Made by a program: the position numbers and the translations under genes
Assembly: GCA_010909165.1 (NCBI GenBank)
Contig: MU008158.1
Location: 2,691,478 to 2,755,477 of the forward strand
Length of the DNA stretch: 64,000 bases
Direction: 5' to 3'
From: Anthoceros angustus
Lineage: Eukaryota > Plantae > Anthocerotophyta
The notes under the pieces: generated by a model
Seen by the model: the letters and a program-made list of their open reading frames with translations, nothing else
Databases searched by the model: none
What the model was told of the DNA's origin: nothing
Shown: positions 1 through 64,000 of the stretch, piece by piece
Numbering within the stretch: position 1 is the first letter of the stretch
Layout of the letters: every line of letters begins with the position of its first letter

Positions 1-1390
1 GCAACTTTGTTGCCTCGAACCTCTCCTCTTGCCTCTAGCATTTTGTGGAGGTCGACCTCCCACCGTCTTCGCAATGCAAAGGCAAAGGCCTTTCCAACCT
101 CGGTGGAGATGGATGACCTCAAAGGGATGCCATGCATCTTCAAGCTCCTTGCTTGTGAGAGTCCCTCGGTTTCCCATAAATGCACCAAATAGGTGCTAAG
201 ATAGCAGCCTTGGTCCTTCCTCATCCACAATTTGGCTTGAGGAGCTTCTCTCGATGGTGTATACGCTTCATACATGATAGTCCCCAATCGGCTTGGCTCC
301 CGAAATCTTCCACAAAAATTGGAGGAAGTTGGTGCTGAAATAAGAGTGCGTTGGTAATTTACCAACGGCACAATCTTTGCGAAGAGCCTCCACTTGACTC
401 CTTGATGCTCTCGGTCTTCCGGCCATTCTTGGCGTGGGCCTTCACTCCTCCATCCATCATGTAACTCTGCGGGATGTCGGGAGGCTGTCCTCTTCCTCCA
501 TTCAACCTTTCGAGGAGAGCAATTCGAGCTCTCTTCCTCCGGTCTTCCATACACTGTCGAATACTTCTCACGGTCCAGCGGGATCATCTAGCATTCCTTC
601 GGCGGCGGCTTGATTGATGGAGGTTGATGTAACACTCCTCAATCAATTCCAAATTGGTGTAGGCCCATTGGCGGCCATACACCCATCCTGTGGATGTTCT
701 CCTCCTCCGCCTTGAAATCAACCAAATCTCGGGGTTGGCTGACAAAGCAAGTGAATTGGGGCATCACAAGTTCACCTCCCACGGCGGCGCGCCCTCTTTC
801 TTTCTTCCTTTCCTCTCGCGAGGAGCCCTTGCAGGCGGCTCCTTCCCTTTTCCAGCTCGAGGCATGGCACCTTCCTTACTCCTGCTCTAGCAAGAGGATT
901 ACTTCCCAATTTCAGCGTTGTGTGCTCCAAACTTCCTCAACTCCTTTTCTTCGGTGACTCCGACACAGCACAAACACGTTAGCCACTGTCTTGAGCCTCC
1001 AGGCTGCTGCTTCTCCTTGATTTCTTCTCCAGGCCGGCAGGTGTCGATTTTCCTCCTTCTACTCTCTTTTCCCACCTTGCTTCCGGTGCTCAACTCCGCT
1101 CTGCGGTGGCTCCTTCAATGTGTCTCTTTTCCGGTTGAAGAGCTTCTTGGTGCCACGGCGTCTTCTTGCGCCTCCTCTTTCTTTTCCCGCTGGTCTTCTC
1201 CTTTCCTTGCCGCCTTCCTCTCGTGGGTGTGCAGCGGCATGGCGCTTCTCCTTCGCTTCTTTGCGCTCCGCTCCGGTCTCGATCTCTTGGGGCGAGTTCT
1301 TAGCTCGAAGGAAGTTACGCCCCAAAGCGCACTTTGCCCTTTGGATGGCGCCACACGGCCACACAACCCTAGATTTGTCATCATTCCAAA
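1..1390 (-). pseudogene. Degenerate, probably retroelement-associated ORF remnant
   Basis: Broken minus-strand ORFs rich in K/E/R (1059-1364, 1115-1384, 899-1093, 359-571). A manually read segment, NLELIEECYINL, resembles the LVxEFYANL motif of plant LTR-element accessory ORFs. No RT or integrase motif was seen. Confidence 0.3.
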
Positions 1391-3476
1391 ATCCTAATCT
1401 ATCTATAATACCTATTTTCCTACTCTAATTAATCTCACTAATATATTTATCCTATTGATGAGCATATATAGTGGATATCCCCTATTCTAATTTCCTTTTT
1501 GCGAGATTCGTCGACCTACCACGGTGATGCCTTGACCTACTGGTAGTGTGGCTCGGCGTGATACTGACCTACCGCCCTTGCCTTCTTCTCTCGGCCATTT
1601 CGACCCGTTTCTTTCCTCACGGGATATCCTTTTGCCTTCCTAATATCCTACAACTCCAGCTTCGATTCTTGAGAAAATTTCTGGCATGCTCCTCTTCAAT
1701 CGTTCCAAAAAAAATCAAACTTGTTTCTTGAACTCTTTTGGGTGGTTGCCCAAACTTTTCGTTCCACATTGCTGCGGTGGAGATCGTCTGAGTCATGGCA
1801 AACACGAGCCATCCACCGTCGTGGTACGGAAAAGCGAGTTTACGCGAAAATATTGCGAGATGCATATAGCGGGCGCAAATGTTCACTCAAGTATTTTGGT
1901 AGCATGGTGGTATTCGACCACTTCCATATCGGGAGGTTCATATCGCCGTCGGTCGGTGGCGAGGATCATCGGCGCTTCATCCTCCTTTGGTTGTCCGGTG
2001 ATTCAAGAGGAGAATGTATCGGATTTTGATGAGCGTGCCGCCGCGATCCATAATATGAGTACATGCCTCACGCTCTGGTTTGTGTTTTGCGGATGGCTTT
2101 CGGACCAAGCGGAGTAAAGTCTTTGAGCAGGGGCCATGGTTGAGAAAAGCAGGACGGGCCGGCGGTTATGACCCCAGAACATTGTCGCGGTCGGGACGAA
2201 GACCTCAAGACCCATAAGCGCGACAACTTTGACCCCGTGACACTACCTCGTAGAGCGAATCATTCAAAGTCCATACAAGCGGTATCGACATGATCGGAAA
2301 GATGTTCTGGAACACCTCTCCTTTTTGACATCGGACATGAATTGGCATGCAATAGCGTCCCGTTGGACATCGTATGTCGTACATCTTGGATGCGATCAAG
2401 TATAAAATCTTCTGTCTTGGTCTTTGTTTTGTTCAACGCGGTTTGTGGAGAAGGATGACCAAAGTCGTAATTTTTCTGCCTCGAAGACGAATGACTTCTC
2501 AGCTGACCCACGGCGTCAAGGGTATACTTGCGATCAGGACTTTTGACCGTGGCTTGAGGAAAGTGTGAGAGAGGAGGCATTGCGGGGTTGCGTAACAATG
2601 ATGGACACAAAGTGTTCCACAAAGTGTTACACGAATTTGCTTAGAAGGAATCATGTTGGTTCGAGCATATGCAGGTTAGATTGAACCAAGGATTGGGTGA
2701 GTAGGAGTGGAGTGCAGGGGCCGGGTTAAATCAGCCTTGGCCAGTCCGTCGATGCATCTCGGGGAAGCAGCCAAGCATTGCATTTCTGGGGAAGGAACTA
2801 GGTGCATCTGCGAGGCATGTAGTCAACCCAACAATGCTGATTAGCGCCCCATGATAACTTCTTCTTTGGGAAGCAACCCGTCTTCAAGAAGAGGCATCAA
2901 CAATGCTTCTTCAATGCCGTCAGCGGATGGGGATCAATACTGCCTCGGTTTCCGTCGGTGGCCGGTGGTGTCCATGATACTCTGGAGCCGGGCGTCCAGT
3001 TTCATGGCGGAGACTTGGTGAGCCACTTCCATTTACTCGAAGGTGATCGATCGGGTGTGAGGAGGGCGTCCGGGGCGAACACAGGACAGGGGCTGCGGAT
3101 GGCATTCTACCATGTGATGAGGACAAAGATGCGCGGTTGGAAATGAAGGTGGGAACCACGATAAATTTGCAAGGGGTGAATATACCGTTGGGGGTTGCGA
3201 CTTTTATCCTCAAGAGGTTGCACATGGGTGTAAAACATGCGTATCTGAGGATTTCCATAAAATTTAGCACCAAAACATGGTCTCCACCATTGGTTGCATG
3301 TCTTGGCATCGAACGTCGAAGGGTTTACGCATTCGAACTTTACACTTTCCTTTATAATCGGACCCATGTGGTGGACCATTCATGCCGGTGTTACGCGTTC
3401 TTCCTCCCCTTCAAGTAGGGTTCTAAGGGTGACCATGGACCTCACCTCCTGATGTGGTCCAAGATAGTAAATGGAA

Positions 3477-3524
3477 GGATTTGAGAGGAGGTGGGGGGCC
3501 CTTTCCCCACTCCTCTTCAAATCC
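3477..3524. repeat. GC-rich inverted repeat (hairpin)
   Basis: ggatttga-gaggag-gtgggg...ccccac-tcctc-ttcaaatcc; the arms are near-perfect reverse complements. Confidence 0.8.
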
Positions 3525-4949
3525 GAGTACACGATTGCAGCTCACATGCTCGCTCCCCACTTTTTTGAATGCTCCTCCCTCGTTACGGGCTTTGCAAGGG
3601 TTCTTTGGATAGCTTTATAAATGGAATGAGCATGACATGGATCTATCCCCAGCACGTTTAATTGACGGCCTTTCGCTAACAAGCGCCACCGACAACCGCA
3701 AGGTCATGCATTAACGCCTTTCCCTATCCATTAAAGTAAAACCAAGAATGGCGGGAAGTGCGGAATGTTGGAAGAACGCCGTCTTTACATGAACATAAAA
3801 GCTTGTATCTGTATGCACAAAAGAGAAAAACTCCAAAGGTGTGCCACGGAGGAACTCTATCAAAAATTCATTCGACCCCACGAGACTATGCAGGTAGTTT
3901 CCCTCAAACCAACACGTATTTAATCGCTCTCCGCACATTTTGGGTAAGTATGTTCTCTACCTATTACAGAAGCCCGTTTCTCTCGTGACAACCGTCCCCC
4001 CTCATCCACTCCAGTTACACTCACATGGAGGGAAGCCGAATTCGTACATCCTATTCGTCCCTTTCCTGCCCTATACACTCGGCGGCAGGTTCTATAAATC
4101 CTCGCAATTCATTTAACTTATCCCTGATAGCTTTTTTGTCCACGGCATACAAGTGTTTCCGTGACGTGAGGTTAAATCCGTAGTACAGTATTACCGTTTC
4201 GTTTACATATAGCTCCTGCATATTTTTGGGATATAAACCCTTGGGCCCTTTCTTACTCCCGTTCATGACCGGTTGGTGATTCCGCCCTCGTACTATGTAC
4301 TCTTCCACATACCGCCCTTCAAACGCATCTGTATGCTCGGTTCTATACCAATGGACGAGAAAGTGGGGACGTGGGGCACCTAGTCTGACATCGGCTACTC
4401 TCCCTATCCAAAAAGGTCTGTTGTGAGTGTCTGTGTGGCATGGTGTTGCGATGAACCATCCTTTCTTGATTTATTACATCCCCATTCGAGACGCGCCATT
4501 TCCCTTTGTTCGGCCTAGGTTTTGGTATGCTCCCAAATACATATCCCGTTGTGGTAGGTCCCTCATCAAAGCTTCCTCTAGCAATGCTTCGTCGAGAACA
4601 TGTGAGTGTCACTTCCACATCGATTCTGAATACCATTTCCATGGTTCTGCAAAATAACCCGATATTATTTTCCACAATGACAATCTCCTCTTGGTCCTTC
4701 CGAGCTTCCCACCGGTTATAGCTTCTCACCTCTGACCTCAAAGCGGCCCGGCTTTCAAATGAGCTACTCCTTGATTGGCCTTAAGACCGGATCCGCGCCT
4801 TCTTGTCCCTCGCAATGCCATCGCCGGTCTGCGATAATGGCATCAATGGGGAATTTCAGAACTCTAACCACGATTACATTTCCCAATGAGGCGTCAGTAA
4901 CTTGCTCTGGATTACCGTGACTAGCCCTCTGTCTTGTTTTTCCTCCGAG

Positions 4950-6560
4950 TTATCTTGGTGGTGTGGAGCGATAAATTGTTTAGTCTCCTTACCGCGCGAT
5001 ACATTTGCCGACCTTCCCCTCCGAATAGGCCACACATATGTCCGAAAATGCAACTTAGTCAGCGGTTTCAATTGGTGTGGGAGTGTACGCACCAACTAGA
5101 ATATGAGTCAACTCATCCAATGTGTGTGCTTCCTTGTGTTTCAATGTTTTAGAAACACGAAAAATCGATCAATCGATCATGTGTGTGCCCAACTAGTAGG
5201 AACCCCACCTTCACTTTCAAAGTCCCCATGTCCACAAGCATATTTAAATGCAAATAATAGCTGGTTCTTATTCTCCGGCATGTGTTGTCCAACGCAAGTA
5301 TAAAACTTTGGGCAAGACCCCGGTAACTATGTATAACATCTTGGATAACGCAATAGTCAAATTTGCGTCATTCAAGATTCGTAATGGAGGAAAATCACGG
5401 CTTTATGCGTGTAGTTGTGTATCAAGCACCCCACAACATGATGAAATTGCTTTCCTCTTCAAGGTTCTTGGGCCACCTCAAAAATGGGGTATTCTTTTCT
5501 TGGTCCATGCCATCAATGGAGGCAACATATACTTATGTGGTTCAACGTAGCTTTTCTGCGGTGTTTGCCATCTTTGAACGCTCTGCATATAGTCTCGATG
5601 CTTGTCGAGGCGGCTGGTACTTCCGCAAACAACATCGGATCGGATATTAGATTTTGGACTTTTCCGTCTTTAGAACCCCACCGCCACGAGACACGATCCA
5701 ATTTCATTGACATATTGTCCCGCTCTTGAAGACCACGAAGGATGGCCGCCTCTACATGAAGACATTTTGTTGGTCGCGGCCGCCGGCGGGCGGGGGGGGG
5801 GCGGGCGGCGGTGGCGCCGGAACATTATGCGGTGAGTACATCGGCCCACTCAAAGCCCACTTACGCGTCTAAAAGTAAGTCGCCACGTAAGGGATGTTGT
5901 CGCGTTTGCATACACTCAGTTCAATATCCTCCACCTGGCGCCGGCGGCCGCGCCCCTCTTTCCATTTCACTTGATCTAGAAGTGGAAAGTTTATTGCGAT
6001 TCAAGCGCACCTTGATCCTCTTTGGAGGTGGTATTCCGTATAGTTGCTTTCAAGCCGCGCACAGAGCACGTTGAAAACTGTTGGACTTGGTATCTTCACT
6101 CGGTGAAGTCGTTTTCCTGATTTAAACCATATGTTACACCGCCGCCCGATATGTCGCATTGTCTCTTGTGAGCCCATATCTCCAACCGTGTATGTGTCGG
6201 GAAGATTGAAGACCTCCACGTTCAGCCTTTACGCCATGCTCAAAAGCATTGTCCATCAAGCGATGGCCCCTCTGCGTGGGCGGTCTTACGTATGGGGTTG
6301 GCCTTCAAAGCGTCCCATGGTGCATTATGACCTGCTCTTTAGTTCCTCATACCTTTTGTGACCAATGCAATAAACTCTTCTAAATGCCCGTAAACAACAC
6401 TTGATCGCAGTGTGCCCATGACGCGACAACCACGCACGCCGCATTACCTCGTTGGACATGCATCGGGGTTTGAAATGTCTCTGTTCTTGCCTTCCCATGC
6501 GGAGGAAAGCGATAACGTTGCTCACGAAATTTTTCCTTCGTTAACTGTGCGACACATGTC
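4950..6560 (-). mobile_element. Frameshifted DDE transposase, DUF7869/Sola-like type
   Basis: Manual minus-strand translation gives, in order: CLRAFRRVYCIGHKRYEELK (about 6340-6400), LPDTYTVG, VKIPxxNxFxxCxxC (about 6060-6110), IDGMDQ (5500-5517), HVVGCLIH...NDANLTI, PKVLYLxLDNTCRENKN (about 5255-5315) and VKVGFLLVGHTHxxIDRFF (about 5160-5215). This is the characteristic three-acidic-residue motif set. There are many 1-nt frameshifts and a probable GC-rich intron at about 5770-5865. Confidence 0.75.
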
Positions 6561-7478
6561 ATTGCAACATGGTTTCCGAAACTCAGCCGCGATAACTGCC
6601 CCATCACTTTTCCTCAATGGCACACGACCTCTCCGGCGTCGGGACAAACCGAATCCGCGCTTCTAGGCGCAAGCGTTTCGCTCGACGGTTTCGCAACGAG
6701 CGTTAGCCAAGCTTCTGCACAGGAATATGGGAGGTGTCATGCTCTTCTTCTATAGTGCATATCCTGGTCTCCGTGGGCGGCGTGACTCCATCATTTGCAT
6801 TGAACAATCCGCGTCTAGCAAAGGAGACACAGGCGGATGCGACATCCGCTCCTCTTGTCTTCCGCTTCTTTTTGCGTGCAGAAGGGCTTCCTTCCATGGC
6901 AGCGTACAAATTAAGATTGCGAGGAGTATGCGAGCAGATCGTGGAAGAGCAGGTGATGGTGGTGGCCGCCGTAGCCGACGACATGGGTCAATGGTGGTGT
7001 CTGCACATTCGCGGGCATCCACTCTGTGACACAAACGCCCAAACAATCAAACATTCATTTAGGAATGCCATTCCCTTAGTCTCTTACCGTCAATGTGCAG
7101 ACGGCCTGAGTCCAATGTTGAGAGCACAAGAGCGTTTGCTACGGAAACCCGACTCCTAGTTCACTCGGGCATAGTCCGGTATTGTTCAACATGTCCCCTC
7201 TTACGCATCGTCCCCTTGCGTCGAACTCGGAGATCGAGATTGGTCTTCGCCTTCTTCATCGGGCGATCAAGGAAAGGAGGTCACCGGTATGAAAACAAGA
7301 AACGGAGGCGGTGGACTTTGCAAAGTCGTCAACACCTACTTCATCGTCGGAGTATGTATGCATGCTCTCCGAGATTCCGCCGGTGAGGGACTCGGAAAGC
7401 ACAGTGAAGCGGTCGCTTCTCCGCTTCATCCTCATCCCCCTAGTTCAAGCTGGGAGAGGTTAATCGAGGTCGCCTACT

Positions 7479-10322
7479 TATGCCGGACCGCAAGGCGGTA
7501 ATTACAGCCGCCCATTGAATGCATTCGCCGCCTCACGGTAGCCAAATCTATCGGATATCACATATACAATACAAACCGTTAGACACCGTGGCTTGATTGT
7601 GCCCTAAGTACGGATTAATGGTACAATCGAAGACATGGGAAACCCTAAACTATTCGAGTCGGTGTACATATTGATCCGAGATCGAACCGCCGTTCATGTT
7701 CGCGGCAGTTTACGTCCGGCGACTATCCGCTGGTTGGGCGTGTTCTTGCGCTTCCTCCCACATCCGGCGGTGAATTCAAGCGCTTTCCTTCATCCTTTGC
7801 ACGCGAAGAGGTTCGCGATTATCCACCTTCACGCTATTCCATTTCGCCTCTGCTGACCTCGGTATGTATTGTGGTTTCGCGAGGAGGCAATGGCGATGGG
7901 AAGGCGAAGCAAGAAAGGCGGTGGCGTCTGATCCGCCTGCGAACCAAGAAAGGAAGGCGGCGAAGCTCAAGGCGGGAGGAGCCGAGTGACCTGGGATTGC
8001 CGCTCCCAATTCCGCTCCTGCCCGGTTGCGCCGCCTGTCGGGAGGTCCGGTGGTCGGTCATGGCGGCGCACGCGCGCTGTGAGCCACCGTGCAGGAAGGC
8101 AAGCACGACAAGAGGAGATGGCGGAGGTGAGCGTTGGCACGAAGAAGAAGTCTGCCTCCTATCCAATCTCCTTACTATGAAGATACAATGCACATCAAGC
8201 GTATTTACGGCTTGACCAATTGAGGTTAGGAGAAGGATTGGATCTTTGATGCGAGGAAGAATCGGAAAACGATGGCACCATGTGACGCCGCTATACAAGT
8301 GGGTTATGGGGTATAAGCATGCCATGCCGAATCAAAGAGCGAGGCGGGTTATTTGGGCAACCTTGGATATGTCAAGAGGAGAGCTGAAGGCCACATCATG
8401 TGTGTGACGAACGAGTTCGATACATTGCCACGGAGGTGGACATGTATAAGATGTTTCACGTGAGCTTCAATGGTCTTGTTATAAAAATGTGAGCCATCCA
8501 ATGGTTCAAGTGTTTGAGATTGCGAGGCGAGCAGTAAGGATTCGGACTTTAGCGAATGCGTGTTTATCTTCATCGAGCAATGTTCACGCATAACTTTTGT
8601 TTTCTAATCTTACATTACTGTTTCCCAGTGCCCAAGTAGGAAGAGCTTTCATTGTTACGTGTGCGGAGATCACCGCGATCTGTCGGAGCAGGAGGGTTAT
8701 GACCGTAAGGCAGACGCCTCACCAAGATGTTGAGGATGACCCACCCAGCCATGAAGGGAGTGAATTGGGTCCGAAGATGAGGATGATGGGCGATTCCGGA
8801 TGTTCTTGGTCATTCGGATGATGAGTTGGAAGAGTCCGATGCAGGAGAGCAAAGAGATGCGGACATATTGTTGATTGTTATGCACACCGACCGCAAGGCA
8901 AGAATTGCAACGGCCGCCCATTGAATGCATTCCGCCACACCGCCAAATCTACGGATATCCTGGCATACTAATACAAACCGTTAGACACCGTGGCTTGATT
9001 GTGCCCTAAGTACACGGATTAATGGTACAATACGTGAAGACATGGGAAACCCTAAACTATTCTGAGTCAAGGTGTACATATTGATCCGAGACTGAACCGC
9101 CGTTCACCGTTCGCGAGCGCAGGTTTACGTCCGAGCGACTATCCGCCTGGTTGGAGCGTGTTCTCGCTGTTGCGCTTCCTCCCCACATCCCGCAGTGAAT
9201 TCCGAAGGCGCTTTCCTTCATCCTTTGCACGCGCAGAAGAGGTTCGCGATTATCCACCTTCACGCTATTCCATGCCTCGCTGACCGACTCACCTGTATTG
9301 TGGTTTCGCGCAGGAGGCAATGGCGATGGGAAGGCAAGCAAGAAAGGCGAGGTGAGCGACGGCCTCGATGCCGATCCGCCTGCGTAAACCAAGAAAGGAA
9401 GCAGAAGAAGCCTCAAGCCGGGGAGGAGCCGCACCATGCCAGAGGATTGCCCGCCTCCCACCTGGGCCTCGTTGCGCCCGCCTCAAAGAATCGTGGAGGT
9501 CCGGTGGTCGGTCATGGCGGCGGCACGCGCTGGAGCCACACGTGGAAGGCAAGCACGACAAGAGGAGATGGCGGAGGTGAGCAGTTGAAGAAGTCGTACT
9601 GCCTCTATCCAATCTCCTTACTATGAAGATACAATGCACATCAAACGATCGGCCCAATTGAGGTTAGGAGAAGGATTGATGTCAGGAGGAAGAATCGAAA
9701 ACGATGGCACCATGTGGGCCGCTATACAAGTGGGTTATGGGGTATAAGCATGCCATGCCGAATCAAAGAGCCGAGCGGTCATTATTTGGGCAACCTTGGA
9801 TATGTCAAGAGGAGAGCAAGGCTACATATGTGTTAAACCGAACGAAGTTCGATACATTGCCACGGAGGTGGACATGTATAAGATGTTTCACGTGAGCTTC
9901 AATGGTCTTGTTATAAAAATGTGAGCCATCCAGTGGTTCAAGTGTTTCGAGATTGCGTACAGAGCGAGGTGATTCGGACTTTAGCGAATGCAAGGTTTTA
10001 TCTTCATCGAGCAATGTTCACGCATAACTTTTGTTTTCTAATCTTCCGCTCGCTTTCCCAGCCGCCCAAGTAGGAAGAGCATCTGCCTGCGGAGATCACA
10101 TACCGCGGGCCGGAGAGGGGTTATGACCGTAAGACGGAGCACTGCTCACCACCAAGATGTTGAGGATGACCCACCCAGCCATGAAGGGAGTGAATTGGGT
10201 CCAGAAGATGAGGATGATGGGCCGATTCCGGATGTTCTTGGTCATTCGGATGATGAGTTGGAAGAGTCCGATGCAGAGGGAGAGCAAAGAGATGCGGACA
10301 TATTGTTTGACTACGATATGCC
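7479..10322. repeat. Tandem duplication, two copies of about 1.4 kb
   Basis: gaccgcaaggc...gccgcccattgaatgcattc...aatacaaaccgttagacaccgtggcttgattgtgccctaagtac starts at 7486 and again at 8889. The copies stay collinear to gacatattgtt (about 8865 and 10300) and differ mainly by small indels. Confidence 0.9.
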
Positions 10323-12830
10323 TGGGCAGTCCATGGAGGTCCCCACAGCCCGGTATGATCCGCAATCAGGAGGAGGGCGCCGGCCGGCCGGCGCCCTCCA
10401 GCGAGAGAGGTGCCAGACTGGTCACGCCGAATCAGGCGGTTTGTCCAGTTCGAATGCATCGATTGGGTTGGGGCGCCGGCCGGCGCCGGCCTCAACAGGC
10501 GGGCCAGCTGAGGCTGCCCTGAGCGAGGATGGGGGCGCCGGCCGGCGCCCTCCAGCGATTGTCTTGGGAAGCGGAGTCACAGTCCACGGATCCGGTGGGG
10601 TCATTCGGGGGCAGGGAAAACCGAGACGGGAAGAGGAGGAAAGGCGGAAAGTCGCTGGCGATGGAGGGTGTCTTGAAATCCGGACGGTTCATGTCGCGGA
10701 CGAGGAGAGGAAGGCGCTATCCGGGGAGGACCCGGCACGCATCGGGAATCGCTACGCCAAGAAGGTGGTGCAGGCAGTTCTCGTGAAATTGGAGAATTTC
10801 GTCTGCGTCGCACACTGGCGCTCAAATAAGAAGGGTGGACGAAGCATGGACAAACTATTTGGCACGGGTGATCTCGAAGGGCGAATTGAAGAGGGGTTTT
10901 ACCTGCTGTGCATGATAGATCCGACGGAATGCCCGATCTCGCCACTCGTGGAAGAAATTGGGGCAAAGACATATGTCATGGGTGTCTGGTGGGAACCACA
11001 TATGCAGCCATGAAACATTTGGCGAGATCTCCACGGGAAAAACGCTTCCAATATGTGGAGGCACATGTGTGTGGCCTCACGAGGAGATGAGAGTCCTGTG
11101 GATCACAATATTATGTCGGACAAGCGGAAGATGTCTTTTATAGAGCAAGTCGGTACCTCGGGGATGAATTGTTGATTGCAGCGAAGGGGTTCAGATGGCG
11201 ATGACTTGGAAATTCAACTTATACAAGGTTCGGACTTATTGAGGATGATGAGGCCCGTACGACGATGTATACAAACAAAACAAGGTGGACAACAGGACTC
11301 ATATCTTATGCATAGCGGAGGGCAAAGTCCGGGAGAATGTAGACAAGATCTTCTCAAAGTGGGAAGGCGGTGACTGCCAGGCGAAGAGGCAAGCAGTGGG
11401 CACAAACAAGAAGGGAAAAGGAAAGCGAGGGTTGGAAGAGTCAAGAAAGTGGATGCAACGTATGTAAAGCCGAAGACATGTTAGAAGCCACAAGTCGCTC
11501 AAGGTATTCCAATGGTGATTGTGGCGATTCTCATATCCGCGACGAGAAGGTTTTGGCCGGCCTTATAGATTTGAAAGGGATGGATGACGAAATTACCTTG
11601 CGAAAAAATTCCACATCATCCAAGTTGCTATGGCCAAACACTTGGGATGCTCATCGTTCGAGGAAGTCCGCTAGAATATCCTTATCACTCTCGTGAAATG
11701 CTTGCGCGGTTTGAGACTCAATTCGCGGAAAGGTACGGTTGTCTCGGTTGTTATGTGTTTTCCTACGCTTGGTATGCATGTGTGGGAGTGGGAAGGGTAG
11801 GCGGGGAGGCGGCCGGCCCCTTCCTTCCCACTTCCCACACATGAGTAGGCGGTCACCACCTTCTCAACCCCTCCCTTGGGCTGTGGAGAAGGGTGGCGGC
11901 CGGCCGGCCGCTGCCAACGTGGGACCTTCGGTTCTAATGCCTTTTGTGTTCAATGGCAGAATCAAGGATGTGGACAACCTCACAAAATTACGGACGATTT
12001 CCAACATTTTATCTTGAAGTGAACAATTGGAAGGGGCTTGAAAATGAGCAAAGAGATTTGGCGGACAAAGATCCGAAGCCGGGCTTTTCAGATTCAATGT
12101 CCCCGACATAACGAGTTCGATATCAAGTCGAAAGCGTAATGTCCCGGATATGCGGGGTTATTTGAGAGGACGAAACTATGCCCATTGATCATGGATGTCC
12201 CCGAGGTTTTGATATAGGATCTATGGACAAAAGGATGGACATCACAAGTATGAGTCTGATGTTCGAGCTTCAGAAAACTACATGCGAGGAGTTCCGGATT
12301 ATCGTTATGCATGGTGTGGAGGAAGCGCTACGGTGAGAGTCTCTAAGGAAGTGGTGCGAGAGGAGGTATGGTATCATTTGTATGGACAAGACAAACATGA
12401 GCAATGACAAAGGAGGGTTTGAAACCGTGGAGTACGTGATGGGGTGGTGTCTGAAGGACGGGTGTTCCAAGGATAGGGCCACGATGATGCCGAATGCCAT
12501 GGATGGCATGTTTAACAATGGGAGGACGGTCATAGCATATGACACTGTGGTGAAAAAGCAGGTTTACCTGTCTAATGACAAGCTAGTGGTATGCCCGTAC
12601 CAAAGGCCGCTGGGCCTTATGATGAAGCTCATAAAAACATTTTCGAAGGAAGGGGACTGGGTGCTTGATGCATGCTCTTGGAGCGGAACGACCATTTTAG
12701 CGCCTTGCTTTGTGGACGTCACTGTATCGCCATCGAGGCGGACTTGAGGTGTGCAGGCTATATTCCGCAACGCATCCATGGGCACGAGGTCCCCGCGCAA
12801 AAGAAGAGCTCACTTTGAGCCTCATCGGAG
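10123..12830 (+). pseudogene. ParB/Srx-like domain plus beta-class N4/N6 DNA methyltransferase, paralogue A (frameshifted as assembled)
   Basis: ORF 10123-11013 leads into YVMGxGGNH (10988-10999), then across frameshifts YAAMKHLA...GLT.EEMRVL..DHNIMSDKRKMSFIEQV. Next come LIMDVP(R)G (12194-12207), DKTN...ETVEYVM, CPYQRPLGLMMKLIKTFSKEGDWVLDACSWSGTT (12592-12693) and, after a frameshift, ALLCGRHCIAIEAD. A probable intron lies at about 11732-11958. Confidence 0.75.
11777..11843. repeat. Inverted repeat inside a probable intron of paralogue A
   Basis: catgtgtgggagtgggaagg...ccttcccacttcccacacatg; arms of about 20 bp. Confidence 0.8.
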
Positions 12831-13469
12831 GCCCCTCCGATTTTGGGCGAAGGAAGTATGCATCGGTGAGAAGGATGGTTTAAAGGCTCGGTGGTTCCCT
12901 CACCGCGAAAAGAATGATGAGGACAACTAGAGAGCTCTTAGGCGTGGGACAGCGGACTTTGAATCTTTGTTTGGGAGCAATCTGCTGGGGGAGTCGAAGG
13001 TGAGCAGGCAGTGCAGCCGAGCCACGAAAATAGCAGTTCGAGGAGGAGATGGAACGATTGCGCAATGTTGCGGTGGTTATGGATTCGATGTCGGCTCGGT
13101 AGCCGGATGAGTCGCAGTGAGCCCACCTCATATTCCTCCGATTTAGAGTAGGTAGGTTGAAAGTATAGGTCCTACTTAGGAGGGATCACATTTTTTGTTG
13201 TATGTAAATGACCGTGGTTGGGACATTGAAGTCAATGGCTTGGAAGTTGAGATAGACGTAACAGGGGGCCGGCCGGCCAGCGCCCTAACAGAACAATGAA
13301 CTGGAAACTATGTTGTATGCATGTCGCGTCCCACTGTATGAACTTCTGAATTTCCCCGCTATTTTCAATATAACGTCAGAAGGCGGTTTCCGAATGGGGC
13401 TGCATTCGTGCAAGAGGGTCCGACCCCAATCGAAGAGGGTTTGTATATTCACCCCCTTGCAAATTTATC

Positions 13470-16400
13470 GTGTTTGGGTCGGAAGAGGAGGAGAACTTGA
13501 AGAAGAGGCGATGGCGAGATGACCTCGGGATATTATCACAATGCGTGATGGTTCTAGCGGTCTTGAGGCTGTTGGATCGCGAGGAGGGTGCGAGAGAGGC
13601 CTTCACGATTAGAAATGTGAAGAAAGGGGAAGAGGAGAGGCCTGCAGATGGCAAACACATTCCGGGAAAAGGGCGGCTGATAGCGAAAGCCAAGAAACCT
13701 GTGGCAAGACGGAGAAGCCTCGGAATTGTGGAGGAGGAGGAGGAAGAGGATCCACCGCCAAGGTTTGTGGAGAGAGCTAAGGACGGCAGCATGTCGCCAT
13801 CGATGATAGGCTCAGCCGCCATAAAAGCGTATGCAAGTCGGGACGTCGAAAGGGACGGTATTGCTATCAAGAGAGTCTGGGAGTCTACCTTGAAGTTGCC
13901 AATCAAGTCTGAGACCCCAGAAGATCTTTGTGAGGCTAAGGTGAGGAAGTGGATCTCGCGTGGGTAGAGGCTTTGATGCGAAGATGAAACACGCCCATGG
14001 GTAGGTGGTGTCAATGGTTGTGGTTGTCGACCCTCGTGTCCTCACAAAGAGAACTTTGACGCGTTGAGAAGGTGGACGAGGGCTTTACAATTTCTTCGTC
14101 TTGGGAGGGAACCATTCCTTCCGTGCAAGGTCCGCTTTCGATCTACCCAATGAAGGAAGAGTTCAAGTGGATGGATGCATATGTGCTAGCTGGACTCGAG
14201 GGGCGAGATGAGGATCGTAGCCACAGACCACAACACCATCGCAGATGAAGACATTCACCTTCATGGAGTGCGTTACATCGAGTGAGTTGATGTGCGGGAG
14301 GCGAAGGGCTTGAAGTGCGATGTAGGGAAGGCTGGATGTATATGCCCGCCTAGGCGGGATCCCCAAGTGGGATGCGCAGCATGGCCCCAAGGTTCGATAT
14401 CACCGGTGGACAACAGGACACTTGATTCTGCGTGGCGAAGGTTGATGAAGAAGTGTGGAGGTATGTGGGCGAGATATTTGAGAAGTGGGAATGTGGCGAT
14501 TGCACGAACAAATAGATGCGGCCCGAGCCCTAGCGCCAAACAAACAAAGGCCGAGGAAGACAAGGCCATGCTGTAGAGACCTTGTAGTCATAGAGGTTAA
14601 AGATGCGGATGTGCGGTGAGAGTGTGGAAGTGCTTTCAAGGGATTGAACATTATGGCAACAACAATTTGAAGACAAGATGCATGAAGGTCTTGTCTGGGA
14701 AATGAGTTTACGGCAAATGCGAGATTGGGTGGAGAAAGCCAAAAAGCGAACCTCATTCACGCGTCACACTTGCGAAGAACGAATTGCGAGCGTTTGAGCG
14801 GGTTAGGAGCGGTATCCTCAATCTGACCGTGGACGGATCGGCAACTTCCAACCGGCTTTCAAAAATATGGTAAGTGTGAACCCGAGCAAGTATGGAATGT
14901 CCACACCGGACGGCCGGTGCTTGTGATATGTTTGATTTCTAAGTATGCTGGTGGGCATCCGATTTGTTTTCGGGCGCCGAGCTTGCCCATGTACACTCCC
15001 ATATGCCCATGAACACTCATGGTTGATGGTTTTGCCTTGGTGCGTGAGCCAATGCTTGCCTAACGTGGAGTGCACTCCGAGAGTTTCAAGGAACATGTGT
15101 TGAAGGCCAAAGCATGGAAGATTATGGCGGATGAGCGGCGATTCTTTGGAGACCTCCATCCGATAAGTTGAAGACGATCAGAGATGCTTCCGGGAGATCC
15201 TGCAAGATAGGAATAATTTGTGGTAACATCGTGAGAATGGCTCAGTTTGTGGAACCCCGTCCGTTTGCCCTGTTCCTATTGGACTTGCCACGAGGGTTGC
15301 ATCTGGATGCTAACTCCAAGGAGTATGACACGCGATTCAGCCGCGATGAGTTTGAAAATATCATATTGCAATTCCAGGGCATCACGACATCGAGGTATTT
15401 GCGTCGTGGTATTTCATTCCCGGATGACATGTCCATGGTACGGAGGTTTTGCTTGCGCTTGTAAAGGAGTGTCACTTGCTTCCGCACAAAACTAATGTGA
15501 AAGCGGTTGCAATGTATGTGATCACGGGATTATATCACCACAGGGGCTGGATCGTTGAAGCAAGATTGTGTGCCACAGCATTTCTCCCTCAGTGCAGCTT
15601 CAACTGTTATGAATGATGGCACAGGGTTGACAACCTTGCTTTGAGGAGAAGGTTGTGGAACCCCGTCCGTTTGCCCTGTTCCTATTGGACTTGCCACGAG
15701 GGTTGCATCGGATGCCAACTCAAGGAGTATGACACGATTCACGCGATGAGTTTGAAAATATCATATTGCAATTCCAGGCATCACGACATCGAGGTATTTC
15801 GTCGTGGTATTTCATTCCCCAGATGACATGTCCATGGTACAGGAGGTTTTGCTTGCAGCTTGTAAAGGGAGTGTCACTTCGTGCTTCTGGCACAAAACTA
15901 ATGTGAAAGCGGTTGCAACAGACAAGCTGTATGATGCGAGGATTATATCACCACAGGGGCTGGATCGTTGAAGCAGGATTGTGTGCCACAGCATTTCTCA
16001 CTCACTGCAGCTTCAACTGTTATGAATGATGGCACAGGGTTGACAACCTGCTTTGAGGAGAAGGCTGTGGAACATAAGCTGTGTTATAACACAGCAGATG
16101 ATAGGGTAGTTTCCCCATACCAGAAGCCTATCAGGTTGTTGAGGAAGTTGATGGAGCTGTACACAGTGGAAGGCGAGTGGGTCCTGGATGGGTGTGCAGG
16201 CTCTGGATCAGGTATGGTAGCCGCTCTCAAGTGCGGACGCAACGTGATATCGTGAGACGTAGATCCCAGAGCAGCTCAATTCATGGACCTCCGTCTCAAT
16301 ACTTTAGAGAACTGGCCAAGCGAGGAGGAAGAGTTGGGAGAGGTTGAAGGCTACGCGGGGCCTAAGACGTTCACCAAAGAACCGATGATGAACAATGTGG
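13470..16400 (+). pseudogene. ParB/Srx-like domain plus beta-class N4/N6 DNA methyltransferase, paralogue B (frameshifted as assembled)
   Basis: An acidic/basic ORF (13470-13967) is followed by FFVLGGNHSFRAR (GGNH 14104-14115) and AYVLAGLE..EMRIVATDHNTIAD.KTFTFMECV. Then come FALFLLDLPRG (15282-15296, duplicated at 15688-15702), SCFWHKTN and SPYQKPIRLLRKLMELYTVEGEWVLDGCAGSGSGMVAALKCGRNVIS (16112-16252). A TGA at 16253-16255 is followed by in-frame DVDPRAAQFMDLRL. Confidence 0.8.
15248..16073. repeat. Internal tandem duplication of about 406 bp in the MTase B domain
   Basis: tgtggaaccccgtccgtttgccctgttcctattggacttgccacgaggg occurs at 15248 and 15654. The 8-bp microhomology tgtggaac recurs at 16066-16073 at the end of unit 2. 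Confidence 0.9.
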
Positions 16401-18442
16401 CAAGGGAGAGGCTTTTGGATCTCAAGCGCCACGCAATCGGAAGCATTCTACACCCGAGGTGTGAGATCCTTCCATGTCTTGTCTTTGTGGGCGGTGTGGC
16501 GGCGATTCGATTGACAAAGGTAATAGGGAGCACAGGGCTATGTGGCGAGTTTGGGCACAGGAACATAGTGCTCTGACTCTCGGGCGGCGATGGACAAGGT
16601 CACCTTCCCTTGGACACGACCACTAAGGACTATGATCCATTGGTTCACTCCCCTACCATGGATAGGCTGCACAGCCCGGAAAAACCTGGGGCATATGAAC
16701 CTAATGTTTGTGAATCTCAGTGACTGCTGGGTGGGGCGATTGGTAATGCCCGCAAATCTGTTCGGTGTTCGACTCCAGCATCGTTGGTGACGTATGGAGA
16801 GGTGTCCGCTTACCTGGTGAGCACAAACACCGGACAACCGGTGTTGAGGCTGGATCAGAGCTGTCTTTGTCCGGTTGTGTCCTGGTGATGACCGTCAACC
16901 CGAGTGCATGTTCTCGTGTGCTTGTTTTCAAGCTGGTATGAAAGCATACGCTTTTGCACTTTGTTCTTTCTCGCATTGGATGTTGAGGCATGAAATTATC
17001 ATAGCGGGCCCATGATCAGCCTTGCAATAAGAACCACGCCCTTCGCCATAACGTAAAATAGCCAGCGCATTGTCAAACTCCTCCCACATTCCGCGTATTG
17101 TCATCATGGCGTTTACAAACTACCAGCAGCACTGGCTGCTACCTGATGGCTATACGCACTGAAGCATTGAGCATGTCCGATGACATAACCATCAGTCTGT
17201 ATTCGCGGATATGTCATACCGGCAGCTCGCCTGTCACGCATGCAGAACATTGTAGCCGATGAGGTTAGGCCAATGGGCATGGATTATGTCGGTTAGCAGG
17301 TGAGGTTCAGAAATGACGTTCAACACATCCAAACGTTGGTGCCTCAGGGGGACTTTCGAGAGCACGCTGGAGAATGCAAGCCGCACGGCCTCCGTACTTT
17401 CATGTCATGTTTCGCAACATAGATATGACTGCCACTATCCAGGGCAACCCAACACTTGACTTGCGCTGGAGTCGAAGTTCACCGATGAAGCCGCGTTCAC
17501 CGGATATCCACGGTCATAGAATTACAGTGATGCGGCATCCACCATTTTTTGTTTACCGTTCATACATGCAACCCTTCAAACCGTTTATGTCGTCATTTTG
17601 AAATTCATGATGTCCATATGACTACATGGCTTGTTACATATGGTTTCCATCTTCGAATGTAACCATTTTGTGGTGGGTAATTAGAGGATTGTGTTACCTT
17701 AAAAAAACCATACAGTAAAACCTCAAAAACATGGTTTCATTCTTCACTTGGACTTTCACACTTAAGGTTTTGGCCAAAGTTTTGAAAACGTGACAAAGCA
17801 CGGTTTTCCATCGACAAACCCCAAATTTCACACCCTCAAAAGTGACAACAAGGTCTTAGGAGACCTTGTTAGACCTATCTATGGCCGAAGGATGCGTGCG
17901 CAGCGTATGACTTGCATAATCACGATTTTCAACACCGGTTCAAAATAACAAGGAGAAAATCGGAAGGGCGTGGTATGCTAAGATGTAAGGAGTTTTCAAG
18001 TTCGATCCTTTGGTCAGGGGAGGTGGTGTGCACTATTACGTTCGGTGCCACCACGGGTGATTGTGGCGACTCCATTGTTGCCGTTGGTCCCATCACATGC
18101 CCAAGGTAAAGGAAAGGGACATGCAAAGCGGAAGGATGCCCCGATGTCCGTGTCAATGACGATAGTCTCCAAAGCGATGGCGCTAGTGGCGGGTGTAGTG
18201 GCGGAGTCCATGAAGTAAAAGCGGGCCTAGAGCACCGGCGACATATGAATGTGGAGCAACTATCATGGTGGGATCGTTACGGGATGAGCAGTGTAATGGC
18301 AGAGACTAGCGGTGGCATTCCATTCCGTTGGAGCAGAATGGTCTTGGTACACTCGCGATGAAAGCGAGGTACCACTGTAGACCCTCCGGACTCAACTTTG
18401 GTTGATCCCGCAATGGCCGACGGATTTTTGGACATGGTCGGA

Positions 18443-21110
18443 GGTGTACGAGGCACATGTCAGTGCGGAGGGAGGGCAAGGCGAGGCTCGGTCGGAGGTT
18501 GTGTGAAGGAGATTGAGGAGGGAATGATGGTTGTTGTCCAAGCCGGGATGATCGAGGACCATTACGGCTCGCAAAAGTGGTGGAGGTGGACCATGATCTT
18601 TGGGGTCCCTTTCATGATAGTTCATTGGTGGCGGACGAGAACAATGATGCATTCGAGGAAGGTACATGGAGGAGTTTGTGATCTGGCGCCCACGGTCGAG
18701 GGAAAAAGTGCGGCGATCAAAGAATGGAGGCGGGCGTCGGGAGAAGCATTTGCAAAGCCTCAACTTCCGAGACAAATGTGCTGGCCTATGATTTCACAAT
18801 GACAAGGAACAAGGCGTTGCGAGGGCGACAATGAAGGCGATAAAGACCAAAGTCTTTGAGTTGCGTCGAGCCGGTGATGAGCCGAGACCACTTGACACGA
18901 ATGCTCGTGGAAAGATTCTTGACACCTCGACATCATGGATGGAAGTCCCGGTGTGGTAATGTCCGAGCATGATGACGGACTAAGAAAACGAGGATCGAGC
19001 AATATTGTCAACTAATTTTGTAACAATGTTATGTGTCCTTGGATGGTTTTCGTTTCGTAATGGCATCTGTCATCTATGTTAGAAATGTAGTGTGGCGAGC
19101 ATGATAGCGGGATGGTCACGATCGCGGGATGTCCTAAATATGTATCGTGGCGTGCGCCGAGTCTTTTCACTTGGGTTCGTATGTTCGCATTCAGTGGCAA
19201 GGACTCGGCGGAGATATCACAACAAGCGATGTCGGGATGTTGGGAGGCGGTGTGGAAGCGGCTAGGCGGGACGCCCCTAATGACTATGGGGTGGAGCAGG
19301 GAGGGAGTCGATCTCGGTGTGGATTCGAGAGCAGGATGCAGGCGTAAAGCGGTGTACACAGGGCACATCGAAGTGCGGAGGGAGGGCAAGGCGAGGCTCG
19401 GTCGAGGTTGTGTGAAGGAGATTGAGGAGGGAATGATGGTTGTTGTCCAAGCCGGGATGATCGAGGACCATTACGGCTCGCAAAAGTGGTGGAGGTGGAC
19501 CATGATCTTTGGGGTCCCTTTCATGATAGTTCATTGGTGGCGGCGGAGAACAATGATGCATTCGAGGAAGGTACATGGAGGAGTTTGTGATCTGGCGCCC
19601 ACGGTCGAGGGAAAAAGTGCGGCGATCAAAGAATGGAGGCGGGCGTCGGGAGAAGCATTTGCAAAGCCTCAACTTCCGAGACAAATGTGCTGGCCTATGA
19701 TTTCACAATGACAAGGAACAAGGCGTTGCGAGGGCGACAATGAAGGCGATAAAGACCAAAGTCTTTGAGTTGCGTCGAGCCGGTGATGAGCCGAGACCAC
19801 TTGACACGAATGCTCGTGGAAAGATTCTTGACACCTCGACATCATGGATGGAAGTCCCGGTGTGGTAATGTCCGAGCATGATGACGGACTAAGAAAACGA
19901 GGATCGAGCAATATTGTCAACTAATTTTGTAACAATGTTATGTGTCCTTGGATGGTTTTCGTTTCGTAATGGCATCTGTCATCTATGTTAGAAATGTAGT
20001 GTGGCGAGCATGATAGCGGGATGGTCACGATCGCGGGATGTCCTAAATATGTATCGTGGCGTGCGCCGAGTCTTTTCACTTGGGTTCGTATGTTCGCATT
20101 CAGTGGCAAGGACTCGGCGGGAGATATCACAACAAGCGATGTCGGGATGTTGGGAGGCGGTGTGGAAGCGGCTAGGCGGGACGCCCCTAATGACTATGGG
20201 GTGGAGCAGGGAGGGGAGTCGATCTCGGTGTGGATTCGAGAGCAGGATGCAGGCGTAAAGCGGTGTACACGGGCACATCGGGCGTGAGGAGGGCAAGGCG
20301 GCAGCCGAGGTGGTTGTGTGAAGGAGATTGAGGAGGGAATGATGGTTGTCCAAGCCGGGATGATCCAGAGGGCGCACCATTCGCTCGCAAAAGTGGTGGA
20401 GGTGGACCATGGTCCCTTTCATGATAGTTCATTGGTGATGAGAACAATGATGCATTCGAGGAAGGTACATGGAGGAGTTTGGATACAAGCGCCCACCGTC
20501 GTGGGAAAAAGTGCGATCAAAGAATGGAGGCAGAGGGCGCCGTGGAGAAGCATTTGCAAAGCCTCAACTTCCCAGACAAATGTGCTGGCCTATGATTTTG
20601 TGACAAGGAACAAGACATTGCAGAGGAGACAATGAAGTGATAAAGACCAAAGTCTTTGAGTTGCGTTGAGCGCTGAGTGCGAGCTTCCCACAGAATGACA
20701 CGGATTGTTTTCATCTTTTCGTGAAAGACACCATCGGCATCATTTCGCTAGGTTGACGTGATAATGTCCAGAGTATGCAACGGCGATTATAAGAAAACCG
20801 GATCCCAGAATGGTGCTCTAATTTTGTAACAATGTTCGTGGTTTTGTCCTTGAGAGTAGCAGCGAGGTTTCAATGGTGACCATGCTGGTCATCTATGTTC
20901 GAGCTTGTAGTGTGGAAGTGTCCAGGATGGCCGCCACGTGGATGTCCAAAGGTATGTATGCCGCAGCAAGTGCGCCAATGTCTTTTTTCACTTGCCGCAT
21001 GTTCCGACCCGCAAGGACTTGCGGAGATATCAACCAACAACCGACAGGATGTTGGGAGGCGGAAGGCGGAAATGGAGCGTGGACCGCCTAATGACTATGG
21101 GGTGGAACGA
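18443..21110. repeat. Tandem array, three copies of about 910 bp
   Basis: ggagggcaaggcg starts at 18471, 19381 and 20288. Copies 1 and 2 are near-identical and give identical ORFs (18760-19011 and 19669-19920). Copy 3 is more diverged. Confidence 0.9.
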
Positions 21111-22949
21111 CGGTCCTCAGCGTGGCCACAGCAAACGGACCAAAGGAAACGGTGAGTACCAAGACGGGCTCAAAAAGCAGCGTCTTCCTCCTCGACTTCC
21201 ACCGCCCGTTGTCTTCCACCTCCTTTGTGGTTTGTGCACGCCTCCTCCTCAGCGAGCCGTCCTCACGCCATGCTCCTCCACCTCCTTCCGACCTCGTTAT
21301 GCAGGTTTTGCCTGTTTTGTCGCCCCTCCTCCTTCGTCCCATCCATCCAACCTTGCCTTGAACTAACCTTTGTTTGCAGCCCTTCCGGATGAGGACTCGC
21401 AGAGGTGGCTCTGAGTCACCACCTCGTATCTGAGGGAGGATGTGGAGGCAAAGCGTGAGGCGGAGAAGGATGGAAGTTGCCCATCCGGGACTTGTGTGGA
21501 GGCCATTTGGGTCTCCATTTGTCTGTGGCGTGGGCGGGGAAAAACGTATGGATGTGGCCATCTCCTTCCATCGGAGGTGGCGGTGGCATCGTAGATTTTC
21601 CGGATCTTTGCGAGAGGTAGGAAAAAGCCAAGGGGCTGGAAGAGGACTATAGGATAGCGAAGGAGGGGTTCACGGAGGCGAAAGCGAAGGGTGCAGCAAC
21701 TCCAGTCGCGGAGGAAGGAGGGGTGAAGGAAGGAGGCACTGTCCGGTTGACAATTGTTTGGGCTTCCGCCCGTGAGTCCATCTGGACTTCTGGAAGGTTC
21801 TTTGGAGGCGTCGCCTTGGGAGGCGGGGAGGTGGAAGTGAAGGAGGAGGCGGTAAGCACTTACCTCTGCCTTTTCGCTTGAGAGTTGAGCATGGTTGTCA
21901 TTGCATGCACTAAAGGGCTGTTCATTGTGGCGAGCAGTGATGGGGACACCCTTGGCAAAGCGGAGGAGCCTTGTTGGAGATAGGAGGCGTGAAGTGGGTT
22001 ACCTAGGTTTTTGCAAGCGATCATAGACTAGAAGCGGGGCGGGAGGAAGGGAAGGAGGAAGGAGGGGTTGGATGCTTTAGCTTTCTCGTGGCTTCAGCTG
22101 GGTCGAGGAGTTGGGGCGGCAATCACATGATTTTGTATGTCAAGTTTTAGCGTCGATGTGCAAGCCATGATGCTGTGAAGTGTGAAGCGGAAGCAGGGGT
22201 TTGAGTTTGGGGGGATTCGGGAATGTTTTGTTAGTCGGACGGTGGCTATGAGCCAACGGTCAATGTCACATGGCATGGACTAGAGGCGGTTATATGAACT
22301 ACACCATATGTTTTCCAATACTTTATTAGCGAGAAATGTATTCATCAGCATATACTTTGTACCTTGGGGATGTATATTTGAATAATATTATTCCATGTAT
22401 TTTACATGGATAACCCTAAGGCCCTAAGCAGTGAGCCGCTAGTGATGCATTACATCCAATTGTGTAACATGACGGTCTACACTTTTCCATATGCGGTTTA
22501 AAAGGTAGCTTTGGTCGTAATGTATCCCAAAAAGTGACAGATTGAAATAAAGCCTAAATAAATGTTCTAGTCTTGCGCCATAAATTTATAAGGATCTCTA
22601 CTTTTTCTCCCCGAATACCTCTTTTGTTTAACCATGAGACATCGAGGTGTGGAAATATTGCCAATAAATTTCAAGTTTTGATGAAGTGGAATGGGTTTGG
22701 GTGTACTGTGCGTGGTATTTTTGGCAGCCGTTTCCCACAAACCCTCAAAATCAACATTTCAAGTTTACTTAAGCGCAAATTTCGATGACAAATTTGGCCC
22801 GTCTCCTGAAAGTGGAGTGTGTCACTAGCCCTAAGGAGACCTTGTTTTACTAGATATCAAGTCTAAATCATCTCATGCAGCCTCAATACATGTCAGAGAA
22901 GTTCAATCTTCAACTTTAACCCATCTATGACATTGTCGATTAGGTCACA

Positions 22950-23480
22950 TCATTTTCAAGAAACAGTCAATTCTATCCAAGGGAGTGTTTTGGTGAACCT
23001 CTAGATTTTACCTCTGGTAGTTTTAATGCCTTCTGTGAAGCTTGCCAGTTGAGCAAAGCTTCTTCCTTACCATACAAGGACAAGTTTCCCACAAAAGCAG
23101 AAGAGATCCTTCTCACTGTGCATAGTGATATTTGTGGACCAATGTTTACAACTTCCTTCGGTGTATCTGATTACTTCTTTACCTTTGTTGATGAGTGGAG
23201 CGTATATTCTACAGTCTTTGCTTTTGATTAACAAAAAATTGAGACTTTTGGTTAGTTCCAACAATATGAGGCCTATGCACAACGACAAACTGAAGCAAAG
23301 GTTCGTATTCTTCACACCCATAATGGAGGTGAATATACTAGCAAGGCATTCGCATCATTTTGTGCATTTGAAGGCATCCAGCATCAGTTTATTATTTCAT
23401 ACACACCTGCACAGAATTCTTTTTCTAAACTTAGAACATAACATTATAAGGAGCTACTTTAGCTTCTTTTATTTTTACTG
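22950..23480 (+). mobile_element. Ty1/copia integrase core remnant
   Basis: CEACQLSK...VHSDICGPM...YFFTFVDEWS...LHTHNGGEYTSKAFASFCAFEGIQHQ...YTPAQN, with in-frame stops. Confidence 0.9.
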
Positions 23481-23523
23481 GATTAATGCATGGTTATTGG
23501 GCTGAGACCCTCAAGGTAGCAAA

Positions 23524-23850
23524 TTATGTACAGAACCACCTTCCGACGAAGGAGCTAGGGAATGTTATCCCATGTGAGCGTTGGATAGACAACCACGAGT
23601 GAACCATCTTTGAATCTTTGGGGCTCCAACATATGCATAATGGCACACTAAACAACGTGTGGGTAAAAATGAGTTTTTCCAATAACTCCTTTTTGCACAC
23701 GGATTTCAGCGAACCCCAAATTGGATGGAATCTTTGGGGCTCCAACATATGCATAATGGCACATTAAACAACGTGTGGGTAAAAATGAGTTTTTCTTATG
23801 ACCCCTTTTTGCACATGGACTTCAGCGAACCCCAAATTGCACGTCAATCT
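23524..23850 (-). mobile_element. Probable copia post-integrase (SH3-like) fragment, internally duplicated (period about 116 bp)
   Basis: WGSLKSVCKKELLEKL...VPLCICWSPK loosely resembles the FGCxAYVH.PK..RxKL..K...CxFxGY segment. gaatctttggggctccaacatatgcataatggcac is present twice. Confidence 0.45.
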
Positions 23851-25171
23851 AGTCTAGTTCACCACTTTTACTCATCAAGTGGGAGTTTGCTGTGTAGCTT
23901 CAAGGTCTCACTACGTCTTCTCTCACTTTCACAGCTTCGACAGCTTCTTCCTCGAGGGATGCCACATATAGACAATGAGGGGTCAGTTACCTTTCATTAG
24001 AACATTGTAAGTTTAAGGAGACACATACTCATAGCTTTAAGTTACCTAGATTCCCGAGGCAGCGCTTTGTCATGTGGGGCTCTATATAATCTGCTAAGCT
24101 TCAAGGTTGTGCCTAGCAGCTCCTTGCTCACGTATGCCATTGCCCTTCACTCGCTCGTCCGCCATAGCCAGAGTTGAATGAAGCTCTCATAAACTCATTT
24201 GTCACTCCACCTCCAGTTATGCTTCCACAAGTCACTCCACCTCTAGTTGTGCTTCCAGAAGTCAATACACCTGTAGTCGTACTTCTGGGGCCTAAAGCTC
24301 CCTTACCTCCAGTTGCTCTTCCACAATAGTTTATGTGACGGGGCCATAAATAGAATCTCCACCGCACGTGTCTGTGTCAATACTCATTACCAAAAGAAAG
24401 AATAAGGGACATGTCACAACATGTGATGGATACCAAGTGGAAGAATAGAAGTGATCAAGTGCCCATGTAGTGCTGTTGATTGTAAGTAAGAGTAAGTCCT
24501 GTTGCTCTATCATGCAAAAAAAAAGTGCCCTACTCCTCTTGCGACTGCTCTCCCGGGCTTCAAATTTTCCACCAGAGTGGGCTACCACATAGATATAGGT
24601 CTGGCCACTAGTCCAACTCTTATTACTTACTTTGTACTTCTATCTCTTGCCTTCTTAATTGCCTTCCCCTAAGTTGAATCAGTTCGATAATAGGGCAAAA
24701 AATTATTCCTACTCGTTAGTATTAACACCAATATATGATGCCCGCGAAACGATTGGCCACAATCAACTCTCTATGGGAGCACACGAACACTGTAGGCGCC
24801 ACATTTTACAACGCGGTACACCGGACGCTAATCCCGTTACCAAGGCTCCCCCCACGTCCCAACGGGGCGAGCCCGGACACGTAAGTAGGTCCATAGAGCA
24901 AAGTGAAACCGGTCAGTAGATAGAGAAATGTAGATGCTCCAGCGTGCGTTTGCTCGTCGGTCGGACACAAAAGTATAGAAGTATACTTTTCCAGGCCCTA
25001 TCCTTCAGTCAATAGGTAGACAAAATTAACATTGTCGATGACACATATTCCAAAAAGGCCAACTACGAAGGGAGGCCACAGACAACCGGGATTTAGGTGA
25101 AATCCAACATCCCACATGAACACAAAACGTGTCACCACAGCCATCAAAGCGCAGTACCCTGCTTTAGTCCG

Positions 25172-27964
25172 TTAAGTGGTCAAGATCTCCGGGAGGCTGA
25201 TTGAACCCTTCGAGCCCCTGATGGCTGCTGAGGTGTCAGGGAAGTACTCCAAGCCATTCGGCAGGTCAGTCACCGCACCATCTTTCGTCACTTCGACTGG
25301 AAACGATAACAGATGCCCAGGCAAGTCAACAATCTCTTCTCCTGCATACAATTCAAGCAAGTGATCTGCCTGCCTATTGACTTCCCTGATGCACTCCAGG
25401 CTCGAAGGGTCTGCGAAGACCTCGTCCAACCGCCCTAGATGCTCATACCACAGCGACTGTCTGAAACCATGAATGGCACCTCGGGGCAGCTGCTCGGCTA
25501 TCAGATGATGAGGTTGATATGCTCCAATTGCAATTTCAGAATCCCGTGAACCATCCATGGAGCGTTGATTAATATTTGCAGATCCTACAATGATATACTC
25601 ATCATCCACTGCAGAGGAGGATGCACATCCAAACAAACCAGGCATTAGTGACGTTAGCAACCAATTAATGCAACAGCACGCAACTGGTGCTACCAGAAAT
25701 TGCAATAGGCATCTAATCAATAGAACAAGGCCATCAGAACCTAGGGCTCACCGATCATCATCTTCGAATGGACGTAGATCATAAAACGCCGATTATCTTG
25801 CGCTTTCTGGTAGTCACTTCCTGGCTCCGGAGTCTTTGAAGGCAGATATTCCACACCTTCCTTCGTTTCACGGTTGCCGAGGCAGAAAAAGGTTAAGTAG
25901 TCACGAGGATTTTCATCCTCAATCTGCTTGGCATGCAAGGCTTCTGCGATGTACTTGTACATCATCTGCTGAGTTTTCCTCATCCAGTCCAAGATAGCTT
26001 GCACCGAAGCACTTTCAGGCACACCTTCAGGCCACATGGGAACCACAACGTAGACAGCAAAACGTTCACCCGCTTCAATCTTGTTGACAATTTTAAGTGC
26101 AAGCTCAATTGGAATAAGATGTGAAGCTCCTGCGTGCTGATCCTCAGACCAGGCAAAGCAGCTCCCCAGAAAGTACTGGTTTTCGATGTAGATGAAGTTT
26201 TTCGCTCGCCGGATAGCATGGACATAAGCATCATGAATGCTCTTGTCTATTGTGTTGTTCTTCCCACTCATAAGACCAGCTTTAGCAGCATCACGGGGAT
26301 TCTCAGGAAACCCAGCTGCAGCGCCTGCATCAATCGATCGGAAAAGCTGCACATTCCAGGTCTCCTGATCATCACTGCTAATGACTTCTGTGGGAGGTCC
26401 CATGTTTGGAATATTTCTAATATCCCTCAGGGAATCATCTCCCTTGCCCTGCTTTCTCCAGCGCTGTTCAAAGTTGTACAGGACATCCCATGCTACAGGA
26501 CCCTCCACCCTGGAATGAATATCATGCCATGGCTCCCTAGGACCACCAGACTCAATGGTCGCCCCAGTAAAGTTTGGCTGGTGGAAATCCGAATGGTTAA
26601 CAGAGTCAAGCGTCCTGAAGAGGGAGTGACGTTGATTGTCATAACGCCCATCACAAAGATCAATTCCGCCAACAAAACTAACGATGCGCAAGTCCGCAGA
26701 TCCACCAGGCGAAGGAGCGTCAACAATGACGGTTTTCTGGTGATGCGTGAACATTAACTTGATCTCACTGCCCTGGACAAAACTGAGGGAATCATCGGGA
26801 TCCCGCGGACAAAGCACACAATTGACTTGCGAGTCTCGGAAATACTCACTCGTATCTTCATCGTGAGTGGCCATGAGCCCATCCTTCTTCAGCGAACCGA
26901 CCGAAGTCCTGTCATCCCAGACCAGAAGATTGACTGTAACCCCTTCCTCGGCCTTCTTCTTCAACAGATCTCCCAAAGTTAACCCTTCATCTCCCGGAAC
27001 AGGCCTCTCCGGATCTCGGATCAACGTGATCTGAGTGTAGACAGACCAACCGGTGATGTAAATGATGTTCTTGGCATTATGGATGGCTTCAAACACATCC
27101 TCCCAGCACCTCCCAGGCCTGAAGGCCAGCCCACCGTCCAGCTGCACGTCGGGAGCGAAGTCATTGGCGGCATGTGCGTCTTGATAGAGCGTGACTCTGC
27201 AACCAGTCCTCTGCGGGAAGTAGGTGTAGGGGACGCCGGGGTAACTAGGGCCCTTAATTCCTGCCCCCCAGTGATCATCGTGTGTGGCTTCAAAAAACTG
27301 CAGTCGAAATCTGAGCTTGGCATCACCAATCTTGTCACCTTTCCCATCATCCTTTAGCAGATCGTACCACCCCTCCACCGCTTGTCCTCCCAACAGGTCA
27401 GAGGCTGCCACTCTAGCCGTGCCGAGCACGTCCGCCCCAATAGTATTGCTGTCCTTGATGCTCAAACAAACATAGTCCACACTGTGTGCACAGTAGATAT
27501 GGAAGTCCTCATTCCAGACAGGATTGACAGGCGCCTTCTCAATCACACGGGTGCGGCCAACCGTAGCATTCTTCCCCAGGTTGATGGTGCAGTACAGCCT
27601 GCTGGCTCCCTTCCCAAACCCGACCGCCTCCTCGATGTTCTCCACAAGCTACAATGGGACAGACAACATGTCAGCAACGCAACCGAAAGGCCAGTTCTAG
27701 TCCGAAGCCTACAAATCAAGACCGTCTTCCAAATAGAAACTAGGAGCCCCCGGCACATTCCGAGCAGCGCGTTTCCGGAAAGACTGAGATCTGCGGCGCC
27801 AAGGACTACATGCATGATAGGCAAAGCAGGGATGAGCTGAAAGGCCGAGGACCTACCTTTCTGATGAACTTGGGAGCGCCGCCAGTGGTTCGCTCCGGGT
27901 CGATGAGGTCTTGAGCCTCGAAGACGGAGGCGGCCAAAGTCCCGTGTAGCAGGTAGAAAGCCAT
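25172..27964 (-). CDS. PLDalpha: Phospholipase D alpha (C2-PLD), 3 exons: 27964-27857, 27648-25752, 25608-25172
   Basis: N-terminal LLHGTL C2 domain, two HKD motifs (HHQKTVIVD; VHSKMMIVDD joined across intron 2), [12 protein letters not shown]-terminal LPEILTT and canonical GT-AG splice sites. Confidence 0.97.
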
Positions 27965-28774
27965 GGTTGGAGCGGGCTCGGATCGGCTTGAGCTTGGAAT
28001 GAGCTCAGCTTTTGCTCCCGCTCCTGCTCGCCTCCGCTGACAAGCTGACCTCGAGCTGGGGGAGAAATGGCGGGTTCGATGGAGGACTAAGGTCAAGAGG
28101 AGTCCGCGTGCCGTTTTTTCAGGAGATAGCCACGCGCCTACTTCATGGCACTGCACAGTAGCGCACATTACGGATTACCGGCGCGCAGCTTAAATGGCCC
28201 ATTTCGAAGCACTCTTTCCCGGTCATTACTGACCCGCTCAGACTTCGGCAAATCACTCTTTGGCTGCTACCGTGTTTCAGGGCGGGCGTGAAGTTCACGG
28301 TTCACGGGCGAGCGGGGGGTTACGGTTTCCACTGTACTGAGACCGGTGATTGCGTTATCTCTTGGCGAGAAATCAGGAGTGTTATAACGCGCAAGTCGAC
28401 GGGCTGATGAGAATATCTCACACGTTATGCTGCGTTTGAGAAGATCCTGAGCAGATAGTTTCGCAGACGCGTTTTAGCCCTGGTTTGGCCCCGCCTAGAG
28501 TCCGATTTAGCGGACAGGTGAACACCGAGCACGGTACATGTTACCGGTTATTATAGGTCATCAACTCCCACCCCACCAGGACGACCCCGTTTTCTGCACC
28601 TCGCATTTGAGCGGTGTGCTTTGGCATACCCCGACAGCGACTCGAAAAAGTGTTCGGGTGTTGCTTTCCAAACATTCGATGTCATACGGATATTGTTATG
28701 CGGTTTTGTCATCACACCAAACACCACGTTTGTACTCATTTTCAAACGGGGAACATAGGTACTTCATAAAATAT

Positions 28775-29035
28775 GGAGAGATTGGAGAAGTCCCATCTAT
28801 ACCGAGGTGATGGGAAACAACCCACTACAAGGCCCGAGGTGAAGACGGACTGGCCCCGCGATTGTCTACCTTGAAGTTACCTACCGAGGTATTGTAGTCT
28901 GGAATAGGGAAGGGCCTACTTACCGCCGGAGCTCAAAATGCAGCGTCTCCTGCATTCGAAGTCGTCTGAGAAATGGTGTTTGCCAATGCCCTTTGCAGCG
29001 CGATGGAAATACACCAAGCCGACAAGTGCCATAGA
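28775..29035 (-). mobile_element. 3' end fragment of an RLE-type (CRE/R2-like) non-LTR retrotransposon
   Basis: The minus strand reads ISIALQRALAN, like the RLE C-terminal LSxALQRGNA motif. The downstream segment is homologous to 59035-59250. Confidence 0.55.
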
Positions 29036-29933
29036 AAAAAAAAAAAAGAGTATTGTGCTCTTCCTTTGGACTTTTTTCATGTCCTACTTGATCAACAGCG
29101 GCTAGCACGACAATGTAATTCCAACACCAATCTCAATCGCACAACCGGTAGCATCTGTAACTAATGTGGAAAGCACTGCTCCAACTAAAAATAAGGCAAC
29201 GAGCGTGTGGTGGATGCCAGAGTGGAGTGCACAATAGGCATTTTGGCGTCAACTTCTGCTGATATGACTTGGGATGTGCCAGCCTACCGGCGCATAGCTC
29301 AGCAAAGTTGCCCAAGAGCGCTTTGTTAGATGGAAGATGCGTCGTAGTAAGTCGCAATTGGTGAAGACAACAAGGGCATTGGACTTTGGTACCACTATGT
29401 CTTTATTAGTGCATCGCCTTTTTATGCATGCCTTATATAAACCATGAATTGGCCGGGATTGTCTCCCTATTAAACTTATCACTCTAAATACGCCTCTAGT
29501 TTTGTATGTGTCTTCGAGGTTAGGGTCACATCCTGAAGTTTTGAGTGAAGGAATGCGATTGTAGTCTAGCGCAAAAGGGCAAGATCTCTGTCGCACGAGG
29601 TAAGCACTTGCATTCATTTGAGCACTTCCTCAACAGACAACCAAGCAAAACAGATGTAATACGCAGATATAGGTGCAAACCAATTGTAACAATAGAAGGG
29701 AGTAGCTCACACATCGTGACACAAACACACTCTCCCCATGAGAACAACATGCAAATTCTTCACACATCGCTCTCAGAGTCGTAGCTTTGGCCTCCCCACA
29801 ACACCCTTGCATTGCATATCTAGAGGACAAGCTATGATCTAAGCTTGTCCTCTGTGAAAGGGTCTATATATACTAGCCCTTGGTATCGGCATATTTCTAA
29901 GATATCCTATAGGCATCAGCATATGCCGGAAAT

Positions 29934-30080
29934 ATCCTAAGGATACACTATAATATGCAAGGAATATGCTAAAGCATATTACGTGAGCTTATCCACTTAG
30001 CTATTGTATCCTAAGAATACACTGTAATATGCAAGGAATCTGCCAAAGCATATTACTTGAGCTTATCCACTTAGCTATTG
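29934..30080. repeat. Two direct repeats of about 73 bp (LTR/U3-like)
   Basis: atcctaag(g/a)atacact(a/g)taatatgcaaggaat...gagcttatccacttagctattg occurs twice. Confidence 0.8.
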
Positions 30081-30179
30081 CTAACCATGTTTAATTAACA
30101 TTAATCAACACTTAATTAACACTAATTACTTACTTAAAGATAAATAATTAGATTAATTAATGCTAATCAAATACTAAAC

Positions 30180-31720
30180 CCAAGTGCAGAGATTAGTGTC
30201 ACACGACATCACATCTCTCATCAAAACACTAGTCTTGTAATAAACACCAGTTGTCAAATCTATAAATAACAAAATTGGCATCCTGTGTGCAACCCCTTAG
30301 CACGAATGTCGCAGACTGCGCTCTACCCTCCCTCTCCGCTATCCCACCCCTTGCAAACCATATCTCGCACCATGGCTACTCTACTGCCTCCTCGGACCAC
30401 CGCCCACCTTACGCTCGGCTGATGGCACTTGCATTGCGCAACACGAGCATGAGGTCAGCACCGATCGGCATCCTTTGTCATGATGCTCACCAGGAGAGCC
30501 TCCATTGTAGCCTCCAAATATATTAGGGTTAGATCCCGGTATGTAATCGGGTTCCTCCTCCGCCATTCCATTCCCCATTCTCGTAAACTCATGTCGCCAT
30601 CAAGAAAGAAACCTCGAGGTCACACTCGATTGCGCCTCTTACAAACCATATATATGTTGTTGAGCTTCTCCATCAATGAGTTTTTAGGGGTGCTCGATGC
30701 TGTAAACGCTTGGAACGAGATACCATCATCTCTTGGAGGCCCCTTGTTGCAATGAGAACGCGATATGCTCTAACTCCATTGTAATCTTTGCCCTCTCTTC
30801 CTCACTGCAACTCCGCTTTTGTAACCTTCTTATCAGTCAACATTTTCTCTCCAAATCCCATGTACCGCCATCTTTGAAAATCCGATTCGTTTACATGATT
30901 TTCCTCCATGGGCGGACACACGGGCTCCATCGGCCATTCCAAGTGCAGAGATTAGTGTCACCGACATCACATCTCTCATCAAAACACTAGTCTTGTAATA
31001 AACACCAGTTGTCAAATCTATAAATAACAAAATTGGCATCCTGTGTGCAACCCCTTAGCACGAATGTCGCAGACTGCGCTCTACCCTCCCTCTCCGCTAT
31101 CCCACCCCTTGCAAACCATATCTCGCACCATGGCTACTCTACTGCCTCCTCGGACCACCGCCCACCTTACGTTCGACAGATGGCACTTGCAGATTGCGCA
31201 ACACGAGCATGAGGCCGCACTGACTGGCATCCTTTGTCATGATGCTCACCAGTAGAGCCTCCATTGTAGCCTCCAAATATATTAGGGTTAGATCCCCGGT
31301 GCTATGTAACTGGGTTCCTCCTCCTGTCGCCATTCCATTCCCCATTCTCGTAAACTCATGTCAGCGCCATCGCGAAAGAAACCTCGAGGTCACACTCGAT
31401 TGCGCCCCTCCCCTCTTACAAACCCATATATATGTTGTTGAGCTTCTCCATCAATGAGTTTTTAGGGGTGCTCGATGCTGTAAACGCTTGGAACGAGATA
31501 CCATCATCTCTTGGAGGCCCCTTGTTGCAATGAGAACGCGATATGCTCTAACTCCATTGTAATCTTTGCCCTCTCTTCCTCACTGCAACTCCGCTTTTGT
31601 AACCTTCTTATCAGTCAACATTTTCTCTCCAAATCCCATGTACCGCCATCTTTGAAAATCCGATTCGTTTACATGATTTTCCTCCATGGGCGGACACACG
31701 GGCTCCATCGGCCATTCCAA
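30180..31720. repeat. Tandem duplication of about 760-780 bp, probably within an LTR-element remnant
   Basis: ccaagtgcagagattagtgtca occurs at 30180 and 30939, and ccaag recurs at 31717. The MEAPCCNEN ORFs at 30733 and 31511 are identical over most of their shared length. Confidence 0.9.
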
Positions 31721-32104
31721 GCAGGCAGACCACATCCTCCCGGAGGTTTCTCCCTATCGCAGATCTCTGCAGGGTCCTCATCTTCGTCCTCCGCTTACGC
31801 CATTCTGTCCTTGTGGTTGGAGCTCAACTCCACTATTGCCATCTTTTTTGTAGTCTTAGACGCATGCCAATATCATTTCAAATCTTAAATATGCATGGAC
31901 AACATGGCAGTATCACAACTTACCTTCCGCCCAATATTCCTTTTGTACAAGCACCAGCTCGTGCGGCTGTTACTATGTTCCTACCCTCCGCTTGGAGTGT
32001 GCTCCGCCATTTGGAGGGGCGCATTCTCCTTGACCTCGGCTGTCGGAGCGCTTGGTTGCACCTCTCGTCCTTCGCTGCAGCCTCTGCGCTCTAACCTTCG
32101 CTGT

Positions 32105-32330
32105 TGATGCCCTTGGCATTGCAATAGTTGCCAGAAGAAAGCCATCATTTAGGACAAGGGGAGACCAACCCGATTCTTACGGGTGTGCTAGACTTCAACA
32201 TAGCCCTTGATAAACCTCGAAAATTCCTTGTCCATGGCGCCATGAGTTTCGATAACAAGGGAGATGAAAGAATGGCCTTAATAATTAGGGTGTACTTATG
32301 AACCTTGTCTGTCGCGGATCCCTCCACCGC
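32105..32330 (-). mobile_element. RLE-type non-LTR retrotransposon fragment
   Basis: The minus strand reads GHSFISLVIETHGAMDKEFSRFIK, matching the F.PLV.ET.G RLE motif. The DNA is similar to 59290-59390. Confidence 0.6.
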
Positions 32331-32639
32331 CTACCTCGGATGATTGATGATTGACATGCTCGCATATCGCATGGTGGGTAGGGTTTGTTATTACCACATT
32401 TGCAAGAGAGACTTAATCCTCCCTGGTTAGAACTAAGTCAGCCATGAGAGAGACGCCATTGAGTGCTTGAAACAATCGTCCTTATTCCTGTCAAGTATGC
32501 TACATTGGACCACTTGCTGGTATTCTTATAAACACATATAGGAAATATGCATGTGAATTCTGAATCTTGTTAAAAAAGTATGTTTGTCAAGCTCACACCT
32601 CATACTCCCAAATTTAAGGTCCAGTAGCGTTGTTTCGTT

Positions 32640-32900
32640 GTTTGTGTTGGCTACGACAGCATGCGTGGTTTCCTTGTTCTCTAATTTGCTTATGTAGGTG
32701 CTTTCCTTTTTCCAGGGCCAGGCTGCCCAGCCTTTGACATGCCTGCAGGAGGCACCCACAAATGTCACGAGATTGAGTACAGCTGGGCCTTCTTGCAGTG
32801 TGTCCTCTGGGGAAGTGCTTTCGACCCGATGTCATACACAACCTTTGTCGTGAAAGAGCTTTTGATCAACAAGGAGACTCGTGTTTACCTGGAGACCAGC
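32640..32900 (-). pseudogene. PLS-class PPR gene fragment
   Basis: VTFVG..LQACQRLGSLALEKGKHLHKQIREQG across a frameshift, a typical PPR L-motif. There is no long ORF. Confidence 0.6.
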
Positions 32901-34810
32901 TGAAAACAGGGGATCCATACGAGAAACTCCCGGATCATTCTTTTAACACGAATATCAAAGTGGTTCTTCTTGGATGGAGCTCCTGACCACGATTCCCGAT
33001 ATGGCGCATGTCCCCGTCTTGCCTGAATAGGGAAGAATGGCTCTTTTCGTGCCCAGTATGCTTCTTATCCCCAACAAGAAAACCATGAACGAGTCCGTCA
33101 ATGTCTGTCCACCGGCTCTGACCAGGCTGCTACCATGTCTTGATTGCCTGTTCTTGCTCCAATCGATATCTACCTCGTGTGTGTCTGCAAGCCAGGGCTT
33201 TGCAGTTTCAGACCAGCACGCTCCGCCGCAGCTGGACAAGCAAGGTGGCTGGCTCCTGAATCAAGCAATCCCGTTGCGCGTGAGCCATCCAGCCCCACCA
33301 GAAACTTGATGGGGGTGTGGTTCATGGACTTAGTAGTGGGCTCCTGCAAAAGGGTTTACTGCTCTTTGCAGGTGATGCATTGCCAACTCCAGCTCTGGCT
33401 GGCCGAATTATCGGGCCTCATATGGAAAGCGGCAATTAGAAGACTTATGCAGCACGATATCCTTCAGACGCGTTAAGTTTAATACCTACTCGGACGACTA
33501 GGTGTGAATCGGACTGGACAATCGCCGGGTTTGAGGTATGGTGTCACCTTCCCGGTCACCCGTCGCTGAATTGGGAGTCTCGTCTCGTCGTGGCTATGGC
33601 CTAAATCCTTGGCTCCTCCAGAAAAAGCCGTGAGTACGCAAATAGGAGCCCTACAGTGCATGGATTCCGGGTGGTGTGAGCCACCGGGGTCCATGATGTG
33701 TGCGAGGTTTTCGGTATCGACTACCTTTGCTTGTAGTGACCGCGGTTGCCTCATCGACCCCGTTCTGAGGTTTCACAAGAGGGCTTTAGCCACTCCGCAG
33801 AAAGCAGGACTTCAGTCTGGGATGGTGGAGCGGATTTCTAGCCGCCCCCACCAGTGTCCGTGGTGCTGAAAGTGTGCTCTGCGGACGAGACTGGAAGAGA
33901 ATCACATCGTATTTCTCTCTTCAACGCTGTTCGGTTGTCGGGATTGATCGGCCGATCCTTGCGGTTTCTGCGTAAGTCTGACCTACAGGCTATCTGCGGT
34001 GCGGTTTGTCCCTGATCCAAGTTTTCTCTTTTGCTTTGTGTACTGGGTTAACATCCACTGTTTGCTGCCGCATGTTTCCAATGCATGTTCTGGTGAGAGT
34101 TGATCTGGAAATGGACTGGACCTGATCTAAACTCATAGCAATTTTGTGTCTGCTTCTGGTCGGATCTTTAGTCTTGAGGATCCTCCTATATGTCTAGGAT
34201 CTGTTGGCAGGAGTGTCAAGTCTCGGTCCGCTTTCCATCCTCATGTGACGGGATATCGACAGTTCACGATATCCCAGTGGCCGTCCAGTTCTCAAGGTCT
34301 GGGTGGTGCAGCGACCTTGACCTTTTCCTACATCTGGCTTTTAGGTTACGGATTTGGAATGCTTAGCGATGTTCTCCTTTCCGTTGGGTTTGGGTCCCTG
34401 GCGAAATTATGGCAGACCTTTCTACGAGAAGTAGCTAAAGCAAAGGATGCCATTCAAGCTTTGTGGTCCACGGTATGTGCACCAGTCCACGGGCCCAACT
34501 TACTTCTACTAAGGACAAAAAACATGCTTTTTCTTTGTGATCCGCACATTCCATGCAGAGCTTGGGCAGCCTAAAGATGTTGAACCCTCCCAAGTCTTGC
34601 ATGCGAATTGTGTTTTATTTCCGAGTAGTTGCCAATGGTATGTTAAGGTTGACAAGGTGATGGCTTGTTGTTGAGGGTCAGCTATTTGATGTGTCTCAAT
34701 TTGTCTGTGGTCTTTCTCAGTCCTATCAAGGCAAACGAGAAGGTCGAGGAAAGCTGGTTGGGAAATCTTGCTTTGGGTATTGGGATTCCTTTGTTATCGG
34801 TTGGGCAAAG

Positions 34811-35938
34811 ATGCAACAAGATGAGGCCCCCTTTGCAGCAGAAGAATCTGTGCAAGAAGCAACTCAAGCAGGTGTTTCAGAGCAGAAGTCTGGTGGAATG
34901 GATGATGCCCAAAACCAGGAGGGCCAAATCGCAGGCCTTCAGAGGAAAGGCATGGCGGAATTTTTGAGAGCGTACTTTCTGGCCAAATATATGCAAAGTG
35001 ACAACGTCCCTTGCAAAATAGAGCAGGTATTCTAACATTTTCAGAAAACTTGGGGGCCTGAAAGGTGCATTGTCGTCATGGGCCAGTGCATAACTCCTCC
35101 CTGTTCACAATTCAGGATATTTACTACCTCTTGCTGGCATGGTTGTGTGAGTGTCTTTATCCAGCTGTATGTGTGTCACGGATAGTGTGCTCTCCAGCTT
35201 AGCCGCGATGGGGTCCTCGCAAGGCCTTCCCCATGACGCGAAAATACCATCCGTCTGTTCATTTGCAGGGACTGTACCTTGGATCTATTGGAGCAGCATA
35301 TAATAAGGCGGCACTGATGCATCTGAATGTGACCCATATTTTAGTTGTTGCCAATTCTGTTGAAATGCCTTTTCCTCGCGAATTCAAATATTTGCGTATC
35401 GACGGTGAGTCTGGACTTCCCTCTTGATTGTGATTAGAAGCAGTGGCCTCATTCTTGGGGCAACACAATCCGTTATTCAAAGTTGTTTGACTTCCTGCGT
35501 CCAACATCTAATACAAAGTGTGTGAAAGCAGTTTTGGACAGTCCAACGGTGAATCTGTTGGAGTATTTCAGTACATGTTTTTCGTTTATTGATGAAGGAA
35601 GAAAGGGTGGCGGTTCTGTGCTGGTTCATTGCTTTGCAGGAAAATCCAGAAGGTGTAACCCCTCTCCTTGCTCGTTCGTTGTGGTTTGAGGACTCCTCTT
35701 GTGGCTTGCAAACGGCATTGAACCCACTTTTACTCCATGGGTCTTGTGCAGTGTGACAGTTGTTTTAGGATACTTGATGAGAAGGTATGCTTGGACCCTG
35801 TCTCAAGCATTAGAACTTGTGAAGGCTAAGCGACCCCAAGCATCACCAAACAATGGGTTCATGTTGCAACTTCACAGCTTCGAAGAGCAATTGCGGGGTG
35901 TGTGTTTTCCTGTCCTGTGGTGGTTGTCGTTGAGCTAA
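34811..35938 (+). CDS. Dual-specificity protein phosphatase (DsPTP1-like), about 4 exons
   Basis: GLYLGSIGAA...VTHILVVA; VLVHCFAGKSRS signature (HCxxGxSR) completed across an intron; VTVVLGYLM...RPQASPNNGFMLQL. Exons are approximately 34811-35026, 35270-35404, 35531-35651 and 35753 onward; the last exon boundary is uncertain. Confidence 0.9.
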
Positions 35939-36393
35939 CTGGTGGTTTCCGCCAGAGCACTGATCCTGTGAGCACTGGTAGGCGGAACGCGACGTGACGG
36001 CAGCAACGTCTGACGCGCGCGCCGTCATCCTGTGCTGAGAGATTGGAGTCCTGCTCCCTGGAATAGAATAGCGGCCATAGTCGAGGTATCTACTCTATTG
36101 CAGTGCGTTGGTTCTCCCCCTTCCGGCAAATGGGTATTGTGCGTGAGAAATGTGTATGAGATAAGACTGTAGGTTTAGGTCGTGTTTTCTATGCCTCATC
36201 GTGACCATACACATAATTTCAGGTAATCTATACCACAGCCTGGCAGAGACGCGTCTGTTGCCATCCCAGGGACGGAAAGAACTTGCTTGCCTGCCAGCTT
36301 TCTCACTGATCGCAAGGGACGCTCACGATGAAAGAACCCGACAAGCAACTGTAAACTCCTTGAGTACGAGGTTATGAAACCCGGAACCCGCAT

Positions 36394-39300
36394 CTACGTC
36401 TTGTAGATTGGGAGATCAGTGAAATTCCAGTCTTCATCCACAAAGTTAGCTTTTGTTGTCGCGGAAAAGAGACTGCATGATCGCGCAGGTGTGGCGGACT
36501 GTTGTGAGAGGCTTTGATGAGGTTTATCAGCTAAAGTGAACAAAGTGTCGCCAGAAACAAGCTGATACTCCAAGGATTTAATATCTACTGGCATGCTTGG
36601 GCATCCGTTCCTTTCAGCCTGTTGGGTATCCTGTCGTTCGGCCTTCGCCAACATGGTTCGATACCGTTGCGCTTCATCTTTCCTGCCGAGACTGCCACAC
36701 ATTTGCACGAGGTACCGAAGGGACTCCACATTGTCAGGTTGGGAGGCAGAGATGTCCTTGTACTTGGCTAAAGCCTTTGAGTAAGCTCCGGTCCGCCGAT
36801 AACATGATGCTATCAAAAGCTGCCATTTAACCTGCAAGGCACTGTATGTCAAGCATTTTGAAGACTGCTGTCTGGTCTGCCGGTTTAGATGGGGTGGCGA
36901 CAGAAAGTTTTACCTCACCAGGCTCAATTCTGTGAGCTAGGTCGAAGAAAGGTAAGGCCTTTTCATAAACTTCGGTCTTGTTATAAAACTCTCCCAGCCA
37001 GGCTATGATCTCCATATTCACAGGATATACTCGATGAGACTCGCTGTAATAGTGCAAGGCTTTCAGTTCATCTTCGAGGTTGCTGTGGAGATGACCCAAA
37101 GTCGCAAGAATACCAGCATCGTGCATTGCCCGCGTGTTCACAATCTCCAGCCACTTGATAGCCTGACTAACGTTCCCCATAAGCTCGTTCAGCTGCCCGA
37201 TCTGCTTGACCACTCACAACAGAGAGATTATGTGCGAGACGAGTCAAATTCGCCAGGTTAGAATGAAGTCTCAACATTAATTGGTAGTACCTGAAACAGG
37301 ACCTCCACGTTATTAGAAAGAACATTACTGAGTTTCTTGAAAATACTCAAAGCATCTGGAAGGGAACCCAGCTTTCGATTGGCAAGGCCAAGGTTGTAGA
37401 TAGCCTCGACACAATCTGCGTCAACCTCTACTGCCTCTGCGTACAATGCCTTGGCACCCTCGACATCACCCTGCCATGAGGAAGGGAGCATCTTGTACTC
37501 AGCGCAAATGAAGAGCATTTTCGACAGCAGTGATGATTGATTCTACAAAAGCGACGACACCTAGAGGATTACCCTAGAGAACAGACAATTTCCTTTATTG
37601 ACAAGTGCACAGACGTTGTATCGGTTTGTCTTCACGGCAAGCTCAGCATTTTTTTCTGCATTCGACAAATCCCCTTCAAGATAATACAGGAAGGACAAGT
37701 TGGTTGCAGCGCGGGCTTTCAAGTCCTTCTCCTTGCGCTGGAACTCTTTCAACAAACCGATAGCCTGGAGTAATAGGAGGTCGTGATGAGCCTTCTCCCT
37801 CGAGGTCCACACAGGCAGTTCTTTTTTATCAGATCATTAGTACCATGCTCTGAAGGGTGTCATAGGGAGCATTACTTGACTGTAGTTCTTTCTACGCAGA
37901 TGTTGGATAGCTTTGTCCATTTCCATCTCGTGAGCTAAAGCGACATACTGCTGATCTTTAAGCAGATCAATCACCCAGTCGTAACCTTCCACAAAAGTAG
38001 TTCCAATCACTGGCGCGATGAGCCTAGCCGCAGTCAGTATGTACTTCGTGACATGCTGCTGCCTGACCCGAAGCTCCTCTTTCAGAGGATCATTCTGGAA
38101 AACGACAGAGTGAGAGTGCACCCAGGATGCTGTTTAAATATGCAACGACCGAAGCTAGTCACTTTTTTAAGGCAGGGGATTGGAAGTTGAGTAATTATGG
38201 CGCCCAACATTCCAGGACTTGTTTCTATAACAAACCTGGGATCGGTCTGCATCAGAATCATCATCGGAATCTGGATCATGGAGCCTCAATATGAGCATCT
38301 TGGTGAAGCAATTCCTCATCTTATCAGCATTGCCCAGGATGTAGTAGCACACGATGGAGTTATAGCCTGTCTGATGATCTAGTTTTAACTCCATGATGGC
38401 TTCAAATGACTGCACAGCATCCTGAGGAAGGATACAACGTCATCAGACGCTGGAATGGGGACAAGAAACCCGAACCGTGGATCCTGAGCTCAAAGTCGTG
38501 CATAACCTGATATTGCCCGAGCTTCATGAGAGCATTGCCGATATTCCGCATGATCTTGTACCGCGTCTCCTTGTAGCTATTGGGCGTCTGGTCCAGAGCC
38601 ATGCGGTACATCTTGATGGCTACCGGGTACTTCCGCTGCTCATAATAAACATTTCCCATGTTCACCCTGAGCCTGCCACCGTGCGCAAACTGTGTCGACC
38701 TCTATACATTCAGCAGACAACATATGGAGAACATCCCTGCCCTCACAAACAAACAAAAAAGCAACCTGCTTATTTTTAACTATCTGCGAGTAGGAGCTCA
38801 GAGCCTCCGACTGCAACCCGTTAACCTCATACTGATGCCCCAGGTTGAAGCACACAGCAAACGTCAACTCCAAGTTCATCCTGTCACCCTGTACACTCAC
38901 TCGTGAGATGGCAGCAGGAGAAGGCAGCACACACAGGGTTGGTGTCTACCAGGCCTGCCTGTTCTCGATGCTTGCATAGAGCCCTCTCTCTTTTGCTGGC
39001 TTCCTTAGCCTTCTCCAGAGCAGCCGCATGGTCCCCCTGACCACAGCGAGCCCAAATGAGCACGAGTTCCCTCCGATCTTCCCGTACCAGCAAGGTGAGA
39101 AAAGTAAGGTTACAGCAAGACTGGCAGCAGCGCTGTCCCGCAGCAGCTGGTTCACACTGCGCTCCATCTCCCGGCCTTGCTGCTCCGGATCCACAGCATC
39201 CTTCTTCCCGATGGCTGCTGCCTTCACCCCTTGATTCAGCGGATCAAACCTGGCGCCCTGCCCTGCCCCGCCCGCGTCACCCCAGCTCTCTAGCGTGCAA

Positions 39301-39805
39301 TCCAATCCAATCCAATCCAATCCTGCCGCAGCATGCCCCGCATGTTAACCTACCTCGACGAGTACCCGGCAGCTCGAACCGCCGTCATGGGCCGGGAAGC
39401 ATCTGTGAGCGCCACGGATGCAACGGAGCGAGCCCGCGGCCTCCCAGAGCTGTGCGGCCTCCACAGCGAGGCGGCGTGCGGCGTCGGCGTCCTGCATGTC
39501 GTGCTGCGGGAGTCGAGAGGGGGGCAAGCCACGAGCCCCTGCGCACACACAAAACATCCCACATTGCGAAATCTGCTCACCGCCATCGTTCATCAGCACA
39601 GGAAGCACAGGACAGGAAGCATCAGGACAGGCCAGTGCACCTGATTGTCAGAGGCAGATGACGCCACGCTCAAAGGCCAGGACTCGGGGTTCGGCCCTCT
39701 CGCACCCAGAGCAGGCTGCTCCTCGTAGTCGTTGTAGCCCTCATACAGCTCGTTGTTGAAGCTCTGCATCGAAGACCGCACATCTCCAGCCCCCGCCATC
39801 GCCAT
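36394..39805 (-). CDS. IFT88: Intraflagellar transport protein 88 (TPR protein), multi-exon
   Basis: NLELTFAVCFNLG, VNMGNVYYEQRKYPVAIKMYRMALDQ, KIMRNIG, AATNLSFLYYLEGD, NRYN...ALVNKGNC, VKWQLLIASCYRRTG and NVESLRYLV, all hallmark IFT88 segments separated by short introns. The ATG at 39805 is used because the listed ORF starts at a TTG. Confidence 0.95.
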
Positions 39806-40085
39806 CGGCGTCGCCAAGGCAGTTTTGCCTCTCCGCTACACTCTGCTGCGCACGCAATTGGAGTTCACCAACATTCCATCAGCAGGCTTTCGCAATTCCC
39901 ATTGGCAGCGACAAATTCGGTTGGGGTTTGCACCGGACCGGCCACACACATGCATGGCACAGACATACATGCATTGCGACGGGACGCATGCAGAGGGCTT
40001 GTGACGGATGGACGCGACGGATGGGCGGCGTTTCGCTTGAGAGGGAGTGTAGTGAGGAGCTTGCGCTCGGGGAGCAGTGACTCGA

Positions 40086-40130
40086 GGCAGAGGCAGAGGC
40101 AGAGGCAGAGGCACACGGAGAAGCAGAGGC
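40086..40130. repeat. (GGCAGA)n simple repeat in the 5' region of the protamine-like gene
   Basis: ggcagaggcagaggcagaggcagaggca...gcagaggca. Confidence 0.8.
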
Positions 40131-40142
40131 AGGGAGCAGAGA

Positions 40143-40643
40143 ATGGGGAGGGCTCATCACCATCACCGCAAGTCCAGGCGCAGGCACAGGCGCAGGAGTA
40201 AGCACGCGGGCGGGCACAAACATGGCAAGAGGAGGAGGCATCATCCCACCTACCACTACATGATACAGAAGGTGCTGGCGAGCAGCAAGCACCGCGTGGC
40301 GGGATGCAGTGCAGACAGCATCGCGCACCTGTGCATGAAGATGTATGGGAGGAAGAAGGGGCCTCCTCCACTGCACATGGCCAAGCACATCCACAAGCAG
40401 GTGCGCCAGCTCTTCAGAAAAGGCAAGCTAGCGCAGAAAGGCCATCGCTACGTCCTGGCGGCCAATGTGAAGATTCACCGTCGTCGCTCTGGCCGCCGCA
40501 AGGGCCACCGCAAGGGAAAAGGCCGCCATCGTCGCCGGCGCAGACGCGGACGCAAGCATGGACGCAAGCATGGCCGCAAGCACGGCCGAAAGGGCCACAA
40601 GCGCAGGCGTCGTCGCAGAAGGAGGCGCCGCAAACACCATTAG
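40143..40643 (+). CDS. Histone H1-derived protamine-like sperm nuclear basic protein (166 aa, intronless)
   Basis: The central segment HPTYHYMIQKVL...CSADSIA...HIHKQVRQLFRKGKLAQKGHRYVL aligns by eye with the linker-histone winged helix (HPxYxxMIxxAI...SS..AI...LKxLVxxGKL.x.K.SYKL). It is flanked by R/H/K-rich tails with GRKH repeats and a poly-Arg end. The first in-frame ATG is at 40143. Confidence 0.85.
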   Translation: MGRAHHHHRKSRRRHRRRSKHAGGHKHGKRRRHHPTYHYMIQKVLASSKHRVAGCSADSIAHLCMKMYGRKKGPPPLHMAKHIHKQVRQLFRKGKLAQKGHRYVLAANVKIHRRRSGRRKGHRKGKGRHRRRRRRGRKHGRKHGRKHGRKGHKRRRRRRRRRRKHH

Positions 40644-41603
40644 CTTCCACACGTAGAGATATCTAGCTACTAGATATCTCATGGCACCCTGGGTATGTAT
40701 GTATGTCAAAAACCGAGCCATGCCAAAGCCGCAGGGCCTCAACCTTACCTCCTATCTAAAACACAACCCAGAATTCCACAATGTATTTCAAAAAAGAATC
40801 AAATTCCTGAATATGGGTCCACTGCGACTACCTATACTTTGGGGCACTACACCTTCCCTGGATTTGAATTCATATCTCAGCACTCTCAAAATTCAAAATG
40901 ACTCCCTCCTCTTCATCGTCCCCAACCTTCTTCTTCAAGGTGGCTTTTTTTTGCAGCTTGCCTTTGCACCCATCCTTCTTGTATTTCAAGTTGGACTCTT
41001 TCCCAAGCTAGCATTCTCGCAAGGTACATGTTGTCTCTTTCAAGTTGGGTTTTTTCCCAAGCTTGCTTTTGTTCAAGGTACATGAATCTTGATTTCTATA
41101 TTAATGTATTATATATATATATATATAATATTATCAAATTGAATCTTCTATTATATGTGAACAAATTAGTTGAAAGTGCGAGTAAAATTGAGATACATGA
41201 GATGAAATCTTGGTTATGACCTAAACAATATACCTACTGATCTGTTCCATCTTAACCATTTTTTTTTCAATGGTCATACATTTGTGATTGATTAATAGTC
41301 ATTGCTTTATTAAGAAACTTCATAATGTTGCAAAAGTATATCTTGTGCTTTCATATCTACTTGCCATGGTTCACTTATCTCATGATGCATGTATGCCAAC
41401 ATTGTGACAAAATCTGGATTATAAATAAGCGACAAAGATTAACACAAAAAATGACCCTATGACATAAAAATTGTCAATTAGCTTGTGAGAGTCTTTTTTA
41501 TCGCGATTGCTTATGAGAGTCTTTGATCTTTTGTTCAAAGCGTTGTACTTTTATTTTATTGATTGATAATAAAAATTTAAATTTCCGAATAAGATTCTTG
41601 AAA

Positions 41604-42743
41604 ATGCCTTGTGCAAACACTTGTGACAAGCAACTTCCTTGTGCTTTGGCCACGAAAATTCAAGAAGAACCTCTTGAAAATGCCTTTCTTTCAGGTGGGG
41701 ATATCAGGGTGATGTACAATATTTATAAATATCCTGAAAATTTATATACAACTAATGATGATCGTGAAATTTGGATGTTAAAAGAATCAAAATTGTTGTG
41801 CAAAAGGATCAAATTATTGGAAAGGTTTAGATTTGAAGAAAGTGCCTTCCAGTTAAGTAACCAATTAGTACATCACCTTGCTTGCATCCACAATCCGAGT
41901 TACATTTATCCAACTAAGCAGATAGATGAGTGGGGTTACTTGTTGAAAGGTGAGGATAAACTTTGCAAGCGACAATGGAATGAATATCTAGATTCCAAAG
42001 CCTTCGACCAACTCTTCCTCAAACTCTCACAAATCTTGCCAGACAATATGCAATCCAAGCAGAGTTTTGGAAAAGTTGCTTCTGAATTCATTGCAAAACA
42101 AGTTGTAATAAGTCGTACCATCACTGTTAAAAGTAAAACAGCTATGCAATACTCGCTTTTACCTGAAAGCACATTTTTGGGAATAAAAATATTAGTGGAA
42201 GCACCTAATTTTTCAAAGCTTTCAAACAAATATTTGAAAGAGTTCCTACTTCTATATAAGGAAATGGCAGCAGCATGCCTTGGAATGTGGAGGCTCCAAA
42301 AGTTGGGAACTCAATTAATGAACATTATTTTAAGGGCTTATGCTGCGAGTTTACATATCCAAGATTCTGCTCTTAGGGATATAAATAATCCAAACCGATA
42401 TGAGTTGTCAAAAAAAGGTACATTACCACTATTTAAAGAGATGTGCCAGAAGCTAGATCTTAATGTTCACCTCCGAGATCTTGCCAAATGTCTACAAACT
42501 CACATGGATGCAACTTGTGATCATGGTCCTTGTATACAAATTGAGCTATCAATAACTGGTATTAAACAACAATATTGGCTTGCTATAAAGTCTAACTTAA
42601 TTCAGGATAGTACAAAGCAGGAAGCATCATATATGACAAATCTTCTTGATAATTGTGATAAGTTAGCTAAATGGGTTGAGGAAATGCATAAAGAGGGGGC
42701 AAAATTTACTGGTCCAATAAGGCCCAGGTGGAAATATGTGTAA
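41604..42743 (+). CDS. Intronless AT-rich ORF of unknown function (379 aa)
   Basis: An uninterrupted 1140-nt ORF from the ATG at 41604, roughly one-third GC. An ORF this long is unlikely by chance at that composition. No family motif was recognised. Confidence 0.6.
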   Translation: MPCANTCDKQLPCALATKIQEEPLENAFLSGGDIRVMYNIYKYPENLYTTNDDREIWMLKESKLLCKRIKLLERFRFEESAFQLSNQLVHHLACIHNPSYIYPTKQIDEWGYLLKGEDKLCKRQWNEYLDSKAFDQLFLKLSQILPDNMQSKQSFGKVASEFIAKQVVISRTITVKSKTAMQYSLLPESTFLGIKILVEAPNFSKLSNKYLKEFLLLYKEMAAACLGMWRLQKLGTQLMNIILRAYAASLHIQDSALRDINNPNRYELSKKGTLPLFKEMCQKLDLNVHLRDLAKCLQTHMDATCDHGPCIQIELSITGIKQQYWLAIKSNLIQDSTKQEASYMTNLLDNCDKLAKWVEEMHKEGAKFTGPIRPRWKYV

Positions 42744-43314
42744 CTAGATTTTAAAATTGTGGTAATATTTTTTAATCAATAAATATTCATAATAAATTAA
42801 AAATAAACTTAAAAACATTTGGAAGGCCAATAAGATCCTAAAACACTTCAAAGGGGGTTATTAGATTACAAAATGATAAATTTAATACATCAAAGTACTC
42901 ATAAAGACATGAAAGAGACTTTGTCCTTGGCGTACCACATTAGAAATATGACTTATGATTAATTTTATATTGTCCTTCTTCAAGTAAAAATGAAGTATGT
43001 ACATGACGCATCAAATAGTAACAAGTGAAAGTTATGAGTTATACTCATAACTAGGTGGATTATAAATAATTTCATGAGTATAGAGAAACTATATTACTTA
43101 TTTATGGTCATGGAACAAATAAATATTACCTCAAACTGTGTATCATAAATATATCTACAACTCTTGAGAACATGGTTATTCTATTCAGCTTAGTTTACTT
43201 AGCAATAAAATCATATACTTCCAATACTTGTCTATGGAGAGATGAGTCACAACTTCTACTACTCTAATTCCATATTCACTTTGGTCTACAGCTTATCAAC
43301 ATAAAGCGAGATTA

Positions 43315-43525
43315 TATTGAAGATAAAATTTTTCTTATATAAAGCTATGGGTGACAAAGTTTTCTTACATGAAGCTTGGATGGCTTTATTGAAAGCAAAG
43401 TTTTCCTTATATTAAGCTATGTGTCCGAAGACTTCGTTGAGGGCAAAGTTTTCCTTATTTCAAGCTGTGTCCTTCCATGGAGACTTCGTTGAAGGCAAAG
43501 TTTTCCTTACATCAGGCTATGAGTC
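43315..43525. repeat. Degenerate short tandem repeats
   Basis: About five copies of (c/t)aaa(g/a)tttt(c)ctta(t/c)..aagct. Confidence 0.6.
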
Positions 43526-44252
43526 CTAGGATGGCAGGACTTCTCCCTACGGATGACGCGAAGAGGACGGCCAAAGATAACGAGATATCCCTGGATTACC
43601 TGGTATGGATTTGCAGTGGCACCAAAGTGCAGGGCAGGCAGTTGTGTGCTACATTGTAGTTATGAGACTGGCTGCACTGAAACATAGTCTTCAGGGTGCC
43701 AAGCCCACTCGTCAACATGATCCATCTGTATCAACTAAGAGAGAATGCACGAAGGCGTGTTTTGAACCGCTGCCACTCCAAGCGCAGCGAGCAAGCCAAC
43801 ACTCTGGTTGCCAATGCGTCAAGCAGAAGCATGATCACGGGTAACGGGCACCGGACAAACTCTTGAGGAACCATGAGGACCTCGCTCCCCACATGAAGAC
43901 TTATGCACAGATTACGGCCCCTTATAGCGTTTAGTGAAGCATCAGGTGGATCAGTTTCCTCCCGGAAACTAGTTCCCTTCCCTTGACGAGACTCCTATCT
44001 TCCGAACTGCATGACTTTGGAAAGTGCCACCACTCCCATCCATCGCGAGCTTCAACAGGACCTGGCAATGGGAAGAGATCCTCCTTCAAGGACGCAAGCA
44101 AACAGGACATGATCGTGCAGTTCGAGCTAAAACCCCAGATGGTTGAGATCTCCTGCTTCTACTGCAACAAATGCGAAGGAAGAGATCCTCCGTCAAGGGC
44201 GCAAGCAAACAGGACATGATCGTGCAGTTCGAGCTAATGAACCAGCTGGTAA

Positions 44253-44463
44253 AATTCTCCTGCTTCTACCCGTACAAATGCGCAGCGCGAATGCGGGGAC
44301 TCGCAATGGGCACATGAAGACCCGTCAAGGAAAATCATGGCCAATATGACTTTCCTTGGGCCATGACTTTCCTTGACGAGTCTTTACATCTCGATTGCGA
44401 GTCGAGACCCTCCCTGCGTTCGCGCTGCGCATTTGTAGCAGTACAAGCAGAAGCAGGAGAATT
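44253..44463. repeat. Foldback element of about 210 bp (MITE-like or hairpin RNA)
   Basis: aattctcctgcttct...tacaaatgcgcagcgcgaa...tcgcaat...aagacccgtcaaggaaaatcatggcc pairs with ggccatgactttccttgacgagtctt...attgcga...ttcgcgctgcgcatttgta...agaagcaggagaatt. Confidence 0.85.
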
Positions 44464-44474
44464 AACGAACCCTC

Positions 44475-44579
44475 TATGTGCCAAACCCTAATTCAAACCG
44501 AAGTACATACATATATTGCGCCCTGCCATATTTGGGCAGGGCGCTATGTACTTTGGGTTGAATTAGGGTTTGGCATATA
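44475..44579. promoter_or_regulatory. 105-bp inverted repeat with a telo-box in each arm, just upstream of RPL8
   Basis: AAACCCTA at 44483-44490 and TAGGGTTT at 44564-44571 lie within the arms tatgtgccaaaccctaattcaaaccgaagtacata and tatgtactttgggttgaattagggtttggcatata. Telo-boxes are established elements of plant ribosomal-protein promoters. Confidence 0.75.
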
Positions 44580-44642
44580 TACAGGAGAGGAGAGTATTTC
44601 GTTCTTTCCCCTCTTGTTCGCGGGGAGGTCCAGGCGGCTCCG

Positions 44643-45518
<876 letters not shown>

Positions 45519-47059
45519 GCACTACAATTTTGGCTACGATTTTTGGAGTAGGGTTTGGAGGATCAGCGGAGGACGAATTCTTCTTGTATTTGGACTGCGG
45601 AGCCTACTCAACTCTACTTGCATCGTGCAGCCTAAAGGTTGTGATTTGTCCTCCCGAGAGGCTGATTTCTGTTTCAATGTATCAATTTTGCTACAGTTGG
45701 ATGTTCCCTCAATTGATCGTCGTATCGGTCTATGTGTACGCATGATCGTGGTTTCCATTATGCTTCGCCGCCTCTGTGTTGCCTTCTTGCCAATGAGACG
45801 CTTTTTCATTTTGCCCCCCTGGATTGCATTTCAGACTGATTTCCAGTCATCCTAAATGCAGTACTACAGCTCAGTGACCCATGTCAGATGGCATGATGGA
45901 CTCTCAAACTTTCGGCACAAGTAAAATGAACAGAGACTGATCTCTGGTGCTTGCTGACGTATCTATCCTTTTTTCGCTGAAGGGACTTGGTTAAGATTAT
46001 GACGCCGATCTCACCAAATTAACATACAGGTTCAGTGGATCAGGTATTTGATTATTACTCCCATGACCATGCCTTCTTCAAAGAGAGCGTCAGGTTCTCT
46101 CTTTGAAGAAGGCGTCATTAACATACAGGAAGATTCAAACGAAGAAGGCGCAAAGCATCACCTTGCCAGGCAAGCCTGGAAGCATCAGCTTGCCATTGCA
46201 CCTTGCCGCCACCCTGAATCACATGTCGGCATACACGTGAACTCTAATGACTCGGAGTTCAAACGGGAATCTATTCGCCATTCCTTACAGCCTTCCAGCT
46301 AGTAGCTTTCACCATAACTTTCACAGTCTTGCACTTGGAGGCCGACGCCAAGGAATCTGAAGTCAGAAGGTTTCTTTATCTCTGTGTCGTTCCTCCTGTC
46401 AGTCAGAAGGCTTCCTATTAAAATGTGTCGTCGACCTCCCGTCCGATTGCCTCGATCCGGACTTACCCTATTCCCAAGGTCTTGGAGCCTTGTTTCAAAG
46501 AGAGAACCTGGAGACATATACAGTGGGGGGTGTAGATTCCCCGGAGCCGTTTGCACAACTTCTTCGTGCAAATCCTGTATCTATGTCACTGACTCCGTCC
46601 ACTGGTTGTAGCTTAAGGTGGAAGTCCCAAGGTTTGGTCTGGCTCGCGAGGCAATCTTGTCTCTTATGATCACAAGTGGCGCCGGCCATGGAATCATGGT
46701 ACAGAAAAGTTTTTCGTCAAAGGCTGCCCAATTGGGTTGAGCATGGAAAGCTTAAGGCTGGTGCTTCGTGCTTACGTCGTGTTGAATTCCCATTGTGCGG
46801 GTGCTACCTGGGTGGCGTCACATGGACGTTGGCTGGTGCTTTAGAGCATCCTGATTGTACATGTTTGGAGGCACATAATGTAGGAATCAGATGGTCACTC
46901 CTATAAAGTTGGTGAAAGCGGCATTGACCCTCACCAATCCTTGGAAGCAAGTCATTTGCATTTGAAGCACCTGAACTGGGCGCTTCCCAGGTGGGCTTGT
47001 TTGTACCAGATCCACGGATCTTATTCAAGTGTCTTTAGGATCCTGAAGTCTGGACTGAG

Positions 47060-49328
47060 ATGGCGACGGTTGGTTTGTGGGTTGCTCTCATTGCGCTTGG
47101 GGTGGCTACAGTGGTGTACTTGTACAAGCGGCCGGCGGCCAAGCTCAAACTTCCACCAGGGCCGCCTGGTATACCTGTGCTCGGGAATCTTCCCGCGGTC
47201 ATAGGCAAAACCAAGCTGCCTCACCACACACTGGCCAGCTTGTCCAAGCCATACGGCCCACTCATGTTCCTCCGCCTTGGTTCCAGGCCTTGCCTCGTGG
47301 CCTCCTCTCCGGAGGTCTTCCGGGAGATCTTCAAGAATCAGGACCAAGTGTTTGCTTCTCGCCCAAGGACTGCGGCGTTCGACGTCTTCTCCCAAAGTGG
47401 CAGAGGCATCTCATTCTCTCCGTAGGGTGAGGGGTGGCGAGAAATGAAGTAAGCTATGAACATGTGGGGCTAGCGCAATGAGGTGAATTTCATAGACTCC
47501 TTTTCGGGATCGTGCTTGGCTCCAGCTAGGGATATGACTAATCTCAACATCTTCCAGGAAACTTATCTCCATGGAGCTTCTGACCAGAGACTAAGCGAGA
47601 TAGAGAGCTGGAGGGTGGCAGAAGTATCGGCCCTGGTGGCAGCTCTTACTCACCACCACACACTGCATGGCACCCACAAATCTGTCATCCTGCGCCCTGT
47701 ACTCAAGGCTGTCGGCTTCAACACCATCACCCAAATGGCCTTCAGGAAGCGGTTCTATGGATACCATAATTTAGAGGAGGAGAGTACTACTGCTAGTACA
47801 AGGAGCCCCCCGGTGTTCAATGACCCTCAAGTGAAGGACATCAGGGTGAGTTCTCCACAAGTTTACTACTAGCAGTGAGCACTTCTCAATCGGCCATACG
47901 ATGAAGTGAACATTCGAACTTTTGAACAGCACTAGTCTTGCCAGGGTGATGTCCAACTGAACAAGTATATTTCTCTCCATGCCTCTGAAGCCAGAGGAGG
48001 GAAACGAGTTCAACGATTTGGCCCAGGATGTCCTCACCATGACTGCTGTTCAGCTGATCGGAGATTTCGTTCCCCAGCTGTCCTTCCTTGACCGATTCTC
48101 TGGTGCTAAGTCTAGAATGGCGAATACTCACGACAGGCTTCACCACTATCTGAGTAGAGTTGTGGAAGAGCATAGGACACATTCCGATAGTGGGCCCGAA
48201 CAACGCGACTTTCTGGACTTTCTCCTCACACTTCAAAACAAAGATGGGTCTCGCTATCTTGATGAACTCGCCATCCGACAACTATGCCATGTAAGCATAC
48301 TGTTCAAATCCTTCAACTTTTGCAAACCTCATATGCACGTTGAATGACAGCATATCTATAGATGTGCCATCGTCCATTTGTAGGAAGTGGTAACCGGAGG
48401 GACGGATACGACAGCCTTTACTGTGGAATGGACCATGTCTGCGCTCGCCATGATTTACATGTCTTCATCGGCAAGCCCATGTTGGCAGTGTCGGCTCCAC
48501 CGGCGGCTGCTGCTTCGGCTGCCATCGACAGGGGGAGCTCACGTCATGGTGATGCTTTTCTCTGGCACTCTAGGCTTGGCCACATTAATCATTCCAAGCT
48601 CTTAGAGATGTCTAAGCAGGATTTGTTTAGGGATAGGCTGCCTACTTTTACAAAGACGCCACCGTTGTGTGAATCATGAGGCACCCAGAGGTCATATCCA
48701 AGTTGATGGCAGAGTTGGACGCTGTGGTGGGTAAGGAGAGGCTGGTGACAGAGGCAGACATCCCCAATTTGCCCTTCCTTCAAGCTGTGGTGAAGGAGAG
48801 TATGCGACTTCATCCCGTGGGCCCTCTCCTCGTACCACATTACTCTATGCAACAGACCAAGGTCTTGGGATACGACATCCCGGAGTCTACCACGGTGCTT
48901 GCCAACATAGGGGCTGTCCAGAGAGACCCTGCTGTTTGGGACAACCCACTACAATTCCGCCCAGAGCGATTATTTGACGAGTAGAATTCAAGCTTTCTTT
49001 TTTGCCAGATTGCAAGTCTCTTTGGAAGGGTATAATCGTCGAGTTAACATGGTTGCTGAATTCCTGTCACTGCAGCCCAGAGATTGATGTGAAACAGCAA
49101 CACTTTGAGCTGCTGCCGTTCGGGAGTGGACGTCGAGGCTTTCCAGGTATGGCCATGGGACTCACCTCAGTGCATTATATCCTGGCTAGGTTGTACCAGG
49201 CTTTCGAGTGGTCTCTTCCCAATGGGATGAAACCAGAAGATGTGGACGTCGAGGAAGCGTTTCAAACGCTCCTCGTAAAAGCCAATGAACTTGAGGCAGT
49301 TCCAACACCTAGAATGATACATGCCTAA
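47060..49328 (+). pseudogene. Cytochrome P450 (CYP71 clan) pseudogene
   Basis: LPPGPPGIPVLGNL, YGPLMFLRLGS, GGTDTT (I-helix), AVVKESMRLHP (ExxR) and FRPERL. Lesions are a TAG at 47423-47425 (FSP*GE), a frameshift near 47590, a copia insert at 48447-48675, and the heme ligand Cys replaced by Phe (PFGSGRRGFPG, TTT at 49140-49142). Confidence 0.92.
48447..48675 (+). mobile_element. Internal Ty1/copia GAG-pre-integrase fragment inserted in a P450 exon
   Basis: FLWHSRLGHINHSKLLEMSK...LPTF...LCES interrupts EWTMSAL|MRHPEV. CATGA is present at both junctions (48449-48453 and 48675-48679). Confidence 0.85.
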
Positions 49329-50479
49329 AACATCCATATGTATCAGTATATTGAACTTTCAGGTAGAACATACCTCGCATAGGGACTTGTCGATAACAAG
49401 AAAATATGGGCCGGAGTGCGTCTTCTCTGCTCCATTGATTCCATCCATGTGCATTAACACACGCATCACTGTCTTATCACCCAGTATACATGCATGGTTT
49501 TGCATACATATCCAACAAACAGGGTGAGATGGACCGATCTCTTCTGTGGAGCAGGTCAAAGAGCTATATGGATATACAGGGAACCCATAATTGTAATTGG
49601 GATGAAAGCCAAGCGATTCGTGGACTGATCCAGCCAAATTTCTGTTATGAAACAGTAAATTCCCAGGTTCAGTACACGAGACAAAGTGAAATAGTGTGCA
49701 GGAGATTTCCAACAATTTCTGGACGACATAAGGTTTTATATGCCTGATGTCCTCCAGATTAGCTGCCCCTCACTTGAAATCCTGCTGCATTTCAGCAGCT
49801 TTGTCCCCTTCACTAATTTTTTCAGTCTGAGATTGCCATCCCCTGTCATACCCAGGCTTCCACACGGGGTGCGAATAGGATTTGGCTGCTTCAGGGTTTG
49901 CTGCAGGTTGTCGTTCTCTGGCACCTTAGGTAGCTTAAACGTTGCTTCTTTGAACTCCAAATGAGACTCATTCAGATCCCTTAGTGCTTCACCTCATGAA
50001 AGTTACCTCAGCAGGTGTGTAACGTTTGGCAGAATTTTGCAGACGTCCTTCTTCAATATGTCCCAGGACAGAATGGGGGGCTTAGCTCCAAGTTCTGCTT
50101 GGAGTGCTCTGTTCTCCCACCACGTTAAAGCCATCGTTTCTAGGCAATATGCTTGATGTCCTCTACTTTAAAGTAGTTGGAGAACCTTCAAGACGCCTTC
50201 CACGAATAAGATCTTTCTGTGCACTGTGCAGTGCATGTCCTGAGGATGTAGTAAAGGAGAGACAGGAAGGTAATTTTCTTGTTGGACCAGAAGGTCTAAT
50301 GTCTCCACACTCTCACTAATCTGAACCACCCCAACTCGTTTGCTCCTTGATCCAACCTTCACACCTAGCCGCCGCCCCCGACGACGACGCCGAGAGGTGG
50401 CAGCAGCAGGGTGCTTCATGCTCTTTTAGGATGCAACTTCCTGATCTGAAAATCGACCAGCTGAGTAGGTGATCCGAAA

Positions 50480-50710
50480 GGCTGAGGGGCCATAATCACA
50501 AACGCTCGCAGGAGACATACAAATGTCAGGGAATCACCACACACGACATTGCCTTGTTCTTGCATAGCTCTGTGGACATCAGCGCTTCCTGCCACATGCA
50601 TGCCCTGCTGGGCATTCGCGTGTTTCAAGAGCAGACAATCAGAAACGTGCCCGACCGTTACCCGCTTTTCAACGTGAAAGCATGGACGCGGCGACCCAAC
50701 ACACCCCATC
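50480..50710 (-). pseudogene. PPR gene fragment
   Basis: ADVHRAMQEQGNV..DSLTFVCLLRA resembles the PLS-PPR motif MQQEGVxPDxxTFVxLLxAC. Confidence 0.5.
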
Positions 50711-51015
50711 AGTCCTTTTCCATGTTCCCCATATCTGACTACATTTCAGTGCTTGACCACATTTTAGCATAGGTAGCTACAAGATTCCGTATTTTTATCA
50801 ACTCGTTCGTCTATTATAACGTAAAGAAGGTTTTTGAGTTTTTTACGCGTTAACTCAGCACACTTCCATATCGTTGTTCGAAATTTTCGTTTATCTAAAT
50901 TATATTTAGAGTCTCACTTATATAAATGTATGTCAAATTGATGTACGCAAGTACAAACATATGTAATTCTTTGCACGTTCTGCAAATTTTATGTACCCCA
51001 TAATAGTGCATTTCA

Positions 51016-51119
51016 GCATAGTGTGTTTGGAGATAAAAATAGGTCATTCTTTTAATGGTGGCAGGCATAGTGTGTTTGGAGATAAAAATAGGTCATTCTT
51101 TTAATGGTGGCAGGCATAG
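51016..51119. repeat. 49-bp tandem duplication
   Basis: gcatagtgtgtttggagataaaaataggtcattcttttaatggtggcag occurs twice. Confidence 0.95.
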
Positions 51120-51249
51120 TTGACAGGTAGCTTGCTTCTTCCTTTCAAATACACCGAACTGTGTGATTGAACGAGGTCATTTAGAATATGGGAAGAGAGT
51201 TCTTTGTAAAACTAGAGGTATTGAACTTCGTGAATTTGAGTAGGAGTTT

Positions 51250-52070
51250 ATGGATATTTTGACAACAAGTTTGCAATCTAAGCTTGTGCATAAACCATAT
51301 ATCTCCATGGAAAGGAGAAATCGCCTCCAACTTATGATTATATTACTTATTCATTTATTTCAACAATTTTCAGGAATAAATACGATTATGTTTTATGCCC
51401 CTGTGTTATTCCAAGACAATTGGTTTTGGTAGCAAGACAGCTCTTTATTCCTCACTGATTTCAACAGCTATTAACTTCCTAACAACTCGTAAAGTAGAGT
51501 AGACGTTATTAATAGGCGAGATGGGAAATCTCATCTACCCTTGAAGTCCGAGGAGGAACAATCCAAAAAGGGCTAATAGTAAAAGGGGAAGTCATAGTCC
51601 CCTCGAATGCCTTTCCCTCCTCGAAACTCATGGGGCTATGGGCAAGGACTTTTTTAGGTTAAGGAAACTCAAGAGATAGTGAAAAGAGTCCATAGTAAAG
51701 TTAGGCAGTCAACTCTAGTTTCTATAACAATAATGGGCAAAATTGAGCGTATAGTTATCATTATTATCAGCACATATGTAGCATCTTTTGCTTGGTCATG
51801 GGGACCACTGGGGTGGTTTGTTTGTAGTGAGAATTTTCCCATGGGAACCGTTCAGGGGGTCAACCTATCAATCTTTCCATAAACATGCTCTTGAGGTTCA
51901 TAATCGCCCAAACCTTCTTGAGCATGCTTTATCATTTTCAGGTTTTTATATTCTTTTTCTTGCAAGTTGGGTATTTGTTATAACTATCTTTATATATTTC
52001 TTCTTGCCGTAAATTAGGGGTGTTCATATGGATGACATGGACCACATTTGGAGGACACATTGGTTTTGAA
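51250..52070 (+). pseudogene. Sugar transport protein (STP/MFS hexose transporter) pseudogene
   Basis: FQQFSGINTIMFYAPVLFQ, YVASFAWSWGPLGW and FIYFFLP*..G...DDM...W..HW. It has stops, frameshifts and a foreign segment at about 51500-51700. Confidence 0.85.
51519..51665 (+). mobile_element. RLE non-LTR element fragment inside the STP pseudogene
   Basis: LETHGAMGKDFF (51620-51655) matches IETHGAMDKEF at 32221-32254. The hairpin agatgggaaatctcatct matches 59041-59058. Confidence 0.55.
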
Positions 52071-52419
52071 AGAAAATATTCCAATGGAAGAAAGCAATAT
52101 GCAAAAATCTAAAGCTCCCACTATTGTCCTAAAGTAGCGTCCCACATTGAACATGCTTCGTAGTGGATCTAGTAGTGTAGAAGTCTTTAGTATGGTAGAA
52201 GACTAGTGCTTGAACCTCCTATCTAAAACTAAAATAGTTTTAGAATTTTTTATATCTAGAAGGATACTTGTAATTCAAATTTTGAATTTCATATGGATTA
52301 TTCCATGATTTAAAGCCTTAGTTTTACGCAAATCCACCATAAGCGTGTTAGGATTAGAAAGTAACCAATCAAAATTTGAACAGTTCGTGTGCTCCATATT
52401 CTAAATACGCTTAATCTTA

Positions 52420-52775
52420 CTTTCTAAGCGCCTGCTTTCTAAACACGTGCTTTCTTAGCGCCTGCTTTCTAAGCAGGCTTTCACTTCAGGCCTATTGCCT
52501 AATCGCATTCGAAACACGTGCTTTCTAAGCAAGCTTTCACTTCAGACCTATTGCCTAATCACATTCGAAACACGTGCTTTCTAAGTAGCCTTTCGCTTAG
52601 CCCTATTGCCTGATTACATTCAAGTGTCTGCTCTCTAAGTAACTTCCACTTTAGGCATATGATAGAAAGCAGGCTTTTGCTACAGTGCTATTGCCTTATT
52701 ACACTTAAGCGCTTGCTTTCTATTCATGGTTTCACTTCAAGGCGCTTGCTTTCTATTCATGGTTTCACTTCAAGT
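52420..52775. repeat. Degenerate 56-bp tandem repeat followed by a 33-bp duplication
   Basis: cacgtgctttctaag...ttcacttcag.cctattgcctaatc.cattcgaaa with starts at 52515 and 52571. gcgcttgctttctattcatggtttcacttcaag occurs twice. Confidence 0.8.
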
Positions 52776-53574
52776 GTATTACAAAAAACAAACTTTCGCT
52801 TCCAGCGTATAGAAAAAGAAGAACAAGTCTATCATAGTCCACACGGACGGATTTCACAAACAGAGTGTGTATCATCGATGCAACTCATAGACGCGCTGGG
52901 CCACGCGATCACACCCATTGCAGTCCCAAATTACACCTTCACGGTACCAATGAAGGGGAGCGGCATAGAAAACATATACCATACCCCGAGGGGTGGTTCA
53001 ATAGGGTAATGCCGAAATAATTAACTTTTGAAAAAATAAGGTTCAACATAAATATTTATTTTTTCAAAATTTTAATATTTATGAAAAATAATTTTATCTA
53101 ATTTCAATATTTATTAAAATACATAGGTATCTATATCAAACTAATAGATATGTATAGACCTCCCCTAAACAACCCCTAATTTTTCACACAAGCCCTAGTT
53201 TCAGCCTCAGTTGCCTCCTGCAACTCAAACTGCAAGCAGCCTCGCCCTCGCCCTTGTAGTGTAGCGCGCCGTGGATGGGCTGTCCAACATACAGCCTTGT
53301 CCTCGCCCTTGTAGTGTAGCATGCCCTGGATGGGCTCGTAGCTGTCCAACAGGTGCCTACTGCGAGTAAGGCCTGATCGAGATCGGGATCTGTGCATTCT
53401 CGGGCTATCCCTATCTCGATCAGGCCTACTCGGTCTCCCAAACTCCGCCAGCCTACTACTTACCTTTTCTTTGTTTTCGGCATCTTAAACTTGTAAATTT
53501 TTAAACATTCGGCCTAGTAAGTATAATAATTTCTAGATTTTCAAATTTTACTAATTTTAATTTTTCTAGATTTT

Positions 53575-53650
53575 TAATTTTTATTAATTTTTATTAATTT
53601 TTATTAATTTTTATTAATTTTTATTAATTTTTATTAATTTTTATTAATTA
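53575..53650. repeat. (TTTTTATTAA)n AT-rich minisatellite
   Basis: About seven perfect 10-bp units. Confidence 0.95.
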
Positions 53651-54248
53651 ACGTCGAATCACCCCTCGAAGTATAATAGTGGAACGTAATTGGCGAAATG
53701 GAGTTGCTATGGCCGAAAGCTGGAGTCCTGTAACAACCCATGGGCACAGTGGTACGTCGTTATTAAGCATCTTGGGCTTAGATCGCTACTTAGATGGGGT
53801 GCCTAAAGGGAATGGATGCCCTTGGTGCGAGTAGCTTAGGCACATCATGGTACAAATTGTGAAATACCAAGTCCCATCCCGGAAATCCGTCCTTAGTGGC
53901 CTTAAATAAAATTTTTCTTCTTCTGTGGCAGTGCCCTTACTTTCTTCGGGTTTCCATGTGTAGGCAGTTATTCATACTACATGTCATCTTTGACATGCTC
54001 TGCAAGTGGCCATGTTCAATGCCAGCACATCATCAATCACAGGCTCCGCACACTTACTCAAGTTCCATACTAATGAGGCTATAGCCCAACGCCACAGCCC
54101 GGCGTGAACAAATGGCCCAGCCAGGAGAGCTTCCAATTTGGCAGCACGGCCATACGAAGAACGCTTCACTGTACATTTTCATTGCCGCGATTGTCCTCAA
54201 AAGATTGGAGTTAGTACCCCACCCCACTACAAGTTCTCCAGAGAGAGC

Positions 54249-57106
54249 CTACTTATTTAAGGACCAGTCGTAGGGCAGATAAGCCAATTTGATATCTTGA
54301 GAATCCAAGAGCGCCAAGAGCTGCTTTTCCTCCTCGGGATTTAAGTACTGGGCAATCCACTTGAGCACTGAGATTTCGTTCTTGGCAAAATCAGTGTCAT
54401 ACCTGCATAGCCACATGCAGCATTTCAGGGTCGACACTCAAGAGCATCAGGACCAGCAACCTATGGAGTGATGAACAGACCATTTGAAAATTTTGCTGAT
54501 TGACACAGACTTTGCTCCCGGATCAATTCTGACACTTCCTGCCAGAAACTCGTTTGCTGCGGTCTTCAGCTCTTCAAGAACTCCGTCGAAGGAGTAACAT
54601 CTTAAAGCAGGACTTGATCGCGTTCCCTTCACAAGAGCCATATGGATCAAGGGTTCTGCTTCTGATAGAGCCACCTGCAAGATCCAGTCGGTACATCAAC
54701 ATGCACTTATTACGAGGATAAACCTGTTGAGGGAATGGTAGCACATAATAGTTCACCTGGAGCCGAGGATCCTTTGTGCTGAAAGGCTTTCTCAGACTGT
54801 ATGGAGCCCTCCTATTTGCTCTGAGCAATCCGTTCTCTATGGCAGACAACGAGTATGTTTGTCCACCAATCACGTATTGCACATCCAGGAAAAAACTTCT
54901 TCTGTCGAGAAGGAGTCCACCAGGGCTCCGTCTAAGTTCTGCAATTGCATGGATAACCAAAGCGTTGTAGATGTTCAAGAAAAAGGCCAATTTTTCCTGG
55001 CTGCTAAAGGTAACCAAGTCGACCCTTTGAAGCTCTTCTGTTTTCTTGACAAAGCTGTGACACAGGCATGTCGTGAACAACTGGTCAAAGCGACCAGCCA
55101 CAAAAGGCGGCCAAGTAGGATGCTAGCAATCAAGTCTGACGAGCTGCATAGTATACATTGATCCCAAAACAGAATATTCAGGACACCCAAACCCTGGAAA
55201 AAGTATAAGGGATAATTCACTCACCATTTGAACTCATCGCCCTTCGCAATGCCCTCATAATCCACATTCTTGCCATCCTCAGACACATATGCATCGTAAA
55301 TAGCAAGAATGAGCCTTCGGAGATCATCTCCAACATCTCTAGCAGGCCTGGGCTCCAAGTCATTTGTAGCTCCACTGAAATTCAGGCACTTGCCCAACAC
55401 ATTTGGGTTGTGTTCCAGAAACCGATAGAAATGATTTCCATCCTCAAAAACATGTTCCCTGAATCACGGATATGGAAGAGAACGGGCTATTGAGTCAACA
55501 GCATACCAGAAGAACAAGCAAGGGTATGAAAAAGTGAAATGAGTTCACGCTAGCGCTTACTCTAGTACGTGAGTGAAGAAATGCTTGCTGGCAATGCTCC
55601 TGACCAACTCCACAGCCTGCGAACACCACCCTCGTCACGAAACCAAAACCGAATGACCAGTTTCACACTACTAGCTGCCAAGGCGGAAGCTGCCACATAA
55701 GTACATGCAACAACCTGGGACCTTCGAATGACAGGGTCCACTCACCATACAAAAGTGAATAATGGCTGGGGCCCCAACAAACAGAGGCTGAGGGGAAGTT
55801 GCATACGACTTAACGGGCAGCTTACCATTTCCCTGGTGATATGTTGGTCTTCCATAACGATGTCAACAGCATCGGATCCAACAAAGCATTTATTGATGAC
55901 TCGATACTTCAGAAAGCGGTCCTTCACCACCAGCTTTGCTCTCAGTTTCTTCACAAGTTCAATGTACTCATCCAGTTTTCCACTTACAGCGTGCTCACTA
56001 TAGACGGGGGGAAGAGGAGTCGCCAGGTTAGCCTCGACCTCGAAAACCTGTTCAATTTTCTCTTCCAGCTGTCCACCTGCTTCTAGTGCCAGCAGTTCGC
56101 TTACACCCCCAATCACAACGTCATTGAAGAAGACTTGAGGCACGTCAAGGGTCCCAGCTTTTTCTTCGAGCTCAGACTTCCGTTGCGGGAAAACATCCAG
56201 ATTGATCTCCACAAACTTGATTCCCCACTTCGACAGTATACTCTTCGCTGTACGACACTCCCGAGACCCTGACACAGAGAAAACGGTGACTCTTCCCTTC
56301 ATTTCCCGGCCAGAGTCCTGAGCCTCATCCTCAGCCTCAGTGTCCTCCTCGTTCTCAGACTTGGCAGACTCGGACCTGCTGACCTGTTCAGGTATCCCAA
56401 CTTCCTTGTCAGTCTGATCTGAGCGATCTAAATCCTCCTTCTTCCCCGAAAGTCTTCTGATCACCTTGCTGACCACAGTCCTGCTGCCATCAACAACATT
56501 CGTGACGACATTCATGCTACCATCCACGACGTTCGTGACCACGTTCTTACCCCCGTCAACGACATTCTTGCCGCCATCCCTGACGAAGTTTTTGAAAGCC
56601 GCAGCCTTCTCTGGCCACTCTTCTCCAAATGCTCCAGGCTTCTTGTCCGCAATTTCTGCCGGAGGGGAGCTCCCTTCTTCGATCTCAGCATCCTGAGCCG
56701 TTTTCTGTGGAGCCTCTGCCTGCTTTTTGGATGTGAAAGTCCTCTCGATAAAATTCAGTGCCGTCTGCCCTTTGATAGCGAGATAGGACCTCTTCGGTTC
56801 CTTCGACGCTATCGACGAGGGATCGCTCTCCTCTGAGGACGGCACCTGAGCTTCACCTGGTTGCAGATCGGGATGCGAGCCTTCGGTGCTCGCAGCGCCG
56901 CCATCCTCTGCACTCACAGGCGATGCCTCACCCCCCACCATCACCGTACTGTCAGGTAAGCCGACGTCCACCTGGTCGGCCAATCCACCGTCCTGAGAAG
57001 ACGAATCTTTGGAAAGCTGATCATCTGAAGGCACGGATTCCACCAGATTCCACTCTCCCGATGGCTCACTCGCTACAGGCTCCTTCAAATCTCTGTCGTT
57101 GTCCAT
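54249..57106 (-). CDS. Glutaredoxin + DEP + DUF547 domain protein, multi-exon
   Basis: An acidic disordered N-terminus is followed by a Grx-like VTVFS...EINLDVFPQRKSEL...VPQVFFND..IGG, a DEP-like VKDRFLKYR...CFVGSDAVD, and DUF547 EKLAFFLNIYNALVIHA...SLSAIENGLLRAN...EPLIHMALV.G.RSSPALRCYS. This architecture is known in land plants. Confidence 0.9.
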
Positions 57107-58029
57107 CTGTTCCAAAATGCAAGGACAGCCACGACACCTGCAGAAACCCGATGCAGAATCAGGAAAGCACAATCACAGGCAACCGCGCAGCCAGGGCAAC
57201 AATTAAAATTTGGAAGGAGGAGGGGAACAAAGCCACAGAGAAACGGGCGGTCAAACACGCAGAGTCATCTGCACTTATCAGCGTCTGCTGATGCATTGCA
57301 AAGATCAACACGTCGCTAAACAGGATTGAAGACAAATAAGACGAAGCTGAATAGATCTGCCAAACTCGAGCCAGATCCGACCAGCGGAAGCTGAAAGCAC
57401 TTGGTGATCGACAGGCACCGAAAGGCGGCGCGGCAGCGAAAGAGCAGGAGCATGATGCGGACTCACCTGAGCGTAGAGGAGACGAAGGAAGCGTGCTGGT
57501 TGCGTGCCCTGGGAACGCCAGTAACGATGAGTGAGAAAATGGAGGAGCAGCTGGGGGATAGCCAGCAGGCGGGAAGCGGAGCAACGCGACGCAGCTTGAA
57601 CTTGAGCTGCTTTACTCACAGAGTCACTCGACATAAATGCCGCGGACGCCGGACTGCTGACTCCATATGTATGTACAATATGCGGCCGGTGCTCACTGTA
57701 TCCGGATACGATTCATTTCCGACTGGCCGCCTCATCGGTACCACCGTACAGTATGTAGTTGTGTACAGGCACCATGTTTGTAGACGTGTTGACGACGACG
57801 GCTCCACGCAACTTACCCGAGACTTCATCGCGCAGCTGCCCAAACTTGGTAAACTATCCACTAGCTGCGTTTTCGTCTGCCGCCAGGGATGCACAATTGC
57901 ACATTGCACATTGCACATGCCATTCAATCTACACTACCTACATTTATTACAAAATTTTCATTATATTTCTTTAAAATCTGATTGTAGTCTTCAATTTAAA
58001 AATTATCTGGGGATTTAATACTTGTTTTT

Positions 58030-58700
58030 CTAGGATAATTTGACTCGCACAACTTAGGACTTCTTCGCTTTGACAATTCGAGCTCACTACGGCCGATTTT
58101 TAGCTAATGGTCCACCACGTTGCAAATTGAACCGCAGCCAACTAAAGTACGGACACAATCCAAGTTCACCTTAAGTACAATTGAGTTCACACTAGAGGAC
58201 TTCACCCCCTACAAACTTTCTCTTGGGGTCTAGATCACGTAGTTCACTATATAAGGACCCTCACTTTGGCACCGCCTCCAAGGCTCGACTCACACGTTGT
58301 GAACGGCTCAACATGTTCTTGAGGGCATGCTTTTGATCTCGCGAGATGCCTAATGTCTCCTCCTCATTGGAAGAACCCATGTCACTCCAGCACCAGAGCA
58401 CCTTGGCACCCACTCTAGGAACCTCACAAGCCTAGCACCTGCACGTTTACTTTTCATACGAACTACGGGGAGTTCACTTCAAACCGACCCTAGTTTAGTT
58501 CTATGCGTCTGTCCGAGAGGCTATAATTCGCTAGCCGATTCAATTGGATATAGTTCGCTAGCCAGTTTAGTTGGATTTTCGAACTAAGCACGGGAATGTT
58601 CAACCAAAAAAGCGAGTGTGTGTGTTTGGACTCATGTTCTCAACTAACTGTGTTCGATTACTGTTTTTTACTTTCAACCTAATTAAAATGCTACAATAGC
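58030..58700. mobile_element. Possible solo LTR or transposon remnant
   Basis: Non-coding, with a recurrent agttcac motif and a TATATAA box at about 58249. Termini and TSD were not identified. Confidence 0.3.
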
Positions 58701-59034
58701 AAAAAATCACGGTAGGAACTCCTTAGTCCATGATTGCTCATCGCCCATATCGGCGCACTATATTTCAGTCTTATGATGGTCATCCAAACATTTTAATCAC
58801 AATATATATACTTCTCATATTTCCATCCCATGACAATCATCCACCCTTATTGGACTATAAATTTTCCGACTTCTTGCTCATATGTTTCGAAGAATATACT
58901 TTTTGTTGACCAATAAAAGTGGAAGAGGATCATGGCTTCTTTACCTAGGGCCTTGGCAGTGCACTACCTTGATGTTTTGTAGTTTTTTGTTTTGGTATTT
59001 TGTAGATAAGAAGGAAAACGGGGACTTTGTAGAT

Positions 59035-59395
59035 ATGCAGAGATGGGAAGTCCCATCTACATCGAGGGAGTGGGGAAGAAACCACTACAGGGCCCAGGCC
59101 AAGGGGGACTAGCCTCCATAATTGTTTACCCTAAAATTACCAACTACCCCCAAAATGTCGAAATCTGGGACAAGCAAGGGCCTACTTTACCACCCAAGCT
59201 AAAGGTGTTGCGTCTCTCACATTTCAAGTTGTCCTAAAACTTGCATTTGCCACCGCCCTCTGCAAGACGATGAAAAAAAGCTGCCAAAGCCATCACTTAG
59301 GAAAGGGGGAGACCCCATTCTTACGGGTGTGGTAGGCCTTAGCACAGCCCTTGATAAACTTGGAAAAATCTTTGTCCATGATCCCAAGGCAAGAT
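59035..59395 (-). mobile_element. 3' end of an RLE-type non-LTR retrotransposon
   Basis: The minus strand reads MDKDFSKFIKGCAKAYHTRKNG...FFIVLQRAVANA, followed by an untranslated tail of about 150 nt ending in the hairpin agatgggaagtcccatct (59041-59058). Confidence 0.6.
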
Positions 59396-60424
59396 AGTAA
59401 AATAAAATGCACCATACCTTTTTTTTAATGAAGAATTGTACATTATAATGGTATATAAGAAATAGCTTCAACTTGAAGGGGGAGTATTAGATAGAGTTTC
59501 AAACCTCTGCTGCTTATCTTAGTATATAAGATTTTGCATATATCGAGAGTAGGTCAATATTCACCATATATACCTAGAGTGGTATAGGTGTACTTATTAA
59601 TAGTGTCTTAACTCACCCTGTGGAATCTAGTGTGCCCTAATTCAAGGACGACATCCAGAAAGCTATAACTATTTTCCTAATTTCTATCTTGATATCTTTT
59701 TTTATGTTTATTTCTACAAAATTTAGACATGGGCCATGATTTTGAATACGATAAAAGTAATGAATATGGTTTAAAAAATTTCAGGTCCAGCTTTAAATTG
59801 GGATAAGTTGTTTATATCCTGAATAGATATCGTAGATTATGTGTCCATTCGATAGAATGGACACATAATAAAATAATTTTAAAATAATATAGATATTATT
59901 TTCATATGTATAAAATTTTAAAAAAATTAAAATGATTTAAATTTATGAAATATTTTATTAAAAATAATAAATTTTAAAAATAGATGTACTTTGCGTGTGC
60001 GCCTATCCCCAAAACCAATACCTAATCCATTCGGCAGCTTGTGCCTAATGGGTGGCCATATCAACTACGGTAGTTACGAGTACCTCCTCGGTCAGGCCTA
60101 TAATGTTTGACCGCCGTCTTGCTTTTGATGTAGGTGTTTTTGATCCCGTAGTATGGAATACCTACCTACTAACCTAGGGATTTTCACGGTGCAGGGATTC
60201 GAGGATATTTATAGAGGGCTCTTATAAGCAGTTATAGGTAAACCGGATACCGACGCAACCGGGGAATAGGCAAGGAAGGGTTTTCGGAGGTTTGGGAGCC
60301 CGCGGCGCTCCGTTCCGTCGCCGTGTTGGTGTGAAGTATGAAACGCAACGTAGTCTTCTCTACCGGCACTCTGGCCTAATGTTGGGCAGCACAGTGCAGT
60401 AACCAGGGGCGCAAGTCGGCACCG

Positions 60425-63400
60425 ATGGATATCCAGACATTGGCAACTGTTCTGCAGCGTGCGCTTAGCACGAATCCTGAGGAGCGCAAGGCTGGCGAAG
60501 AGCAACTGAATCAGGTTGGTAGATCGCCTGTCAAGCCACTCTTTCCCGTGCTGCTCCCTGGGAATATGCCCGTCCTGCTGATCTCCCGACCTCCTGAATC
60601 TTGCCTCGAAGCTTGTAGCGTCTTTTCCAGATTAAGCTCGCCCATGCTCGAAACATTGTGCTGATAAGCTGGCAGGCGACTCGCGCTCTGACTGAGGCGC
60701 AGCACTAGAGCGTGGCACTGGGCCTGGAGTGTTTTTACGGTGCTTGACTCATTTTCGATGTTTTTGCGGTGTCCTGGCTGAGGCTTGTTCACATTCTGGC
60801 AGGTCCGGAACGGGATCTTTGTCGTTTCAATCCTTTCAGTGTGACTGTTGCGTTGGTGCTATGCGCGTACCTGGATCCTTACCTCTTTGTGTCTGGAATT
60901 GGTATTTTGCATGGCCTGTTATCGGTGTGAGATGTTTGTAGCTAAGTTTAACGACTTAGCCTTAACTCCAGCTGCCGCCATCACGGTAGTTCGAACGTAG
61001 CAACAGCAAGTTTATTACTTTTAGTTGTTGCTCATGTGTTGTGTCATTAGGTGAAGAACAACTCCGGGACAGAATGCATGGACAGCACTTTCCCCTACTA
61101 CCCTCCTAACCTTCGTTGCATAACAAGTTGTATTAGCTGATATGTTGGTGTATGTTCTAACGGCCACTTCGCTTCCTCAGTTTCAACATGCACCTGGACA
61201 TTTAGTTGGGCTACTGCAAATAATCGTGACGATAAATGTGGATCCTTCCATCCGACAAATTGCAAGCATTTACTTCAAGAATGTCATTGCAAGAGATTGG
61301 ACTCCATGTGATCCAGGTGAGAGCCTGACTCTCCTGCGGCCTGCGTCCTGAATTGAAGGAGGTGTTGACCATATGGGATTGGTCACGGAAATGGCAGGAA
61401 ATTCTCAGAAGATCTCAGAAAGTGATAAATTGACTGTGAGACAGCATATTTTGGAGGCCATAATCCATGCTCCTGCTCTAATAAGGTAATTTCTTTGTTT
61501 TGTTGTATAAGCATGCTGGGAAATTTGCTTTTTTTCTTACGGAACCTGTATACAGAACAGTCTCTTTGGGAAGTATGAAAAGTATCTTGGAGTATGTTGG
61601 TCTGACGTCGAAATCGCCAGCCAAGAGCGTCGTTTCACCCATTATGGTGGCATGTGCAGGGCACAACTTGGTGAATGCTTGAAAACGGTTATACATGCGG
61701 ACTATCCAGAACAGTGGCCTCTTCTTCTCTCCGCAATAGATCAAAATCTGAAGTCAAATGAACCGCAGCGGGTGTATGGTGCACTGTTTGCTTTGAGAAT
61801 ATTAACTAGGAAATATGAGTAAGTCTTATAGCTGGCTAAGAGTTGCAATGACAATGCTATTGATATTCACATGGTTTCACTATGTGGCCGGGCAACTGTC
61901 CTGGTGTGCAAAGGGCTCAGAAAGACCTACCTGCCTTACATTGCATGTCTGAGTTGGATCCGCATGTGCAGGTTCAAGGACGAGGTGGAGAGGACTCCTG
62001 TTCAGTTGATTATTGATGTGACCTTTCCGGTGCTGCTTAGTATCCTCCGCCACCTGGTGGATTTGCAGGACCCACCTTTAGAGATTGCGGATCTGATCAA
62101 GCTGATTTGCAAAATATTCTGGTCCTCATCTTATGTAAGGGGGGGATTGTAAAGAGTCTTTTGGAACTTCAGATTGTGCCTTGTGGATGCTTGGAAGATG
62201 TTTGAGCGTCTGTGGCTGAATTGCTTTGCACTCTGCAGTCTTCACTGTTGTTGACGATTAATTCCCTTTCCCCTGGTGTAGCCTTTGTTAATTTTTTCAT
62301 GTTTTGATTTGTTCTGTCGTGAAGCTTGAAATCCCCAAGCTCCTGCATGATCGCCATACATTTGCCTCCTGGATGAGTTGTTATCATGATCTTCTGCAAA
62401 GGCCGGTGCCTGCTAAAGATCAGCCAATGGATCCTGAGCTACGAAAGGTGTGGGGCTGGTGGAAAGTCAAGAAATGGACGCTTCACATCATGAACCGCCT
62501 ATACAGCAGGTGGGTTTGCTCATGTTCTATATTCATGTCTTAACGCTTTCATGACTTGGCATCCAAGTCAGATCAGTGGATGGAGGTCAAATTTCTCCTT
62601 TTGGTGGTTTTCCAGGTTTGGTGATCCCAAGATGTCAAAACCGGAGTCCAAAGCATTCGCCCAAATGTTTCAAGATCAGTTTGCTGGGATGTTTCTAGAG
62701 TCATACATGAATCTTCTAGGCGTCCTCCGTCATGGTGGTTACTTGCCGGATCGAGTCATCAATCTTGGGATTCAATATCTGATAACGAGGTACCTGTTGT
62801 ACTTCCTCACAATGCATTTGCATTCAGACAGACTGTTGCATGCGCTCCATTAGCATTTTGATGAGAACCTAGTTCATCAGTATGACAAGCATGCATTATG
62901 GCATGGTTTGTGTTGTTTGCTTGCAAATGGACCTGTATTAAGAGGTACATCAGAAGGACTCCAATGATGTTGTCAAACCTTATTTCCTTGTCGGGTAATG
63001 ATTGTGTTGCAGTGTTCTGCAGTCAGTGACATACCGGATATTGAAGCCACAACTCAATGTCCTGCTCTTTGAAATTATTTTTCCTCTGATGTGCTTCAAT
63101 GATGCGGACGAACAGCTGTGGCACAATGATCCTCATGAGTATGTGCGAAAGGGCTATGGTGAGTCAATTTGTTTATTGTGGATCCACTTTAGTGATCTGT
63201 TTGATTACTGCTTTGCAAACTGTCAACTTCCAAACGTTATTGAAAATATAGGCCGTAATATACTGAACAGATGTTCTTATTGAACTTCAGATATAATTGA
63301 GGATATGTACAGCCCCCGGACTGCAGCCATGAATTTTATATCAGAACTTGTCAGGAAGAGGAAGGAGAACCTAGAAATGTTTTTGTCTTTCATAGTAGAA

Positions 63401-64000
63401 GTCTTCAGAAGGTGACAGACTTGATCTATTTTTGTGCATTCTGTGAGAGTAGCTCAATGCAAAGCGATTTGCGTTTCAGTTGTTTATGTAGTGTTTCTCT
63501 GGAAACTTCTATTTGGTATTCGCTTGAAGCTTTAATCTGCTTTTAGGTACGACGAGGCTCCTGTTGGTCAGAAACCATACCGGCAGAAAGATGGTGCCCT
63601 GTTGGCAGTTGGAGCATTGAGTGAAAGATTGAAGAAGACTCAACCCTACAAATCTCAGCTAGAGCACATGCTGGTGCAACATGTTTTTCCGGAATTTGGG
63701 AGCCCTGCTGGACATCTTAGAGCAAAAGTACGAAGGGTGCATTGTGTTCTCTATTTCCTGTGTGCGGATCCTTGGATCATTACCATGTGGGCTTGTTGAC
63801 ATATTTTTGATGCAGGCAGCATGGGTCTCTGGTCAATATGCAGACATCCATTTTTCTGAACAGCACAGCTTTACCTCTGCCATGCATAGTGTCGTATCAG
63901 CTCTCACAGATCCTGAGCTTCCAGTACGTGTTGACTCTGTTGTGGCACTCCGGTCATTTGTGGACGCCTGTAAAGGTAGTGTTGACACCTGATTCTTAGG
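60425..64000 (+). CDS. SAD2: Importin beta-like SAD2 (importin 7/8 family), 5' part; continues beyond the window
   Basis: [120 protein letters not shown] and [13 protein letters not shown], separated by short GT-AG introns. Confidence 0.95.

Follow-up and report, generated by a model that had tools for sequence, protein, structure and literature searches.

Two copies of a ParB-like/methyltransferase gene

The window, the whole 64-kb stretch of Anthoceros angustus DNA analysed here, carries two co-oriented copies of one kind of coding sequence (Table 1), and the motifs that the first-pass annotation had listed for them are confirmed, in identical order: GGNH (10988 in copy 1; 14104 in copy 2), motif IV (LDLPRG at 15282 in copy 2), PYQRP (12595) or PYQKP (16115), and WVLDACSWSG (12658) or WVLDGCAGSG (16178), the WVLD block being followed in both copies by CGR..I..[E/stop]D. 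Profiles of family members run against all six frames of the window match at these two places only, so the motifs are not a product of chance. The methyltransferase pieces match the family profile with E-values of 2.2e-21 and 2e-07 in copy 1 and of 3.7e-14, 2.1e-16 and 1.6e-35 in copy 2; the comparison with Pfam N6_N4_Mtase places copy 2 above the cut-off of 26.7 bits (32.9 bits) and copy 1 slightly below it (26.5 bits), the family profiles being strong for both. The ParB-like part of copy 2 is recovered as three pieces (E 3e-4, 0.055 and 0.016) that are collinear in the profile and lie in three different frames within 220 nt, while that of copy 1 (SWVSGGNH, CGLTR, VDHN) is visible in frameshift-aware alignment only.

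Table 1. Features of the locus, in window coordinates
Feature	Position	Strand	Evidence or detail
TGGG target-site duplication, left	3150-3153		read directly; matches 13475-13478
Element A, decayed Sola1-like DNA transposon, 10.3 kb	3154-13474		inverted pair; L003-like layout
Left terminal inverted repeat, 32 nt	3154-3185	+	AACCACGATAAATTTGCAAGGGG-TGAATATAC
DUF7869 (Sola1-type) transposase relic	4099-5508	-	residues 1-498 of L003 protein; tblastn E 3e-13
1.4-kb tandem duplication inside element A	7486-8872 and 8889-10307	+	85% identical
Copy 1, ParB-like/methyltransferase pseudogene	10093-12896	+	collinear alignment to L003 gene; family profile E 2.2e-21
Copy 1 acidic N-terminal part	starts ATG 10123	+	
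GC palindrome cluster, one family	10372-10550		28-nt perfect 10372-10399; 10472-10491; 10533-10550
Copy 1 ParB-like core	~10903-11171	+	
Copy 1 conserved intron	11731-12111	+	
Copy 1 methyltransferase part	12182-12896	+	
Right terminal inverted repeat, 32 nt	13443-13474	-	
TGGG target-site duplication, right	13475-13478		
Copy 2, ParB-like/methyltransferase pseudogene, different subfamily	~13707-16475	+	L003-gene alignment; family profile 1.6e-35; Pfam 32.9 bits
Copy 2 ParB-like core	14077-14282	+	
Copy 2 conserved intron	14903-15236	+	5' site ATG/GTAAGT
Copy 2 methyltransferase part	15237-16393	+	
Copy 2 internal tandem duplication, ~0.4 kb	15244-15661 and 15650-16073	+	halves 92% identical
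Copy 2 in-frame stop after motif I	16253-16255	+	relatives: residue of V-D/E-x-D motif there
DUF7869 transposase fragment, C-terminal half (residues ~168-520)	17873-19835	+	tblastn E 4e-09, alignment

The protein family

Profile and predicted-structure matches support the domain assignment made at the outset, namely a ParB/sulfiredoxin (Srx)-fold domain fused to a prokaryotic-type N6_N4 amino-methyltransferase of the beta class (motif IV ... X ... I). The family profile matches the solved beta-class methyltransferases DpnA, M.MboIIA, CcrM, M.RsrI, an N4C methyltransferase and M.PvuII, and in this profile comparison DLPRG aligns to DPPYN of M.MboIIA. For the N-terminal domain, a PDB profile search gives no match at sequence level and Pfam a weak match to DUF6551 only; its AlphaFold model (pLDDT 86) matches ParB, Noc, PadC, KorB and sulfiredoxin at probability 1.00, which bears out the ParB/Srx fold at the level of predicted structure. 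Neither a ParB helix-turn-helix nor a dimerisation domain was identified in the family protein. The gene carries at least one conserved spliceosomal intron.

A scan of 1.8 billion proteins returns 16 relatives with E<=1e-10, of which the nearest are eukaryotic and share the PYQKP signature; as had been anticipated, databases thus do contain related proteins, among them Chara GBG66685.1 and Ginkgo Gb_37443. In a DNA run of 98 million letters, look-alike contigs occur at word depths of 15-70, a depth which, in so small a run, indicates that the family is multicopy. On one related contig (L003), a DUF7869 gene, whose protein scores 168.5 bits against PF25273, lies head to head with the accessory gene. 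In the two window copies, motif IV reads D-[VL]-P-R-G instead of (D/S)PPY, and in intact relatives, too, D-L-P-R-G stands where the catalytic (D/N/S)PP(Y/F/W) would be; judged from sequence, this alteration leaves the family's catalysis in doubt. The proposal of a 4mC/6mA writer at this locus is not supported: nothing is translatable, and D-L-P-R-G is present even in intact relatives.

Decay of both copies

Frameshift-aware rebuilding aligns both copies collinearly to the L003 gene and leaves neither intact: 257 of 741 residues are identical in copy 1, with 9-27 frameshifts and 1-4 stops, and 351 of 709 in copy 2, with 14-28 frameshifts and 1-4 stops (exact frameshift counts vary with the alignment penalty), against 1-2 frameshifts for the intact relatives L001 and L002 by the identical method. 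What had been described as genes are motifs that can be joined only by jumps between reading frames, with frameshifts and stops in both copies; in copy 1, DVPRG is readable only with a change of frame in a C run (~12199-12202), the GL..EMR....DHN stretch of this copy passes through three frames inside ~30 nt, and other examples of indel or stop sites lie at 12703, 14137, 14427 and 16253. In the conserved parts, the longest open frames reach at most 136 aa, compared with 446-488 aa in intact relatives, and a 296-aa ORF covers the non-conserved N-terminal tail of copy 1 only. Since most of the frame changes (9-28 per copy) are overlaps of 1-2 nt, introns do not explain them. The unit duplicated inside copy 2 contains motif IV (LDLPRG) and the target-recognition part.

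Small indels number about one per 100-200 bp in both copies and in the element A transposase relic, with stops and local duplications in addition, and no protein can be made from any of the three; the notion of a maintained duplicated module is at variance with the many frameshifts and stops in both copies. The PLD gene in the neighbourhood keeps clean ORFs (634 and 182 aa), and the assembly is thus not generally full of such errors. A paralogous contig is without 2 letters at 14060 and 1 letter at 14134, the exact sites of frameshift calls in the window copy.

A decayed transposon around copy 1

Within element A, copy 1 and the transposase relic lie head to head. Its terminal inverted repeats differ by one base and one single-base gap, and their 20-nt core occurs only twice in the window, where 0.01 occurrences are expected. 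The transposase relic retains recognisable blocks, among them VLPKVLYLRLDNT and VGFLLVGHTHDRID, and shares 194 of 475 residues with the L003 protein across ~25 frame changes in frameshift-aware alignment. The 1.4-kb duplication covers the first ~180 nt of copy 1 together with the region upstream. Palindromes of the GC family are also found at 11896-11911 and 13263-13286 and nowhere else in the 64-kb window; GCCGGCCGGC occurs six times, all within 10379-13277, against 0.03 expected. As the inverted repeats and TGGG duplications bracket both the transposase relic and copy 1 in an L003-like layout, copy 1 is transposon-borne, and element A is a complete but decayed transposon copy. The supposed plant gene is thus not a host gene but the accessory gene of a DUF7869/Sola1-type DNA transposon, the Sola1 label being based on the match to DUF7869, the 4-bp target-site duplication and the layout published for Ectocarpus.

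Copy 2 shares ~35% protein identity with copy 1, no DNA-level similarity being found between the two, and is ~50% identical to the L003 gene and 50-60% identical to foreign copies; for its source element, neither terminal repeats nor a target duplication came to light. The transposase fragment downstream, which a 909-bp tandem repeat (18443-20671) triplicates in part, shares its strand with copy 2, at odds with the head-to-head layout. With the copies in different subfamilies and copy 1 in its own bounded transposon beside copy 2, their adjacency is attributable to transposon insertion, and the description as a tandem pair produced by gene duplication has to be given up.

Origin of the locus

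The stretch is very probably a small nest of dead Sola1-type (DUF7869 transposase) DNA transposons, and both copies are dead relics of a transposon accessory gene of a known kind, not a working plant methylation system. Elements of this family have a transposase gene on one strand and an accessory gene with introns on the other. In the accessory protein, an acidic tail at the N-terminus is followed by a ParB/sulfiredoxin-fold domain, a helical middle region and the fold of a beta-class N6/N4 DNA amino-methyltransferase. The insertion of element A took place ~230 bp ahead of where recognisable coding sequence of copy 2 begins; copy 2 is probably the accessory gene of another element, older or of a different subfamily, whose remaining parts are missing, and a third fragment, of a transposase, lies just downstream. 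In a living element, the role of the ParB-like domain would be to bind the DNA of that element, which the methyltransferase part would then mark or merely hold.

That these are (near-)intact transposon genes whose frameshifts arose locally, as errors in assembling or polishing a repeated region, is improbable. Most calls are single-base losses, several of them beside short same-base runs, repeats are the hardest regions to polish, and the paralogous contig is in frame at two of the sites; this contig, however, is another copy, 90-99% alike, from a different locus. The stops, the heavy substitution and the 0.4-kb and 1.4-kb duplications, with halves diverged to 92% and 85%, speak for age and not base-calling; the transposase of element A is equally broken, and host genes in the window have long clean ORFs.

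We consider it very unlikely that the copies are former host (domesticated) genes, recently deprived of function and unrelated to the adjoining transposon relics: the window is otherwise gene-rich (PLD, a glutaredoxin/DUF547 gene, an H1-like gene) and no element ends are detected around copy 2, but copy 1 lies with a transposase between terminal repeats in the layout of L003, the family is multicopy, and independent insertions are the simpler account of two different subfamilies. The original proposal, if read as two functional paralogues kept by the host, whose ParB-methyltransferase fusion enzymes write 4mC or 6mA, perhaps in sperm, is scarcely credible. Conservation of the ordered motifs and of the intron position in both copies would agree with it; the short frames, the 1-2 nt overlaps, the stop at 16253 within the conserved block after motif I and the enclosure of copy 1 with a dead transposase in one bounded transposon do not.

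Comparison with known systems

The fold predicted for the N-terminal domain matches the ParB/Noc/KorB CTP-switch N-domains and sulfiredoxin (7bnk, E 8e-4, TM 0.49; Srx matches 7lj1 and 6ky4), and the GG(C/S/N)H of the family stands at the position of the Srx signature motif GGCHR. The suggested link to the methyltransferases MpDN4MT1 and N4CMT holds in so far as all are prokaryote-derived amino-methyltransferases, rotifer N4CMT being one such enzyme in a eukaryote, and goes no further; MpDN4MT1 has TSPPY, the motif of 4mC enzymes, which the family lacks. In Marchantia, MpDN4MT1a/b (Mp6g18330/18340) form a functional, sperm-expressed tandem pair, and the paper makes no mention of a ParB domain (bioRxiv 10.1101/2021.02.12.428880); by that published description, these genes are set apart from the window copies, which are dead, transposon-borne and without PPY.

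The bacterial and phage beta-class amino-methyltransferases DpnA (5hek), M.MboIIA (1g60), CcrM (6pbd), M.RsrI (1eg2) and M.PvuII (1boo) share the fold family and the motif order IV, X, I, and match the family profile at E 1.8e-10 to 2e-08. Phage ParB-methyltransferase loci show the pairing of ParB with amino-methyltransferases to be an old prokaryotic one (Iyer et al. 2016, PMC4738411); compared with these enzymes, the eukaryotic family has introns and a eukaryotic transposon carrier, and its motif IV is without the PP-aromatic core, which has been lost. Proteins of Chara braunii (GBG66685.1, CBR_g66820) and Ginkgo biloba (Gb_37443/Gb_10123/Gb_03516) and the SRR33208241 contigs L001-L004 form one family with the window copies, with PYQKP, motif I SGSG and the ParB-like core GG.H...AR..L...P...GL..E....HN in common; for motif IV, Chara has DFPYG, Ginkgo DIPHG and the nearest contigs DLPRG, and these relatives have long open frames whereas the window copies are frameshifted throughout.

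A close published counterpart is Sola1-1_Ec32 of Ectocarpus, in which an accessory gene opposite the transposase encodes a ParB-like domain and an N4C/N6A-type DNA methyltransferase (Dinatale et al., Genome Biol 2025, PMC12477816). By published layout and domain description it resembles element A, and differs in its size (21.5 kb against ~10 kb) and protein length (1104 aa against ~700-930 aa); here, moreover, the host is a land plant, motif IV is D-L/V-P-R-G and both copies are dead. Similar proteins had been published earlier for algal transposons, and the ParB-methyltransferase accessory gene is thus a design already described in algae.

Family assignment and motif order

Three-frame translation recovers the ordered motifs described in the first-pass annotation, at the same coordinates and in two co-oriented stretches, here called copy 1 and copy 2, both of which are broken copies of a ParB-like/methyltransferase gene. 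In each copy, D[VL]PRG is followed by KTN, PYQ[RK]P and VLD.C..SG, corresponding to the order motif IV, target-recognition region, motif X and motif I, which is the beta-class permutation. This order, together with matches to Pfam and to solved enzymes, upholds the initial assignment to the beta-class N6_N4 amino-methyltransferases. The Pfam N6_N4_Mtase family (PF01555) scores 32.9 bits on the C-terminal piece of copy 2 and 26.5 bits on that of copy 1, above and just below the cut-off of 26.7 bits, respectively; full-length relatives score 33-66 bits. Profiles built from family members, searched against all six frames, match the window only at copies 1 and 2 (best E-values for the methyltransferase pieces 2.2e-21 and 1.6e-35, respectively); the signal is thus genuine and far beyond chance expectation, although open reading frames do not carry it. 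The family profile also matches the solved beta-class enzymes DpnA, M.MboIIA, CcrM, M.RsrI, an N4C methyltransferase and M.PvuII (best E 1.8e-10), and the DPPYN of M.MboIIA aligns with the DLPRG of the family.

The canonical motif IV, (D/N/S)-P-P-(Y/F/W), is absent from both copies, which carry D-V-P-R-G (copy 1, across a frameshift) and D-L-P-R-G (copy 2); the non-canonical D-[VL]-P-R-G is therefore common to two subfamilies of the gene. The motif reads DLPRG in the nearest intact relatives, DIPHG in Ginkgo and DFPYG in Chara. The motif is thus non-canonical in the nearest intact relatives too, and catalysis in the D-L-P-R-G subfamily is doubtful. The SAM-binding motif I reads VLDGCAGSGSG in copy 2; copy 1 has VLDACSWSGTT, with another residue in place of the first glycine.

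A profile of both methyltransferase pieces, scanned against 1.84 billion representatives, yielded 2622 matches at E<=0.001 and 16 at E<=1e-10, the best of which are eukaryotic proteins with a PYQKP signature before motif I; a word-based homologue search with the protein P0002 returned only three proteins. The expectation that related proteins might already be in databases is borne out by Chara braunii GBG66685.1, by Ginkgo Gb_37443 and its paralogues, and by contigs of the public run SRR33208241. Full-length members of about 650-790 aa comprise an N-terminal core conserved as GG.H...AR..L...P...GL..E....HN, a helical middle part and the methyltransferase domain. Among the SRR33208241 contigs, L001 is apparently intact but truncated by the contig end, and L003 is slightly damaged: its frame shifts from WHK to TNV (5892-5895), and it has lost the W-I/V-L ahead of motif I at ~6240.

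The ParB/Srx-fold domain

The claim of a ParB-like domain fares differently according to the kind of evidence. No ParB-type Pfam family matches the window pieces or their relatives, the domain profile gives 0 matches against PDB sequences, and the sole Pfam match to the domain, to DUF6551, stays below threshold and concerns 4 of the 8 members (E 0.0027 at best). In contrast, the AlphaFold model of the equivalent domain of a relative of the broken copies (P0154, residues 161-311; pLDDT 86.4) matches the ParB structure 7bnk best (E 8e-4), and also Noc, PadC, KorB and sulfiredoxin, all with probability 1.00. This predicted structure thus supports a ParB/Srx fold for the family as a whole. Of the residues invariant in the family, both window copies retain Y, GG.H, A, L, P, GL, E and HN, whereas R is kept by copy 2 alone, with M at its place in copy 1. 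The ParB-domain pieces of copy 2 are three in number and collinear in the profile, and they lie in three frames within 220 nt.

Decay of the two copies

The state of the reading frames was assessed with a frameshift-aware protein-to-DNA alignment written for this analysis, in which the accessory gene of L003, encoded opposite the transposase, served as a guide. The two stretches had been presented as genes, but each carries 9-28 frameshifts and 1-4 stops, ranges that reflect the frameshift penalty chosen, and several of the motifs are joined only across breaks. The equivalent parts of intact relatives are covered by single open reading frames of 446-488 aa. In copy 1, DVPRG at 12194 requires a frame change within a run of four C, and GL..EMR....DHN is spread over three frames. 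With no intact frame and D[VL]PRG as motif IV, the locus lends no support to the 4mC/6mA writer that had been proposed.

Coordinates of features in the window (frameshift and stop ranges follow the frameshift penalty; two intact relatives are included for comparison)
Feature	Position	Strand	Details
Element A terminal inverted repeats	3154-3185 + 13443-13474		32 nt; core unique to both sites
Element A target-site duplication	3150-3153 + 13475-13478		TGGG
DUF7869 relic	4099-5508	-	L003 residues 1-498, 41% identity, ~25 frame changes
Second DUF7869 relic	17873-19835	+	C-terminal half, within 909-bp tandem repeat
Copy 1	~10093-12896	+	257/741 residues identical to L003 gene; 9-27 frameshifts; 1-4 stops
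Copy 2	~13707-16475	+	351/709 residues identical to L003 gene; 14-28 frameshifts; 1-4 stops
Copy 2 tandem duplication	15244-15661 / 15650-16073		additional damage
Copy 2 in-frame stop	16253		within conserved block after motif I
L001, L002 (intact relatives)			1-2 frameshifts; same alignment method
GC palindromes, one family	10372-10399, 10472-10491, 10533-10550, 11896-11911, 13263-13286		core GGGCGCCGGCCGGCGCCC; one perfect 28-mer
Local tandem duplication	7486-10307		1.4 kb
Local tandem duplication	15244-16073		0.41 kb
Local tandem duplication	18443-20671		0.91 kb x3
Local tandem duplication	30180-31721		0.76 kb
Phospholipase D gene, apparently intact	25172-27645	-	C2, PLDc, PLD_C domains

Frame changes of this kind could in principle come from short introns or from base-calling errors in homopolymers. 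The majority, however, are overlaps of 1-2 nt, for which introns cannot account, and the mixed sequence contexts of the frame changes, together with clean host genes, speak against homopolymer errors. The open reading frames of the neighbouring phospholipase D (PLD) gene are clean (634 and 182 aa), so the assembly is not error-ridden in general. Two of the frameshift sites called in the window copy, 14060 and 14134, are precisely those at which a paralogous contig of a public DNA run lacks 2 letters and 1 letter, respectively. One interruption is of another kind, a conserved intron: copy 1, copy 2, L001 and L003 all have a gap at one protein position, and its first bases are GTAAGT in copy 2 but GTACG in both copy 1 and L003.

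A nest of dead transposons

The inverted repeat and the TGGG duplication enclose a minus-strand relic of a DUF7869 transposase and copy 1, and thus delimit a decayed element of 10.3 kb, element A. Target-site duplications of Sola1 transposons are reportedly 4 bp long. The layout of element A is that of L003, in which the gene for a 619-aa DUF7869 protein (PF25273, 168.5 bits) and the accessory gene stand head to head. No mention of DUF7869 was found in the literature searched for an equivalence with Sola1, and the Sola1 label for DUF7869 elements is provisional, resting on a link via the layout of an Ectocarpus element.

About 230 bp separate the right end of element A from the recognisable part of copy 2 downstream, and this juxtaposition had been read as a tandem pair. 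That reading does not survive: copy 1 sits within its own element, bounded by inverted repeats and a target-site duplication, and the two copies share only ~35% protein identity and no similarity at the DNA level, whereas identity between copy 2 and foreign copies is higher, at 50-60%. Copies 1 and 2 belong to different subfamilies; insertion, not tandem duplication, placed them side by side. The regions left of element A (1-3153) and right of copy 2 were searched for the ends and the transposase of the element that would have carried copy 2; they gave no inverted pair and noise-level alignments only, with no transposase left of element A.

Look-alike contigs occur at a word depth of 15-70 in a public DNA run of just 98 million letters, and the family is thus multicopy and highly repeated in that organism. 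Short contigs of run X1, which are paralogous ones only, are 90-99% like the window cores 12250-12650, 14050-14250 and 15050-15850, from both copies, and some keep the reading frame at points where the window copy has lost it. The stretch is a nest of dead transposons.

GC palindromes and a possible role of the accessory protein

Palindromes of the GGGCGCCGGCCGGCGCCC family are confined to element A, with none elsewhere in the window, and there are 6 occurrences of GCCGGCCGGC, where 0.03 would be expected. Three of the palindromes fall within the coding N-terminal tail of copy 1 and translate there into GRRPAGA-like peptides. The palindromes could serve the accessory protein as binding or target sites, or could be small insertions. 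CTP-dependent clamping and sequence-specific binding to palindromic sites are features of ParB proteins, and the palindrome cluster of element A is the one observation here that relates to them. The combination of a ParB fold and an amino-methyltransferase fold on a palindrome-bearing element suggests that the accessory protein of living copies may bind and mark the element's own DNA, and binding and marking of this kind are likewise proposed by the authors of the Ectocarpus work (PMC12477816).

A more elaborate scheme, to which we assign a low probability, would make the living family a self-marking land-plant transposon system. In such a system, the ParB-fold domain of living members, as distinct from the dead copies, would load onto element-specific GC palindromes such as GGGCGCCGGCCGGCGCCC, the attached D-L-P-R-G amino-methyltransferase fold would modify or clamp the element's DNA, and this would time transposition or evade host silencing. 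If this were true, such elements could also have supplied eukaryotes with amino-methyltransferase genes.

Sequence surroundings

The neighbourhood is unusually prone to duplication, with four separate tandem duplications within 25 kb whose units are 85-96% identical. The observed/expected ratio of CpG is 0.96 in 3154-13474, 0.80 in 13479-16475 and 1.05 in 17873-19835, and is lower outside the transposons (0.63 in the PLD gene at 25172-27645 and 0.69 in 28000-64000). Long-term 5mC deamination would leave the reverse pattern in silenced transposons, and the GC palindromes account for only part of the excess. No named plant PLD exceeds 69% identity to the product of the PLD gene (Diphasiastrum 69%, Marchantia 65%), and close named relatives of the host are thus absent from the protein database. 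A basic, H1-like open reading frame of sperm type at 39805-40643 matches Linker_histone weakly (E 7e-4); it lies about 25 kb from the transposon nest, and no link between them was seen.

Comparison with known systems

The value of these results is mainly corrective: what looked like a maintained pair of plant 4mC/6mA writers is transposon wreckage, and is therefore not to be used as evidence for a host amino-methylation pathway. In Marchantia, MpDN4MT1a/b form a functional tandem pair with a TSPPY motif, described in a paper that makes no mention of a ParB domain (bioRxiv 10.1101/2021.02.12.428880); by comparison, the family in the window has D[VL]PRG in place of TSPPY and rides on a transposon. 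Links between ParB and methyltransferases have long been known in phages (PMC4738411). In Ectocarpus, the accessory gene of Sola1-1_Ec32 encodes ParB-like and N4C/N6A methyltransferase domains on the strand opposite the transposase (PMC12477816), and element A shows the same two-gene, opposite-strand layout. The window copies are dead members of this already known kind of ParB-methyltransferase accessory gene, and add one land-plant case, provisionally labelled Sola1-type and well delimited by terminal inverted repeats and a target-site duplication, to the ParB-methyltransferase Sola1-type elements known from algae.

Follow-up and report, generated by a model that had tools for sequence, protein, structure and literature searches.

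A divergent pair of IFT88 and a putative H1-derived protamine-like gene in a seed-free plant, with co-expression and shared control as a plausible reading

Two genes of sperm type start back to back in the 64-kb window (the whole stretch of DNA that was analysed), and their position raises the question of whether flagella building and nuclear compaction are driven here from a common promoter or whether the two genes are neighbours by chance. The first-pass annotation had placed an IFT88 gene and a protamine-like gene head to head, and every coordinate of this layout was reproduced by direct reading of the sequence. The IFT88 ATG is found on the minus strand at 39805-39803 and the protamine-like ATG on the plus strand at 40143-40145, so that the two divergent start codons are separated by 337 bp (39806-40142), well within 1 kb. 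The coordinates, the layout and the two gene identities are shown here, whereas it is inferred that both genes are expressed specifically in sperm and are controlled together. The explanation preferred here, which is held with moderate confidence, is that of a real divergent pair of IFT88 and an H1-derived protamine-like gene that would be co-expressed and jointly controlled.

The IFT88 gene on the minus strand

The minus-strand gene (36394..39805) was delimited by exon-wise similarity and colinearity and has 12 or more coding exons, separated by short introns. Exon 1 (39805-39641) opens with MAMAGAGDVRSSMQSFNNELYEGYNDYEEQ and is followed by a GT donor after 39641, the second exon, near 39540-39350, encodes a stretch with RPMTAVRAAGYSS, and the TPR exons extend to the stop codon at 36394-36396. 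Exons were searched one by one. The exon at 36830-37213 matched proteins named 'intraflagellar transport protein 88' by JGI with an E value of 2.5e-42 and 76% identity, while the best natural PDB match of the exon at 38471-38665 was Chlamydomonas IFT88 (8bd7_A, residues 225-277, E 3.4e-18); the exon at 38949-39320 aligned weakly with residues 107-143 of the same chain. Along the TPR region, the exon-by-exon searches gave similarity that was specific to IFT88 and not of the generic TPR type.

A metagenome scan with the IFT88 exon alignment returned 24 loci, consisting of distant plant-like contigs and alga-like loci. In three of them (L001, L002 and L004; 40-42% GC, 74-76% exon identity to the window), the IFT88 exons follow the same order as in the window, and since the exon order matches, these loci look like another land plant, presumably a peat moss, as the sample names suggest. 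L004 and L002 do not differ in the coordinates and identities of their IFT88 exons, and L001 is a close variant of them. Ten of the 11 queried exon pieces were colinear with IFT88 in these three loci, exon 1 being the exception, and the exon encoding RPMTAVRAAGYSS is common to L002. Exon 1 alone had no match in the PDB; it is assigned to IFT88 because its motif LYEGYNDYE also occurs in the first IFT88 exon of the three plant-like loci, together with the colinearity. The identification of the minus-strand gene as IFT88 was thus borne out by the JGI and Chlamydomonas matches and by the exon colinearity. As an intraflagellar-transport subunit, IFT88 would be needed in seed-free plants only when spermatids build their flagella.

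A protamine-like linker-histone derivative on the plus strand

The plus-strand gene (40143..40643) is intronless and encodes a protein of 166 residues that was classified as a protamine-like linker-histone derivative from Pfam, ESM Atlas, AF2, Foldseek and composition. Its frame of 166 codons ends with a TAG at 40641-40643. Because a stop in the same frame is found about 90 bp 5' of the ATG, 40143 is the first ATG of the frame. The protein is composed of 26% Arg, 16% His, 14% Lys and 11% Gly; it contains a single acidic residue, and its pI is about 12. By composition, an Arg/His-rich N-tail (residues 1-33) and a C-tail with 47% Arg (residues 109-166) flank a core of mixed composition (residues 34-108), which Pfam, AF2 and Foldseek point to as a GH1-like winged helix.

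With the core alone, the Pfam Linker_histone model (PF00538) gave 23.0 bits (E 9.2e-5), a narrow pass of the gathering cut-off of 22.4 bits, and with the whole ORF it gave 20.5 bits (E 5.5e-4), slightly below that cut-off. In the ESM Atlas, in which scores below 0.9 are leads and not proof, the closest cluster to the whole protein was a mollusc H15-domain family (0.89, 182 shared features), with an arthropod 'protamine-like' cluster at 0.84, and the core alone was closest to streptophyte linker-histone families (0.81). All ten of the best named matches were Linker_histone families. The single-sequence AF2 model of the core (pLDDT 67) has the order H-H-H-E-E, that is, three helices and a beta hairpin in winged-helix topology. 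When this model was submitted to Foldseek, ranks 1-4 were globular domains of H1.0/H5 (probability 0.80-0.95, TM 0.52-0.58), with 26-29% identity over 78 columns and E values of 0.09-0.44, which are non-significant taken alone; H1.0/H5/GH5 entries occupied ranks 1-4, 7 and 9-11 altogether, with TM values of 0.39-0.58. A wide VIA search found generic winged helices only (Z ≤ 5.8). The whole-protein AF2 model (pLDDT 61) likewise pointed to generic winged helices and gave nothing diagnostic in Foldseek and VIA, H1/H5 being at the top only with the core-alone model.

Searches for sequence relatives were negative throughout. No match to the core was obtained by phmmer among 1.84 billion representative proteins, a word search with residues 30-118 gave none, the PDB sequence searches with the whole protein and with the core gave none either, and an exact look-up of the protein sequence came back blank. 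This lack of relatives fits a fast evolution of the gene, as typically seen in sperm nuclear basic proteins.

The H1-derived core is accepted because three weak, independent lines (Pfam, ESM Atlas and Foldseek) converge, and on these model-based comparisons it is very likely to be genuine. With its H1-related core, Arg-rich tails and extreme basicity, the 166-aa protein presents the features by which protamine-like (PL) proteins are defined. The earlier description of the plus-strand gene as an H1-derived protamine-like protein is therefore upheld by the Pfam score of 23.0 bits, the ESM Atlas clusters, the core fold and the composition. By analogy, the protein probably packs sperm DNA. The gene would be a fast-evolving, intronless derivative of linker histone H1 with tails turned Arg/His-rich and protamine-like, and its product would most likely replace or supplement histones as the spermatid nucleus condenses, as with the H1-derived protamines of Marchantia.

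A different origin of this ORF was also considered, namely that it does not encode a sperm protein at all and corresponds to an H1 variant of somatic cells or of stress responses, or to a young ORF without function in GC/AG-rich DNA of low complexity. The empty word and phmmer searches are in line with such an origin, as are the long antisense shadow ORFs that overlie the same DNA and the short DNA repeats of which the tails are made. A 12-nt repeat of the CGCAAGCATGG type (family D3), present in three copies at 40539-40586, codes for the GRKH repeats in the C-tail and thereby suggests that this tail grew by replication slippage. Against such an origin, the GH1-like core was seen by three independent methods and in this frame only, and the GC3 of the ORF (0.75) is similar to that of IFT88 exon 1 and RPL8. 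In addition, somatic plant H1 is Lys-rich, while an extreme richness in Arg together with just one acidic residue typifies sperm nuclear basic proteins. A non-sperm ORF is thus considered improbable, and the H1-derived protamine-like gene is retained as the preferred reading.

The gene is followed at 40656-40680 (plus strand) by a perfect inverted repeat of 11 bp (GAGATATCTAG / CTAGATATCTC, 3-nt loop, family I5), which starts 13 nt beyond the stop codon. It was rejected as a notable structure, its fold energy being ordinary (z = -1.7).

The 337-bp interval and the DUO1 proposal

The interval between the two start codons (39806..40142) has 60% GC, as obtained by sequence reading and motif counts. 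It contains no TATA box (TATAWA), and two CCAAT boxes are found on its minus strand, at 39857 and 39901. Each of the two genes must have its core promoter and its 5' UTR inside this interval. In a GC-rich, TATA-less stretch of only 337 bp, the two core promoters would have to abut or overlap, and it is therefore likely that chromatin is opened jointly to some extent and that the genes are co-expressed in spermatids.

A more specific mechanism had been suggested from a CGGTT/AACCG MYB core at 39918..39922 on the plus strand, by which the MYB factor DUO1 would drive a bidirectional promoter. The core is indeed present at that position, in the context TTCGGTT (AACCGAA on the other strand), and the proposal is favoured by findings in Marchantia, where expression of MpPRM comes after that of MpDUO1 and requires it, and where no flagella are formed in Mpduo1 (PMC6290024). 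The DUO1 consensus, however, is 5'-RRCSGTT-3' (Higo et al. 2018, PMC6290024), and TTCGGTT mismatches both of its R positions. Within 39806-40142, RRCSGTT has 0 matches against 0.18 expected; across the 64-kb window it has 38 against 45.8 expected and is not enriched. The shorter CGGTT/AACCG core occurred on average 0.37 times per interval in 2000 dinucleotide-preserving shuffles, with a probability of 0.32 of at least one occurrence. As to other MYB-type words in the interval, AACCGTC and AACCGC gave 0 matches and YAACNG one match against 0.88 expected.

The RRCSGTT match closest to the interval lies about 420 bp away, at 39377-39383 on the minus strand, in the IFT88 coding sequence, where it forms part of the TAVRAAGY codons. 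It was rejected as a regulatory site, as it is constrained by the conserved TAVRAAGY protein motif. The doubled GACGGAT of the GACGGATGG repeat (40003-40027) was likewise discarded as a DUO1 site, since its one mismatch to RRCSGTT would remove the AAC core of the MYB site.

The CGGTT at 39918-39922 carries no weight for DUO1 control because it fails the consensus, RRCSGTT is absent from the interval and a single 5-mer of this kind is expected by chance alone with P = 0.32. The use of the AACCG site as evidence for DUO1 could thus not be sustained. A DUO1-driven promoter acting through this site is regarded as very improbable. With the CGGTT site removed, which was the one piece of evidence cited for it, the regulatory idea has the standing of a hypothesis.

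The interval also contains several repeats. A tandem 19-bp repeat in two copies and one further CATGCA copy (39944..39995, plus strand, family D5) give three RY-like CATGCA sites in mid-interval, of which one forms the complete palindrome CATGCATG. Counted on both strands of the interval, CATGCA reached 4 against 0.57 expected from shuffles (P = 0.006 in a post hoc test). RY elements are targets of B3-domain proteins in seed plants. About 115-140 bp 5' of the protamine-like ATG, a 13-bp tandem repeat (40003..40027, plus strand, family D8) carries GACGGATGG twice, and two copies of this motif were seen in none of 2000 shuffles of the interval. A (GAGGCA)n microsatellite (40084..40131, plus strand, family D1) follows directly 5' of the same ATG and probably belongs to the 5' UTR of the protamine-like gene. 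Its units share the reading frame of the ORF and, if translated, would give RGRGRG, but there is no ATG in front of them.

The tandem repeats of the interval are non-random. It is conceivable that the interval is a spermatid-specific bidirectional promoter that would link the assembly of flagella with the compaction of chromatin and would be run by the CATGCA sites (39944-39995) and the doubled GACGGATGG (40003-40027) and not by DUO1, and this idea is advanced as a speculative one of low probability. If true, such a repeat-driven interval would represent a new cis-regulatory code for the sperm genes of the lineage, acting for example through B3-domain repression outside the germline.

Conservation of the pair and comparison with known systems

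Conservation of the arrangement in relatives was evaluated in L001, L002 and L004. When the 16-20 kb of each locus were scanned in any frame for an ORF with at least 45% Arg+Lys over 40 residues, no such ORF was found. Two plant-like contigs have enough upstream sequence (they are near-identical to each other), and in these the divergent neighbour of IFT88 is a Myb/SANT-like gene. In L002 this is a two-exon gene of trihelix type at 962-3280 on the minus strand, about 2 kb away from IFT88. Arg-rich ORFs in a further locus with 69% GC (L024) were dismissed as a composition artefact and not as a counterpart of the basic gene. Lack of conservation, which the first-pass annotation had named as a result against its reading, was thus observed in these three loci, which represent distant relatives. 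Because no basic ORF lies near IFT88 in the three plant-like loci, the arrangement, as judged from these sequences, would not be ancestral to land plants. IFT88 and the basic gene, both of sperm type, are a genuine divergent pair, and the pairing is probably lineage-specific. As regards functional coupling within the window's own lineage, the absence in such distant loci is weak evidence against it.

In the rest of the 64-kb window, no other cilia or sperm gene was found. A dual-specificity phosphatase (DSP) gene at 35233-35940 on the plus strand is convergent with IFT88, a ribosomal protein uL2/RPL8 gene with one intron lies at 44643-45518 on the plus strand, and a probable phospholipase D-like gene was recognized at 25172-27645 on the minus strand by inspection, with no family scan. 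Transposon remnants are also present. About 0.9 kb 3' of the protamine-like gene, an AT-rich stretch (37-44% GC) holds an uninterrupted ORF of 406 aa (41523-42743, plus strand), for which Pfam gave no match; it could be a transposon or a gene specific to the lineage.

These observations bear on the simplest alternative to the preferred reading, according to which the adjacency is due to chance, both genes are expressed in sperm, each through elements of its own, and their being head to head neither matters for regulation nor was ever favoured by selection. The absence of the arrangement from L001, L002 and L004, the lack of a shared sperm-factor motif among those found in the interval and a window free of other cilia or sperm genes are all what chance would produce. 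The look-elsewhere effect is also large, as thousands of windows were read, and the location of a protamine-like gene beside one of the few hundred cilia genes by chance would not be rare (10-20% as a rough estimate). On the other side, 337 bp leave physically little room for two independent promoters, and close divergent gene pairs are generally co-expressed above background. Chance adjacency is therefore considered possible but rather unlikely, and the divergent pair with co-expression and shared control is kept as the preferred explanation.

Co-expression of IFT88 and the protamine-like gene is plausible by analogy because in Marchantia MpPRM needs DUO1, as do flagella, and an IFT gene is enriched in antheridiophores, where MpIFT52 is abundantly expressed (bioRxiv 10.1101/2021.07.10.451882). 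The use of H1-derived protamine-like proteins by bryophyte sperm is attributed to D'Ippolito 2019 where that work is cited in PMC12849711. Shared control of the two genes would be plausible. If they are co-regulated, the interval would be a compact natural promoter for two hallmarks of spermiogenesis, the building of flagella and the compaction of the nucleus, and it could then serve as a bidirectional driver specific to sperm and help in studying how sperm genes are regulated outside Marchantia.

In relation to known systems, the locus resembles the DUO1 regulon in its class of targets, since MpPRM and flagellum formation depend on MpDUO1. This regulon includes HTR10, DAZ1, GCS1/HAP2 and GEX2 in angiosperms, with homologues in bryophytes, and is characterized by RRCSGTT sites; unlike its promoters, the interval 39806-40142 is devoid of this site. 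With bidirectional promoters it shares divergent starts less than 1 kb apart and a GC-rich, TATA-less interval, and it differs from conserved ones in that the pairing is absent in L001, L002 and L004.

The protein itself follows the core-plus-basic-tail design of the animal PL-I/H1-type sperm nuclear basic proteins of molluscs and arthropods, a resemblance of design and composition and not of demonstrable orthology. The nearest parallel in plants is Marchantia polymorpha, in which PROTAMINE-LIKE (MpPRM) and male-germline H1-derived protamines have reportedly been described (Higo 2016/2018; D'Ippolito 2019). As in these proteins, a linker-histone core is combined with Arg-rich tracts in a plant with flagellate sperm, and the predicted role would be the same, the compaction of spermatid chromatin. 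As to differences, the 166-aa protein has no similarity to any database protein detectable by word search or phmmer, and it is unusually rich in His (16%), with a basic tail at either end of its core. What is firmly gained is a further H1-derived protamine-like gene from a seed-free plant, fast-evolving and with an unusually high content of His, which fits the known picture of PL-type proteins in bryophyte-grade sperm.
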